From NCBI GenBank assembly GCA_050049875.1, contig JASFVL010000003.1, positions 1 to 55,493 of the forward strand: 55,493 bases of DNA, given 5' to 3'. Shown one piece after another: positions 1 to 55,493 of the stretch (the first letter of the stretch is position 1; the number at the start of each line of letters is the position of its first letter). A program made the position numbers and the translations under genes. The notes below the pieces were generated by a model. The model saw nothing but the letters and a program-made list of their open reading frames with translations. It was not told the origin of the DNA and did no database searches. Source of the DNA: Anaerolineales bacterium (GTDB lineage: Bacteria; Chloroflexota; Anaerolineae; Anaerolineales; UBA11858).

Positions 1-104
1 ATATCCCAACCATAGTAAACCGTAGCCATCCCACCCCTGCCTATCACGCGCTCTAGGCGAAAATTTGAGAGTCTGCGCCCGATGAGTGGATCGTTGGTGT
101 TCAT
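1..104 (-). CDS. Ser/Thr protein kinase, N-terminus only (runs off the window edge)
   Basis: Not in the ORF track. Reverse complement from ATG at 104 reads MNTNDPLIGRRLSNFRLERVIGRGGMATVYYGWD, a Hanks kinase Gly-rich loop (GxGGMAxVY). Confidence 0.85.
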   Translation of the reverse strand, partial: MNTNDPLIGRRLSNFRLERVIGRGGMATVYYGWD

Positions 105-161
105 AAATCTATTCTACACCGCATTTTTCCGTCTCAACCGACCATTCAAATTTGATAAGAG

Positions 162-215
162 TTTATGTCACTTACCCTTATATAATTAACTCACCAACCA
201 TTCGTGTGACATAAA
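162..215. promoter_or_regulatory. 10-bp inverted repeat in the divergent promoter region between the two kinases
   Basis: TTTATGTCAC (162-171) and GTGACATAAA (206-215) flank a TATAAT at 181-186. Confidence 0.35.
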
Positions 216-376
216 AATGCTTCAATCAGCTGATTTTTATATCTTCTAGAGACGATTGAACCAAACGAATATGTAAATGTCCGGAGTGATAGCATCAGAT
301 TCCGATTCAAATGGTATGAAGTCAGAGAAGTGATCGTCTTGATACAAACAATAGAGATTATTGAAAGAGTTGTTTT

Positions 377-2113
377 GTGATTTCTAAAGACTCACTACTT
401 TATCACAAACTAGATGAATACCGTATCGAAACCCTGCTTGGTAAAGGAGGCATGGCAAGGGTTTACCGGGCGCTGGATGAGCGCCTCAACCGGTATGTTG
501 CATTAAAGGTCATTGAGAAGCCATTTCGTGCAGATGCGGATTATGTAACACGTTTCGAAAGAGAAGCGCGCGCTATCGCTCGACTGGAACACGAGCATAT
601 TGTTCGGTTGTATCGCTTTGGTCAGGCAGAGGGGTTAATGTACATAGCCATGCAGTTCATTGATGGTATCAATCTTGAGAAAATCATGGACCTATACCGG
701 GCAGATGGTGAATTTATGCTCATTGAGGATATTTGCCGCATTGTCTCTGAAGTCTGTCAGGCCTTGGATTATGCTCACAGCCAAGGGGTTATTCACCGAG
801 ACTTGAAACCCTCCAATGTTATGCTTGACAAAAAAGGGAAAGTATATCTCACCGATTTTGGTTTGGCGATGCTATCTGATGTAACCACGAGGGGTCAGGT
901 TTTGGGTTCCCCACGATATGTTTCCCCAGAACAGGCGATTTCGTCTGCCAATGTCGTCCCTCAAAGCGATCTTTATTCAGTGGGTGTCATCCTCTATGAG
1001 ATGCTTACAGGTAGAGTCCCTTTCGACGGCTCCAAACCCTTAGATGTCGCCATCATGCACATCGAAGAACAGCTTCCACCTCCAAGGGAGCTGCGTCCAA
1101 GTCTCAGCACAGAACTTGAAGATATCCTGTTTAAAATTCTAAAAAAACGACCAGAAGACCGTTATCAGAGTGGTTCAGAATTTAGCGCCACCTTAGAGCA
1201 TGCCATATTCAAAGATAAAGATAGAACACAAATATCGGGAATAAGCCCATCTGACAAATCCGTAACCTTAGCGGAGCGGGTAAAATTCGAAACCGCTCTA
1301 AAGTCAGGTACTCTCAAAGAGGTAGCTTCACCACAACCTCCAGCCATAGAGGAAAGCATAGATTCGGCAACACCTTCACCGGAAAACCAAAAGTCCAAAC
1401 CACTACCCATTATGCTAGGAGCTGGGGTGCTAGCCTTGATTTTGATAGTGGTTATGTGTATTTCCCTGATCGTCCTGGTGCAGTGGGCATCTGGATTGAG
1501 AAGTCAGAACGAAATCGCAACCATTTCCCCCACCACCATGACGTCGCAGACCGTAGACATCATCCTGATTGTTAACAGAACAAAGACGCCTACCCCTTTG
1601 TTGACAGAGACTTCTTTCGCCAGTCAGAACGATAATGAAACCTTAACATCGACTATCACAGCAACAGAAACGATTCACGTAACTGAAAATATGGTCACAT
1701 CCTGGACACAAACTCCTTCTCCAACAGCTACCCAGACGGCAACTGTTATCATCTCTGATAACTTTAAAATTATCATATCAACGAAAAAAGATGACAGCTT
1801 AGTGGTTATTAATGATGGTGAAGAACCCTTTACACTGTCGCCCTTGCAGTTGGGTGACGGATCAGACGCCATAAAAGGGACGGAATGGCTGGTTAATGAC
1901 CTTCTGCCTGGAGAATGTGTGGTAGCAGTAAAAGATACGGGTCGACCCAAGCTGCCTAAGAACAAATGCGACGAAATAGGAGAGCGTATTTTCCGCTCCC
2001 AAGGAGCGCGTTTTTGGGAAGACAGTTTTAAGGTCTACTATAATGAAATCGAAATTGGTACATGTGAGCCGAACAAGAATGGCATCGAATGCGAAATAGA
2101 ATTTGGTGATTAA
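377..2113 (+). CDS. Membrane-anchored Hanks-type Ser/Thr protein kinase
   Basis: GKGGMARVY, VALK, HRDLKPSN, DFG and SPE motifs; one TM helix; Thr-rich linker; Cys-containing extracellular domain. Confidence 0.95.
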   Translation: MISKDSLLYHKLDEYRIETLLGKGGMARVYRALDERLNRYVALKVIEKPFRADADYVTRFEREARAIARLEHEHIVRLYRFGQAEGLMYIAMQFIDGINLEKIMDLYRADGEFMLIEDICRIVSEVCQALDYAHSQGVIHRDLKPSNVMLDKKGKVYLTDFGLAMLSDVTTRGQVLGSPRYVSPEQAISSANVVPQSDLYSVGVILYEMLTGRVPFDGSKPLDVAIMHIEEQLPPPRELRPSLSTELEDILFKILKKRPEDRYQSGSEFSATLEHAIFKDKDRTQISGISPSDKSVTLAERVKFETALKSGTLKEVASPQPPAIEESIDSATPSPENQKSKPLPIMLGAGVLALILIVVMCISLIVLVQWASGLRSQNEIATISPTTMTSQTVDIILIVNRTKTPTPLLTETSFASQNDNETLTSTITATETIHVTENMVTSWTQTPSPTATQTATVIISDNFKIIISTKKDDSLVVINDGEEPFTLSPLQLGDGSDAIKGTEWLVNDLLPGECVVAVKDTGRPKLPKNKCDEIGERIFRSQGARFWEDSFKVYYNEIEIGTCEPNKNGIECEIEFGD

Positions 2114-3274
2114 ATGAAATTTGAGACTAAATCCATCCATGCTGGGCAGGAACCCGACCCGAGCACAGGGGCGGTGATGACCCCCATTTATCAGACTTCG
2201 ACCTACAAACAAGATGGGATCGGTCGCCATCGCGGTTATGAATATTCCCGCACCAGAAATCCCACTCGAACCGCTTTGGAGGGGTGCATCGCCACCTTGG
2301 AAAACGGGATTCTCGGGCTAGCTTTCGCCTCGGGGATGGCAGCCACCGACGCTGTCCTTAGACTGCTGGAGCCGGGAGATCACATCTTGGCTGGAAATGA
2401 TGTATATGGCGGTACCTATCGACTTTTCGATAAAGAGTTCCGGCGCTACAGTCTGGAATTCACTTATGTGGACACTACAAACATAAGTGAAGTGAAGGCG
2501 GGGTTGCGTTCCAATACCCGCTTGGTTTGGTTGGAAAGCCCCACAAACCCCCTTCTAAGCGTAACGGATATTCGCAAGGTTGCAGATGCCGTCCATAACC
2601 ACAACACCAATGTCCTGTTGACTGTTGATAACACCTTTGCCACGCCTTACCTGCAGAGACCATTAGATTTAGGGGCCGATATCGTCTTACATTCAACCAC
2701 AAAATATCTAGGGGGACACTCCGATGTGGTTGGTGGGGTGCTGGTGAGCAAGTCCACCCAACTGCACGAACGTTTAGCCTTTCTGCAAAATGCTGTAGGG
2801 GCTGTGCCGGGACCAATGGATTGTTATCTGGTCTTAAGGGGGATAAAAACATTGCCGGTGCGAATGGACCGCCACGCCCGGAACGCCGCTGTGGTAGCAG
2901 AATTCTTAGCTGCCCATCCTAAAGTTGTCAAAATCCTTTATCCCTTCCACCCCACTCACCCTCAGGTGGAGATCGCTCGTCAGCAGATGCGTAATGGAGG
3001 GGGGATGGTCTCTTTTGTGCTCGAGGGAGGAGCGCAAAGTGCTGCACAGGTCGCAGAAAATACACACATTTTCACCTTAGCTGAATCCCTGGGCAGTGTG
3101 GAATCGTTGATCGAGGTGCCCGCAGCGATGACTCATGCATCGACTGCTGATTCCCCCTTGGCCGTTAACCCAGGACTCGTACGCCTTTCCGTCGGTCTAG
3201 AACATATCGACGACTTAATCACAGACCTGGAGAATGCACTGGATTATTCGTCGAACAGAACTGTCTCCTCTTGA
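2114..3274 (+). CDS. Cystathionine gamma-lyase/gamma-synthase family PLP enzyme
   Basis: YEYSRTRNPTR, FASGMAA, DNTFATP, HSTTKYLGGHSD (PLP Lys), AESLGSVESL, RLSVGLE. Confidence 0.95.
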   Translation: MKFETKSIHAGQEPDPSTGAVMTPIYQTSTYKQDGIGRHRGYEYSRTRNPTRTALEGCIATLENGILGLAFASGMAATDAVLRLLEPGDHILAGNDVYGGTYRLFDKEFRRYSLEFTYVDTTNISEVKAGLRSNTRLVWLESPTNPLLSVTDIRKVADAVHNHNTNVLLTVDNTFATPYLQRPLDLGADIVLHSTTKYLGGHSDVVGGVLVSKSTQLHERLAFLQNAVGAVPGPMDCYLVLRGIKTLPVRMDRHARNAAVVAEFLAAHPKVVKILYPFHPTHPQVEIARQQMRNGGGMVSFVLEGGAQSAAQVAENTHIFTLAESLGSVESLIEVPAAMTHASTADSPLAVNPGLVRLSVGLEHIDDLITDLENALDYSSNRTVSS

Positions 3275-4080
3275 TAATGGCGTACACCCCTGCGTGCAAG
3301 ACGTTCCTGCAGCCATTGGGCTAGAGCTGCGTTCTTTTCGGAGAGAGATTGACCCTTTTTCAAATCAGCCAGAGGGTAGTTTAAACGCAGAGCTCGGGGG
3401 GAGATCATAAAACGGGTGATCCCTGCGGGAATCCGCAACCCTTCAGAAGCTAACTTAAGGATTTCATCCAGTTTAAATATCGGGTAGACGATCAAACCAC
3501 TAAAACGGTCATATAAATTCGTCAACGATTCTGCAGTGTCAACGGTAGTGCGGTCCATCATAGCGCGCTGTTTATAACTATCAACAATGGCATTCAGCAG
3601 GCTGCCTCGTCTGGCAAGATCCCCCAATTCAGTACAGAGGTCATAACCCCGCTTCTCGGACAGGAGCACTCTCGCCATACAATCGCTAAAGCTCAATTCC
3701 GGATCATCTTTGCCTGGATCAATCTCCCGTAAGTTCAAGCCGGCAATCGCACTTAAACCATCTAACAAAGCGCGCGATTCCAACCCCCAAACGACATGAT
3801 TCCATGCTCTCAGCCTCAGACCGGGATTGACAGACTCAACCACCTGGACAACGATGTGAGGACAGCCAATCATCTGGAAAGCTGCAGTGCGATTAGCACC
3901 ATCCAAGACCACATAGCGCGCTTGGTCATCACTCAAAGGGGTCACCACGGGAGGATTTCTCAAAAAACCATCGGAGTCCAGACTCTTAATTAATGGCAAT
4001 ACACGCTGCTGGTCATGCTGTTCGTGCGGAAGCAATTGCGCAACGGGGAGAATTTTAAGTGTTGGTAGAAATGGTGGCAT
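3244..4080 (-). CDS. ParB/sulfiredoxin-fold protein, SbnI/SerK-like putative free L-serine kinase
   Basis: LLPHE(20), RNPPVV, YVVLD(60)GANR, W-N-H, PAGITRFMISPRALRLNYPL and C-terminal RHYQEETVLFDE match the S. aureus SbnI motifs as I recall them. Confidence 0.75.
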   Translation of the reverse strand: MPPFLPTLKILPVAQLLPHEQHDQQRVLPLIKSLDSDGFLRNPPVVTPLSDDQARYVVLDGANRTAAFQMIGCPHIVVQVVESVNPGLRLRAWNHVVWGLESRALLDGLSAIAGLNLREIDPGKDDPELSFSDCMARVLLSEKRGYDLCTELGDLARRGSLLNAIVDSYKQRAMMDRTTVDTAESLTNLYDRFSGLIVYPIFKLDEILKLASEGLRIPAGITRFMISPRALRLNYPLADLKKGQSLSEKNAALAQWLQERLARRGVRHYQEETVLFDE

Positions 4081-4195
4081 AGCAATTTTTCAAATATACA
4101 AAAGATCTATTACTGACCTTTAGCCCTATTCAGTCAGATGTTGAACTTATTGAAATTTTATCGTAAAGCGGGCGTATTATAACCGCAGAGGGAAA

Positions 4196-5617
4196 TTATA
4201 TCTCATGGGCGATGAAATCGAGTACATCGATTTTCGTTAGTAAGCCAACGGGGCGCTCCGCTTCTGTCACCAAAATCACGGGCTCCTCGACAAATTGAGA
4301 CAGAACATCCCCAATGGGGGTTTGAGCCGAATAACTGGATGGTGCAGGTTGAATGATGGTTTTAATAGTTTCATCCGGCGTATGCTCGTGTTCAGAGCTC
4401 ATCATATGTTTGAGTAGATCTACCTCAGTCACTAGACCAGCAAGAGAACCGTCACGCTTAAGTACAGGAGCCTGGGAGATATCATTCTCTTTTAAAAGTG
4501 TGATCACATCTACCATGCGGTCCTCAGCGGAGACGGTTATCAAACCGGGAAGAGTTTTGTTGGCTAAGACCTCGCCCAAAGTAATTTCGCGCCACTCTGC
4601 TTCCAGGAATCCGTTCTCGCGCATCCATTTATCATCAAAAACCTTTGATAAGTAGCGCGATCCAGAGTCAGGTAGCACCACCACAACTAAACGCTTAGAG
4701 TCTAAGCCTTGAGCGTAACGTAAGGCACCAGCTAACGCGGAGCCTGAAGATCCGCCACAGAAGATTCCCTCTTCCTTGACTAATCGACGTGCCCATTGAA
4801 ATGATTCCTTATCCGAAACCCGCAACACTTCGTCCAGGATTGAGAGTTCCAAAGTTGTCGGCAGGAAATCCTCACCGATACCTTCCACTTTATAAGGCGT
4901 CGCGGTGACCTCCGGGGGAAAATCTCCTTGCTGCCAAGCTTCCAGCAAGATGGATCCCGCGGGATCAACCCCGATAATGCGGATGTCCGGATTTTGCTCC
5001 TTGAGGTAGCGACCCGCACCCGTAGCAGTCCCACCTGTACCCATACCCAAAACCACGTCGGTAACTTTACCTTGTGTCTGATCCCATATCTCTGGCCCGG
5101 TCGTCAAGTAATGGCTGTGGGGATTCTCTGGATTATGGTACTGGTTGGCAAGGATTGCATTTGGCGTTTCGGAAACAATGCGCTTCGCCACACTGTAATA
5201 GGAACGGGGATCGTCGGGGGATACTGCCGTAGGCGTGATCACTACCCTGGCACCGTAAGCCCGTAGAAATTGGATCTTTTCCTGGCTCATTTTATCCGGC
5301 ATCACGAAAACCGACTTGTAGCCTTTAATCGCACAAACAATCGCCAACCCAACGCCGGTATTTCCGGAGGTAGCCTCCACAACGGTTCCACCGGGTTTCA
5401 GACGCCCACTCTCTTCAGCTTCGGTGATCATATTGAATGCAATGCGGTCTTTTACTGAGCCGCCCGGGTTGAAAAACTCCAATTTGGCGTACAAAGGGCA
5501 TGGCAATCCTTGTGCCACCCGATTCAATCGTACCAAAGGAGTTCTGCCGATGGTCTGCAGGATGTTTTCATATACTCGAACCGAATCAGATACTCCTAAA
5601 ATATTACTTTCCTTCAT
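4196..5617 (-). CDS. cbs: Cystathionine beta-synthase with C-terminal CBS (Bateman) domain
   Basis: NPGGSVKDR (PLP Lys), TSGNTG, NQYHNP, GMGTGGT, EGIGEDF, PDSGSRYLSK, then a CBS-domain pair (ISQAPV ... GLLTKID). Confidence 0.92.
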   Translation of the reverse strand: MKESNILGVSDSVRVYENILQTIGRTPLVRLNRVAQGLPCPLYAKLEFFNPGGSVKDRIAFNMITEAEESGRLKPGGTVVEATSGNTGVGLAIVCAIKGYKSVFVMPDKMSQEKIQFLRAYGARVVITPTAVSPDDPRSYYSVAKRIVSETPNAILANQYHNPENPHSHYLTTGPEIWDQTQGKVTDVVLGMGTGGTATGAGRYLKEQNPDIRIIGVDPAGSILLEAWQQGDFPPEVTATPYKVEGIGEDFLPTTLELSILDEVLRVSDKESFQWARRLVKEEGIFCGGSSGSALAGALRYAQGLDSKRLVVVVLPDSGSRYLSKVFDDKWMRENGFLEAEWREITLGEVLANKTLPGLITVSAEDRMVDVITLLKENDISQAPVLKRDGSLAGLVTEVDLLKHMMSSEHEHTPDETIKTIIQPAPSSYSAQTPIGDVLSQFVEEPVILVTEAERPVGLLTKIDVLDFIAHEI

Positions 5618-5643
5618 GGTATTTCTATCTCTTTAATATCAAT

Positions 5644-5697
5644 CGTTGGTTATAAAACAAACCACCCGTATGAACCAACGGGGGGGTAATGGTTTGT
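5644..5697 (-). promoter_or_regulatory. Terminator-like hairpin with an alternative pairing in the cbs leader
   Basis: On the + strand ACAAACCA (5657-64) pairs with TGGTTTGT (5690-97) and CCCGT with ACGGG. A U-run follows on the minus strand. CGTTGGTT (5644-51) can alternatively pair with AACCAACG (5673-80). Confidence 0.4.
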
Positions 5698-5892
5698 ATT
5701 ATTGCTCCAAATAAGGTAATAATTCATGGATATTCAAGATTAATTTTATCATGACTGTGTGAATTGATATAACTACTTCCTCATGTAGAGGGTGGGGAAT
5801 CCCTCCCTAGAAGCACCTTTTTTCAGGGTATTCAATCATGCAATGCAATAATTATACGAGCATCATTTTCGGCGGTTGAATGAATATTAAGC

Positions 5893-6195
5893 TACGCTTA
5901 TTGTCACGGTAACGATGGGCGCGGCGGCACGCACTTCATGCACATGCAGGTCATGGAAGCGCCTGATATCCGCTATGAGGCGCTAAGAGGTGAAGCAGAA
6001 GAGCACAGCAACGGAGGTCACGGGGATGATGAACATGATGATGAGCAGAGCGATTACGACCTGACAGATTTCCGAAGGGCGATGGTCAAGGGAGTCCACC
6101 CCGGCGTTGAGCCGCTCAGTGATGATATGTCCCGCTGGGAAATGAGCGACCTGGACTTAGCCGACCTATTTAAGTTTATCCAAAGTTTAGATTAA
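5893..6195 (+). pseudogene. Cytochrome c remnant (5'-truncated, degenerate heme motif)
   Basis: In frame upstream of the 5938 ORF is YAYCHGNDGRGG; TAC in place of TGC turns CxxCH into YxxCH. There is an in-frame stop at 5881 and no signal peptide. The C-terminus LSDDMSRWEMSDLDLADLFKFIQSL is a class I cytochrome c end. Confidence 0.65.
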
Positions 6196-6271
6196 AGAAT
6201 CCCCATTAACTGGGTGGTGGTTAATAACAAGATACATTGAGAGCAGTGTTTATACGGCGCATCTTTTTGTT

Positions 6272-6463
6272 CTAAGGTTTCAACTTTTTAACCCGGTCAC
6301 CGATCACGGAAACGCTCCGAGGAGGCACCCCGACTTCATCAGTAGGTTGTACCCACATCTCGAACGGAAGACGAGTGGGTAGGGTTATGTGCGCTTCATC
6401 AGGTTGGATATGCTGAAGAGCAGTAGTAATCGCGCGAAAGGCTTCCTCAGTGTCGTTCAAACC
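6272..6463 (-). pseudogene. Internal fragment of a radical SAM protein
   Basis: GLNDTEEAFRAITTALQHIQPDEAHITLPTRLPFEMWVQP resembles the GLND...RPP C-terminal region of COG0731-type radical SAM proteins. No CxxxCxxC and no proper N-terminus. Confidence 0.55.
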
Positions 6464-6464
6464 A

Positions 6465-7238
6465 CTATAACGATCCTCCAGCATTCTCATTGAAACCCGG
6501 TTTTGTGACTGTAACCAGGCGTACTCCGGCGCGGTGCATCTGACGGAAATTGCCCGCTTGGCAAATTATTTGGAGCACCGGATCAATCGCCGTCACTACC
6601 GACCCGCAAAGGAGATCGAACCCATAATCAAACAGCAAGGGACTAAGAGGAACGCTGGGGCCGATGAGTATCATCAATGCCCGGGGTGAACAAAGGTCTA
6701 GCAACGATTCCAAAGTGTGATTGATTAATGTCATCCCAGTGATGGCAACGACCTCCGCGGTGGGTATCACTGCTGGAGCAGCAGTGTCCGGAAGATCACC
6801 CTTTTCCGGATCGCGTTCCAATACTATCAACTCCCCCACACGTTGCCTCAAACGTGGGACAAATGGGAATTCCCCTATGAGGACGACCGACTTTCCTGCT
6901 CCCTTTTCAGCGATAACCTCCTCAGCGTTCATATCCACCCAGAGTTCAGGTTGTGGAGGGATCAATGCATTAATCGCTGCAACCCCCACGCTCGCTAAGG
7001 TGGGCAGCTCGGATTGAGCAAATCTCGCCAAGGTTAACCCAGACATGTTTGCCAATTGACCTGATTGAGGCACATCTGGTATGCCGTGGTGGTGTTCTTT
7101 GGCGTGAAGGGTCGACGCCAGACCGCAGCGTCTTACGCCATCTGACTCGACCACTACCCCCGTCCAATGCAGTCCAATACAAACCTGAAGGACCTCTAAA
7201 TCAGGAAGCGTAGAGATCAAATCATCCAGAATACCCAT
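6465..7238 (-). CDS. DUF364-family Rossmann-like protein (putative metal/pterin binding)
   Basis: IGLHWTGV, CGLAST, GVAAINAL, IGEFPF, ITGMTLINHT, GPSVPLSP. Confidence 0.85.
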   Translation of the reverse strand: MGILDDLISTLPDLEVLQVCIGLHWTGVVVESDGVRRCGLASTLHAKEHHHGIPDVPQSGQLANMSGLTLARFAQSELPTLASVGVAAINALIPPQPELWVDMNAEEVIAEKGAGKSVVLIGEFPFVPRLRQRVGELIVLERDPEKGDLPDTAAPAVIPTAEVVAITGMTLINHTLESLLDLCSPRALMILIGPSVPLSPLLFDYGFDLLCGSVVTAIDPVLQIICQAGNFRQMHRAGVRLVTVTKPGFNENAGGSL

Positions 7239-7326
7239 TTCTCTTTACCCCGCTTCTTCACGATATCAACCAACGACCCGGACTCGCCCAGCTAGGGGAT
7301 CATAATACCATTCAAGAGAACCAGCA

Positions 7327-7704
7327 TCAATGATGGTCATGCCCGTGTTCTAGGCTATCCCTGCACGGCTGAGCACCGCGCAGTTGACCATCCAGGTATC
7401 CCTCCAGTGCACTCCGCACCGTTCCGGAAGCACCGGTGGCAATCTCGATGCCATATTGTTGGAAAAATCCAATTGCCCGTCGACCCATCCCACCACTGAG
7501 CATCACATCCACGCCGTGACCATGGATAAACTCCGGTACCATCCCTGGCTGGTGCCGCTCGAAAAATGGATTGTCCAATTCTTTAACGACTTGAACTTCT
7601 TGATTCTCTACATCCACCAATACATAATAGGGACAACGGCCAAAATGATGGCTTACCAGGCTGTCCAGTCCGTTTTTGTCCTCGGATGAAATTGCGATAC
7701 GCAT
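7327..7704 (-). CDS. NifB/NifX-family Mo-Fe cluster-binding (orange-protein-like) protein
   Basis: RIAIS, HHFGRCPYY, GGMGRRA, His-rich tail. Confidence 0.88.
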   Translation of the reverse strand: MRIAISSEDKNGLDSLVSHHFGRCPYYVLVDVENQEVQVVKELDNPFFERHQPGMVPEFIHGHGVDVMLSGGMGRRAIGFFQQYGIEIATGASGTVRSALEGYLDGQLRGAQPCRDSLEHGHDHH

Positions 7705-7705
7705 A

Positions 7706-8008
7706 TTAATTCTCCTTGTTGATTAAATTTGTTAATTCCTCAGCTGCTATGTAACCCGTGACCTTAATGCACTGCTCCTTAACCCCAGGTACTCCAGCAA
7801 CCGCTTGTTTGATCTGCTTAACCAAAAATACAGCAATCGGGCAAAGCGGTGAAGAGGGACGGAATGTATATTTGACCCGGCCTCCCGATTCTACCGATAG
7901 ATTCTCGACCAGCCGCATACGCATCACATCTGCGTTGGTCTCGGGGTCAATGACCAACCGCAGGCGTTCATGAATAGCCTCTAGTAATCTGGTCGATTCT
8001 AATTGCAT
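7706..8008 (-). CDS. DUF59/MIP18 (SufT-like) Fe-S assembly protein
   Basis: VIDPET...MRLV...PSSPLCPIA motif; start placed at ATG 8008. Confidence 0.85.
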   Translation of the reverse strand: MQLESTRLLEAIHERLRLVIDPETNADVMRMRLVENLSVESGGRVKYTFRPSSPLCPIAVFLVKQIKQAVAGVPGVKEQCIKVTGYIAAEELTNLINKEN

Positions 8009-8010
8009 TC

Positions 8011-8925
8011 CTACACCGACTCCTTCAGCAAGTTGTTTAATCGTTCCCAAATCGCTTGTACGGCCCTGCTGGCGGAGCTGTCGGGTTGGAAAGCTGTCAC
8101 TACTTGACCTCGAACCATAGAATCAGTCACTATTTCATCAAAAGGTATGCACCCAATGAATTCGATACTATGATCCTGGCAGTAAGTCTTGATTTCCGTC
8201 ACAGCCGGAGGATAAAGATCAGCTTTATTGACACAGACCAACGATCGAATACCGAAGTGGTCTGTGGTATGAAAAACCCGCTGCATATCGTGTAACCCTG
8301 ACATCGTCGGCTCTGCAACAATCAACGCCAAATCTGCCCCTGAGGCAGCAGAGATCACCGGGCAACCAATACCGGGCGGTCCATCTATAATCACCAGAGA
8401 ATAACCCTCATCTAAAGCGAATAATCTGGCGCGCTGCTTGACCAATGTAACCAACTTTCCTGAATTCTCTTGAGCCGGACGAAGTTCGGCGTGGAACAAG
8501 GGACCATAACAGCTCATCGATTGAAACCACTTGCCGACAACTTGATCTTGCATGCTAATGGCACCTTCTGGGCATTGATATACACACGCTGCGCAGCCAT
8601 CGCAAGCAATTGGATCAATATCGAAAAAGGTGTTCTCAAACTCAGAAATATGTATTGCATCGAAGCGGCAAACTCGCTCGCACTCACCACAACCTGTGCA
8701 GGCAGTTGGTTCAATCACTGCGATTTGGCCGCCCCAGAATTGTTCTGTTTTCAGGATTTGTGGATCTAACAAAAGTTCCAGATTGGCCGCATCCACGTCT
8801 GCATCAGCTAGCACGGTCGACATGGGATATGAACCAGTTTCAGCTAGATGTGCAAAGGCTGCTGTCAAGCTGGTTTTGCCAGTTCCCCCTTTACCGCTGA
8901 GGATCACGAGTTGTTGCATGTCCAT
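8011..8925 (-). CDS. MinD-superfamily P-loop ATPase with inserted 2x[4Fe-4S] ferredoxin domain
   Basis: SGKGGTGKT, DADVDAANL, CTGCGECERVC and CDGCAACVYQC, ENSGKLV, DGPPGIGCPV. Confidence 0.92.
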   Translation of the reverse strand: MDMQQLVILSGKGGTGKTSLTAAFAHLAETGSYPMSTVLADADVDAANLELLLDPQILKTEQFWGGQIAVIEPTACTGCGECERVCRFDAIHISEFENTFFDIDPIACDGCAACVYQCPEGAISMQDQVVGKWFQSMSCYGPLFHAELRPAQENSGKLVTLVKQRARLFALDEGYSLVIIDGPPGIGCPVISAASGADLALIVAEPTMSGLHDMQRVFHTTDHFGIRSLVCVNKADLYPPAVTEIKTYCQDHSIEFIGCIPFDEIVTDSMVRGQVVTAFQPDSSASRAVQAIWERLNNLLKESV

Positions 8926-8940
8926 ATGTATCGAACAATC

Positions 8941-9825
8941 TCATCCTTGAGAGGATTGGGATAACTCGGAAGTCATTGTTTCCACGCTAATCAGTGAAAG
9001 GATGTTGGTATACATATTCCGGAAATCAGAAATATATTCAGGAAAAGCCATGGTCAATACTGTCCCACTAGCTAGGACTTCCGCGATACGGCGATCCATG
9101 GGGATACGCATAAGGATCGGCAACCCCAAACTCCAACAATAGTCATCTACATCTGAATTTCCAATTCCATCCCGGTTTATGACGACTCCTGCGGGGATAT
9201 TGAGCTCTCGTACAACCTGGACAGCCAATTTCAAATCGTGCAAGCCAAACGGGGTCGGCTCCGTGACCAAAATGACGAAGTCCGATCCTCGAATGGTTTC
9301 GACAACCGGGCAAGATGTACCAGGTGGTGCGTCCTTAATGATCAAATGACTGGATGGAAAGGGACCCCAACGCTTAAGCTGACGGATGACAGGCACTGCC
9401 ATCGGTTGACCTACATTAAGCACTCCTTGAGCAAAGCCAATCCCAGTAACCGCTCGCCCTCTTTTTAATATTCCTAATGTTTTTGGCTTCTCAGAAATAG
9501 CGTTCTCCGGACAGTTCAGCGTGCAACTTCCACAGCCGTGACATAACTCGGGGAAGACCAGTACATTACCAGCTAAGACCACAATAGCGTGATATTGGCA
9601 AATCTCAGCACAGCGTCCACAACCAGTACAACGCCCCTCATTCACAACAGGGACCAAGAGATCGACATCTTGACGCTGTTCGATATTTGGATAAAGGAAT
9701 AGGTGCGCGTTGGGCGCCTCGACATCGCAATCGAGAAAAGTAACAGCATTGGTTACCATCGCAAGGCTGGTTGCTATCGTGGTTTTGCCGGTACCGCCTT
9801 TACCGCTGGCTACTGTTATGATCAC
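8941..9825 (-). CDS. MinD-superfamily P-loop ATPase with inserted ferredoxin domain (partner paralogue)
   Basis: SGKGGTGKT, DCDVEAPN, CTGCGRCAEIC and CHGCGSCTLNC, DAPPGTSCPV, EPTPFGLHDL. Confidence 0.92.
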   Translation of the reverse strand: MIITVASGKGGTGKTTIATSLAMVTNAVTFLDCDVEAPNAHLFLYPNIEQRQDVDLLVPVVNEGRCTGCGRCAEICQYHAIVVLAGNVLVFPELCHGCGSCTLNCPENAISEKPKTLGILKRGRAVTGIGFAQGVLNVGQPMAVPVIRQLKRWGPFPSSHLIIKDAPPGTSCPVVETIRGSDFVILVTEPTPFGLHDLKLAVQVVRELNIPAGVVINRDGIGNSDVDDYCWSLGLPILMRIPMDRRIAEVLASGTVLTMAFPEYISDFRNMYTNILSLISVETMTSELSQSSQG

Positions 9826-9876
9826 AACTTACCTACCACCAAGACCCTGAAGACCACAGTCCACTGATTTCGCGGG

Positions 9877-10209
9877 CTAACTAACCGGTATGAGTTGCCC
9901 AGCTTGGTATGCTTCAACCAAGGTATCAACTTGAGCCTGGTGGGCTTTAAATAGTTCAATTCCAACCGCCTCTAAGGCAGATTGAGCTTTAGGGCCAAAC
10001 CTGCCACTGATGACAACCTCAACATCTTGGTTGGTGATGAATTGAGCTGCCCGAGTACCGGCTCCGCCTAAAGATTGGTTTGCCGGGTTGGGTAAGGCAT
10101 TCCAATTCCCAGTATCTGTATCAAAGATGATGAAAAAAGCGCAGCGACCAAATCGGGGATCAATGGGCGCATCGGAACGAGCTTCAACAGCAGAAATAGC
10201 GATTTTCAT
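9877..10209 (-). CDS. NifB/NifX-family (orange-protein-like) protein
   Basis: KIAIS, DPRFGRC, GGAG, GRFGPKA. Confidence 0.88.
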   Translation of the reverse strand: MKIAISAVEARSDAPIDPRFGRCAFFIIFDTDTGNWNALPNPANQSLGGAGTRAAQFITNQDVEVVISGRFGPKAQSALEAVGIELFKAHQAQVDTLVEAYQAGQLIPVS

Positions 10210-10231
10210 TTTAATCCTTTACGACCTCAAG

Positions 10232-10444
10232 CTAGTCAGAATTGCTATCTGATTTTTCAGATTGTCTGTCGCGCCATCTTTCCCGCCTACGAAGCTGGTT
10301 CCATCGTCCCCGCCCTACCCCCTTACCCATACGGTGGATATTGCCACTTCCACATTTGGGGCAGGATTGGTTTACACCTCGACCACCTTCTACAAACGGG
10401 AGTTCCCAGGTATGTTCACAGTCGTAACATTTAAATTTTCTCAT
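10232..10444 (-). CDS. Small zinc-ribbon protein
   Basis: CYDC...CPKCGS with an Arg/Gly-rich tail; first gene of the operon; RBS present. Confidence 0.7.
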   Translation of the reverse strand: MRKFKCYDCEHTWELPFVEGGRGVNQSCPKCGSGNIHRMGKGVGRGRWNQLRRRERWRDRQSEKSDSNSD

Positions 10445-10598
10445 TGTGTCCTATTCCTTCTCTAGATGGTATGGGCCGCGATAACAATCCCACACAGATC
10501 AAATATTACTTACAAGTTGGCCTGCTCCATAAAAACTGACCTAAAAACCAAACTACTGGATTTGAGATTTCAGCCATCTGAGGCAAACCGACTTTGGA

Positions 10599-10698
10599 TG
10601 TAACATAATATTGTGCACAATAACCCATTACACACATTATTTATCACATATTGTACTACTATAGTTTACAAGTGTCAATTATTATGTTACAATTGTAA
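10599..10698. promoter_or_regulatory. AT-rich divergent promoter with palindromic operator candidates
   Basis: 12-bp inverted repeat TGTAACATAATA (10599-610) / TATTATGTTACA (10680-91), palindromes ATTGTGCACAAT and TTACAATTGTAA, and three TGT-N13-15-ACA boxes. Confidence 0.5.
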
Positions 10699-10718
10699 TA
10701 CGGTCAAAAACCCAATAT

Positions 10719-11339
10719 ATGACTTTCAGCCAAAAGGAGCAGGTCAAAGTGAACCAAAAGAAAGAACCCAATGTTGGGTTGCGAATTCGGGAACTTCGTA
10801 TCCGTAAAGGGTATGCTCTAAGGGCATTGGCAGAAAGATGTGGCTTATCAGCCAACGCGATTAGTCTCATCGAGCGGGGTAAAAATTCGCCCACGGTTTC
10901 CACATTACACCGGTTGGCAACCTCCCTCCAGGTACCCATATCAGATCTTTTCAATGAAGAATCCGGCTTGAAGGCTGTTTACGTTAAGAAAGGGTCAGGA
11001 TTAAAGTACCAAAACGACAATTTCATTATGGAAAGTTTGGGCATCGGACTGCCTAACCAGCAACTAGAACCTTTTCGGATAACCATTGAGGCAGGTGCTG
11101 ATACGACCAGCGACCCCATTACGCATCCTGGCCAAGAATTTGTCTATTGTATTGAGGGGGAGATAAAATATTTTGTTGATAATCAAGAATACAGAATATC
11201 ACCTGGGGACAGCTTGCTGTTAGACGCCTCTCTCCCCCACTGTTGGTGCAACACCACAGATATACCAGTCAGTATCCTGATCATCTTTCAAGCATCCAGG
11301 GGTCGCCATTTAGCAAGACAGCGCCATCTGGAATTATAA
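10719..11339 (+). CDS. XRE-family HTH regulator with cupin domain
   Basis: LRIRELR...LAERCGLSANAISLIERG HTH; cupin motifs HPGQEFVY and PHCW. Confidence 0.92.
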   Translation: MTFSQKEQVKVNQKKEPNVGLRIRELRIRKGYALRALAERCGLSANAISLIERGKNSPTVSTLHRLATSLQVPISDLFNEESGLKAVYVKKGSGLKYQNDNFIMESLGIGLPNQQLEPFRITIEAGADTTSDPITHPGQEFVYCIEGEIKYFVDNQEYRISPGDSLLLDASLPHCWCNTTDIPVSILIIFQASRGRHLARQRHLEL

Positions 11340-11453
11340 ATGATCCTTCAGCAGTGAACATCAAAACGTTCCAAAGTATGCACATTGGGACGTTTCGTAC
11401 TTCAAACCATCCCATCTGTTCATGCTTCGCTACCGAGTGCATCATTATCCTAC

Positions 11454-12695
11454 TCAGGCACCATGACGTTTCGCACCTTTTTTGCGCGCCAAACGCAAAG
11501 CCGTGAAGAGACCCTTGTCACGAATGGTTTTCATGGCAATGCCGCTGGAGGTGATCTCAAAATAGCGCTTGCCATAGCGCGCCAGCTTATCCTCATCCAG
11601 CTCAATCCCCAAGCCTGGGCTTTGGGGTACAGATACCGTGCCGTCAGGGGCTACCCGAATTGGCTCAACCAAGAGACCGTCGCGCGCCTCTGGGACCCAT
11701 CCTGGTGGCTCGTAGGGATACTCTATAGGGTGACCGGTGGTAGAGGAGGCGTGCACGTGCAGGTTGACCAGGAAACCTAGACCATTGGTCCAGGTATGGG
11801 GTGTGAAGCCGAGACTGCGCTCCTGGCAGGTATCCAATACCCGTTTGGCGTCGCTAATCCCACCTCCCATGGTGGCATCAGGCTGGTAGATATCGTAACT
11901 ACCCTTCTCCAGCATGACTTTGAACTCATGCCAGCCGGCGTTAAGCTCCCCACCCGCGATCGGCACCTCGGAGATGCGTCGCAACTCGGCTAACTCGTCG
12001 TAGGCATACATATCCAGCGGCTCTTCGATCCATGCTACTCCCAAGTCGGTGCAGGCACTAGCGAAATTGACCGCTCGCCGCAGGTCCCAAAGCGGGGCAT
12101 CATCGATCAAGGCCACCCTCCAACCTTGGTTGGCGTCCACTCCGATCTCCATGTCATCCCCCACAACATTGCGCACGACCTCGATTTGGGCGAGGTCCTC
12201 AGCTGGGTCGAAGCTGTGCACTCGCAATTTGACTGTCTCGAAACCCATCTCCCGCAACTGCAGGACCTCATCGGCGCGCTGCTCCGGCGGGTGGATCTCC
12301 CCTGTGGAAGCGTACACCGGAACCCGTTCGACCCCCTCCCCTCCGAGCAGCGCCCAGACGGGCTTTCCTTCCACCTTGCCGCGAATGTCCCAAAAAGCGG
12401 CTTCGATCCAATAGTTGCGCCAGCCCAGGAAGCTGGCCTCCCGCAGCCGCTGGCGAGCGGTTGTGATGTCTATGGGGTCTAATCCGATCAGGTAAGGTCC
12501 CAATAGTCCTCCCAGCCCTTGCCTCTCATGTTCGAAGGCAACCCCAGCCGCCAAACCTTGGACGCCGTCATCGGTCGTTAGACGGAGCAGCGTAAAACGG
12601 TTGACGGTTTGAGGGTAGCCAGGGATCCAGGAGGGGTAAAAGGGTTTCGGCAGTGGAATCGCGACATGGTATAGTTCGATACGGTCGATTTTCAT
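11454..12695 (-). CDS. Mandelate racemase/muconate lactonizing enzyme family protein
   Basis: AFWDIRGK, KLR, DANQG, IEEP, GGEL, QPD, PHTW, PGLGIE. Confidence 0.9.
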   Translation of the reverse strand: MKIDRIELYHVAIPLPKPFYPSWIPGYPQTVNRFTLLRLTTDDGVQGLAAGVAFEHERQGLGGLLGPYLIGLDPIDITTARQRLREASFLGWRNYWIEAAFWDIRGKVEGKPVWALLGGEGVERVPVYASTGEIHPPEQRADEVLQLREMGFETVKLRVHSFDPAEDLAQIEVVRNVVGDDMEIGVDANQGWRVALIDDAPLWDLRRAVNFASACTDLGVAWIEEPLDMYAYDELAELRRISEVPIAGGELNAGWHEFKVMLEKGSYDIYQPDATMGGGISDAKRVLDTCQERSLGFTPHTWTNGLGFLVNLHVHASSTTGHPIEYPYEPPGWVPEARDGLLVEPIRVAPDGTVSVPQSPGLGIELDEDKLARYGKRYFEITSSGIAMKTIRDKGLFTALRLARKKGAKRHGA

Positions 12696-12912
12696 GGTGG
12701 CCTCCTGTGGTCATCCCCCCATAACTAAAGTCAGTTGTTAATTTGGTTTTGGTGAGTATGAAGGTACGATAACACAGACTGTCGAATTTTCTAAGGTGTA
12801 AATTGGTTATCGGTACTGGACCAATTCCCTGTTACAAAACAAGGGCTAACTGCAACCTCTTAATAGATGCATCGATAAAGGCAGAAAATCAATTGATTCC
12901 AAGGTTTTACTA

Positions 12913-13497
12913 ATGGATTACATCATAGCGCATAAAGTACCGGGACAATACGATAATCAATCCGATGACGCGCTCGTTCGTATAACGGAGGGTCAGCCAG
13001 AGGCCTTTGGCATACTTTATCGCCGTCATGTAACCCCAATATACCGCTATATCGTTGCCCGCGTAGGCCACGAATCTGACGCCCAGGATATCACCACGGA
13101 AACCTTTATGGCTGCACTCCAGGGAATCCGAACTTACCGCGGCACTGATCGCTTCCGTTCGTGGCTTTTCGGAATTGCCCGAAACAAGGTAGCCATGTAT
13201 TACCGCCAGCACTCCAGCACGCTGTCATTGGAAGCCGCCGAAGATGTGCCCCATCCGGATCCTACACCAGATGTAGTTATAGACAAGCAGCTCCGGTTGA
13301 GGCGTATATCCAGAATACTAAAGGTGTTATCCCCAGACCGTGCGGAAGCGGTTACCCTTTCCTTGATCGTAGGGTTGAGCACTGCTGAGATCGCAAAGCT
13401 GATGAGTAGAAGCGAAGCAGCCATCCGGATGCTGGTTTATCGCGGTGTGAAGGACTTACGCGAGCGGTTGATAGATAGCGCGGAGGATGAATTATGA
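12913..13497 (+). CDS. ECF RNA polymerase sigma factor
   Basis: DAQDITTETF, WLFGIARN, region 4 STAEIAKLMSRSEAAIR. Confidence 0.92.
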   Translation: MDYIIAHKVPGQYDNQSDDALVRITEGQPEAFGILYRRHVTPIYRYIVARVGHESDAQDITTETFMAALQGIRTYRGTDRFRSWLFGIARNKVAMYYRQHSSTLSLEAAEDVPHPDPTPDVVIDKQLRLRRISRILKVLSPDRAEAVTLSLIVGLSTAEIAKLMSRSEAAIRMLVYRGVKDLRERLIDSAEDEL

Positions 13498-14453
13498 TCA
13501 CAAAACAATCTGACGAAAGAAAGGCAGCCAAGGCATTCGATCGTGCGCTTGATTCAGGTGATACGCCGCCCGAGTTAGCCGAAGACCTGTCACTCGCACG
13601 AAAGATCACCGAAATGGGTAATCAACTTGCTCCAGACCCCGTTTTTACCGCCCAGCTTGAGCGACATTTGGTCCAGGTCGCTAAAAATGAAAGGGCACCA
13701 ACGATGGGAAGTGCTCACTTGAATTGGAGACGGGCTGCCATCCTGGCGTTATTCACTCTCCTCATCGCAATCGGAGCGCTCATGGTCACGCCCGCAGGAG
13801 GGGTGTTAGCGGAAAGGGTGCTGCAATTCTTTTCCCAAAGCGTTGATGACACCGAAAAGCAGACCGTTGTGCGCGCTCCATCTGAAAACAGTGAGGGTGT
13901 GGAGGACCAGCCCTTCATTGTGCAATCCGATGGGCAGGTGATCCCGGTAGAGGAAGAGGGGATCGTAATCACACCCCCAGGAGACCTGAAAGATACCGAC
14001 TTCCCCGTGTTCATGCCCACATTCTTACCCGAAGGGTACAGCCTAAACAAAGCGGAATACCACCCCCTTGGTCCAATGACTTGGGTAGAGTTCACCTGCG
14101 GTAGATACGCTGGCTTCACCCTGACCCAAAATCAGATCACTTATGAAGCTTATTTGGCTGATCCCGAATACCGGGGGGACATTGGCGCCAGCGCAGAGAT
14201 CATTGAAGTGGATATCAATGGCACAAAAGGAGAGTACGTCCAAGGCAACTGGGGCCCAACCTCACCATTTTCCGGATCGGAAGAGGTCGAGTTCACCTGG
14301 GATCCAAACTTAAATTTCCACCGCCTGATCTGGTACACGGATGGCTCCCTCTTCCGTATCACGACTAGCCGATCCGGTCCGGGAAATGAGGCCTGCCGCT
14401 TGATGATGGAGGACATCCTCACCATCGCAGAAAGCCTGAGACCATATCAATAA
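13494..14453 (+). CDS. Putative anti-sigma factor (single TM plus DUF4367-like extracellular domain)
   Basis: ATGA overlap with the ECF gene; one TM; PTFLPEGY and VDINGTKGEY motifs. Confidence 0.75.
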   Translation: MITKQSDERKAAKAFDRALDSGDTPPELAEDLSLARKITEMGNQLAPDPVFTAQLERHLVQVAKNERAPTMGSAHLNWRRAAILALFTLLIAIGALMVTPAGGVLAERVLQFFSQSVDDTEKQTVVRAPSENSEGVEDQPFIVQSDGQVIPVEEEGIVITPPGDLKDTDFPVFMPTFLPEGYSLNKAEYHPLGPMTWVEFTCGRYAGFTLTQNQITYEAYLADPEYRGDIGASAEIIEVDINGTKGEYVQGNWGPTSPFSGSEEVEFTWDPNLNFHRLIWYTDGSLFRITTSRSGPGNEACRLMMEDILTIAESLRPYQ

Positions 14454-14479
14454 GGGACACAACAGATGAAGCCCAACTG

Positions 14480-14512
14480 CGGGGATGACCGTGGTCATCC
14501 CCGTTCATTTTT
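14480..14512 (+). terminator. Intrinsic terminator
   Basis: CGGGGATGACC-GT-GGTCATCCCCG followed by TTCATTTTT. Confidence 0.7.
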
Positions 14513-14609
14513 AATTCATCCTATAATTCAGCAGTTCTCAATATAGGTCAGATGTGCGCGCAAAGTATGTCAGAAAGGGAGAAGAAGTGCGCTAATATTA
14601 ACGTTTATT

Positions 14610-14773
14610 TGCTATAATCGCTCATACTCAAAGTATTGGCTGCCAGCAGTCAATTCCTGCTTCAAGCACCTTTCCTAACATCACGAACATGAGGTGAAAA
14701 CCCATCAGAGCAGGAAGGTCCGGGGGTGAACCGGATTATGGTCGCAAACGCTGGCGAGCTCAGCCTCGGGCTG
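14610..14773 (+). promoter_or_regulatory. Extended -10 promoter and structured 5' leader of the LysE gene
   Basis: TGcTATAAT at 14610-18 and nested stems (see findings). Confidence 0.35.
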
Positions 14774-14801
14774 GATTAATCTGCATCTATTTGGAGTGGT
14801 C

Positions 14802-15431
14802 ATGGCAATCGTCTTCAGAAATGTGGTCCTTGGGCTATCCCTCGCCGCTCCACTGGGTCCCTCAGGGGTAGCCGTAATTCACGGGGGACTAAGAGGCGGT
14901 TTCCAGCGGGCATTTCTCACCGGTTTAGGGGTTACGCTAGGGGACACCACTTACCTGCTGGTGGTCTTCTTCGGTGTGTCTCAATTCCTAGAAATCACGT
15001 GGGTTAAAATCCTTATCTGGGGAATTGGTGCCATCGCGCTGGGGTATTTCGGCATCAGGTCTATCCGGGAGGCAGCAAGTAAGGCTGACTTTGAAGCGAC
15101 AGCAGATATCCCCTCCCGTCACCCCTTATTGATCGGTTACATCGTCAACGTCTCTAACCCGATTGCGGTCGTTTGGTGGTTGGGTGTCTTCGGCTCGCTT
15201 CTGGCGGAGAGCGCCTCCGGAGCTCCAAAACTGAATGCCCTCCTACTGAGCTCGACGATACTCGTCGGAATCCTAATCTGGCACACCATCACGTCCCTGC
15301 TCACCCATTGGGGCAGGCACTTTTTGGAGGCCAAATACATCCGCATCGTCTCGCTGTTGGCAGGGGCAATCTTGCTGCTCTTCAGCCTAAGGTTTGCATA
15401 CCAAAGTCTGCTCACCGCCACCGGCTGGTAG
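14802..15431 (+). CDS. LysE/RhtB-family translocator
   Basis: GLSLAAPLGP, G...D, NPIAVVWW, about six TM helices; GGAG RBS before ATG 14802. Confidence 0.9.
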   Translation: MAIVFRNVVLGLSLAAPLGPSGVAVIHGGLRGGFQRAFLTGLGVTLGDTTYLLVVFFGVSQFLEITWVKILIWGIGAIALGYFGIRSIREAASKADFEATADIPSRHPLLIGYIVNVSNPIAVVWWLGVFGSLLAESASGAPKLNALLLSSTILVGILIWHTITSLLTHWGRHFLEAKYIRIVSLLAGAILLLFSLRFAYQSLLTATGW

Positions 15432-15595
15432 AAGAGCTACAACTCATAGATCATTCACTCTATTGGGGCGCGAATACATCAAGGTATTAGCACAAAGTGG
15501 AGCTGTTACAGAATCTGGCTGGTGCGGTCAATTATCCCCCACAGAACATAACCGTATCTAATCTATTGGTAGTTTTGGGACCTAGCCGTTATTAA

Positions 15596-15961
15596 TTAAC
15601 AAGTCGAATGGATCAAAGCGCCCACCTTTTCTTTGCTTGCCAGTTGATTATAAAGCCGCACGGCTTCCTCAGTTTGTAGGACGTGGGTTAAGACGCCGCG
15701 CTCTTCCAACTTTTTAAGGGTTTCTGATTGGATTTTCAAACGCTGGTTCATACCTTTGGAGAGAATAACCACTTCAGCGCCATGCTGTAGCAGCTCTTCC
15801 ACGTCGGTAAACTGAACACCCGGCGAGTGGTGTGTGCCAGTCTCATTCCAATTCCAGGCTCGGGCGCCGCCAGGGTAGATTTTGGCATCCCGAAACCTTC
15901 CTTGTCCCTCGACTTCGAGGTGCCCCCAGGAAAGTGAGGTGATGAGTGGAGATTGATTCAT
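15596..15961 (-). CDS. Mth938-like (AAMDC/DUF498) protein
   Basis: WNWNETGTHHSPG, TEEAVRLYN, GALIHSTC. Confidence 0.9.
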   Translation of the reverse strand: MNQSPLITSLSWGHLEVEGQGRFRDAKIYPGGARAWNWNETGTHHSPGVQFTDVEELLQHGAEVVILSKGMNQRLKIQSETLKKLEERGVLTHVLQTEEAVRLYNQLASKEKVGALIHSTC

Positions 15962-16099
15962 AGATTAGCAATAGGTGGGTTTGAGCATAGAACCATCGTG
16001 ATCCAAGCTCTCAAGCGCATGATAGATAGGTACAAAAATCGTGATACTTATCCCCTTAAATCATAACATACGCTGCCCGGCTGCGTTTTTAGATAAAGC

Positions 16100-16321
16100 T
16101 TAGAACAGACTGCGCAGGATCAGCAGTAACCCGAAGACGATCAGGGGGACGCCCACGATTGCCCCAACAACCGTCACGGTGAGGATCACGCCAGCAATCA
16201 TCAGCACCAAACCCAGAACTGCGCCTACCAAGCGACCGGTGAACTCGATGATCAAGACGACCAATCGCCAAATGGCCCAAAAAGGCCAAAGGATCCAAGA
16301 TGCTTTCTTTTTCGTTGCCAT
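16100..16321 (-). CDS. Small hydrophobic membrane protein
   Basis: GGAGG RBS before ATG 16321; basic N-terminus followed by two or more TM segments. Confidence 0.75.
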   Translation of the reverse strand: MATKKKASWILWPFWAIWRLVVLIIEFTGRLVGAVLGLVLMIAGVILTVTVVGAIVGVPLIVFGLLLILRSLF

Positions 16322-16546
16322 ATTTGCCTCCATTTACTATATACGAAACCACCTCTTCTTAGTTGCATCTTTAATAGGATCGGGAGAGGCAACAAATAAG
16401 AGGCGATTCTGCGATGTGAAAGTATTGGTGGAGGCAAGAATCAGCGACATAAAGGTGGTGATAGCGTCAGGGAGGCCGGCAAAGGATTGTCGCTTCTAAC
16501 CAGAGTTTTAGTCTCCAAAAGAAGATTGCGTAGAAAAATTTCCCCT

Positions 16547-17569
16547 CTAGCCAGCTCTTAACGACCCAAAGCTGACTAATTTCTGCTGTTTCTCGTCCCA
16601 CAGGTTCATCCATATACAAGCCAAACTTTTTCGAAGGGTCAGCGGCTGGTCTTGCTGAACACCCGGTGTATTGTCGTAGCACGCCTGCAGGTTGTAGTTG
16701 GGAATGCGCGGTTGAATGTGGTGGATGTGATGGAAACCGATGCTGCCCGTGAACCACTGCACTATTTTAGGTAACTTGTAATACGAACTACCCTGCAAGG
16801 CGGCTAATAGAGGCTCCCAACTTTCATGGCGAGCCCAGTAGACCCCCTCAAACTGGTGTTGGACATAGAACAACCACACGCCGACCGCCCCGGCAATCAT
16901 CATCACCGGAACCTGAATCAAGAGATATGTTCGAATACCGATTGTCAGGCTTGCCGCTACCAGAATGAGAATGATCGCCAGGTTGGTGAGCATCACGCTT
17001 CTGCGCTCACGCTTCTTGGCCCCCTTGGCGGGGAGGCGCTGGGCGAAGAAAAACGCTACCCCAGGTCCAATACCAAACATGATGAGGGGATGACGGTAGA
17101 CACGGTATGCGACCCGTTGCCACCACGGTGCATTCTGGTATTCTTCTACGGTCAATGTCCAAACATCGCCCACTCCCCGGCGGTCCAGATCTCCCACCGT
17201 AGCGTGATGGACAGCGTGGGAATGGCGCCATTGTTCGAAGGGAGTGAAAGTCAATATCCCTGAGACATATCCCAAGATCCTGTTGGCTTTGCGGGAAGCA
17301 AAGAAGGAACCGTGGCAGCAGTCGTGGAAAAGGATGAAGATGCGCACCAACAAAGCAGCCGCCACCACAGACAATGCCAGCGTGATCCAGTATGAGTACC
17401 CTTGCTTTATGGAGACTACCATCAAAACCCACAAAGCGATATAAGGGATGAATGTATTCAAGATTTGCCAGATCGCCCTGCGAAGATCCGGCCGCGTGTA
17501 CTTGGCAACAGCGCGATACACACTTAAATTCTTTTTATCCCGCGTGGTGAAGTCAGATTTCGCGGACAT
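16547..17569 (-). CDS. des: Membrane fatty acid desaturase (Bacillus Des-like)
   Basis: His boxes HDCCH, HSHAVHH and HHIHH; YVQHQFE; IPNYNL. Confidence 0.92.
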   Translation of the reverse strand: MSAKSDFTTRDKKNLSVYRAVAKYTRPDLRRAIWQILNTFIPYIALWVLMVVSIKQGYSYWITLALSVVAAALLVRIFILFHDCCHGSFFASRKANRILGYVSGILTFTPFEQWRHSHAVHHATVGDLDRRGVGDVWTLTVEEYQNAPWWQRVAYRVYRHPLIMFGIGPGVAFFFAQRLPAKGAKKRERRSVMLTNLAIILILVAASLTIGIRTYLLIQVPVMMIAGAVGVWLFYVQHQFEGVYWARHESWEPLLAALQGSSYYKLPKIVQWFTGSIGFHHIHHIQPRIPNYNLQACYDNTPGVQQDQPLTLRKSLACIWMNLWDEKQQKLVSFGSLRAG

Positions 17570-17826
17570 ATCCAGCCTCCTAAAATGATGCAGGTTTACT
17601 CACTCCGAGGGCACCATTAAAACATACACCATGATGCGCAATGGAACTGTTGTTTAAAGCTACATAACCCCTATATGAAGCCCAGGTCCCCATGATACAC
17701 GAGGGGAAAACGTCAGCAGTACCCCGCTCCTCCTCATCTAGTTTAATTCTATCACCGAAAATACTATTTGCCTAAAAACTTCTCTTGCAGTGTGCATGCG
17801 AAGTTCGTCAGGTAGAAGGTGGCGAT

Positions 17827-17853
17827 GGGCAGGGCTGCCAGGCAGCCCTGCCC
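17827..17853. repeat. Perfect 13-bp GC-rich inverted repeat (REP-like)
   Basis: GGGCAGGGCTGCC-A-GGCAGCCCTGCCC. Confidence 0.7.
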
Positions 17854-18018
17854 CAAACAATAAAATTCCTTCTGATAAAATTTGAGCGCACATCTCTTAC
17901 CTGGTTAAGTGACGAAATTAACAATCAATGTCCACTGAACTATGGTATCCTGATGAAGAGTTTCCATATTATTATCCGTCGGCGGATCACCCAAACAGCC
18001 CAGCGACAAGTGACCACA

Positions 18019-19419
18019 ATGAACCAGCTCAATTTAGTATTTTGCATTGTTCTCGTTTCAATCTTGATGCTGGGCTGCCAGACATCCCAAGCTGAACCAC
18101 TCATCTCTTCCCAAGAACCTGGGACCTTCCCAAAAGTTAACTTGCCTTTGATCCGCGCTCAAGATACACCAATTGAACCATCGTGCACCGGTCCCCAGCC
18201 TCCCTTCGTCACCCACCAAGAGATCCTCCAACCGCTTCAAATGGACGAACCGGTGCGGGGCAACTCCTTTCGCGATCCAGTATTCGGCACCTGCCTTGTA
18301 CGGGTCAGTGATTGGGAAGCAGATTTGCCAGAAGAGGGGGTTCAACGGGGATTGAAGAACGAATACGCCCGAGTGGATTCATTCAATGCAGATGAGAGCT
18401 TGCTGCTCCTCTACAGTACCGACGGAGAGTGGTTCCTGTATGATGCAGCCAGCCTGACGCCACTGGGGGAACTTCCCCTGGGTGTAGAACCACGTTGGGA
18501 TACGCAAAATCCTTATCTCATCTATCACATAGATGAGACCCGCTTGATGGTTTTCGATTTGAACAGCGGGGAAAACTCCCTCGTGCGGGAATTCGCCAAC
18601 GATATCAACATGGGATCTATCAACGCAATATGGACACGATACGAGGGGCGCCCATCGATGGACAGCCGCTATTGGGGTCTGATGGCGGAAGGAGGTGATT
18701 GGATCCCTCTGGCTTTCATAGTTTACGATCGGCTCGATGACCAGGTAAGCGTCCGGGATATGCGCGACGTTCCTGGGATTGAGGACGACGTTGACCACGT
18801 AACCATCAGCCCCAAAGGCACTTACTTCTTGGCTTCCTTCGACCGCGCCTGCCAGCATGGTGAGCTTGGGGATGATGCCAACCCCTGTGGGTTAATGGTT
18901 TATGACCGTGACTTGGAAAACGGACGTGGTCTGCTGCGAATTGTTGGTCACTACGATACCGCCTTAGACATGGAGGGACGCGAGGTGATCCTCTACCAAG
19001 ATATCGACACGGACCACATATCCATGCTTGATCTGGAGAGTGGGGAAATTACCCCGTTATGGGCCATTGATTTCAGCCACACCTCTATCGGGTTCCACTT
19101 TTCTGGGTTAGCTTACGAAGCGCCTGGTTGGGCATTGGTCTCCACCCACAGTGGCGGATACCCAGATGCCTTCACCTGGATGGACAACCAGGTTTTTGCT
19201 GTGGAGTTAAAAGCGAAAGGGCGCGTCGTGCGTCTGGCGCACACCCACTCCCTGGTGGACCAGGATGACGAGCATGATTATTGGGCGGAACCGCACGCCA
19301 GCGTAAACGAGGACTTCACCCACATCGTTTTCACCAGCAACTGGGGGCATTCCGGGACGAGCGATGTTGACGCTTATCTAATCCAGTTGCCAGAAGGGTG
19401 GATCCAAAACCTGCCATAA
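18019..19419 (+). CDS. Secreted lipoprotein, probable beta-propeller, function unknown
   Basis: Start reassigned to ATG 18019; signal peptide with lipobox LMLGC; acidic sequence; C-terminal WAEPHASVNEDFTHIVFTSNWG. Confidence 0.75.
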   Translation: MNQLNLVFCIVLVSILMLGCQTSQAEPLISSQEPGTFPKVNLPLIRAQDTPIEPSCTGPQPPFVTHQEILQPLQMDEPVRGNSFRDPVFGTCLVRVSDWEADLPEEGVQRGLKNEYARVDSFNADESLLLLYSTDGEWFLYDAASLTPLGELPLGVEPRWDTQNPYLIYHIDETRLMVFDLNSGENSLVREFANDINMGSINAIWTRYEGRPSMDSRYWGLMAEGGDWIPLAFIVYDRLDDQVSVRDMRDVPGIEDDVDHVTISPKGTYFLASFDRACQHGELGDDANPCGLMVYDRDLENGRGLLRIVGHYDTALDMEGREVILYQDIDTDHISMLDLESGEITPLWAIDFSHTSIGFHFSGLAYEAPGWALVSTHSGGYPDAFTWMDNQVFAVELKAKGRVVRLAHTHSLVDQDDEHDYWAEPHASVNEDFTHIVFTSNWGHSGTSDVDAYLIQLPEGWIQNLP

Positions 19420-19491
19420 AAGGTCCCTTTACGCACTAAATTCCTAAAGGATAAAGGGGGCCTGCCAATTATTATTCGGTCAAAATCTAAA

Positions 19492-21594
19492 TCAATCGAC
19501 CGCGTAAATTCTCCAATCCCCTGAAACCCCTTCGAACGCATGTTTACCGCGCTCCGAGAAACAGAAACCCGAACCCACCACCAAGTCCTTCACTGTGCTT
19601 GAAGTCAAGATTTCATTGACTCCAGCAGCATTCAACACCCCCTTAGCGATCTTAATAGCATTACCCCCTAGTTCTCCAGCCACAAATTCGCATTCCCCAG
19701 TGTGTAGGGAAATCCGCAAATCTATATAACGTTGTCTAGCCCCCTCCATGACGGTTTTGGCGCAGTGGATGGCTCGGCTGGGGCTGCCGAAGGTGGCAGT
19801 GTAACGACCCTGGCTCCGGGTGACCTCGCTACCGTGAAACCGCGCCACTTCTTGTTTAAAGTAAGCGTACGTGGGTTCGATTTGTAACCTGGTCGGGGTC
19901 TCCCTCCCTTCAGCGGTAGCATCATCAAGCAACTCGATGATCAAAATCGTTGCCAACATACGCTCAGGAACTGCCGGACTAGCCAAGTTATGGATAAAGT
20001 CCTCGATCTCTCTTAGTATTGCTTGACGATCTCCAATAAAAAACCAGTGGTCTTGTCCTTCAAGTTCAACATATTTTGCCCCGGGTATCTGACCAGCAAG
20101 GTAGCGAGCCGCGCCGATGCGTATCGCTCTATCACCTTTACGATGCAAAACGAGGGTTGGCGTGCGAATCGCTGGCAAGATATTACGCACGTCGATATCC
20201 CTCATCACCTCCAGCACCGCCTTGATTCCGCCGGGACTTGAAGACATGCGCATAAATCTCGCCCACCATGATTGCAATTCCGGATCAAGGGCACGGCTGG
20301 GAGCGTAGGTCTCCAGATTGAGGGCTGCACCCCAGTTCTCCGAGATCATCGTCAACCACCTGTCGTATTGTTGACGGGTTAACGCCCAGGGATAGTCCTC
20401 CGAATAGGTCCACTTCGCGCAAGTGCCGTAGAGGATCAATCCCGACACACGTTCGGGATACGTTGCCGTGAATAGCAAGTTAGTTGGTCCACCCTCCAGA
20501 TAACCGAATAGGACGGGGTGTTTTGAACCTGCTGCCCGCATCACCGCTTGGACATCATCCATCGTATCATCCAAAGTCGGCGAGTACCCGACGCGGTCAG
20601 AAAGACCGGTTCCACGCCGGTCGAAAATGATCGTGCGAGAAAAGGAGGACAACTCTTCGAAGAAAGCTGCCAAACTTGGTTGCTCCCACATTTGTTCCTG
20701 ATTATAGATAAAACCGCCGACCCAAACGATATCCACCGCTCCTTCGCCAAATACCTGGTAGGCGATGTGAACGTCGCCGCTGAGCACATACCGAATTTCT
20801 AGGTGTTTCCTGATCGGGGTATGTCTCTCGACTGTTCGTGAGAGACGAATGTCCTCGTAGAGTGCAGTCGTCTCTGGTTGGGGAGAAATGTGTAATTCCT
20901 GTTCGAGGATGCGTTCACATTCCTGGTATTGGCGCAGGGCTGCTGCTTGCTGTCCAGTCTGCGCGTACAGGTCCATCAGCAACCGATGGGCAGGCTCGTG
21001 CAGCAAATCCAATGAAAGCCAATGACGGGCATGTTGGATGGCACGCTCGTATTGACCTTGAGATTGGTAGATTGTCGAGAGCTGTCTCAGGGCGTTAACC
21101 AAGGATGCGCGCAGATTCTCGGTTTCAAAAAAGAGCCACTCATCGTATGAACGACAATCAGGGAGCGAGAATCCCGCTAACAAATCCCCTTGGTATAAAT
21201 CCACGGCCTCTTCGAGGGTTGTAATACAATTGGGGTTAATTTCCTCTTGAAGCTCACCTTTAGGAAGACAAGCCTCTAAACGCTGCTTAAACATACCAAC
21301 GTCCGTCCAAATCTCTATATCAGGATCAAGACCAATTATCTCTTTACCGGATGGGATGATTTCCTGTCCGATGCTCTTGTTAATCCGGTAAAGACAACGG
21401 CGCAGATTGGCACGCGCGCTGCTCGGACTGCTTTCAGGCCAAAACAGTGACGCCAATTCATCACGACTGTACTCCCCTTTCGTGAGGACTAAATAAGAAA
21501 GCATCGCCATCGCTTTACGCAGACCGAGTTCGATCGGTTGGCCTGCCTTTTCGAGGCGCGGAGATGCAAACAAGAACAATCTCAATTGGGACAC
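19492..21594 (-). CDS. SARP/BTAD transcriptional activator fused to an alpha/beta hydrolase and a degenerate class III cyclase domain
   Basis: N-terminal wHTH/BTAD (RDELASLFWPE, LYQGDLLAGF, EPAHRLLM); hydrolase (FDRRGTGLSD, GQDH); C-terminal RISLHTGECE, STVKDLVVGSG. Confidence 0.88.
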   Translation of the reverse strand: MSQLRLFLFASPRLEKAGQPIELGLRKAMAMLSYLVLTKGEYSRDELASLFWPESSPSSARANLRRCLYRINKSIGQEIIPSGKEIIGLDPDIEIWTDVGMFKQRLEACLPKGELQEEINPNCITTLEEAVDLYQGDLLAGFSLPDCRSYDEWLFFETENLRASLVNALRQLSTIYQSQGQYERAIQHARHWLSLDLLHEPAHRLLMDLYAQTGQQAAALRQYQECERILEQELHISPQPETTALYEDIRLSRTVERHTPIRKHLEIRYVLSGDVHIAYQVFGEGAVDIVWVGGFIYNQEQMWEQPSLAAFFEELSSFSRTIIFDRRGTGLSDRVGYSPTLDDTMDDVQAVMRAAGSKHPVLFGYLEGGPTNLLFTATYPERVSGLILYGTCAKWTYSEDYPWALTRQQYDRWLTMISENWGAALNLETYAPSRALDPELQSWWARFMRMSSSPGGIKAVLEVMRDIDVRNILPAIRTPTLVLHRKGDRAIRIGAARYLAGQIPGAKYVELEGQDHWFFIGDRQAILREIEDFIHNLASPAVPERMLATILIIELLDDATAEGRETPTRLQIEPTYAYFKQEVARFHGSEVTRSQGRYTATFGSPSRAIHCAKTVMEGARQRYIDLRISLHTGECEFVAGELGGNAIKIAKGVLNAAGVNEILTSSTVKDLVVGSGFCFSERGKHAFEGVSGDWRIYAVD

Positions 21595-21692
21595 GTTTGA
21601 GGTCTTTCAAAGAGGAACTGAGAGAACGTGATTGATTAGTATGCCTAATACTATTCTACAGAATTAATCGGAGTTTTGCAAATTATTTTCGA

Positions 21693-21737
21693 TTGGACGC
21701 TTTCTTGGACGCTCTTAATCACGCTGCTTGGACGGCT
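21693..21737 (+). promoter_or_regulatory. Direct-repeat array, candidate SARP binding site
   Basis: TTGGACGCT at 21693 and 21705, aatcACGCT at 21717, TTGGACGgc at 21728; spacing 12/12/11 bp. Confidence 0.6.
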
Positions 21738-21792
21738 GATCTGTAAAATCGATCATAGAAGAACCCGAGAAAGAGATCGTACAGGTGACGCC

Positions 21793-22353
21793 ATGTTAGC
21801 AACCAAAACACTCCAACATCAAAAGGTCGAACGCAGAGATGACATTCTCACAGATGCTACTCTCGATGGAGAACTCATCATCGTAAGAAGAGTAAAGCAG
21901 AGCGATGTATCCCTCATCGACGAAATGCACCAGCGCCTTTCAAACGACAGCATCTACTACCGTTATCTGGGACCATGCAAACCAACGCTTGATGACCTAC
22001 AAAACCTTTGTGAGATGGATCCCGAGTCTTGTGTTTCCGTCGTTGCGGTTGTTGGAGAGTCTCAAGAGAAAGTGATTGCCATGGCATGTTACCGGGTCAA
22101 GCCCGAAAATCCAAGCACGGCTGAGCCGGCAATTTTAGTGGAAGACAGCTACCAAGGGCGCGGATTAGGAAAACAGATGTTTATCACGCTCTGCCAACAC
22201 GCATATCAAAGAGGCGTGGAAACATTCGAGTCTTTTACACACCCGGCGAATCGGGGCGTTCTATTTTTAATCAAAGCTTGTGGTTTGTCCTACGATGTCC
22301 GTTTCAATCAAGGGCTGAGAGAAATTGTGGTTCGGCTGGAGCCAAGTCCGTAA
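21793..22353 (+). CDS. GNAT acetyltransferase (Pat-type GNAT domain)
   Basis: LSNDSIYYRY, AEPAILVEDSYQGRGLG, HPAN; start reassigned to ATG 21793. Confidence 0.88.
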   Translation: MLATKTLQHQKVERRDDILTDATLDGELIIVRRVKQSDVSLIDEMHQRLSNDSIYYRYLGPCKPTLDDLQNLCEMDPESCVSVVAVVGESQEKVIAMACYRVKPENPSTAEPAILVEDSYQGRGLGKQMFITLCQHAYQRGVETFESFTHPANRGVLFLIKACGLSYDVRFNQGLREIVVRLEPSP

Positions 22354-22380
22354 GGGTCGGCTAAGCGGATGTAACTCGTT

Positions 22381-22574
22381 TTGCCCCGGAAATCCCGCAC
22401 ACGGTCGATTTTCTCTTACAACTCTTCGGGCTAATTGTGAGCCCAAGGAATCCAGGGTCTGAGGTGATCTAAGTTCTGGTCAATGGCTTCCTTCAGTAAG
22501 GGGGCATCTTGCGGGTGCCAGCAGCGTATCACCATACGCTGCGTGTGAATTCGATAGGCAGGACCTTTGGGCAT
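22381..22574 (-). pseudogene. RimL/RimJ-type GNAT pseudogene (two in-frame stops, 3'-truncated)
   Basis: Not in the ORF track. After an AAGGA RBS it reads MPKGPAYRIHTQRMVIRCWHPQDAPLLKEAIDQNLDHLRPWIPWAHN*PEEL*EKIDRVRDFRGK. Confidence 0.75.
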
Positions 22575-22780
22575 TGATTTCAGTCCTTTTAATTAAATCC
22601 ACGTATCTATTGGACCAAGTATAGCAAAAACAATGTGTACAAGTAAAACATTTCGTTTAGAGTAAGTGTTGGTTTGGAGCATTTTTTCTAAAAACTCTTG
22701 AGTGCTCACAATAAAAATCATATATAATTCTATTTCCGAATTCCTAATCAAGCGAGCGGATCGGAAATTGTGATTAATAT

Positions 22781-25700
22781 ATGGACGAACGCCAACGTCT
22801 AGAGCAAGCGATTGCAACCCAAGAAAGTTTGCGTGGCATGGTCGCCGATGAGATCATCAATGCGACCATCTCAGCTTTGCGCAAACAATTAGAGCAGGTG
22901 ACTGCAGCCGCTGGCAAACAACGTAAGCTGGTCTCGGTCCTTTTCACCGATGTCGTCCATTCAACCGTAATGGTGCGCGATCTCGATCCGGAAGAGAACT
23001 TGGAGATCATGGACAATGCTCTCAAACAATTGGCGATCCCTGTGGAAGAGCACGGCGGGAGGGTTACCCGCTTCATGGGGGACGGTTTCAAGGCGGTCTT
23101 CGGTGCCCCGGTAGCACACGAAAACGACCCCGAGATGGCGGTGCGGGCAGGCTTGAGCATCCTAGAAATTTCCAAGAGACTGGCTAGCGAACTTGAAGCC
23201 CAGAGAGGCATCCACAACTTCCAAGTGAGGGTGGGGATCAACACTGGTTTGGCAGCCATAGGCGGCATGACGGAGGCTGAGGATACCCTGATGGGCAGTC
23301 CAGTCAACCTCGCCAAACGGGTAGAAAGCGCTGCATCGCCAGGCAGTTTATTCATATCGCACAACACCTACCAGCACGTACGCGGCGTTTTTAACGTCGA
23401 AATACAAGATCCCATTCAGGCGAAAGGCTTTACCGAGCCCGTACGGGTCTACAGGGTATTGGCAGCCAAGCAGCACGCGTTCCGCATGCGCACACGCGGT
23501 GTAGAGGGGATCGAGACCCGCATGGTGGGCAGGCAGGCTGAACTGCTCACCCTGCAGAACGCCTACCAGGATGCCCTCCGGGGAGAAAAGACGCAGATCG
23601 TCACCGTGATCGGCGAAGCCGGCGTGGGTAAGTCACGCTTGCTGTACGAATTTCAAAACTGGCTCGAACTCACACCAGAGGATATCTTCTTCTTACAAGG
23701 ATATGCCAGACAAGAAACCCAACACCTGCCTTATGCTTTATTAAGAGATGTGTTTGCCTTTCGCTTCCAGATACAAGAGAGCGACGACGCCCGTGAGGTG
23801 TGGAAAAAAGTAGAAAGAGGCTTCAGTGAAGTGCTGGGAGACAATGAAGATTTTGAGATGCGCGCTCATATTATGGGGCAGCTTCTCGGATTCGACTTCA
23901 GCGAGAGCCAGCACCTCAAGGGTGTGCTGGAAAATCCTAAGCAATTGCGAGAGCGTTCCTTTACATATCTAAAAGAGTACATTGAAACGGTATCCCAGCG
24001 ACACCCCATGGTAGTTCTCTTGGAAGACATCCACTGGGGGGATAACAGTTCTTTGGAGATGCTCAACCGCTTTATCCACAAGCTTCCAAAACAGCGCTTG
24101 TTGATCGTTTTTCTGGCTCGTCACAGGTTGTTTGATCGCTATCCAGAATGGGGGCAGGGTTTAGATCATCACACCCGCTTATCTCTAGAACCACTGTCTC
24201 AACAGAACTGCAACGACCTGGTGGATGAAATCCTCAAATTAACCCATGAAGTCCCGGCTTCACTGCGCGATACGGTTGTAAGCAACGCTGAAGGGAACCC
24301 CTATTACGTCGAAGAACTGATCAAGATGCTGATCGAAGACGGCGTCATCCTCACTGGTGAAGAGCGTTGGTGGATTCAACCAGAGCGTCTAACCGAGGTA
24401 AAAATCCCTCCTACCCTGACCAATGTACTGCAAGCGCGCTTGGACAGCCTGCCCCCCCAGGAAGGCAAGACTCTGCAGCAAGCCTCGGTCGTGGGGCGCA
24501 CCTTCTGGGATCGGATTGTGGCATATATTGAAGGTAAGAGTGGTGAACCTGTAGACCAGCAGCAAGTTACAAACACTTTGTTCGATTTGCAGGGCAGGGA
24601 GATGATCTACAGGCAACCGAACTCAGCTTTTGCCGGGGCTGGGGAGTACAACTTCAAGCACGCCATCCTGCGTGAAGTCACCTATGAGAGCGTCTTGCTG
24701 CGACAGCGGCATGAATATCACAGTCTCGTGGCTGATTGGTTGATCGAACATGCTTATGACAGAGTCGCTGAGTACGCCGGTTTGATCGCCGACCACTTGG
24801 AGGTGGCGGGGAGAACAGAGCGTGCTATACAATACCTGCTCAAGGCTGGGGAGCGCGCGTCCCAGAGTTACGCCAACATCGAAGCGGTTGATTACTTCTC
24901 ACGAGCCATCAAGTTGGCAGAAAAAGAACCCCCTGATATTAACTGTCTTGCCAAACTGCACCGGGGTCGTGGCCTGACCAGCGAGTCGATGGGCGATTTC
25001 GAGCAAGCGCGCAACGACCACGAAACGATCTTGAAACTAGCCCACCGCGCGGATGAGAGGCAGATTGAATGGCAAGCGCTGATCGACTTGGGCAGGTTAT
25101 GGGCCTCGCGCGACTACAACCAAACGCAGAACTATTTCCAGAAAGCACTAAAACTAAGCCGCAAGTTAACCGATCCAGCCGCCACTGCTGTCAGTTTAAA
25201 TTGGATGGGCAATTGGTACTTAAATACTGACAATCCAGATAAAGCAATTGCCTATCATCTGGAAGCGCTTGAGATCACCGAACAGTTGGGTAACCCACGA
25301 GACCTGGCGAACACCCTGGATTTGTTGGGTATTGCCTATATGTTTAGAGGTGATTCAAGCAGCAGCGTTGAATGCTACAATCAAGCAATCGCGCTTTATA
25401 GGGAATTGGATGACCGTCCGAGTTTGGTTTCCAGCTTGATTGGGCATGGACATAATGGGTGCGCAATGTTGACGTATCTTACACTAGTACAGGCGATCAC
25501 ACTTAAGGAAGCGGGGAATGATTTTGAAGAGGCGCTTGGCATTGCCCGAGAGATTGGCTCTCTTCCTGACGAAATCTGGGCACTTTGGTCCCTGGGTTTA
25601 CTCTATCTAGCGCAGGGCCAGTTTGGGCAAGCCTTGGAGGCCACTCAAAGGGGGCTTCGCATTGCTACCGATATCGAACATCGCGAGTTTATTGTATGGA

Positions 25701-26350
25701 ATCGTTCTGTCCTCGGGGAATTGCACCTGGCTTTGTTAAGGCCTGAAGAAGCGCGCCAGCAGTTCGAAAAAGGCTTGAGCTTTTCCAAAGAATTAAAATC
25801 CAATCAGGCGAGCTATATCACAACTGGCGGTTTGTCAAAAGCACTTTTGTTGTTAGGTGAACTAAACGCCGCTCAAACTTATCTGGATAGCGTTCTCTCC
25901 TCGCAAACACCGATGAATAATATGAATATCCGCTATTGTTGGGCGATACAGGCAGAACTGGCGCTTGAACAAGGTGATCCGGTTACGGCGCTGGACATTG
26001 CTGACCGATTAATAGAATCAGCTCATGGTATGTCATCTGGGGTTGTGATCACCTTTCTCTGGAAACTGCGTGGGGAGGCTTTTGCCGCTCTGGGACAAAT
26101 CGACGAAGCTGAATCTTTGCTGCGAGCTGCTATGGAAAACGCTCAGGCGAATGGAGAGCGATATTTATTGTGGTCTATCCATGCTAGCTTGGGCAAACTC
26201 TACGAAACTGCTGGAAAACAAACCGAAGCCGTTCACGAGTTATCAACGGCGAAAGAGCTCATCCAAGAGTTAGCCGATACCGTACCCAATGGATTGTTGA
26301 GGGACAACTTTCTCCGGCGCGCAAATGAAAGGCTCAGATCCTCACCATAG
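22781..26350 (+). CDS. Adenylate/guanylate cyclase - STAND (AAA_16) ATPase - TPR protein
   Basis: FTDVVHST, FMGDG, VGINTG, VNLAKR; Walker A GEAGVGKS; Walker B LLEDIHW; EGNPYY; YNFKH; TPR repeats. Confidence 0.92.
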   Translation: MDERQRLEQAIATQESLRGMVADEIINATISALRKQLEQVTAAAGKQRKLVSVLFTDVVHSTVMVRDLDPEENLEIMDNALKQLAIPVEEHGGRVTRFMGDGFKAVFGAPVAHENDPEMAVRAGLSILEISKRLASELEAQRGIHNFQVRVGINTGLAAIGGMTEAEDTLMGSPVNLAKRVESAASPGSLFISHNTYQHVRGVFNVEIQDPIQAKGFTEPVRVYRVLAAKQHAFRMRTRGVEGIETRMVGRQAELLTLQNAYQDALRGEKTQIVTVIGEAGVGKSRLLYEFQNWLELTPEDIFFLQGYARQETQHLPYALLRDVFAFRFQIQESDDAREVWKKVERGFSEVLGDNEDFEMRAHIMGQLLGFDFSESQHLKGVLENPKQLRERSFTYLKEYIETVSQRHPMVVLLEDIHWGDNSSLEMLNRFIHKLPKQRLLIVFLARHRLFDRYPEWGQGLDHHTRLSLEPLSQQNCNDLVDEILKLTHEVPASLRDTVVSNAEGNPYYVEELIKMLIEDGVILTGEERWWIQPERLTEVKIPPTLTNVLQARLDSLPPQEGKTLQQASVVGRTFWDRIVAYIEGKSGEPVDQQQVTNTLFDLQGREMIYRQPNSAFAGAGEYNFKHAILREVTYESVLLRQRHEYHSLVADWLIEHAYDRVAEYAGLIADHLEVAGRTERAIQYLLKAGERASQSYANIEAVDYFSRAIKLAEKEPPDINCLAKLHRGRGLTSESMGDFEQARNDHETILKLAHRADERQIEWQALIDLGRLWASRDYNQTQNYFQKALKLSRKLTDPAATAVSLNWMGNWYLNTDNPDKAIAYHLEALEITEQLGNPRDLANTLDLLGIAYMFRGDSSSSVECYNQAIALYRELDDRPSLVSSLIGHGHNGCAMLTYLTLVQAITLKEAGNDFEEALGIAREIGSLPDEIWALWSLGLLYLAQGQFGQALEATQRGLRIATDIEHREFIVWNRSVLGELHLALLRPEEARQQFEKGLSFSKELKSNQASYITTGGLSKALLLLGELNAAQTYLDSVLSSQTPMNNMNIRYCWAIQAELALEQGDPVTALDIADRLIESAHGMSSGVVITFLWKLRGEAFAALGQIDEAESLLRAAMENAQANGERYLLWSIHASLGKLYETAGKQTEAVHELSTAKELIQELADTVPNGLLRDNFLRRANERLRSSP

Positions 26351-26467
26351 CAACTAGGATGTTCTCCAGGATACCTGCACCTCTGTAAACAGGCAGTTCC
26401 AGCCGGATTTCTTTCAGCCAGCACCAACTGTTCCAGGCCGGGTCTACACTCAAGAAAGGAATAGAAG

Positions 26468-26944
26468 ATGAATACCGTTGAACTACTTCAATACTCAATA
26501 GGGGTTGCTTTCGATATTCTGGGCCAGGTTACCGCAGATCTGACTCAGGAGCAAGCCGATTGGAGGCCTCCTGGCACTGCCAGTAGCATCAGCAACATCT
26601 ACTGCCATATCCTTACCTATGTGGATTATTTTGTTCGCAACTACTGCATAGAGGGAAAACGTCTTCCGGAAACCGTCGAAAGCGCACCGGATGTGCTCAG
26701 GATGCAGGAGGTTCAAACAGATCTGAGCGAGCTGCACCAATTCGCTAGCGAGGTCAATAGCACGGTTCAGGGTTGGTTGTCCTCACTTAAACCCGCTGAT
26801 CTGGACCGCAAGAGACACACTACCGTTGGCGAGATGAACGTGGGCCAGATGCTGGAAATCTATATCGCTTGGCACATCAATGCGCACTGCGGCGAGATTT
26901 CGGCATTGAAGGGCTGCCAAGGCCTCAAGGGTTACCCTTGGTAA
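26468..26944 (+). CDS. DinB-family protein
   Basis: WRPPGTASSI...H, WHINAHCGEI, KGYPW. Confidence 0.85.
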   Translation: MNTVELLQYSIGVAFDILGQVTADLTQEQADWRPPGTASSISNIYCHILTYVDYFVRNYCIEGKRLPETVESAPDVLRMQEVQTDLSELHQFASEVNSTVQGWLSSLKPADLDRKRHTTVGEMNVGQMLEIYIAWHINAHCGEISALKGCQGLKGYPW

Positions 26945-27095
26945 CGAGCTCAAGGAAGACCATCTTAATAATGACTTAACCAAGCTGATCGAGACACTCG
27001 CTGCGGTTGAGACGTGGACGAGCGTACAAGCAAAGCGAAGCTTTATCACTTGCAGATGTTCTATCTTTGAATAGATTAGATACAGGGATTAGTTC

Positions 27096-27467
27096 TTATG
27101 ATGCCTTCAACAGCCACAAGATGCGATCGTATGAGATGGCGTAATGGACCAATACAATAGCAGCAAAAATCAAGGCGAACAGTTCGGACCCTGCATCGTA
27201 CAACCCCCACGCAGCGAATGCGAAGAAAGCTAGCTCAAGGAATAGACGCAGCCAACCCGGAACACGAACCGGAGCACGACCGGAGCGGCTGGGATCGTCC
27301 GGCACGTTGAAGGTCCCCCAGAGAACAGCTGCCCCCAGTGGGATCCCAATAGCCAATAAGTAGCGAAGCCAACCCCCAGATTGAGCCCAACCCCAGTAAC
27401 CCATTAAAACCAAAGCAAGCATCTCCAGGATAAAGCGAAGCAAAAGGTTAAGTGGATTTTTTGCCAT
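27096..27467 (-). CDS. YrdB-family (DUF2568) membrane protein
   Basis: LRFILE, WGTF, RLFLEL. Confidence 0.85.
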   Translation of the reverse strand: MAKNPLNLLLRFILEMLALVLMGYWGWAQSGGWLRYLLAIGIPLGAAVLWGTFNVPDDPSRSGRAPVRVPGWLRLFLELAFFAFAAWGLYDAGSELFALIFAAIVLVHYAISYDRILWLLKAS

Positions 27468-28297
27468 CAGATTTCTCCTGTCTTGGGACGCATAATATGC
27501 TCATCCAGAGATATTCCACGCAGTTCAGCATAGCTAGCCCGATCGTGGGAGCAGAACATTTTTATCACCTCACCATGTTCCCGGCGTAAGGCGCGTAACC
27601 GCGCGATGGGTCCAGGAGGAAATAATACCCCTGAAATGGTGCGTAGCCCGATCGGAAATGGGTTCTTGGGTTCATCTATATCGATCTGCATGTCACGAAT
27701 GTAAGCATCACCGCAGTGTAGCAGCCAACCTTCCTCCAGTTGAACCGCTACAGCGCAGTGTCCTCGCGAATGGCCTGCTAAGGGTACAATAAACACCTCA
27801 TAGCTTGGTTGTTCCAGCACAGGGATTGCATCAAATCCAAACCATTTAAACCCTGTAAACGAGTGGAGCATCCAGTTTATATCCGCTCTCAAGTGTTCAT
27901 CTACATAACCAATCCGATCCACCAATGAGAAGCGGCGTGTTTTTAAAGCGCTGACGTACTCGTTTCGAAAGACGTGCACCTGTGCCCAGGAGAAGTCGGC
28001 GATTCCCCCAGCGTGGTCGAGATGCAGATGCGTCATGACGATATGGCGGACGTCCTGCGGTTCAAAACCCGTCGCCTTGACTTGATTTAATGCTGTTTCC
28101 CTTACGTCACAAGGGACTCCACTGATCCTCGTAAACCTCCGCACGTGACGGCTAGGATGGATGTAATCATTAATTCCGAAACCAGTATCAACCAGGGTGA
28201 GAGCTTTATCTCCCTCCAGCAGCAGGCAGTGGGATACACCTGGATAAGGAGTATTGGTATGGATTGTTCCGCAGTTAAGATGGTGAACTTTCAGCAT
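27467..28297 (-). CDS. MBL-fold metallo-hydrolase (AHL-lactonase-like)
   Basis: HHLNCG, LVDTG, THLHLDHAGG, GHSRGH, GDA, SHD; start at ATG 28297. Confidence 0.9.
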   Translation of the reverse strand: MLKVHHLNCGTIHTNTPYPGVSHCLLLEGDKALTLVDTGFGINDYIHPSRHVRRFTRISGVPCDVRETALNQVKATGFEPQDVRHIVMTHLHLDHAGGIADFSWAQVHVFRNEYVSALKTRRFSLVDRIGYVDEHLRADINWMLHSFTGFKWFGFDAIPVLEQPSYEVFIVPLAGHSRGHCAVAVQLEEGWLLHCGDAYIRDMQIDIDEPKNPFPIGLRTISGVLFPPGPIARLRALRREHGEVIKMFCSHDRASYAELRGISLDEHIMRPKTGEI

Positions 28298-28301
28298 ACA
28301 T

Positions 28302-29324
28302 CTACCCCTTCGACAACTCCTCACCCGGATGGATTTCCTTTTCATATAGGACAAACTCACGCGCTACATGCATACCGGCCTTCTCGTACAAACGGGTGGC
28401 GCCGGTTAAGTTCTCGGAATCAACGCTCAAACCAACGCGGGCTTTACCCCGCCGGTGGAACTCGCCGAAGGCCTGGTGCAGCAAAGCCAGCCCCAAGCCC
28501 TGACGCCGCCACGGGCGGCGCACCCCTAATGTGTCGACAATCCCGATTTCCTTATCCTCACCCAAACGCGGAGAACAAAGCGCGCCACCCGCAATCTCAT
28601 CGTCTTCCAGCGCGATGAACCAAAGAGAGGCATCGAAGCTTTCGTCGTGCTCGATGGAATGCCGCATGCGCTCCATCCGTTCGTCGAAGTCCTCGGGATC
28701 CACATACCCCCAATGATCCTCAAACGCTTCATTGACCGCCCTGTAAATCGAGTCCAAGTGCGGATATTCTTGGTAGCTACTGATCCGGATGCCTTCTGGC
28801 CACTGAGGATCGGGGGGGTTCTCATCCAGCTCACTCAGCATAAACCACGAGTAACGCACCGGCTTAATCCCAAGTTTCTCAAACAACCGGACCGTGGGAT
28901 TGTGTGCTGGGGTGGTCTGTAAACGCATTGAGACGCGCACCCCATCGGGCACACGCGAGATGGCTTGACGAGCGCGCTGCTCCCCCCACTGAACCAGGTA
29001 AGTGCCAATACCCTGACCTTCATGGTCCTCATGTACGCAGCCGTAAACGACGGGGTGGACGGGCGGTGAAGATAAATCCATAACCAGGACCGCGCCAACC
29101 ATCTCGCCTTGTGGGGATAAGACGACCCTCATTGACGATTCCATATTGAAACCGGGGGTTGAAAAAACATTGCGAAAATCCTCCAAGGTGAACTTCACCA
29201 CGCCGGTCATGGTCTCCCAATAGCCAATTAACAATGCATGAAAGTCTTCCAGATCATCCATCGCCGCAGGACGGACATGGTAATCTGCCATCAAGTTCGC
29301 TTCCGACTTGATATTTCTTGTCAT
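28302..29324 (-). CDS. Tandem-domain GNAT acetyltransferase (MshD-like architecture)
   Basis: VHEDHEGQGIG and VRRPWRRQGLG, AFEDHWG, NLTGATRLYEKAGM. Confidence 0.9.
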   Translation of the reverse strand: MTRNIKSEANLMADYHVRPAAMDDLEDFHALLIGYWETMTGVVKFTLEDFRNVFSTPGFNMESSMRVVLSPQGEMVGAVLVMDLSSPPVHPVVYGCVHEDHEGQGIGTYLVQWGEQRARQAISRVPDGVRVSMRLQTTPAHNPTVRLFEKLGIKPVRYSWFMLSELDENPPDPQWPEGIRISSYQEYPHLDSIYRAVNEAFEDHWGYVDPEDFDERMERMRHSIEHDESFDASLWFIALEDDEIAGGALCSPRLGEDKEIGIVDTLGVRRPWRRQGLGLALLHQAFGEFHRRGKARVGLSVDSENLTGATRLYEKAGMHVAREFVLYEKEIHPGEELSKG

Positions 29325-29358
29325 GTTGTGCTCCTCGAAAGGAATTTGGTATCAGACC

Positions 29359-29781
29359 TCAAATCCGAACCCCATTCAAGCGTTCCCGAAGGCGTTGGAC
29401 TGCATCTTCCTGAGTGAAATAGGTGAAAATCTCCAGATTGGGGTCCGGGTTCCCCAGGATCATCTTGGAGACCGGTACTCCCTCTCGGAGTAGGCAGATG
29501 ACCAGTTTCCGGAGGCCTAGGGCATAACTGATCTCATAGCCAACCCCATGGGAAGGGGTGCTGACCTCCGCCACTAAGACATCACAATCCTTAATCCAGG
29601 TGATGTCCCGCCTGTATACTTCCGCTGGCTGGACGACATTCTCCTCTAAGAGCACATCGGAATTGGCGAGAGCAGCGGTGGGCACTTGGTGACCATCCGC
29701 AAGAAGCGCCCGAACGATAGCTTGGTAGATGGTCTCATCTTGGCGACCCCCAACGACCGAACAAGCGAAATAGACCTTCAC
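29359..29781 (-). CDS. Nucleoside 2-deoxyribosyltransferase family protein (DNPH1/Rcl-like N-glycosidase)
   Basis: VYFACSVVGGRQD, VYRRD, AEVSTPSHGVGYE. Confidence 0.88.
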   Translation of the reverse strand: MKVYFACSVVGGRQDETIYQAIVRALLADGHQVPTAALANSDVLLEENVVQPAEVYRRDITWIKDCDVLVAEVSTPSHGVGYEISYALGLRKLVICLLREGVPVSKMILGNPDPNLEIFTYFTQEDAVQRLRERLNGVRI

Positions 29782-30224
29782 GACCGATCCGCTTCGATAA
29801 GGCTGTAGATCATGATCTGCGTACCGAAGGGGTCGCGGACTGGACAGACACGCACAGGTTCATACATCAGGGCATCCTGAGATTCAGGACCCTCCCCGCC
29901 GGCAGTGATGAAAGCCTGTTGCATACGTTCAGCCTCCTGAGGCGAATCCATCACTAGCATGAGCTCAACGTTCTGTGGACTACCCGCCGAACCGCGCAGC
30001 AGCGTTAACCAGGTATCTCCCAGACGCCAACCACGGGTGCTACTGCCCTCAACATAAGCTGGCGGGCCGAGGACTTTTTGGTAATAACGGATTGCCTCTT
30101 CGTAATCCTCAAAGAAGAGGGTGATCCCGTATAAACCTATGTAACCATACTTAGGATCAGGTTGGGGATCGACGAAATATTTCTTGCGATAGGCTTCATA
30201 ATCCATAGTAGCAATCCTTAGCAT
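29778..30224 (-). CDS. VOC/glyoxalase-family protein
   Basis: AIRYYQKVLG, VRDPFGT. Confidence 0.8.
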   Translation of the reverse strand: MLRIATMDYEAYRKKYFVDPQPDPKYGYIGLYGITLFFEDYEEAIRYYQKVLGPPAYVEGSSTRGWRLGDTWLTLLRGSAGSPQNVELMLVMDSPQEAERMQQAFITAGGEGPESQDALMYEPVRVCPVRDPFGTQIMIYSLIEADRS

Positions 30225-30368
30225 TTAATCCTTTCTGAAGTAACGCAGTTTGAGAGGGTAAATTGGGATTGGGTTACACACGCGCGCTATCCCCTCCCCA
30301 AGTTAGCGAAACAGCAGTTATTATAGCCACCAGCGAGGGGCAATCAAGCGTTTATCGTTTTCGTGCGA

Positions 30369-30839
30369 TCAACTCGGTTCAGCAAACGCCCCGACTGTAG
30401 GATTCGCCAGCTTTGCGAAGTCGGCGTAAGCAATGCGCATAACTTCTTCATAGGTGCCGACCCGGAAGGCGATCTGGCGCTGCACGGTCAAATCCTGTTC
30501 CACATAGACCGGAACCTGATAGAGGTTGCCGAAAGGCGGCATCGCTCCTACGGCGCAGTCGGGAAAGAGTTCTTTGAATTCCTTTTCCTTCGCCAAGCGT
30601 ACATCCTTGTCGCCCAGCAGCTTCGCCACCTTGGCGAAATCCAGCTGGTATGGAGAGGGCACCACAAGCATAACAACTCGCCCACCAGCATGGACCATGA
30701 CCACCTTGGCGACCTGTGACCCAGGTAGGTGTACCTCCGCAGCTACCTCCTGCATGGTGAAGGCCTCGTCGTGGGTCATGATCTTGTAAGATACATCGTT
30801 TTCCCGAAGGTATTGTTCTAAACGTTCCCTGCACTCCAT
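30369..30839 (-). CDS. YbaK/EbsC (ProXp) aminoacyl-tRNA deacylase family protein
   Basis: VAKVV, RLAKEKE, GAMPPFG; GGAGG RBS before ATG 30839. Confidence 0.9.
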   Translation of the reverse strand: MECRERLEQYLRENDVSYKIMTHDEAFTMQEVAAEVHLPGSQVAKVVMVHAGGRVVMLVVPSPYQLDFAKVAKLLGDKDVRLAKEKEFKELFPDCAVGAMPPFGNLYQVPVYVEQDLTVQRQIAFRVGTYEEVMRIAYADFAKLANPTVGAFAEPS

Positions 30840-30959
30840 TTCGCGACCTCCTTCCAAGCGTGCCTATTCCCAGCGAGCGCTTGACTGTCTTTGAACCTGA
30901 TCGAAACAAAATCATTCTATCACGGAACGGCCGGACGTTCATCCGTTGCAAGGGTTCCG

Positions 30960-31004
30960 TTTATTCTGTAAATTGTGGGTTCCCCCCACAATTTACAGAA
31001 TAAA
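30960..31004. repeat. Perfect 20-bp inverted repeat
   Basis: TTTATTCTGTAAATTGTGGG-ttccc-CCCACAATTTACAGAATAAA. Confidence 0.85.
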
Positions 31005-31017
31005 AACCATATTCACC

Positions 31018-31047
31018 TTGACAATAGAACATGTGTTCTGTTATATT
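31018..31047 (+). promoter_or_regulatory. Sigma70 promoter with LexA (SOS) box
   Basis: TTGACA (31018-23), AGAACatgtGTTCT (31026-39; GAAC-N4-GTTC), TATATT (31042-47). Confidence 0.75.
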
Positions 31048-31238
31048 GATAAAAAACGCTTCATTTCGTGTGCGTACATAGTTTGTCAGTCAGAAAAGGG
31101 GGTGTTGAATATTCCTTCTGACAACATTTGAGCACACACCTGCAGTTCTCTTAATCTGCTAGCGTTTGGATTTAACCCGGGGGTAAGCCTCATTTCAAAA
31201 ATGGGATCACACCCCCCTGCCAAAACCTCAAAACCTTA

Positions 31239-31640
31239 ATGTCGCTCTGGAATTATTTGCTGCGCGCTATAGGATACGGACCCAATGCACATCTGACCTT
31301 CGATCTGGACCAGAGAGCCTTCCGCGCCCTGCGGCGCGCTGCCGACGAAGAACAACGCCCCCCTGAGGAGCTGGCCAGCGACCTGCTCTCCAACGCGCTG
31401 GCGCGCCGCGAAGCCGCCCTTGAAAACCTGCACATCTGGCGCACCCTGACCCCTCGCCAGCGCGAAGTCTGCGCCCTGGTGTGCTTGAACTACACCTCCC
31501 GCCAGATCGCCGCCCGCTTGAGAATCTCCCCCGAAACCGTCAAAACCCACGTGTACAATGCCCTGCTGAAGTTCAACCTGCGCCGCAGGACTGAGCTCCA
31601 GAAGCTCCTAGCTGACTGGGATTTCAGCGCCTGGGATTGA
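31239..31640 (+). CDS. LuxR-type HTH regulator with RHH-like N-terminus
   Basis: LTPRQREVCALV...IAARLRISPETVKTHV; N-terminal strand-helix-helix pattern LTFDLD...PEELASDLL. Confidence 0.85.
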   Translation: MSLWNYLLRAIGYGPNAHLTFDLDQRAFRALRRAADEEQRPPEELASDLLSNALARREAALENLHIWRTLTPRQREVCALVCLNYTSRQIAARLRISPETVKTHVYNALLKFNLRRRTELQKLLADWDFSAWD

Positions 31641-31680
31641 CCTTTGGACAGCTTCCGCCGCGCTTTCGCCACCAAGCCGC

Positions 31681-32334
31681 TCAAGGATTCGCCCGTTCGC
31701 CTACGCTCAGATAGAGTGCACCGAAGTAATACTCCTCAAACCTGACTTCAGTCAAGTGCTGGCGGATCGATTCCCACGGGTGCCGGTCGGCGATCTCCAA
31801 GCTGACGCCGAAGGGGCTGTTGAGCCAAGCAGTCAGCCTCACCAACCAGTCGGGCCAGTTGGAGGGCTGCTTCATATCAAAAACCGCAAAGCGCCCCCCA
31901 GATCTCAGCGCCTGGGCACCGTTTTGGATGACAGCGTCGTACTCTGGGATCAGTGTGATCGCCAAGGTGGAAAAGATTCCACTAACCCCTTGGGGGAATT
32001 CGTATTGGGCTGCATCACTCTGGACCAGATCGATATCTGTCCAGCCCTCTCGATGGATGCGTTCCCGGGCAATTTCCAACATTGCGTCTGTAAGGTCGAC
32101 GCCAATAACCTTCCCCTCCCCTCCTACCGCCTCTTGAAGATAACGAAAGTTCAGACCCGTCCCACAGCCAATTTCGACAACTGTGTCACCGGGCTTCAAC
32201 GCCAATGAAGCAACCGTCACTCGCCGGTAATGTCTTATTCGAAATCCGAAGAGGCGGTAAATCCAAACCGCCAGATCATACCCCGCAGCGCGTCTGCGAT
32301 AAAGGTCGCGGGTTTCATTCTTGTTTAAAGTCAT
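31681..32334 (-). CDS. Class I SAM-dependent methyltransferase (UbiE-like)
   Basis: VVEIGCGTG, GVDLTDAML, SDA, LRSGG. Confidence 0.9.
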   Translation of the reverse strand: MTLNKNETRDLYRRRAAGYDLAVWIYRLFGFRIRHYRRVTVASLALKPGDTVVEIGCGTGLNFRYLQEAVGGEGKVIGVDLTDAMLEIARERIHREGWTDIDLVQSDAAQYEFPQGVSGIFSTLAITLIPEYDAVIQNGAQALRSGGRFAVFDMKQPSNWPDWLVRLTAWLNSPFGVSLEIADRHPWESIRQHLTEVRFEEYYFGALYLSVGERANP

Positions 32335-32400
32335 GGCACACTTACTAATTTTATCGAGAGAACTTTCATCACAAAAGAGGAGAGAGCCTAACGCAGGCGC

Positions 32401-33225
32401 TCACAGCAGGATGAAACCGTAGAGCGCCAGCGGGATAACCAGCAATTCAGGTGAAATCAATGAGCTCAGCTTTTGTTCTTTGTTGGGATTGGCTAGCAGG
32501 TTGATCTTGAGCATTACAATCCAAGTCCCATGCAGGAAAACCGCAGGCCAGATACTCCCGCTCATAACAGCGAACGAGCCGAATAAGACCCCCATAGATA
32601 TCGCCCAAGCGCCTTGTAAGATAACCCACCGATCCGTGTTTTCTTCCTTTTGTTTTACGATATGTACCAATCCAAAGAAGATCGAAGATACGAGAATTGC
32701 CATGAGGGTACCAAAGCGGAGGTACGCCCATGAGCGCAGCAATGCATAAAGGATCAAGCCTCGAAATGCGATTTCCTCAAAGAGTGCTGCTGACAGTGTG
32801 TTGAAGATTAAGGATAACAAGTAGGGCAGACTTGTATAATCATATTTGACGATTTGCGTATAAGCGCGTGGAAAAGCAGCCGCCTCATAGACGATAACCG
32901 GCACGACCAACAGCCAGTTGCGAACATTCGCCCCGCGACTGGTGATAAAGATGTGCAGCCATCCCAAATTATCCAAGATAATAATCAGGATGAAGACCCC
33001 AAGAAGTCGTCCAAGAGATTCGCCGATTTGTTCACCGGTCTTGTTTCCCCCTAATAAACACCCGCTTAATGCCGGCAGTGAGGTAAGGTACAGAAAGATG
33101 ATTGTGACCCCGAATGAGAACAGGATCGGATGATCCAGGGCAACATGCTCAACAAAATCAAAGATGTGGCTGACCATAAAATATCCTGAGCTGGGAAAAA
33201 GGCGAACACCGTCCTCGCCCTTCAT
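32401..33225 (-). CDS. CPBP (CAAX/Abi) intramembrane metalloprotease
   Basis: EEIAFRG, FGLVH, SIWPAVFLH; multiple TM helices. Confidence 0.85.
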   Translation of the reverse strand: MKGEDGVRLFPSSGYFMVSHIFDFVEHVALDHPILFSFGVTIIFLYLTSLPALSGCLLGGNKTGEQIGESLGRLLGVFILIIILDNLGWLHIFITSRGANVRNWLLVVPVIVYEAAAFPRAYTQIVKYDYTSLPYLLSLIFNTLSAALFEEIAFRGLILYALLRSWAYLRFGTLMAILVSSIFFGLVHIVKQKEENTDRWVILQGAWAISMGVLFGSFAVMSGSIWPAVFLHGTWIVMLKINLLANPNKEQKLSSLISPELLVIPLALYGFILL

Positions 33226-33336
33226 CGAGAGTCTTAGCTAACCCTGTCACTCAACTTATTAATCTGCCGATAGTCTGTCAAAGACCGATGGTTTGTACTG
33301 ACGATATGCCAGTTGCGCCCTTGCCAACTAGGTCTA

Positions 33337-33409
33337 AACCAGTTAAAATACTTTTGATGGTTAGTATAATCGATAGATTTCTACCTGTCAAGTCGTTTTT
33401 GATGGTTAG
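33337..33409. promoter_or_regulatory. Two imperfect palindromic operators around a TATAAT, candidate sites for the CGNR protein
   Basis: TTTTGATGGTTAG at 33352-64 and 33397-409, each preceded by an ACC...AA half-site; TATAAT at 33365-70. Confidence 0.55.
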
Positions 33410-33427
33410 ATGATAGGAAAGGTATGC

Positions 33428-34036
33428 ATGCCTGAAAAAAGAGTCGTTGAATCACTCGATCTTGAAGGGGGGGTGTTATGCTTAGACTTCGCTAATACAG
33501 TCGACAGCCGATTCGATCTTCCAACAAAAGACTATCTTTCCGATTACACGGATCTGGTCTTATGGGCCTCCCATGCTGGGGCGTTCAAAGAGCAATTAGC
33601 AAATCGATTGATCAAAATACAAGAGCAAGATCCTGCGCGCGCTGAACGGATTTTTCAACACTCCATTCAGCTGCGCGAAACGCTCTATCGGATCTTTCAG
33701 GCATATATCCAGGGGGAAAAGGTAACTCCAGGTGACCTAGAGCAGCTAAATGATTGGATCTCCCGGTCATTCAGCCAAATCAAGCTTAACAAAACAGAAA
33801 AAGGCTTTACCTACCGCTGGAAAAATGAGAACGACCTCGAACTGGTCTTGTGGGAGATCACCAAGTCGGCTGCGGATTTGCTCACTAAAGGGAATCTCAA
33901 GCGGGTTAAGCAATGTCCCTCCTGCGGTTGGGTCTTCCGTGACGCCAGTAAAAACCGCAGCCGCAAGTGGTGCAGTATGCAGGTCTGCGGCAATCGAGCC
34001 AAAGCCATGCGGCACTACAAACGGTCGCAAGCATAA
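33428..34036 (+). CDS. ABATE/CGNR zinc-finger domain protein
   Basis: LCLDFANT, CPSCGWVFRD, WCSMQVCGNRAK; alternative start at 33410. Confidence 0.92.
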   Translation: MPEKRVVESLDLEGGVLCLDFANTVDSRFDLPTKDYLSDYTDLVLWASHAGAFKEQLANRLIKIQEQDPARAERIFQHSIQLRETLYRIFQAYIQGEKVTPGDLEQLNDWISRSFSQIKLNKTEKGFTYRWKNENDLELVLWEITKSAADLLTKGNLKRVKQCPSCGWVFRDASKNRSRKWCSMQVCGNRAKAMRHYKRSQA

Positions 34037-34098
34037 ATCAAACTCTTATCCCCAACAATTTGCACCCTAAAGTGCCGAAAATAGCTGGTTTTTCAAGA

Positions 34099-34848
34099 TC
34101 ACAATTCGCCGCTGGCATCCACTTCCCCCTCCACGGCATCTGCCCAAGGATATTTCTCAACTTCTTTAGCCGCAGCGCGCACTGCGGGGTCACTGGAATA
34201 GGGACCGCGCAGTTCATCTGGCAACAAATCGGCGATCTGTTTCATTATCACTTTGCTGATCTCATCTAACTGCTGGCGTCTCGCGCGCCCCCGCCCGGTG
34301 ACCTTGAAGGGGCCGAAAGGTTTACCGATGTTAATCGTCGCCTTCGCCTGGCGTTTAAAACGTAAGGGAAAGATATCATCGAAACCGAACAAACCGACGG
34401 GCAGCAAACGTGCACCTGTTCTTGATGCTAAGTATGCTGTCCCTGGGCGCGCCAGGCGCAAGACTTGAGCCCAACTTCCCCCTTCAGGGAAAACTCCTAA
34501 GATACCCTCTTGGGAGAGGATCTCCTCTGCAGCACGTAGCGCTCCACGCGAACCTGTCCCCCGGTAGAGGGGGTAGAAGCCCCACATCTCAGTGATGATT
34601 TTCGACCAACCCGGAGCAAAGGGGGGGTGCGCAGCCCCTAAAAATTCTAAAGGCCATGGTGATAAGCGGACGAAAGCAACCGGATCAAAAAAAGTAAAGT
34701 GGTTGCCCACGACCAACAACGGTCCTTTTCGGGGCAGGTTTCGCTCCCCGATGATGTTCAGATCCACAAGCAAATTAAAAGCCCAGACCGAAAATTGATG
34801 CATGATCGCACGCAAAAACCGGCGTCGGGGATATGTGTAAACAGTCAC
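34099..34848 (-). CDS. Lysophospholipid acyltransferase (PlsC family)
   Basis: NHFTFFD (HxxxxD), FPEG, LPVG. Confidence 0.9.
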   Translation of the reverse strand: MTVYTYPRRRFLRAIMHQFSVWAFNLLVDLNIIGERNLPRKGPLLVVGNHFTFFDPVAFVRLSPWPLEFLGAAHPPFAPGWSKIITEMWGFYPLYRGTGSRGALRAAEEILSQEGILGVFPEGGSWAQVLRLARPGTAYLASRTGARLLPVGLFGFDDIFPLRFKRQAKATINIGKPFGPFKVTGRGRARRQQLDEISKVIMKQIADLLPDELRGPYSSDPAVRAAAKEVEKYPWADAVEGEVDASGEL

Positions 34849-34855
34849 AGGAAAC

Positions 34856-36184
34856 CTAATCCGCGCTCACTGGAATAGGTGTTGTTGCGGCTTGACGGGC
34901 TTTGGCTTCGTTAACGGAGAACAAAATTGTCAAACCCACCAGCAGGAAGAGGGCAACGAAGATAATCGCCACCCGCTGCCCGGCTTGCTCAGCGGATATC
35001 GCAGCCATATTGCGATTCGCCTCAAACCACAAGGCAGCTTCTGCGGCAACTAAGCCGTAGATCGTAGGGCCAATAAAAGAGGAGGTCCGCCCGGCGATGG
35101 CGAAAAAGCCGAAAAATTCGGCACTCTGTCCCTCAGGAGCAAACAAACCCACCATCGTGCGGCTCAAGGATTGCACACCTGTAAGAGCAAAGCCCGCGAA
35201 AGCGCCAATAACAAAATAACCCGTCAGTGTATCGGTAAAGAGCATCGCTCCCACAATTGCCGTCATCATCAATATCGAAATCACCAAAGAGCGCTTGAAC
35301 CCGATTCGATCACCTATCAATCCAAACAAATACGCACCGATCACACTCGTCACCTGAACGAAGATCATGAAGATGATCAATTGCTGTTGGTCCATTCCAA
35401 ACAGCACCGCTCCGATGATGGCAGCGAAATCTAAAGCCATCAGGATGCCATCGTTATAGATCAAGAAAGCCAGGATAAACTTGATGAACTCCCTATAATG
35501 ACGGATGGATTTGAGCGTGCTTATTATCCGCTTAAAACCCAGAGTGACGTAATTCTCTCCCTCTGGGAGTTTCTGCGCCTCAGCACGTTCCTTAATCCAA
35601 CGGAAAGCAGGTATGGTGGAGACAGCGAAAAAAAAGGCAGTAAAAACCAAAGCCAGACGAACCATAAGTGTGCCTTCAATCAGCACAATAGGAGGCAAAA
35701 TAATCAGCAAACACAGGATCCCGCCAAAGGAACCAACCGCCCAACCATTTCCGGAAACACGGCCCAACTCCTCGGCTGAGGCAATCTCTGGTAGCAGCGA
35801 GTTGTAAAAGACTTGTCCAGCGCGGTAGCCAATCTCGGCTAAGATGAAAAACACCATACCCAGCAGGATATCACCCTTCTCAACGAAAAAAAGGAGGGCT
35901 GTGAAAACCCAACTTGTAGCTGAGAAAATCAGGAGGAATCGTTTCTTGGATGCTGAGAAATCAGCTACTGCCCCCAAGATCGGTGCGATGACCGCGACCA
36001 CCAACATAGCGATCCCTACTGAGATGCCCCAAAGTCGAGACCCCTCCGCCCCTCCCACCACCTCGCCTTTAAAATAGGCTGAATAGATCGCCAATAAGAC
36101 CACTGCCGCGTATGCGGAGTTACCAAAATCATATAAGTACCATGCCAGGTGTTCCCGGTTCATGGTTTGCAGTTTTGAAATCAT
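34856..36184 (-). CDS. MFS transporter (UMF1 family)
   Basis: WYLYDFGNS, FYNSLLP, QSLSRT, AEFFG. Confidence 0.9.
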   Translation of the reverse strand: MISKLQTMNREHLAWYLYDFGNSAYAAVVLLAIYSAYFKGEVVGGAEGSRLWGISVGIAMLVVAVIAPILGAVADFSASKKRFLLIFSATSWVFTALLFFVEKGDILLGMVFFILAEIGYRAGQVFYNSLLPEIASAEELGRVSGNGWAVGSFGGILCLLIILPPIVLIEGTLMVRLALVFTAFFFAVSTIPAFRWIKERAEAQKLPEGENYVTLGFKRIISTLKSIRHYREFIKFILAFLIYNDGILMALDFAAIIGAVLFGMDQQQLIIFMIFVQVTSVIGAYLFGLIGDRIGFKRSLVISILMMTAIVGAMLFTDTLTGYFVIGAFAGFALTGVQSLSRTMVGLFAPEGQSAEFFGFFAIAGRTSSFIGPTIYGLVAAEAALWFEANRNMAAISAEQAGQRVAIIFVALFLLVGLTILFSVNEAKARQAATTPIPVSAD

Positions 36185-36435
36185 GTTTGTTTTACTCCAC
36201 TGGGTCAGGCTGTCATTATACCAATTGAATTTTATGAACCACAGGTATACCGCTAGCTATTCAAAGATGAGTAGATTCGTCCATAACTTTACGACTGAGC
36301 ACACCAGATCAACGTGGTATGATTGTCAAGTTATTGATTGTGGGTAGGAGTATTGGGCAGAAGAATCTCGCCCAACCTCCCCAAATGCTTCCATGATCTA
36401 TTAGCAAAAACCCCAATATTGGAGAAACGTTACCC

Positions 36436-38247
36436 ATGGCACAGAAATCTCTTCCACCTCGCAACAAAGTACCCATCGAAGAGACGTGGAATCTGGAAAG
36501 TATCTTCGCAAGCACTGATGAGTGGGAATCTGCATACCAACAAGTAGTTGATCAAATACCAAAAATGGAAAAATATAAGGGTTTCTTAGCTGAAGGACCG
36601 GATATCTTGTTGGAGTGCCTCAAGGTCTGTGAAGATCTACTCGTCCCAGCGTCAAAAATCTTGGTCTACAGTGGATTAGAACTTTCCATCGATTTGGGTG
36701 ACCAAGATGCATCCGCTCGTGCAGGTCAAGCTCAGGGATTAACTTCCAAGGCGCGGGCGGCTGTTGCCTTCATTGAGCCAGAATTGATGGAAATTGGGTT
36801 TGATACGTTGCAGGAATGGATGACAGCAGACCCCCGTTTGTCGAAATTCAAGCACTATTTCGACCAACTGGAATGGCGCAAAGCGCACGTCCGCTCCGCA
36901 GAAGTGGAGCAGGTCTTGGCATTGGCATCGGAGCCTTTAATACCTCAGATGATGCTGCCAGCTTACGCATATCTGACTAGCGCGGATCTCCAATTTGAAG
37001 CAGCCATCGGTTCCAACGGGGAGGAGATGGAAGTTGGGCAAAGCAGCATCGGCTCCTTGATCACCCATTCCGATCGAGAAATCCGGCGCACGGCTTGGGA
37101 GAACTACGCCGATGCCTATTTGACTTTTAAGAACACGCTGGCAGGTTTGCAAACCATGGCGATACAGCGGGATGTCTTCTTTATGCGGGCGAGGAACTAT
37201 GAATCCTCCCTGGAGGCTTCCTTGAAGCCCAATAACATCCTCATCGAGGTATTTCACAACCTGATCGAGGTCTTTAAAAAGAACTTGCCTACATGGCACC
37301 GCTATTGGCGAGCTCGACGGAAAGCTCTGCGGTATGACAATCTGCACGTCTACGATATCAAAGCACCTGTCACCGAGAGCAAAACTGAAATACCCTACGA
37401 CCTAGCCGTTGAATGGATCACGGAAGGAATGGCGCCCATGGGAGATGAATATATCGAGGTGTTGCGTCAGGGATGTACAAAGAAGCGCTGGGTGGACCGC
37501 GCCCGCAACAAAGGCAAACAACAAGGCGCGTTCTCATGGGGAACTTACGGGACACAGCCCTTTATCCTGATGAGCTATGCTGATGACGTTTTTAGCCTGA
37601 GCACTCTGGCGCATGAACTCGGTCATTCGATGCATTCATACTACACAAACAAGACCCAGCCATTCATCTACTCGCAATATAGTTTGTTTGCGGCTGAGGT
37701 GGCTTCAAATTTCAACCAGGCTATGGTCAGAGATTATTTACTGCGCACACAGAGCAACCCCGAGCTTCAACTAGCACTGCTCGAAGAGACTATGTCCAAC
37801 TATCACCGCTATTTCTTCATCATGCCCACGCTGGCACGATTCGAATTGGAGATGCACCAACGGGTAGAAAATGGCGCACCAGTCAGCGCACAACAGATGA
37901 TCGACTTCACCGCCTCGGTCTTCAAAGAAGGTTACGCCGATGAGGTGGAATTCGACCACGATCGCATCGGCATCACTTGGGCACAATTTGGGCATATGCA
38001 TAGGAACTTCTATGTATACCAATACGCCACAGGGATCTCCGCAGCGCACGCTTTGGTTGATCGTGTATTGAAAGGAAATAACGCCGCAGCAGAAAAATAC
38101 ATCGACTTCTTAAAAGCTGGCAGTTCGATGTACCCACTGGATGCGCTTAAGATGGCGGGCATCGACATGACCAAACCTGAGCCTGTGGAGAAAGCTTTCA
38201 AAGCCCTGGCGGGTTACGTCGATAAGTTTGAGAAATTGGTCAGCTAA
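36436..38247 (+). CDS. pepF: Oligoendopeptidase F
   Basis: TWNLESIF, GAFS, TLAHELGHSMH, AEVAS, YVYQYATG. Confidence 0.95.
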   Translation: MAQKSLPPRNKVPIEETWNLESIFASTDEWESAYQQVVDQIPKMEKYKGFLAEGPDILLECLKVCEDLLVPASKILVYSGLELSIDLGDQDASARAGQAQGLTSKARAAVAFIEPELMEIGFDTLQEWMTADPRLSKFKHYFDQLEWRKAHVRSAEVEQVLALASEPLIPQMMLPAYAYLTSADLQFEAAIGSNGEEMEVGQSSIGSLITHSDREIRRTAWENYADAYLTFKNTLAGLQTMAIQRDVFFMRARNYESSLEASLKPNNILIEVFHNLIEVFKKNLPTWHRYWRARRKALRYDNLHVYDIKAPVTESKTEIPYDLAVEWITEGMAPMGDEYIEVLRQGCTKKRWVDRARNKGKQQGAFSWGTYGTQPFILMSYADDVFSLSTLAHELGHSMHSYYTNKTQPFIYSQYSLFAAEVASNFNQAMVRDYLLRTQSNPELQLALLEETMSNYHRYFFIMPTLARFELEMHQRVENGAPVSAQQMIDFTASVFKEGYADEVEFDHDRIGITWAQFGHMHRNFYVYQYATGISAAHALVDRVLKGNNAAAEKYIDFLKAGSSMYPLDALKMAGIDMTKPEPVEKAFKALAGYVDKFEKLVS

Positions 38248-38351
38248 AATGAAGGGCTGAGGACGAATTGCGGATGGCGAATGATAAAGTGTGTGCGGTT
38301 TTTTTAAAGATTAATGGTGGTAGTTTATGTGGGGATTACACCAGTGTGGCT

Positions 38352-39500
38352 TCATGCACCATAAACATCCATCTCAACAACAAAATTATAGGGATAGGGA
38401 TAGAGAATCTCAGCTCCTTCTGAAGTCACAAGATAGGTGTCCTCGTTGCGAAACCCACCAACACCAGGGATTGCCAGAACCGTATGGCCGATCGTCATCG
38501 TCATGTCTGCTTGAAGTCTAACGTTACGGTGCTGTTTGATGATCGTAGATGCAGGAGTCTCTTCGAATCTCAACCCAATGCCGTGTGAGATGCCGTCGAT
38601 ATGGTAGTCGCCGAGATCATAAGCAGCGCAGATCTCCCGCCCCTTAGAATCCAGGTCCCTGACGGTAATACCGGGGGTCATCAACGCGCGGGTTGCCTCA
38701 ATCATCTCAGTATAAGCGGCGAACAGTCTCTCCTGCGTTTCATTGGGTTCTCCGATCACGAATGTCCGTGCTAGATTCGCACAGTAACCTTCAACTTGTG
38801 GGGTAAGATCAATAATCACGAGGTCCCCCTCTTCCAGCGCTTTGGGACTCAAACTACCATGAAGCATGCAGGTATACACACCAAAGTTTATATAAAGTGG
38901 AGTACTCGTCTTCTCAGCGCCTGATTTCATCATCGTGTAGTGGACTTCGGTGGCAACCTTGCTCGCTTTCACTCCTGGACGCAGCATAGACCTTGCCTGG
39001 TCCATCCCCAATCCCGCGATACGCTGGGATTCCCTCATGAGTTCGATCTCCTCAGGTTCTTTTACTGCGCGCAAGGCATCCATTACCGGATCCGAAGGAA
39101 CCAGCTTAAGTTGTGGATTGACCCGCCGGAACAAGTCAACGAAGAAAGCTGGGGTCTCAAACCACATCTGCATGCCTACCTTTGGCTGCGTGGCATCCGG
39201 AAGGTCATCGAACGAATGACCCAATTCACGGAAAGTCTTGATCACATCGTTAATCTGTTCCCCTACGTGGGTGAAGAGTTTAACTTCAGCCTCACCCAGA
39301 TATTCTCTAAGTTCCGGTTCCTCAGCTGCAAAGGAAATCAGGATTGGTGGACCTTGGAATGGAATGATCGCTCTTGGCTGCGCCCAGTCCCGTCCAAAGA
39401 AGTAACGATAATCATCGTGGTTCATGATCATAATACCCAGCATGTCTTGCTCCCGCATTAATGCCTGAGCTTTCTTAATACGATCAAGGCGTATGCCCAT
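38352..39500 (-). CDS. M24 (pita-bread fold) hydrolase with altered metal ligands
   Basis: RAVKEPEEIELMR, LHG, IIDL, SHGIG, RNEDT; AGGAGG RBS before ATG 39500. Confidence 0.85.
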   Translation of the reverse strand: MGIRLDRIKKAQALMREQDMLGIMIMNHDDYRYFFGRDWAQPRAIIPFQGPPILISFAAEEPELREYLGEAEVKLFTHVGEQINDVIKTFRELGHSFDDLPDATQPKVGMQMWFETPAFFVDLFRRVNPQLKLVPSDPVMDALRAVKEPEEIELMRESQRIAGLGMDQARSMLRPGVKASKVATEVHYTMMKSGAEKTSTPLYINFGVYTCMLHGSLSPKALEEGDLVIIDLTPQVEGYCANLARTFVIGEPNETQERLFAAYTEMIEATRALMTPGITVRDLDSKGREICAAYDLGDYHIDGISHGIGLRFEETPASTIIKQHRNVRLQADMTMTIGHTVLAIPGVGGFRNEDTYLVTSEGAEILYPYPYNFVVEMDVYGA

Positions 39501-39747
39501 CGTCAACCTCCTTTCAAGCTCAATTATTGTTTGTCTATGAAGCACGCTTCCTAAATACCGTTTAAACCTGACCAATATTATAAGGAGAGTAAAGTTTCAG
39601 ACGAGTGAAGAAATTCTCTTCCTACAGCTGAGTATACTACCTCAGCGCTGCAACCAACGAAGCTACGAGACTCTGGATGTATGTCAGAGTCTCAGTTTCT
39701 GACACCATTCGATAAAGATCAGCGAGCTAAGCATAACACACACCCTC

Positions 39748-41283
39748 ATGGAAAATAGTATAATGTCAGGCATGTTAAGAAAGCTCATCTCCTGGCTATC
39801 AAGTCTAAATCTGCGCGCCAAAGTGACTCTCGGAGTGGTAATACCGCTTGTGGTCATCCTGGGATTTTTTACTTGGGCGGAATACCGCCGTCACCGGGAG
39901 TCGGTTCTCACGAACTTGTCTATCCTGGCCACCGAGACTAACCAGGTGATCGAAAACAGCCTGGTGCATGAGATGCTTAACAGGGAAAGCGAGGATATCC
40001 AAGATACGCTGGAAACGATCGGCCAGCAGGAGATCATCAAGGACGTCTACCTGCTGGATACCAGCGGCAGAGTGGTGTTTTCCCCCAAATCTGAGGACAT
40101 CGGTGTGATCTTGGACAACCGCGATCCTACCTGCCAGCCTTGCCATCGCCTGAACCCCAGCGAACGCCCAGGCAGCGTGGTGGTCGATCTGGATGAGCAG
40201 GGGCGTGTCTTCCGCAGCATGAATCCGATCGAGAATCGTCCTGAATGTTACGAGTGCCACGATTCCGAGCAGCGCATTAACGGGCTATTGCTGACGGATA
40301 TCTGGATGGCGCCCCTTGAGAAACCACTGGCAGCTCATCTGAGCGAGAACCTGTTCTGGTGGGGAGGGACGATCCTGGTGACCACATTGCTTGCCAACCT
40401 GGTGGTCTCACGCTTGACCGTGCGCCGACTGGAAAAATTGGCTCACGCGCTGTTCCGCTTCGGTGAAGGAGAGTTCAACCAGCGCCTGCCCGAAGGAAAT
40501 CGGGACGAGATCGGGCAGTTGATCAACTCTTTTAATGAAATGGGCGAGCGAGTTCAGAACAAAACCGAGGAAAACCTAGCGCTATCCGAGCACCTGCGCC
40601 GCCAAAATGAGCAGCGTGGCGAACTGCTGAAGCGTTTGATCAACGCACAAGAAGACGAACGTAAGCGCGTGGCTCGTGAACTTCATGACGAACTTGGGCA
40701 ATCTCTGACATCTCTCGCCTTACAAACAGAGATGGTTAAACAAACACTCGATTCAAACCCCCAAGATGCGATCGATCGACTGGAGGATACACATGCACTG
40801 ATCTCCGACACATCCGACCGCATGTATGATCTCATTTTGGCGCTGCGCCCCTCCTCCTTGGACGATCTCGGCCTCGTGGCGGCGGTGGGCGCCCATGCCG
40901 AGCGACTGTTCGCTAAAAACGATATTAAATTCAACCTGGATGCCAGCAACTTGAATGGTCGCTTACCCCCAGAAGTGGAGATTGCCTTATACCGTATCTA
41001 CCAGGAAGCCCTCACCAACGTGCTGAGGCATTCTATGGCAGACCAGGTAGAGATCACCTTCGCAAGGGATGAGCTTAACTTCAAAGGATCCGTTTGCGAT
41101 AATGGGAGAGGGTTCGAGATTCAATCTATCAGTATGGATGGGAGCAGTCCTAATGGTCTTGGTTTGATCGGTATGCAGGAACGTGCTTCGCAATGTGGTG
41201 GTGAAGTAGAAATATACTCGCATAGAGGAGATGGTACTAAAATTCAGATCACCATCCCCTTAGGAGGGATTGCATGTGAGTAA
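39748..41283 (+). CDS. HisKA_3 sensor histidine kinase with two extracytoplasmic CxxCH motifs and a HAMP domain
   Basis: TM - CQPCH...CYECH - TM - HAMP; ARELHDELGQ; QEALTNVLRH; DNGRGF; GLGLIGMQER. Confidence 0.93.
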   Translation: MENSIMSGMLRKLISWLSSLNLRAKVTLGVVIPLVVILGFFTWAEYRRHRESVLTNLSILATETNQVIENSLVHEMLNRESEDIQDTLETIGQQEIIKDVYLLDTSGRVVFSPKSEDIGVILDNRDPTCQPCHRLNPSERPGSVVVDLDEQGRVFRSMNPIENRPECYECHDSEQRINGLLLTDIWMAPLEKPLAAHLSENLFWWGGTILVTTLLANLVVSRLTVRRLEKLAHALFRFGEGEFNQRLPEGNRDEIGQLINSFNEMGERVQNKTEENLALSEHLRRQNEQRGELLKRLINAQEDERKRVARELHDELGQSLTSLALQTEMVKQTLDSNPQDAIDRLEDTHALISDTSDRMYDLILALRPSSLDDLGLVAAVGAHAERLFAKNDIKFNLDASNLNGRLPPEVEIALYRIYQEALTNVLRHSMADQVEITFARDELNFKGSVCDNGRGFEIQSISMDGSSPNGLGLIGMQERASQCGGEVEIYSHRGDGTKIQITIPLGGIACE

Positions 41284-41926
41284 CATCATTCGAGTATTGA
41301 TCGCCGACGACCACACCATCGTGCGTTCTGGCATCCGTTTGCTGATGGAATCCCAAGCTGATATCGAGGTGGTTGGTGAAGCGCTTAACGGGGAGGAAGC
41401 GGTAAAAATGGTGAGCGACCTCCAACCCGATGTGGTTCTAATGGATATCTCCATGCCCAACCTGGATGGGATGGAAGCCACACGCAGGATTGTTGAACAG
41501 TGGTCCCAAGTCAAGGTACTGGTGTTAACCATGCACCGCGCAGAAGAGTATTTTTTCGAGATGCTCAAGGCAGGGGCGTCTGGATACATCCTAAAAGCCG
41601 CCGAGACGAGCGAGCTGATCAACGCCGTGCGGGTGGTTGCCAGAGGGGAGATTTACCTCTACCCGAGTATGGCTCAAAAGTTGGTCAAGGACTACCTTAA
41701 CTTGGTCGAAGGAGACCACGAACAGGACACCCCACTCAGTCCACGCGAAGAACAAATCCTCGAACTACTAGTAGATGGTTATACGAATAGCGAGATCGCA
41801 GATAAACTTGTGCTCAGCGCCAGTACGGTCCACACCCACCGCTATAACATCATGAACAAACTCGGTTTAACCAGTCGTCACGAACTAATCCAATACGCCC
41901 GGGAACGCGGTTTATTGGGGGATTAA
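41270..41926 (+). CDS. NarL/LuxR-family response regulator
   Basis: ADDH, LMDISMP, LTM, YILK, LSPREEQIL HTH. Confidence 0.95.
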   Translation: MHVSNIIRVLIADDHTIVRSGIRLLMESQADIEVVGEALNGEEAVKMVSDLQPDVVLMDISMPNLDGMEATRRIVEQWSQVKVLVLTMHRAEEYFFEMLKAGASGYILKAAETSELINAVRVVARGEIYLYPSMAQKLVKDYLNLVEGDHEQDTPLSPREEQILELLVDGYTNSEIADKLVLSASTVHTHRYNIMNKLGLTSRHELIQYARERGLLGD

Positions 41927-42047
41927 AAGAAGTACTACCCCTCCACATTCGTAGGTACAGAGCGACCTTGACAGACGGTCAGACTACCTTTAAGCACGGT
42001 CAACCCAAAGCTTCTTAAAGGAGTACCAACTCATCGTGACCCTTACT

Positions 42048-42073
42048 AACGCCAAACGTGTTTGGCGTTTTTT
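42048..42073 (+). terminator. Intrinsic terminator after the two-component pair
   Basis: AACGCCAAAC-GT-GTTTGGCGTT followed by TTTT. Confidence 0.7.
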
Positions 42074-42167
42074 GCCATGCAGAATGGCAAACCCTGCGAT
42101 ATGCGGAAATTAAGAACCCCGCTAATATTCCCTTAATGTTGGACACCTTTATTCATATGGAGACAGA

Positions 42168-42518
42168 ATGCCCCCTCGGCGGGTTTACGTCATCTGGTCC
42201 CACCCCTTATTTCGTGAGTCAGTTTACTTGCTCCTAGAACATCCCGATGTGGTCTTGACAGGTGCAAATCAGGACTACGGCGCGGCGCGTGAGCAAATCA
42301 TCCAACATCAACCCGATGTCATTGTTATCGAAAAAATCGGCGAAGATCAACCATCTGAAATCTATGAAATTCTGGAAAATAGTCCTTGGGACGTGGATGT
42401 CATCGAGCTCAGCCTCATGGACAATCTCTTGAGCGTCTACCATCACGAGCAGCGGGAGGTCAGTCAAGCCCAAGAACTGCTGAATTTGGTTCTTAAAAGC
42501 GGTTCAGATCGGGTCTAA
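42168..42518 (+). CDS. Stand-alone degenerate receiver-like domain protein
   Basis: RVYVIWSHPLFRESV...QPDVIVIE follows the receiver fold but lacks the DD pair and has Glu at the phospho-Asp position. Confidence 0.6.
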   Translation: MPPRRVYVIWSHPLFRESVYLLLEHPDVVLTGANQDYGAAREQIIQHQPDVIVIEKIGEDQPSEIYEILENSPWDVDVIELSLMDNLLSVYHHEQREVSQAQELLNLVLKSGSDRV

Positions 42519-42535
42519 CGAGTCTAAAAGGAGGT

Positions 42536-43969
42536 GTGATGGCGAAATTCCCTAGAAACGAGTACGGACAGAAAAAAATGATCACTGTACCAGAGGAGAG
42601 AGAAATGTTTAAGAAAAAGGTCTTTTGGATGATCGTCGTTTCTGCACTCAGCGCGTTGGTCTTGGTAGCTTGCGCAGGGCAGCAAGGCCCAGAAGGTCCT
42701 CAAGGGCCACAGGGACCTGCTGGACCACAAGGTCCTCCTGGCGAAGAAGGCCCTCCCGGCCCGGGTTTGACCGAGGAACAGGTCGAAGCTCTGGAGTCCG
42801 CGGGTGCGCTGGCAGCATCAGTACCATTTCCGGCTTTGGAAGAACAACATCGCGGTTGCCCTTCCTGCCACGTGCTAGTCGACGAGGAAACCGGACAATA
42901 CACTTTGCCTTATGAAGCTCACGAACGCGCAGAAGCTCGAGGCCACCAACACCCCGAGATCGCTCCAGATGGCACCTCCCTTGCAGTCACCGAGGAGGTG
43001 AACGTGACCGTATGTCTGCAGTGTCACGCACCCGGAACAGGGGATCGGGCAGGCAAAGGGGTTATCGCTCCGCTGGCGTTGAGGGACATCGTCCACCCAG
43101 CCCACATGAGTAGTCAATTTTTTAAGTTGCACTATGGCGGCAACTGTTTCACCTGCCACAACGTCAATGGGGAAGGCGAGTTCGAACTGCTGACACAAAC
43201 TTTCGCAATGAACGAAAAGGGCGTGCCCGACCCCGACAACTTGCCCATCCCGGGAGCCATCGAACTTCACGAGCATGAAGAGGAAGCTGAAGCTGAACCT
43301 GCTGATGAAGGAGCGGTATCGTTGGGCGGTCGGATATACGATAAATGGTGGAAAGTAGTCAGCGCCGAGGAACCCACTGAAGACCATCCCATCTGGACTC
43401 GCCAAGATAGCAACACCCGTGAAGGGGATGACACCTGGCGCTGCAAGGAATGCCACGGTTGGGATTACCAAGGTGCGGAGGGGGCTTACGGCTCCGGTTC
43501 ACACTTCACAGGTTTTCCGGGCGTCTTGAGCGCTCAGGACAAAACCTCCAACGACTTACTAGCTCAACTGAGCGGCGAAGTTGACCCAGAGCATGATTTT
43601 TCAGCGATCGGTGAGCAGGGTCTCAACGCTCTAGTCAGTTTCCTACAGCAAGGCACAATCGACGTAAGCCCCTACATCGACGAAAATAAGAACGCTGTCG
43701 GCGGTGACAACGCGAACGGTGAAGAACTCTACGCTTCAACCTGTATTGCTTGCCATGGTGAGGACGGCAGAACCCTGAATTTTGGGGATGAAGAAGAACC
43801 AGAGTACGTCGGAACGATCGCTGTTGACAACCCTTGGGAGTTCATTCACAAAGTGCGCTTCGGTCAACCAGGAACAGGTATGCCAGCCGTATTTGACACT
43901 GGCTGGAGCATGCAGGACGTGGTTGACCTCATGGCCTTTGCACAAACACTACCCACAGGAGCTCCCTAG
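42536..43969 (+). CDS. Pentaheme c-type cytochrome lipoprotein with collagen-like stalk
   Basis: Lipobox LVAC; 10 Gly-X-Y triplets; CPSCH, CLQCH, CFTCH, CKECH, CIACH. Start may be 42539 or 42605. Confidence 0.9.
   Translation: MMAKFPRNEYGQKKMITVPEEREMFKKKVFWMIVVSALSALVLVACAGQQGPEGPQGPQGPAGPQGPPGEEGPPGPGLTEEQVEALESAGALAASVPFPALEEQHRGCPSCHVLVDEETGQYTLPYEAHERAEARGHQHPEIAPDGTSLAVTEEVNVTVCLQCHAPGTGDRAGKGVIAPLALRDIVHPAHMSSQFFKLHYGGNCFTCHNVNGEGEFELLTQTFAMNEKGVPDPDNLPIPGAIELHEHEEEAEAEPADEGAVSLGGRIYDKWWKVVSAEEPTEDHPIWTRQDSNTREGDDTWRCKECHGWDYQGAEGAYGSGSHFTGFPGVLSAQDKTSNDLLAQLSGEVDPEHDFSAIGEQGLNALVSFLQQGTIDVSPYIDENKNAVGGDNANGEELYASTCIACHGEDGRTLNFGDEEEPEYVGTIAVDNPWEFIHKVRFGQPGTGMPAVFDTGWSMQDVVDLMAFAQTLPTGAP
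42677..42766 (+). repeat. Collagen-like (Gly-X-Y)10 coding repeat
   Basis: GQQ GPE GPQ GPQ GPA GPQ GPP GEE GPP GPG. Confidence 0.9.
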
Positions 43970-43994
43970 TAATCCCTCGTTACATAAAATTGGG

Positions 43995-44023
43995 CGTAGA
44001 AGGTTGAACATCCACCTTCTACG
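43995..44023 (+). promoter_or_regulatory. Intercistronic stem-loop without a U-tract
   Basis: CGTAGAAGGT (43995-44004) / ACCTTCTACG (44014-23). Confidence 0.5.
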
Positions 44024-44052
44024 TCCCACAAGAATCTTGGAAAAACTCATCT

Positions 44053-44565
44053 ATGACTCGAAAAGTCTTTCTCGTCATCGCAGTGATACTCATTCTCTTC
44101 GCAGCTTGGGCGGTGATCACTAGAATGCGCGTTTACGCCGCTCCTGAACAGCCGCTCAAGTACAGCCATCGAGTTCATGTAGAGGCGGGCATTCAGTGTT
44201 TGTACTGCCACCCCAACGCATTGCGCTCCACAGTGGCTGGTGTGCCCTCCGTCCAGAAGTGTATGGGATGTCATGAGGTGATCGCTACCGACAACCCAGT
44301 AGTGGTAGAGCTGACTGGTTACTGGGAGAGGGGGGAACCCGTCCCATGGAAACGGGTCAACCTGCAGCCTGATTTCGTTTATTTCAGCCACCAACCCCAC
44401 ATGGGGGCGGGGATGAGTTGCGAGAGCTGCCATGGTGCAGTCGGACAGATGGACGCGGTCCAACCGGTTTACAAGATGGACATGGGTTGGTGCTTGGACT
44501 GTCATTTGGAACAACCCGAGGAAAAAGTCGCTCGATTAGCTGACTGCCTAATCTGCCACAAATAG
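44053..44565 (+). CDS. actA: Membrane-anchored pentaheme cytochrome c (ActA/QrcA-like)
   Basis: N-terminal TM, PEQPLKYSH, CLYCH, CMGCH, YFSH, CESCH, MGWCLDCH, CLICH. Confidence 0.88.
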   Translation: MTRKVFLVIAVILILFAAWAVITRMRVYAAPEQPLKYSHRVHVEAGIQCLYCHPNALRSTVAGVPSVQKCMGCHEVIATDNPVVVELTGYWERGEPVPWKRVNLQPDFVYFSHQPHMGAGMSCESCHGAVGQMDAVQPVYKMDMGWCLDCHLEQPEEKVARLADCLICHK

Positions 44566-44662
44566 GAACTAACCCGAGCTGACCCACAAAATTCCGACCG
44601 GCCTCCCGCTATAGAGGGGCTTAGCTGCTTGACCATAAGACAAAAGACGAATTAAAGAAATA

Positions 44663-46870
44663 ATGAAACTTACTCGACGAAATTTTCTAAAGATATCTGC
44701 TGGTGCCGCGGCAACTACAGGATTAGCGCCTCTTGCCCGCCACGTGATCCTGGAACCATTCGTAGCTCCCCCGGAAGAACTGCTTCCCGGTAGAGCAAGC
44801 TGGTACGCCAGCACCTGCCGGCAGTGCCCAGCAGGTTGCGGCATCGTAGTTAGAGTGATTAACGGGCGCGCGAAGAAAATTGAAGGTAATCCTGTATATC
44901 CCTTAAACCGCGGAAAGCTGTGCGCTCGCGGCCAAGCCGGATTGCAAGCGCTCTATAATCCCGACAGACTGCACAACGCAGTGAAACAGACAGGTGGTCG
45001 CGGTTCTCACCATTTTGAAGCTCTCTATTGGGAAGAAGCCTTAGGGGAACTCAATGATTATTTGGGACGCATAAACCCAGAAAGGATCGCCTTCTATGGG
45101 GGCATGATGCCAGACCACCTGAGCTTCATTGTGAGCACCTGGTTAAACGCCATGGGCGCGCCGGCACCGGTGATGTTCGATCTTCATTCCGCGCTAGGGG
45201 GTCGCAGCACAACCTCCCAGGTTTCGGAGAAGTTATTTAATACCCAACAACTGCCCGTATACGACATCGCCAACGCAGATGTGATATTTTCGTTCGGTGC
45301 GAATTTCTTGGAGACTTGGCAATCCCCAGTGGCGTATGGCCGCGCCTTTGGCGAGTTCCGTCAAGGAAAATCTGGTGGGAGAGGTCTGTTCGTCCAGTTT
45401 GAACCGCGTCTATCGATGACCGCAGCTTCTGCGGATGAGTGGGTGCCCATTGTCCCTGGCACCGAAGGGCTAGCAGCTCTAGCGATTGGGCGCATAATCC
45501 TAGAGAACAACCTGGGCACAGTGGGAGCCTTTTCGCAGGAAGAAGCAGCCCTCTACCAGGATGTGGAAATCTCCGCTATGGCAGAAGCCAGCGAAGTATC
45601 GGTGGAAAGACTGGAGCGTCTTGCAAGAACTATCGCTGCCGCCAGCCGACCAATTGCCATACCGGGGGGTATACCTTCTGGACAAAGCAACGGATTCTCC
45701 GCCCACCTAGCCGTCCAAGCGCTCAATTTGATCCTAAGGCGCTTCGGACAAGAAGGAGGTGTATATCTGTCACAACCTCTTCCGGTGGAAACACTGCCTA
45801 CGAAAGTCTCTACACACCCTTACAGCTCCGTGGAAGATCTTATTAAACGGATGAGTGCTGGTGAAGTGGACCTGCTCTTCGTCCACGGGGCAAACCCCGT
45901 TTACGAACTTCCGTCCTCATCTAGGATCGCTGACGCCATGGCGAAAGTTCCTATGGTGGTCTCGTTCAGTCCGTTCGTTGACGAAACTGCGGTGCTATCT
46001 GATTTAATATTACCGGATCATACCTACTTGGAAGGCTGGGGATACCAAGTCGCTTCCCCCAGTAGCGACCGGCCAGCGGTTAGCAGCCAACAGCCCGTCG
46101 TACAGCCGCTCCATGACACTCGATCAACGCTGGACGTGATCCTGAACCTAGCGGCAAAGGCAGGAGGCGCTGTCGCTGAAGCACTCCCCTGGGCGGATGA
46201 GGCGCTTTACCTCGAGGACGTATCAGGACCGTTGTTTGATTCGAGTCTGAGCGCATACGGCGCACAATCTCCTGGCGAGTTTTGGTCCTTATGGCGGCAG
46301 CAAGGAGGCTGGTGGTCGGAACGGGAGCTCAGACAGGAACCTGAACCTATCGGCTTCGAAGGGCAGGCGCTGAACACAACCAGAGCATCATTTGAAGGGG
46401 ATGAGCAGGATTTTCCTTATCACTTATACCCCTATCCCAACATCGGACTAAGTGATGGTCGTGGCGCCAATATTCCCTGGCTGCAGGAACTGGCGGACCC
46501 GATGACCACTGCACGCTGGGGAACCTGGGTGGAATTAAACCCAGAAACAGCACACACGTTGGGTGTGGAAGATAACCAGGTGGTGAAAATTGTATCCCCT
46601 CACGGTGAAATTGAGGCTGTCGTAGTGGTTTATCCCGGCATCCGACCGGACGTAATTGCCATCCCGATTGGGCAAGGCCATCGCGACTATGGACGCTTTG
46701 CTCAAAAAAGAGGCAGTAACCCAATGGAGCTGCTTGCCCCCCTCACCGACCCCGACACTGGCGCCCTTGCATGGGGTGCGACGATGGTTCGGGTTGAACC
46801 GACCGAAGAAACCTACCCGCTAGCTAGATTGGAGAGTTTGGATGGCGAAGGACGCGAAACAATTCGCTGA
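44663..46870 (+). CDS. actB1: Tat-exported molybdopterin-oxidoreductase-like subunit (ActB1/QrcB-like)
   Basis: TRRNFLK Tat motif; CRQCPAGC...GKLCARG; FGANFLETW; DETA...ILPDH; PWLQEL. Confidence 0.85.
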   Translation: MKLTRRNFLKISAGAAATTGLAPLARHVILEPFVAPPEELLPGRASWYASTCRQCPAGCGIVVRVINGRAKKIEGNPVYPLNRGKLCARGQAGLQALYNPDRLHNAVKQTGGRGSHHFEALYWEEALGELNDYLGRINPERIAFYGGMMPDHLSFIVSTWLNAMGAPAPVMFDLHSALGGRSTTSQVSEKLFNTQQLPVYDIANADVIFSFGANFLETWQSPVAYGRAFGEFRQGKSGGRGLFVQFEPRLSMTAASADEWVPIVPGTEGLAALAIGRIILENNLGTVGAFSQEEAALYQDVEISAMAEASEVSVERLERLARTIAAASRPIAIPGGIPSGQSNGFSAHLAVQALNLILRRFGQEGGVYLSQPLPVETLPTKVSTHPYSSVEDLIKRMSAGEVDLLFVHGANPVYELPSSSRIADAMAKVPMVVSFSPFVDETAVLSDLILPDHTYLEGWGYQVASPSSDRPAVSSQQPVVQPLHDTRSTLDVILNLAAKAGGAVAEALPWADEALYLEDVSGPLFDSSLSAYGAQSPGEFWSLWRQQGGWWSERELRQEPEPIGFEGQALNTTRASFEGDEQDFPYHLYPYPNIGLSDGRGANIPWLQELADPMTTARWGTWVELNPETAHTLGVEDNQVVKIVSPHGEIEAVVVVYPGIRPDVIAIPIGQGHRDYGRFAQKRGSNPMELLAPLTDPDTGALAWGATMVRVEPTEETYPLARLESLDGEGRETIR

Positions 46871-47582
46871 AGAAAAACCTATTGAGTCTGGTCCCCGTTG
46901 GGGGATGGTTGTAGACCTAGACCGCTGTACGGGTTGCCAGGCATGTGTTGTCGCTTGCAACGCGGAGAACAACGTTCCCGTAGTGGGAGAGAAGGAAGCG
47001 GCTTACGGACGCTGGATGCATTGGATGCGTATAGAGCGATATTGGGAGGGGGAATATCCCAATGTAAAAGCTCGCTTCATGCCAATTTTCTGCCAACAAT
47101 GTGGAGAAGCACCGTGTGAGCCCGTATGCCCGGTGTTTGCTACATATCACAACGAAGAGGGCCTAAACGCTCAAATATACAACCGCTGCATCGGTACACG
47201 TTACTGCGGTAGTGCTTGCCCCTATAAAGTGCGTACGTTTAACTGGTTTGACCCGGAATTCCCCGAGCCTCTCACAGAGCAGCTCAACCCGGACGTCACC
47301 GTGCGAACACGCGGCATCATGGAAAAATGTACTTTCTGCATCCATCGCATCCGTCGCGCCGAAGAGGACGCTCAAAGCGCGGGACGAGACGTTGCAGACG
47401 GAGAAATCCAACCCGCTTGTGTGCAGTCTTGCCCGCCAGGTGCGCTGTTTTTTGGCGATTTGAACGATCCCGAGAGTCAGGTAAGCCAACTTACCCGCAG
47501 TCACCGCTCATTCCGCCTGCTGGAACAGTTAGGTGCCGACCCTGCCGTCATTTACCTCAAGGGAGGTGAAACCAATGTCTGA
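46842..47582 (+). CDS. actB2: Fe-S subunit (ActB2/QrcC-like)
   Basis: WGMVVDLDRCTGCQACVVAC, CQQCGEAPCEPVCP, CIGTRYCGSACP (3Fe-4S-type), EKCTFC, PACVQSCP. Confidence 0.9.
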   Translation: MAKDAKQFAEEKPIESGPRWGMVVDLDRCTGCQACVVACNAENNVPVVGEKEAAYGRWMHWMRIERYWEGEYPNVKARFMPIFCQQCGEAPCEPVCPVFATYHNEEGLNAQIYNRCIGTRYCGSACPYKVRTFNWFDPEFPEPLTEQLNPDVTVRTRGIMEKCTFCIHRIRRAEEDAQSAGRDVADGEIQPACVQSCPPGALFFGDLNDPESQVSQLTRSHRSFRLLEQLGADPAVIYLKGGETNV

Positions 47583-49026
47583 AGCCTCCGCCCAATCCAT
47601 GCCCAACCCCATCGAAGAGGCGCAGCCCAAGCGAGGCACCGCCATGGAAAAAGAATATCCCGGCCGCTTGTTGTTGGAAGAGATGGATGATCAGGAGATC
47701 AACCAAGCGGTTCTGCAACCCATGCTGCGCACCGGCAAACCATTTTGGATCGTCGTAGCTGTGCTCGTTGCTATTGTTGGTTGGGGATTGTTCGCCTGGG
47801 GCTACCAGATCTTCCGTGGATTCGGTGTCGCCGGCATCAATCGCCCAGTCTATTGGGGATTCTACATCGCCACCTTTGTCTTTTGGGTTGGCATCAGCCA
47901 CGCCGGGACGATGATCTCCGCTGTATTACGCATCTTCCGAGCGGACTGGCGCAGACCGATCACGCGTGGAGCTGAAGCGATGACCGCTTTCGCCCTGATG
48001 ATGGCGGGTCTTTTCCCTCTGATCCACCTAGGGCGGGTGTGGAAATTCTATTGGATGGTCCCCTACCCCAACAACCGCTACATGTGGCCCAATTTCCAAT
48101 CACCACTGATGTGGGATATGGTCGCCATTTTCACCTACTTAATCGGCAGTAGCCTATACCTGTATCTGGCGATGATCCCTGATATGGCGATGGCGCGCGA
48201 CAACACAGAAAAATGGCGCTATAAGCTTTATCGCATCCTGGCGCTGGGTTGGCGTGGCACCGAAGCCGAATGGCACAAACTCCACAGAGCTTTGTCTATC
48301 TTCTCCGTGGTAATAATTCCGGTCTTCCTGTCCGTTCACTCGATCGTCTCCTGGGATTTCGCTGTCACCCTGCAGCCGCGCTGGCACAGCACGATATACG
48401 CGCCTTTCTTCGTCATCGGAGCGGTTTATTCCGGGCTAGCTGCTTTGGCTACAATTTTAGTGATCGTACGCTGGGGCATGAAGCTGGATATCTTCCTGCG
48501 AGAAGAGCACTTCGATGCCCTGGGAAAACTGGTGATGGTGGCTGGATTCAGCTGGCTGTACATCTGGTTCGCCGGATTGATCGTGGAGTGGTACGGGAAC
48601 GAACCGATCATCATCGAGCTGCTGCACGACGAAGTCTCGGGCCCTCTGGCGCCCCTGTTCTACCTACAGATGACCTGCAATTTGGTGCCTTTAGTATTTC
48701 TTGTCTTTAGAAAAGTGCGCACTAACCCAGTCTTCTTGCTCATCCTTACCGTGATGATCAATATCGGGATGTTCACCGAACGTGTATTGATCGTCATCGG
48801 AAACCTGCAGCGCCACTACCTGCCGTTCAGTTGGGGTAATTATCGGCCGACCTGGGTGGAGATCAGCGTTGTGATGATGACCTTTGCTGGTTTTATCTTA
48901 CTCTACATATTGTTTTCGAGGATCTTCCCCTACGTCCCGGTATGGGAGATTAAAGAAGGACGTCTACGCTACACTCTGCGCCGCATCGGTCGGTTGCTTG
49001 TTCCTACAGCCGCTGAAATCGATTGA
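47575..49026 (+). CDS. actC: NrfD/PsrC-family quinol-oxidising membrane subunit (ActC-like)
   Basis: FWVGISHAG, IHLGR, SPLMWD, VHSIVSWDFA, WHSTI; GGAGGT RBS before ATG 47575. Confidence 0.92.
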   Translation: MSEASAQSMPNPIEEAQPKRGTAMEKEYPGRLLLEEMDDQEINQAVLQPMLRTGKPFWIVVAVLVAIVGWGLFAWGYQIFRGFGVAGINRPVYWGFYIATFVFWVGISHAGTMISAVLRIFRADWRRPITRGAEAMTAFALMMAGLFPLIHLGRVWKFYWMVPYPNNRYMWPNFQSPLMWDMVAIFTYLIGSSLYLYLAMIPDMAMARDNTEKWRYKLYRILALGWRGTEAEWHKLHRALSIFSVVIIPVFLSVHSIVSWDFAVTLQPRWHSTIYAPFFVIGAVYSGLAALATILVIVRWGMKLDIFLREEHFDALGKLVMVAGFSWLYIWFAGLIVEWYGNEPIIIELLHDEVSGPLAPLFYLQMTCNLVPLVFLVFRKVRTNPVFLLILTVMINIGMFTERVLIVIGNLQRHYLPFSWGNYRPTWVEISVVMMTFAGFILLYILFSRIFPYVPVWEIKEGRLRYTLRRIGRLLVPTAAEID

Positions 49027-49138
49027 CACGAAATATTTTGATATTTATGACTGGAATAAAAGAAGGTAACCCAAAAATGCGAGAGGGCGATAGAACCATT
49101 CGATAACAATGAATGAAATATCTAAATGGTGAAAAAGT

Positions 49139-49663
49139 ATGCGTGAAACAATCCCTTTGATGGGTCTTTTCGATGAATCAACCAAGACTGCCGACGCCAT
49201 TGACGAGTTGATCCAATTCGGCATACCCGATAACGAAATTGAAGTGATGACCGGAGTTCCCTTCCCCGAGCAAGCCCTAGGACGACACCGGGAATGGTTG
49301 CGGTTGCCCTATATCGTTCTAGTGGGGGCAGGCGCTGGGCTGATTTTCGGTTTGTTCCTATCCGTGATTACACCCCAGCTTTATCCCCTGGTGGTGGGTG
49401 GTCGTGGACTAGTCGCTGGCCCACCCGCAGCAGTAATCACCTATGTGTTCACCATGATGGCGACGATTGTATCTACCTTTCTGGGAGTATTATGGGAGAT
49501 GGGCTTTCCAAGCTTCGAGCCAAAACATTACCATGAGTTAGTTACTGGTGGACATTTGGCAGTCCTATTTGATTGTCCAAAAGATAGTCAATCTGAGGTC
49601 ATCAAGATTATGGAAGAGCACGGTGGGCACCATATTCACCATCCCGAAAGGAAATCGCTATGA
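49139..49663 (+). CDS. actD: ActD-like (DUF3341) membrane subunit
   Basis: GLFD...P.P, two TM helices flanking YPLVVGGR; position directly after actC. Confidence 0.75.
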   Translation: MRETIPLMGLFDESTKTADAIDELIQFGIPDNEIEVMTGVPFPEQALGRHREWLRLPYIVLVGAGAGLIFGLFLSVITPQLYPLVVGGRGLVAGPPAAVITYVFTMMATIVSTFLGVLWEMGFPSFEPKHYHELVTGGHLAVLFDCPKDSQSEVIKIMEEHGGHHIHHPERKSL

Positions 49664-50172
49664 GTAGGCGCCTGAGAAGAGGATTGGCGTTCATCGCGCT
49701 GGTGCTGCTGCCATTTATCATCGGTTTGTTGTTCACCTTTGAAATCGTTAAAATCTGGTTTCCGACTGATATGACAGAGCAGCCTTGGACAAATTTTCAA
49801 GAAGGACCTCAAATCTTACCTCCCGAGGGATCGGTACCCATACAGGGAGAGACGATCGTTCTGGACGTTGCACTGACCAACCCAATCCCCCCTGACGAGG
49901 TATCCCTGCAGCGCGGCGAACTGCTTTACCAGTTCCACTGCGCGCTCTGCCACGGGGAGAATGGTAGTGGGGATGGTCCCTTAGCAGAACATTACCCCGA
50001 GCGGCCACCCAGTGATTTGACTCTGCCTCATGTCGCTGGCCAATTCGACAGTTCTCTTTACCGTACGATCGCTACCGGGTTGGGTCTTATGCCGGGATTG
50101 TCTGAAAATCTAACCCCCCGTGAGCGCTGGGATGTAATTAATTATCTGCGCACGTTGGAGCAGACACCTTAA
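49660..50172 (+). CDS. actE: Monoheme cytochrome c (ActE-like)
   Basis: DMTEQP, PPEGSVP, NPIP, RGELLYQFHCALCHG, MP, RWDVINYLR. Confidence 0.8.
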   Translation: MSRRLRRGLAFIALVLLPFIIGLLFTFEIVKIWFPTDMTEQPWTNFQEGPQILPPEGSVPIQGETIVLDVALTNPIPPDEVSLQRGELLYQFHCALCHGENGSGDGPLAEHYPERPPSDLTLPHVAGQFDSSLYRTIATGLGLMPGLSENLTPRERWDVINYLRTLEQTP

Positions 50173-50185
50173 GGATACACCAGTT

Positions 50186-51280
50186 ATGAACCCTAAGAAA
50201 ATCAACCCGCGACCGTACTGCAAAATATTTCGATTTTATCCAGTTGCAGGACTGATCACCTTCATGATCCTCTTGGCAGCTTGTGCCCCGCAAAGACTGC
50301 TCCCAGAAGGACCGACGCCTATCCCCACCCTCATTCCGGCGACGTTAGGAGCAGAAGCCTTAGCCCCCACTCCCACTGCCCGTACTGTCGCGGAGAGTTA
50401 CCCAGCAGGACTACCCTCCGCGCAGGATGGTCAAGCCCTGTACGAGGAACACTGCGCTTCCTGTCATGGCGTTGATGGTCAAGGTGAAGTACCTAATTCA
50501 CGCGATTTCAGCGATGTAGATTATATGCGCGGTGAGACACCTGTGGAGTTCTACAACATTATATCGGAAGGGCGAGGTGAAGGGATGCCCGGATTTGGTG
50601 AACAGCTCACCTCCGACCAGCGTTGGAACTTGGTGTATTACGTATGGCGCTTCTCCACCTCGGAGGAAATATTACGCCAAGGAGCGGAAATTTACCAGCA
50701 GGACTGTGCCTCCTGCCACGGTGAGGATGGGCGCAGCATGATTCTGGGAGCAGCTAATTTCTCGGATCACCGCTTTTTAGCCAATCAATCCCCCAGCGAT
50801 TTGTACGTCGTCGTCACGCAGGGTGAAGGATCGATGCCAGCTTGGCAGGCGCGCTTAAGCCAAGACGAGCGTTGGGCAGTGATCAATTACATTCGCACTT
50901 TTAATTATGCACCGACGATTAGCGGCGAAATCCCCGAAATTGAACCCGAACCCATCACCACAGAAGCGCCGCGAGCGGAATGCGAACCGTACCTGGATCA
51001 AACCAACCCCTTCGCCTGGGACGACGCTGAAGCGGCAGCCGCTGGGGAAGCGATCTACTCAAGCTGCGCAGGCTGCCATGGTGAGGAAGGCACGGGTAGT
51101 CTCCCTGGCATCGTTGATTTTACAGACCCGCTTTTCCAAAACAAACTACGCCAAGAGAGTGGTGAGGTCTTTTGCAGTACCGCTGAGGGGATTAACGGCA
51201 TGCCGGCGTGGAAGGACCAGCTAAGCGAAGAGCAGATCTGGCAGGTACTTACCTATATCGCCTCCCTCGGAGGTCAGTGA
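50186..51280 (+). CDS. Triheme cytochrome c lipoprotein (three class I domains)
   Basis: Lipobox LLAAC, Pro/Thr linker, CASCH, CASCH, CAGCH, each with a distal MP. Confidence 0.9.
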   Translation: MNPKKINPRPYCKIFRFYPVAGLITFMILLAACAPQRLLPEGPTPIPTLIPATLGAEALAPTPTARTVAESYPAGLPSAQDGQALYEEHCASCHGVDGQGEVPNSRDFSDVDYMRGETPVEFYNIISEGRGEGMPGFGEQLTSDQRWNLVYYVWRFSTSEEILRQGAEIYQQDCASCHGEDGRSMILGAANFSDHRFLANQSPSDLYVVVTQGEGSMPAWQARLSQDERWAVINYIRTFNYAPTISGEIPEIEPEPITTEAPRAECEPYLDQTNPFAWDDAEAAAAGEAIYSSCAGCHGEEGTGSLPGIVDFTDPLFQNKLRQESGEVFCSTAEGINGMPAWKDQLSEEQIWQVLTYIASLGGQ

Positions 51281-52056
51281 GCCTTTCTGCCGACATAAAT
51301 CCCAAATCCAAAATACTCATCTAGTCCCTCAGGGGCGATCCCACCCTGGCGCACACTTTTTACAAAGCTCCTGTAGGTGGGATTCCTGATATAAAGAGAT
51401 AGCGTTTTACGGTAAATCCGCAGCATGCCCCCAAGACCATAACGCTTAAAGAGCCCTCGGACTTCTTCGCGCACGTTGACATTGTACATCCTGACGACGA
51501 CCTCGCTCAGTCCTGCATCCTCAAGCAAACTCACCCACTCATCTGATGTCAAGGGCATAACGGTCGCACCCACATCCTGGGCTACCCAAGCGACCATTTC
51601 CGGCGGAGGGGGCACCTTCAACCAAGTAGACTCATTAAGACCGATGTAGCCTCCCGGCTTGGTCACGCGCACATACTCATCGACGGCTTTGCCTTTGTTT
51701 TCCGGAAAGGCGGTTACAGACTCACTAATGACAGCATCGAAAAGAGCGTCTTCAAACGGTAAGTCTTGGACATCCGCAACCCGGAATTGCGTCAGATTCG
51801 TCACCCCCACCCTCTCCGCCATCTCTCTCGATCGTGCGACCATGCCCTCGTGAATATCCACACCGATCACGCGACAGCCATATCTTTTAGCGATAAAGCT
51901 CGACGTCGTCCCAGCGCCACAGCCAACGTCTAGGATGTGTTTCCCTTCAGCGATATGGCATAAATCGATGAGTTTCTGGGTGGCTTCTACGCCTCCCAGG
52001 TGTTTTGTTAACCCCACCTCAGCTGCGAAATCGAAAAAATGTTCTTCTTTCTCCAT
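51274..52056 (-). CDS. Class I SAM-dependent methyltransferase
   Basis: HLGG, LDVGCGAG, ADVQDLPFED, RVTKPGG; start at ATG 52056. Confidence 0.9.
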   Translation of the reverse strand: MEKEEHFFDFAAEVGLTKHLGGVEATQKLIDLCHIAEGKHILDVGCGAGTTSSFIAKRYGCRVIGVDIHEGMVARSREMAERVGVTNLTQFRVADVQDLPFEDALFDAVISESVTAFPENKGKAVDEYVRVTKPGGYIGLNESTWLKVPPPPEMVAWVAQDVGATVMPLTSDEWVSLLEDAGLSEVVVRMYNVNVREEVRGLFKRYGLGGMLRIYRKTLSLYIRNPTYRSFVKSVRQGGIAPEGLDEYFGFGIYVGRKAH

Positions 52057-52097
52057 TGGATCAACTCCGATTCCTCTCTGACAGAGAGTAAATATAT

Positions 52098-52895
52098 TTA
52101 TTTTCGGCTTTCTCGCATCCTCCCAATCAACGCCAAACCCACCAGGCAAGCGCTGACGAGTAGATACACATACGGAATTCCCATCGCGAGACCTTCACTC
52201 GTGGTACCAGCGAAATCGAGAACAGGTACACCTTCCACCAGACCTAGGTACCATATAAAAAGATAGACGGCCTCAAAGATCCGACTGCTGCCAGCCCACA
52301 CACCGAGAGCCAGGGCCAACGCTGGAACGAAGAGTGCACCTCCGAACCAGGCGAACAACATGGCCATATCCCCTGCTAATGCTATGTATAGCCAGGCACC
52401 GCTTCCAGCAATGGCAGCAACAACAACACCCGCCAACCACATAGCGGGTAACTGACGCAGAGCTGGCCTCGGCGCACAGAATATGATTTGCCATGTGTTG
52501 TAACGCTGTTCACGCGCCCCCATCTGCGACCAAACCGCTATTGGCCAAATCCACACAGCACTCAATAAGAATGGCTGCAATGGGCCGGATGGATTCAGCA
52601 AAAAGGCGATGTTTATACTCAGTAAACCTGCGTACCAGATAAGCCTGGGACCTTTAAGCATCAGCTTGAGTTCAGCGAAAACCACTCTAAGGAAACGTGC
52701 TCGTCTGACCGACGCTTCCAGCGGAGTTAGGCTGATGGATAATGTTCTAGATACTTCCGTGGATTGATTTGGCGTATCCCAACTCTCATAGAATTGATCC
52801 TTTAGTCGAGAGCGTAAATCGGTACTTGCTGGACTAGTGTGTCGTCGAGCAGGGTCAAAACGGGCAAATGGAAGGGATGCAATCACGACGAGGAC
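52098..52895 (-). pseudogene. C-terminal half of an ABC-2-type permease (5' part deleted)
   Basis: From about 52895: LVVIASLPFARFDP...ELKLMLKG followed by TM helices. The ORF's N-terminus is an alternative frame of the ATPase gene. Confidence 0.7.
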
Positions 52896-53382
52896 CAGCA
52901 GTTGGTTCGTCGACGATGAGTAGTTGCGGATCATTAAGCAGCGCTTGAGCAATGCCAACCCGCTGTTTCATACCACCGGAATAGGTACCCAGCTGGCGCT
53001 TTCGGGCGTCCACCAGGTTCACCACGTGTAATAGTTCGTCAATACGCCGACGAGCAGTTTTGCCACTCAAGCCCTTGATCGCTGCTAGGTACTCTAAGAA
53101 CACCATCGCATTTAGGTTTTGGTAGACACCGAAATCCTGGGGTAGGTATCCCAACACTTGGCGAAGCGGGTTCGGTTCTCGGACGATGTCCAATTCGTTC
53201 CAGGTAACTTGACCTTTGGTTGGTTGCGTGATGGTCGCCAAAATGCGCATCAAGGTGGATTTCCCAGCACCATTTGGCCCCACAACGCCTAGGATACCGG
53301 GTCGCAACTCCAAGCTAAAATCTTTCAACCCCCATACCCCACCTCGGTATAGTTTGCTGACTTTATAAATATTTAATTTCAT
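52855..53382 (-). pseudogene. ABC transporter ATPase truncated just after Walker B
   Basis: GPNGAGKS, YLPQ, YSGGMKQR, LLIVDEPTAG, then unrelated PRRDCIPSICPF*; the LD of the D-loop and the H-switch are missing. Confidence 0.8.
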
Positions 53383-53448
53383 CTTTGCCTCCAAAGAGAT
53401 GCACGGAAGGGAGGGTAATGTCAAAATCAAATTAAAGAGCGACTCCTG

Positions 53449-54510
53449 TCATTCAAAGATGATTTTCATATCCTCTTCAGCTAATGAGTTGTATATCCGG
53501 ACGTAAGAATTGAACCCATCGGATACGCTTTGTGCCAGCGTGTCTTTCCCTAGCTGCTCATCGACGGTCATGGCCATATAGGCACCCACAATATAAAAAC
53601 CCTTTTTGTTGAATCCGATGTCGGAGATGCGCTGGTAGAGTTCATTGTAGGCTTCACCGGTCGGCTTGCTTTGAGCTTCGGCTAAAATATCGTTCAATTG
53701 GTTGATGTACATCCGTACCGCGAATTCCTTCTCAAATAGATAATGGGGCCATTCGAGTTGGATTGGATAGACTGGAGTTAACTGATGAGAGATATAGGTG
53801 GCGATGCCCTCACGATGCAGTGGCAGGAGCGTATCAATCACAATCCCGTTCTCCCTCAGCTCTTCCTGGCTGAACTCGCTCAAATCGAAGTTGTTTGCGT
53901 AACCGATGTGGTGCAACTCGTGGGCGAGAAGATTGTAAACGGAGGAGATCCCAGTCCCTTGATATAAGCGGGCAGCACCCGCGAATAATGGATGGGATAT
54001 GTTATAGGAAATCTCGGGATAATCCGTGAAACCAGCAGCAGCGTTATCCAACGCCGTCAGGTAAATAGTCGCCCCTATTTCAGTTCTTTCGGGCAAATAA
54101 CCCAGCACATAAGGTGCCACTTGCTGGCAGAAAGACTCTTTTTTTGTGATTAACTGTTTGTATAACTGGAAAGGTAACTGCTGTTCTCTTTCTGAAGGGG
54201 TCTTGTCCGATAGCTTCTCCAACCTGCGCTCAAAAGCCTTATTAGGGACAGGGTTATTGGTCATTTGGCGATCTTGGACCAGCAATTGGTATGCTCGATC
54301 TTGGGTGCGAAAGCGATCAAAATCCTTAAGAATTCCCTCCGGATCCAAATAGATCCTTTCGATGGAGGTCCCATTGAAGCGAATACCATACTGGGCGCAG
54401 ATGTCTTCATCCTCTACTCTATCATCGAAAGTGGGGCGAGAGTAGTTAATAAATCCAACAAGCAAAAGCACGAGGATGACCCCCAAAAGGAATACAAGGA
54501 CTTTCTTCAT
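53449..54510 (-). CDS. Secreted putative Zn-dependent protease (DUF5700-like)
   Basis: Signal/anchor MKKVLVFLLG; AHELHH; EGIATY; FYIVGAYMA. Confidence 0.78.
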   Translation of the reverse strand: MKKVLVFLLGVILVLLLVGFINYSRPTFDDRVEDEDICAQYGIRFNGTSIERIYLDPEGILKDFDRFRTQDRAYQLLVQDRQMTNNPVPNKAFERRLEKLSDKTPSEREQQLPFQLYKQLITKKESFCQQVAPYVLGYLPERTEIGATIYLTALDNAAAGFTDYPEISYNISHPLFAGAARLYQGTGISSVYNLLAHELHHIGYANNFDLSEFSQEELRENGIVIDTLLPLHREGIATYISHQLTPVYPIQLEWPHYLFEKEFAVRMYINQLNDILAEAQSKPTGEAYNELYQRISDIGFNKKGFYIVGAYMAMTVDEQLGKDTLAQSVSDGFNSYVRIYNSLAEEDMKIIFE

Positions 54511-54600
54511 TTTTTTCTCCACAAACCTTTCAGGTAGGGATTTGTGAATTTCATGGTCAAATCCCACCAATACATCCTAATGGAGTGATTTCTGATGTGA

Positions 54601-54915
54601 TTACTCAACAGTCAACCTTGTGGTAAGTTCCAAATAATTACCCGGTTTGTAATCGACCCATCCATTATCGAATTTGTGGGTGATCTCGCTGTACCACTTA
54701 ATTTCATACAATCCCGCAGGCAGTGGTGGCAAATAGATTGATAAACCCTTAGCCCATATTTCAAGCTTTTCGTCAGCACAGGTAACCGTGTAGTGCTCGA
54801 CATCTCGAGTAAAAGTTTCAAGATTACCAATCTCTTGACCGTCGACAGTAATAATGTGGTCGTGATATTGCCATATTTCTTCGGCTTTGGCTTCATACAT
54901 TTTCACCAAAGCCAT
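54601..54915 (-). CDS. Hypothetical protein, probably a C-terminal fragment of a larger gene
   Basis: Beta-rich, protein-like sequence ending LTVE; no good RBS; stops immediately upstream. Confidence 0.4.
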   Translation of the reverse strand: MALVKMYEAKAEEIWQYHDHIITVDGQEIGNLETFTRDVEHYTVTCADEKLEIWAKGLSIYLPPLPAGLYEIKWYSEITHKFDNGWVDYKPGNYLELTTRLTVE

Positions 54916-55147
54916 CTACCCAGCAAACAGATTATCCTATTTTGATGCCTGCTCTGTCATCCCCCAACAGGATGATTGGGTGGGGGATTGACTATACTTT
55001 ATTCATAAAATCAAAAACACACATCAGGCATCTGGGGGAATATTGGCTTTACCCAGATGGCTAATTTTTGTTGTCCATCCCTTGCCGCATCTAGGAAAGG
55101 AGGGTTATGCCAGGGAATTGAAATCAGCTATAATGAATTGTGGAGAT

Positions 55148-55163
55148 TGTGATATTCATCACA
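55148..55163. promoter_or_regulatory. CRP/FNR-family box
   Basis: TGTGA-tattca-TCACA, a perfect TGTGA-N6-TCACA, overlapping the 9-bp inverted repeat GATTGTGAT/ATCACAATC. Confidence 0.5.
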
Positions 55164-55218
55164 TCACAATCGAATACATTCTGACAACTTCTGAGCGCAA
55201 TACCCGGCACAAATCCTC

Positions 55219-55247
55219 TTGACAAAGAACATATGTTCTATTACAAT
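55219..55247 (+). promoter_or_regulatory. Sigma70 promoter with perfect LexA (SOS) box
   Basis: TTGACA (55219-24), 17-bp spacer containing AGAACATATGTTCT (55226-39), TACAAT (55242-47). Confidence 0.8.
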
Positions 55248-55493
55248 ACTCAGTGTTAATTGTGCTATCAGTCACACAAACTTACAGGGTGGTAATAGCA
55301 TTATCTAAGGAATGCTCCTTTAGCGGTTCGAAATCTTATTGGTGGGATGAATTATCCATTGTGTACAAAACTATCAAGCGATGCGGTTAAAAGTCAAGAG
55401 GCAAAAACTGCAATCTAGAAGGAAAAAAAGGCAAGGTGAAAAGAACTTGCCAAAGGCACATTAACAAGTTTAGAACAAGTGAAAGATGAAGGG

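Follow-up and report, generated by a model that had tools for sequence, protein, structure and literature searches.

What does a gene that resembles free-serine kinases do when it lies between the genes of a cystathionine beta-synthase (CBS) and a cystathionine lyase-like enzyme? The question is raised by a 55,493-nucleotide stretch of DNA, which we refer to as the window. The DNA comes from a wetland Chloroflexi bacterium. A preliminary description had read the 278-aa product as a relative of SbnI and SerK that probably supplies O-phospho-L-serine (OPS) to the neighboring CBS. The layout it gave agrees with the coordinates (Table 1): the 278-aa gene follows cbs on the same strand after 115 bp, and its 3' end shares 31 bp (3244-3274) with that of the convergent lyase-like gene. 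Within the spacer, neither terminator-like nor promoter-like sites were reported, and there were no Rfam matches within positions 1-9000. The 278-aa gene is probably co-transcribed with cbs; a single metatranscriptome contig (151 nt, 95% identical) that spans 4072-4222, across the spacer, gives a weak hint of this.

Table 1. Features of the cbs locus, in window coordinates.
Feature	Position	Strand	Family or model matches
Cys/Met-metabolism PLP enzyme, 386 aa, cystathionine gamma-lyase/gamma-synthase type, convergent	2114..3274	+	PF01053, NF005871
SbnI/SerK-family gene, 278 aa, putative L-serine / O-phospho-L-serine phosphotransferase, two-domain ParB/Srx fold	3244..4080	-	
Spacer between cbs and SbnI/SerK-family gene, 115 bp	4081..4195	-	
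cbs, cystathionine beta-synthase, 473 aa	4196..5617	-	TIGR01137, PF00291, PF00571

By sequence, fold and catalytic residues, the 278-aa gene is a genuine SbnI/SerK-family member, as had been claimed. Among NCBIfam profiles, its product matched SbnI (NF033589) with an E-value of 2.5e-24 and SerK (NF053625) with 1.3e-8; the respective scores of 86 and 34.3 bits are far under the equivalog cut-offs of 350 and 380, and the protein therefore represents a separate subfamily and not an ortholog of either. Searches against PDB using phmmer returned SbnI (E-values 1.6e-15 and 2e-13, the latter match covering residues 5-261) and SerK (8e-4 to 7e-2). When an AlphaFold2 model (pLDDT 88.2, pTM 0.84) was compared using Foldseek, ranks 1-9 were three SbnI and six SerK chains (TM 0.63-0.82 over 233-269 columns), and the matches below them (ParB, Noc and Srx) covered only the N-domain, about 80 residues. 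The SerK structures matched include E30A and E30Q mutants, entries that imply a catalytic role for SerK Glu30.

The motifs quoted in the preliminary description are all present in the translation at the numbering given: H19-E20, L59-D60-G61-A62-N63-R64, P218 to L233 (PAGITRFMISPRALRL) and R267 to E278 (RHYQEETVLFDE). Their positions are mostly invariant, both in an alignment of 20 homologs and in 89 family members. Across these 89, E20, D60 and about 25 other residues do not vary, and H19, E20, D60, G61, A62, R64, R223, R229, K249, R267, Y269 and E271 are kept in every sequence, including eight fused forms. In the PDB phmmer alignment, Glu20 aligns with Glu20 of SbnI and Asp60 with its Asp58, which we take to be the catalytic residues of that enzyme.

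The prediction that annotation pipelines would label such genes ParB-like or hypothetical held for NCBI, which calls relatives “ParB N-terminal domain-containing” or hypothetical, but not for JGI, which names some of them (8 among the 120 relatives listed) “L-serine kinase (ATP) / ParB family ... regulator”. Could the protein be a ParB-like DNA-binding regulator of the cbs and lyase genes, in line with the second role reported for SbnI, and not a metabolic enzyme? Its N-domain has the ParB/Srx fold, its gene lies between both potential targets, and NCBIfam titles SbnI a [quoted passage not shown]. We nevertheless consider this role very unlikely, given that none of 89 members shows a change in the catalytic residues, that all eight long forms examined are fused to the dehydrogenase SerA, which favors an enzyme, that CBS is not near most family members, and that a Pfam scan of the 278-aa protein (E <= 0.01) found neither a helix-turn-helix nor another DNA-binding domain. 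The same scan returned no family at all, including DUF1015 (PF06245).

We surveyed 251 Anaerolineae genomes (MAGs), of which 92 carry the SbnI/SerK-like family. In 21 of these 92, the domain is part of a 560-920-aa frame, and each of the eight long forms retrieved has a D-2-hydroxyacid dehydrogenase (short SerA) fused at its N-terminus; this dehydrogenase part is best matched by positions 1-310 of the phosphoglycerate dehydrogenase model and lacks the regulatory domain (3/3 tested). Two of the eight fusions carry an extra N-terminal serine/threonine-dehydratase-like PLP domain, and an AGXT/SerC-like aminotransferase is encoded directly upstream of two. Similarly, a search for longer homologs gave four matches, all of them SerA fusions.

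The serine pathway also appears in the relation of the family to DUF1015, which has an SbnI-like fold and rescued an E. coli serB mutant, according to the available text of the source (PMC13759103). The two are almost mutually exclusive: 82 class genomes hold only the SbnI/SerK-like family, 89 only DUF1015, 10 both and 70 neither, counts that, like all our cross-tabulations of class genomes, are uncorrected for phylogeny. The complementarity is also seen within individual families (f2, f6, f12 and f22). Canonical SerB exceeded its cut-off in 1 of the 251 genomes. The 70 genomes without either of the two imply that the class possesses a further phosphatase, one that the source genome could contain as well. 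Either the family or DUF1015, but not both, occurs in 39 of the 41 CBS-positive genomes, with the family in 33 and DUF1015 in 6, a preference that a plain SerB-like role fails to explain. Overall, the family is tied more closely to the serine pathway than to CBS.

In the source genome, which is 88% complete, we found no cysE, as the preliminary description had expected, and no cysK/cysM. The window CBS is its only CysK/CysM/CBS-family match over cut-off (the next best CysK-family match scores 69.7 bits) and its sole CysK/CysM/SbnA-like match, with no sbnA-like gene besides; a Pfam search of the 53 window ORFs found no IucA/IucC or other siderophore family, and the earlier remark that sbnA and siderophore genes are missing from the window thus stands. 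The genome likewise returned no canonical SerB over cut-off, no canonical SerC (only two AGXT-type class-V aminotransferases), no DUF1015 match and no SepRS. A short SerA of 325 aa is encoded elsewhere; the 278-aa gene adjoins neither serA nor an aminotransferase gene, its neighbor being cbs. The SAH hydrolase AhcY is present (658 bits). A canonical CBS, a convergent gamma-lyase/synthase and an SAH hydrolase, in a genome where cysE, cysK/cysM and SerB were not found, together suggest that the cluster is a reverse-transsulfuration unit.

The convergent 386-aa protein matches PF01053 (Cys_Met_Meta_PP) over its full length (E 8.9e-149). Its best NCBIfam model is NF005871, “cystathionine gamma-synthase” (561.7 bits, cut-off 513), and all other lyase and synthase models fall under their cut-offs; lyase and synthase are not separable by sequence in this enzyme. 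That only a gamma-synthase model is passed would fit a 278-aa kinase for another hydroxy-amino acid, such as L-homoserine, which would give O-phosphohomoserine to this neighbor. Plants use O-phosphohomoserine for the cystathionine gamma-synthase step. Such a substrate seems extremely improbable, as the fusions join a serine-pathway dehydrogenase and not homoserine enzymes, and SerK is reported, in the available text of its description (PMC5120207), to act on neither threonine nor homoserine.

The route put forward in the preliminary description starts from a kinase that phosphorylates free L-serine; CBS would then convert OPS and homocysteine to cystathionine and Pi, and/or OPS and sulfide to cysteine, and the lyase would free cysteine, all independently of CysE and driven by ATP. 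Beyond the established kinase family, the genomic setting is consistent with such a route. The two genes are co-oriented across the short spacer with its lack of a terminator-like site, and the proposed linkage recurs in relatives. CBS lies directly upstream of the kinase-like gene in 22 of the 70 assessable related loci (80 were looked at), and in 13 of these 22 the lyase gene follows downstream in convergent orientation. Within the class, the family is present in 33 of the 41 CBS-positive genomes vs 59 of the 210 CBS-negative ones; the genes adjoin in 9 of the 33 genomes having both, with four families represented, and in a quick IQ-TREE search, which puts the window protein on a long branch, this adjacency is basal in the standalone clade. 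The family occurs in 30 of the 136 genomes with cysE, a lower share than among those without it (62 of 115). All nine adjacency genomes lack cysE, and in six of them CBS is the sole CysK/CysM/CBS-type match. There is also biochemical precedent: in the available texts, Thermococcus makes cysteine from serine by way of OPS (PMC5120207), and a Trichomonas cysteine synthase accepts other thiols with OPS (PMC5739422).

The CBS itself argues against this route. It is a typical member of TIGR01137 (551.3 bits vs a cut-off of 510.25) and has PALP (PF00291) and CBS (PF00571) domains. Its alignment to human CBS begins at human residue 72, and among solved structures its nearest relative is Rv1077, the Cbs of M. 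tuberculosis (E 2e-115), with which it has the GxGEDF loop in common. As far as the available text of its paper goes, the M. tuberculosis enzyme forms cystathionine from serine and homocysteine and none from O-acetylserine and homocysteine; OPS is absent from that text and was apparently never assayed on the enzyme, a point in favor of OPS feeding. When 33 CBS sequences from genomes with the kinase family were compared with 9 from genomes without it, one column discriminated between them (I19/V), and the motifs SVKDR, TSGNTG, NQY, GTGGT, EGIGEDF and GGSxG were identical. A CBS loop longer by three residues likewise occurs whether or not the genome carries the kinase-like gene. OPS sulfhydrylases bind the phosphate through a basic residue, Arg297 in Aeropyrum and Lys188 in Thermococcus CysK (PMC5120207, available text), and OPS-type insertions would be expected as well. 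Compared with M. tuberculosis Cbs, the window CBS has an identical loop before GIGEDF, in which there is no basic residue. The window CBS looks like a canonical, heme-less, Bateman-domain enzyme with no specificity signature, and we infer by analogy with its closest characterized relative that it uses L-serine.

Three further observations weigh against OPS feeding. The SerA pathway by itself already passes through OPS and needs no SerA-kinase fusion for its supply; no fusion or adjacency to a CysK/CysM-type enzyme was found in the 80 loci or among the longer homologs; and DUF1015 stands in place of the family in six CBS-positive genomes. The claim that the kinase feeds OPS to CBS is thus unsupported, and we think the route unlikely. 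The same holds for its extension to cysE-less Anaerolineae in general, where OPS, and not O-acetylserine or free serine, would be the activated three-carbon donor and the kinase, alone or SerA-fused, would feed a Bateman-domain CBS; this too appears doubtful.

Alternatively, the enzyme may be a purely catabolic serine kinase, converting imported serine to 3-phosphoglycerate by way of OPS and 3-phosphohydroxypyruvate, as proposed for archaeal SerK, and with its position beside cbs metabolically meaningless. The SerA fusions and the aminotransferase neighbor mirror the serK-PGDH-aminotransferase neighborhoods of Desulfurococcales (PMC5120207, available text), the triple fusion with a dehydratase-like domain suggests breakdown of serine, and 48 of the 70 assessable loci contain no CBS and have housekeeping neighbors such as RluA, DegV and RecA. 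However, the CBS co-occurrence and the adjacency repeated across several families are unexpected without coupling, and exclusion of the serB-complementing DUF1015 would not be expected either, which makes a purely catabolic kinase quite improbable.

We give roughly even chances to a reading that joins both links, in which the 278-aa enzyme would carry out the serine/OPS step of the phosphorylated serine pathway in a genome lacking cysE, cysK and SerB, coupled to reverse transsulfuration. The Anaerolineae clade would act at the step between serine and OPS, while homocysteine and serine would be converted to cystathionine and then cysteine by CBS followed by the gamma-lyase/synthase; an enzyme controlling the serine/OPS pool would be built into the reverse-transsulfuration unit. 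Both the substrate pair and the direction of flux are what we infer from homology. The kinase direction has biochemical precedent, and replacement of phosphoserine phosphatase, as proposed for DUF1015 “SerBK”, is equally compatible.

To our knowledge, the free-serine kinases characterized so far come solely from the staphylococcal siderophore cluster and a handful of hyperthermophilic archaea. Our analysis adds a large bacterial clade of true SbnI/SerK-family members, comprising at least 538 species genomes. In the literature searched, we found neither the SerA fusion, nor the near-perfect exclusion of DUF1015/SerBK, nor the statistical and positional tie to CBS. It now becomes testable what substitutes for phosphoserine phosphatase in Chloroflexi, whether SbnI-fold “SerB replacements” are kinases running in reverse, and how Anaerolineae without cysE and cysK synthesize cysteine. 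If the CBS takes phosphoserine, this would be a new way into transsulfuration, not known to be described for any CBS; if it does not, reverse transsulfuration at this locus would be of the ordinary kind, and the unusual part would be the serine-pathway enzyme attached to it. Most likely, the 278-aa gene handles a serine/phosphoserine step feeding cysteine synthesis, rather than new chemistry.

Among known systems, SbnI of S. aureus and S. pseudintermedius (PDB 5uje, 5ujd and 6nr6) is the best match in both sequence and fold (E 1.6e-15, TM 0.72-0.82, residues 5-261), with the same two-domain architecture and the aligned Glu20/Asp58 pair. It differs in its low identity (23-25%, with the profile score of 86 bits against 350), in its sbnA/sbnB and siderophore context, not found around the 278-aa gene, and in the conserved extra C-terminal motif, R267-E278, of the 278-aa protein. 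Archaeal SerK (Thermococcus kodakarensis TK0378; PDB 5x0b and others) has the same fold (TM 0.63-0.77) at 14-15% identity. According to the available text of the 2016 paper (PMC5120207), it is a kinase of free serine on a path to cysteine in which phosphorylation takes the place of acetylation, and it works with an OPS-dependent CysK; serK of Desulfurococcales adjoins PGDH and aminotransferase genes, which matches the SerA-fused forms found here, and clear-cut SerK homologs were not found in bacteria. The partner here, in contrast, is a Bateman-domain CBS with a gamma-lyase, not an OPS sulfhydrylase.

SerBK (DUF1015), with its SbnI-like fold, is encoded with serA/serC in genomes without SerB, as described in the available text of GapMind 2026 (PMC13759103). 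The family studied here is also serA-linked (8/8 long forms fused, aminotransferase in 2/8) and belongs to a SerB-poor class, but the 278-aa protein has no PF06245 match, and SerBK is known by complementation whereas our family is known from sequence. The O-acetylserine-dependent CBS of Firmicutes, which has no Bateman domain and uses the CysE product, shows that a CBS-type enzyme from bacteria can need activated serine; we found no phosphoserine-dependent CBS in the literature searched. Reverse transsulfuration in M. tuberculosis differs in that no SbnI-like gene is reported in it. Its Cbs Rv1077, the closest solved CBS, is heme-less and carries a Bateman module like the window CBS, and the mycobacterial likeness extends to the 386-aa enzyme, which passes a model built on a mycobacterial-type gamma-synthase.

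The three genes of the cysteine cluster are arranged as in the preliminary description (Table). In the ORF list, the kinase-like gene, encoding a 278-aa protein similar to the kinases SbnI and SerK, lies 115 bp downstream of the cystathionine beta-synthase (CBS) gene on the same strand, and its 3' end shares 31 bp (3244-3274) with that of the 386-aa gene, which is convergent to it. The motifs ascribed to its product were likewise recovered at their residue numbers, and most of their positions do not vary among 20 aligned sequences. A search of window 1-9000 for a riboswitch or leader 5' of cbs returned zero Rfam matches (E ≤ 0.1), and a promoter and terminator scan gave site counts at the shuffle level. 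Metatranscriptome contigs of 151-338 nt from four wetland runs (X14, X15, X18 and X19) matched segments of each of the three genes with ≥99% identity, and one contig, 95% identical, covered window 4072-4222. Since no contig joined two genes with 31 letters in each, and DNA may be present in RNA libraries, co-transcription is not established.

Coordinates of the cysteine-cluster genes in the window and of fusion and CysM-like genes at loci from related genomes (L-numbers)
Feature	Location	Strand	Remarks
Cys/Met-metabolism PLP enzyme (lyase/synthase), 386 aa	2114..3274	+	ORF list; NF005871 'cystathionine gamma-synthase' is the sole model over cut-off
Kinase-like gene, 278 aa	3244..4080	-	ORF list
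Cystathionine beta-synthase (CBS), 473 aa	4196..5617	-	TIGR01137, 551 bits (cut-off 510); PLP domain and CBS domain
Triple fusion: PLP domain, then short PGDH, then SbnI-like domain	L096:3365-6121	-	
Triple fusion: PLP domain, then short PGDH, then SbnI-like domain	L097:1296-4037	+	
CysM-like gene	L102:1399-2454		Adjoins JAMM 'desampylase'-like gene
CysM-like gene	L103:1465-2583		
CysM-like gene	L104:1348-2382		Adjoins rhodanese-MoeB/MoeZ-like adenylyltransferase

Other features surround the cluster. A 578-aa Ser/Thr protein kinase with a long Ser/Thr/Pro-rich tail is encoded at 377-2113 (+; Pkinase E = 1.1e-52), and its gene stops one base 5' of the lyase-gene ATG (2114), which suggests that the two are translationally coupled; no homolog was present in any of 80 related loci. 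Upstream of cbs, a same-strand run of genes (6465-10209, -) encodes a DUF364/DUF4213 'heavy-metal chelation' protein, two NifX/NifB-like Nitro_FeMo-Co proteins, an FeS_assembly_P protein and two MinD/Mrp-type ATPases with 4Fe-4S domains, and is an Fe-S or cofactor-maturation cluster beside cysteine-making genes. Farther away, the window holds a 1189-aa protein with an adenylate/guanylate cyclase domain, an AAA_16 ATPase and MalT-like TPR repeats (22781-26350, +), and an Alternative-Complex-III-like cluster (44053-51280, +) comprising a multiheme cytochrome c7, a molybdopterin oxidoreductase, a 4Fe-4S protein, NrfD, ActD and two cytochromes c.

The 278-aa protein had no Pfam match. Among NCBIfam models, it matched SbnI (E = 2.5e-24) and archaeal SerK (E = 1.3e-8), both with scores far under the equivalog cut-offs. 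Sequence searches of solved structures retrieved SbnI (E = 1.6e-15 and 2e-13, the second aligned over residues 5-261), as well as SerK and its Pyrococcus homolog (E = 8e-4 to 7e-2). When an AlphaFold2 model built from the alignment (pLDDT 88.2, pTM 0.84) was compared with the PDB by Foldseek, the top nine matches were three SbnI and six SerK chains (TM 0.63-0.82 over 233-269 columns), followed by ParB, Noc and sulfiredoxin, whose coverage was limited to the N-domain of roughly 80 residues. The structural match whose absence would have spoken against the preliminary description was thus found, and that description is not refuted on this ground. Glu20 and Asp60 align with Glu20 and Asp58 of SbnI, both reportedly required for its activity according to the SbnI paper; the matched SerK structures include E30A/E30Q mutants.

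A protein search recovered at least 420 relatives, of which 120 were listed. Among these 120, identity was 43-51%, save for the query's own cluster and one relative at 82%, and those named by organism came from Anaerolineales or other Chloroflexota MAGs. Five of the 120 carried the NCBI label 'ParB N-terminal domain-containing protein' and eight the JGI label 'L-serine kinase (ATP) / ParB family transcriptional regulator, heme-responsive regulator'. With one genome per species, relatives were encoded in at least 538 of 599 pattern-matching stretches, and 92 of 251 genomes sampled evenly across the class Anaerolineae had the family (79 of 188 high-quality ones). Additional copies were seen occasionally: locus L033 has a tandem duplicate (1262-2089 and 2098-2925), and L016:7416-7598 and G163:C8:34853-35188 are C-terminal fragments of a second SbnI-like copy, one with an in-frame TGA. 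A candidate second copy in the window's own genome, a weak match on contig C551, proved to be of the ParB/Spo0J type rather than SbnI-like.

Among the best 80 of the at least 538 loci, 22 had the CBS gene immediately upstream in the same orientation, corresponding to 22 of 70 assessable loci once 10 whose upstream sequence was shorter than 1.5 kb were set aside. The lyase gene was convergent and downstream in 13 of these 22, with the tight placement of the window in four or five; the remaining loci had housekeeping neighbors. ORF clustering covered 73 of the 80 loci (in the other seven, the SbnI-like gene was not recovered by ORF calling). The upstream neighbors were an RluA-type pseudouridine synthase (24 loci) and DegV (26 loci), and those downstream included a 125-aa protein of no known family (39 loci), PD40 beta-propeller proteins, ABC transporters and RecA. 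In 39 of the 73 clustered loci, the gene for the 125-aa protein (e.g., L077:6880-7257) comes immediately 3' of the SbnI-like gene and shares its strand; it is absent from the window. Its product, which matched neither Pfam nor NCBIfam models, may be a partner for the kinase-like protein. A quick maximum-likelihood tree placed the CBS-adjacent members basally in the standalone clade and within a single mixed clade, with the window protein on a long branch. Adjacency was missing from two large derived clades and required at least seven changes on this tree; it is probably ancestral.

The tie to CBS was also evident across the 251 class genomes, in which CBS was called by TIGR01137 at E ≤ 1e-120 and cysE at E ≤ 1e-45. 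The kinase-like family was carried by 33 of 41 CBS-positive versus 59 of 210 CBS-negative genomes (odds ratio 10.6, uncorrected), and 12 of the 14 taxonomic families containing CBS-positive genomes had a genome carrying both. In 9 of the 33 genomes that have both, over four families, CBS and the kinase-like gene were adjacent. Conversely, the kinase-like family was rarer with cysE, which was found in 136 genomes: 30 of 136 cysE-positive versus 62 of 115 cysE-negative genomes carried it. None of the nine adjacency genomes had cysE, and in six of them CBS was the sole CysK/CysM/CBS-type match (E ≤ 1e-60). The family is thus tied to CBS by co-occurrence and recurrent adjacency. The preliminary description proposed that the kinase-like protein probably makes O-phospho-L-serine (OPS) and that the neighboring CBS consumes it with homocysteine or sulfide, a model that accounts well for the tie to CBS and for the inverse relation to cysE.

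The CBS sequence, however, gave this model no support. The closest solved relative of the window enzyme is M. tuberculosis Cbs (E = 2e-115), and its alignment to human CBS starts at human residue 72, indicating that the heme region is lacking. Mycobacterial Cbs converts serine and homocysteine to cystathionine and does not use O-acetylserine with homocysteine, and the word 'phosphoserine' is absent from that text (PMC9232105). We compared three groups of CBS sequences: 22 encoded next to the kinase-like gene, after exclusion of one truncated locus; 11 from genomes whose copy is non-adjacent or fused; and nine from genomes lacking the family. A single column (I19/V) told carriers from non-carriers, the motifs SVKDR, TSGNTG, NQY, GTGGT, EGIGEDF and GGSxG were identical in all three groups, and a slightly longer loop before GIGEDF also occurred in some non-carriers. 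Candidate specificity-determining positions were accordingly rejected, and the sequence of this CBS bears no mark of a phosphoserine enzyme, although this evidence is weak because substrate preference may shift without obvious signatures.

The sharpest pattern among the cross-tabulations was the relation to DUF1015. According to Price and colleagues, this protein ('SerBK', a proposed alternative to the phosphoserine phosphatase SerB) occurs in serA/serC operons of SerB-less genomes, complements a serB mutant of E. coli and has a fold closest to SbnI; whether it acts as a reverse-running kinase was left undecided there (PMC13759103). DUF1015 was present in 99 of the 251 genomes: 10 had both, 82 the kinase-like family only, 89 DUF1015 only and 70 neither (odds ratio 0.10). 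The two were complementary genome by genome within taxonomic families f2, f6, f12 and f22, and overlapped in families f17 and f24. Of the 41 CBS-positive genomes, 33 had the kinase-like family only, six DUF1015 only, none both and two neither. Canonical SerB exceeded its cut-off in just one of the 251 genomes, so its absence is uninformative and was dropped as evidence.

Fusions pointed to the same part of metabolism. Frames of 560-920 aa held 21 of the 92 class-survey matches, and all eight long frames fetched were fused to an N-terminal D-2-hydroxyacid dehydrogenase. The best NCBIfam model for this domain was phosphoglycerate dehydrogenase (positions 1 to about 310; three of three tested), corresponding to SerA minus the regulatory domain. 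Similarly, the four longer homologs in the protein database were all SerA fusions, and a weak search found none of the four fused to CBS or CysK. Two of the eight fusions (913 and 918 aa) carry an additional N-terminal fold-type II PLP domain, best matched by threo-3-hydroxyaspartate ammonia-lyase and serine/threonine dehydratase models; these triple fusions are possible single-chain serine-utilization enzymes. Two of the eight have an AGXT/SerC-like class-V aminotransferase directly upstream, one also with a second short PGDH. Invariance of the putative catalytic residues extends to the SerA-fused domains, which argues that the fused domain is an enzyme and not a degenerate regulatory module.

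The window's own genome (4.6 Mb, 579 contigs, 88% complete) yielded no cysE (best 66 bits versus a cut-off of 211), no cysteine synthase besides CBS (next best 70 bits), no match to SerB or DUF1015 and no canonical SerC; these absences are provisional because the MAG is incomplete. It encodes SAH hydrolase (658 bits), a short SerA of 325 aa on a separate contig (C46), two AGXT-type aminotransferases and two additional Cys/Met PLP enzymes. SepRS/SepCysS was rejected as an OPS consumer, as SepRS was unmatched in this genome; the Chloroflexi SepRS described in PMC5424206 belong to Dehalococcoidia. In three of three examined genomes with the kinase-like family but neither cysE nor CBS, the sole cysteine synthase was CysM-like (TIGR01138, 382-386 bits versus a cut-off of 394). 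This setting, with the neighboring genes in L102 and L104, resembles the OPS-using CysO/CysM thiocarboxylate route of M. tuberculosis. Many genomes lacking the family also have cysteine-synthase matches solely of a lower-scoring type (best E about 1e-90 to 1e-110) typical of CysM-like proteins, so that no dependence on the kinase-like protein follows.

Overall, three independent lines tie the family to the serine/phosphoserine node: homology to two known free-serine kinases, SerA fusion with an aminotransferase neighbor, and displacement by DUF1015/SerBK. OPS as the substrate of CBS leaves the SerA fusions and the DUF1015 exclusion unexplained, and we consider it unlikely. About half of our confidence goes to the reading that needs the least new chemistry, in which the 278-aa protein would perform the Ser/OPS step in a class without SerB. 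CBS would then be a large serine consumer where cysteine comes only via reverse transsulfuration, and would hence be linked to the Ser/OPS enzyme. A purely catabolic kinase, a regulator and a kinase for another substrate jointly take the remaining weight. The literature searched, outside which most subscription papers lie, contained neither a bacterial SbnI/SerK-like clade this large nor the SerA fusion, DUF1015 exclusion or CBS tie of the family. The fold, the kinase family and the logic of Ser -> OPS -> Cys are already known, and some pipelines attach the SbnI label. The arrangement of SerA fusion and aminotransferase matches the neighborhood of serK in Desulfurococcales, as described by Makino et al. 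(PMC5120207).
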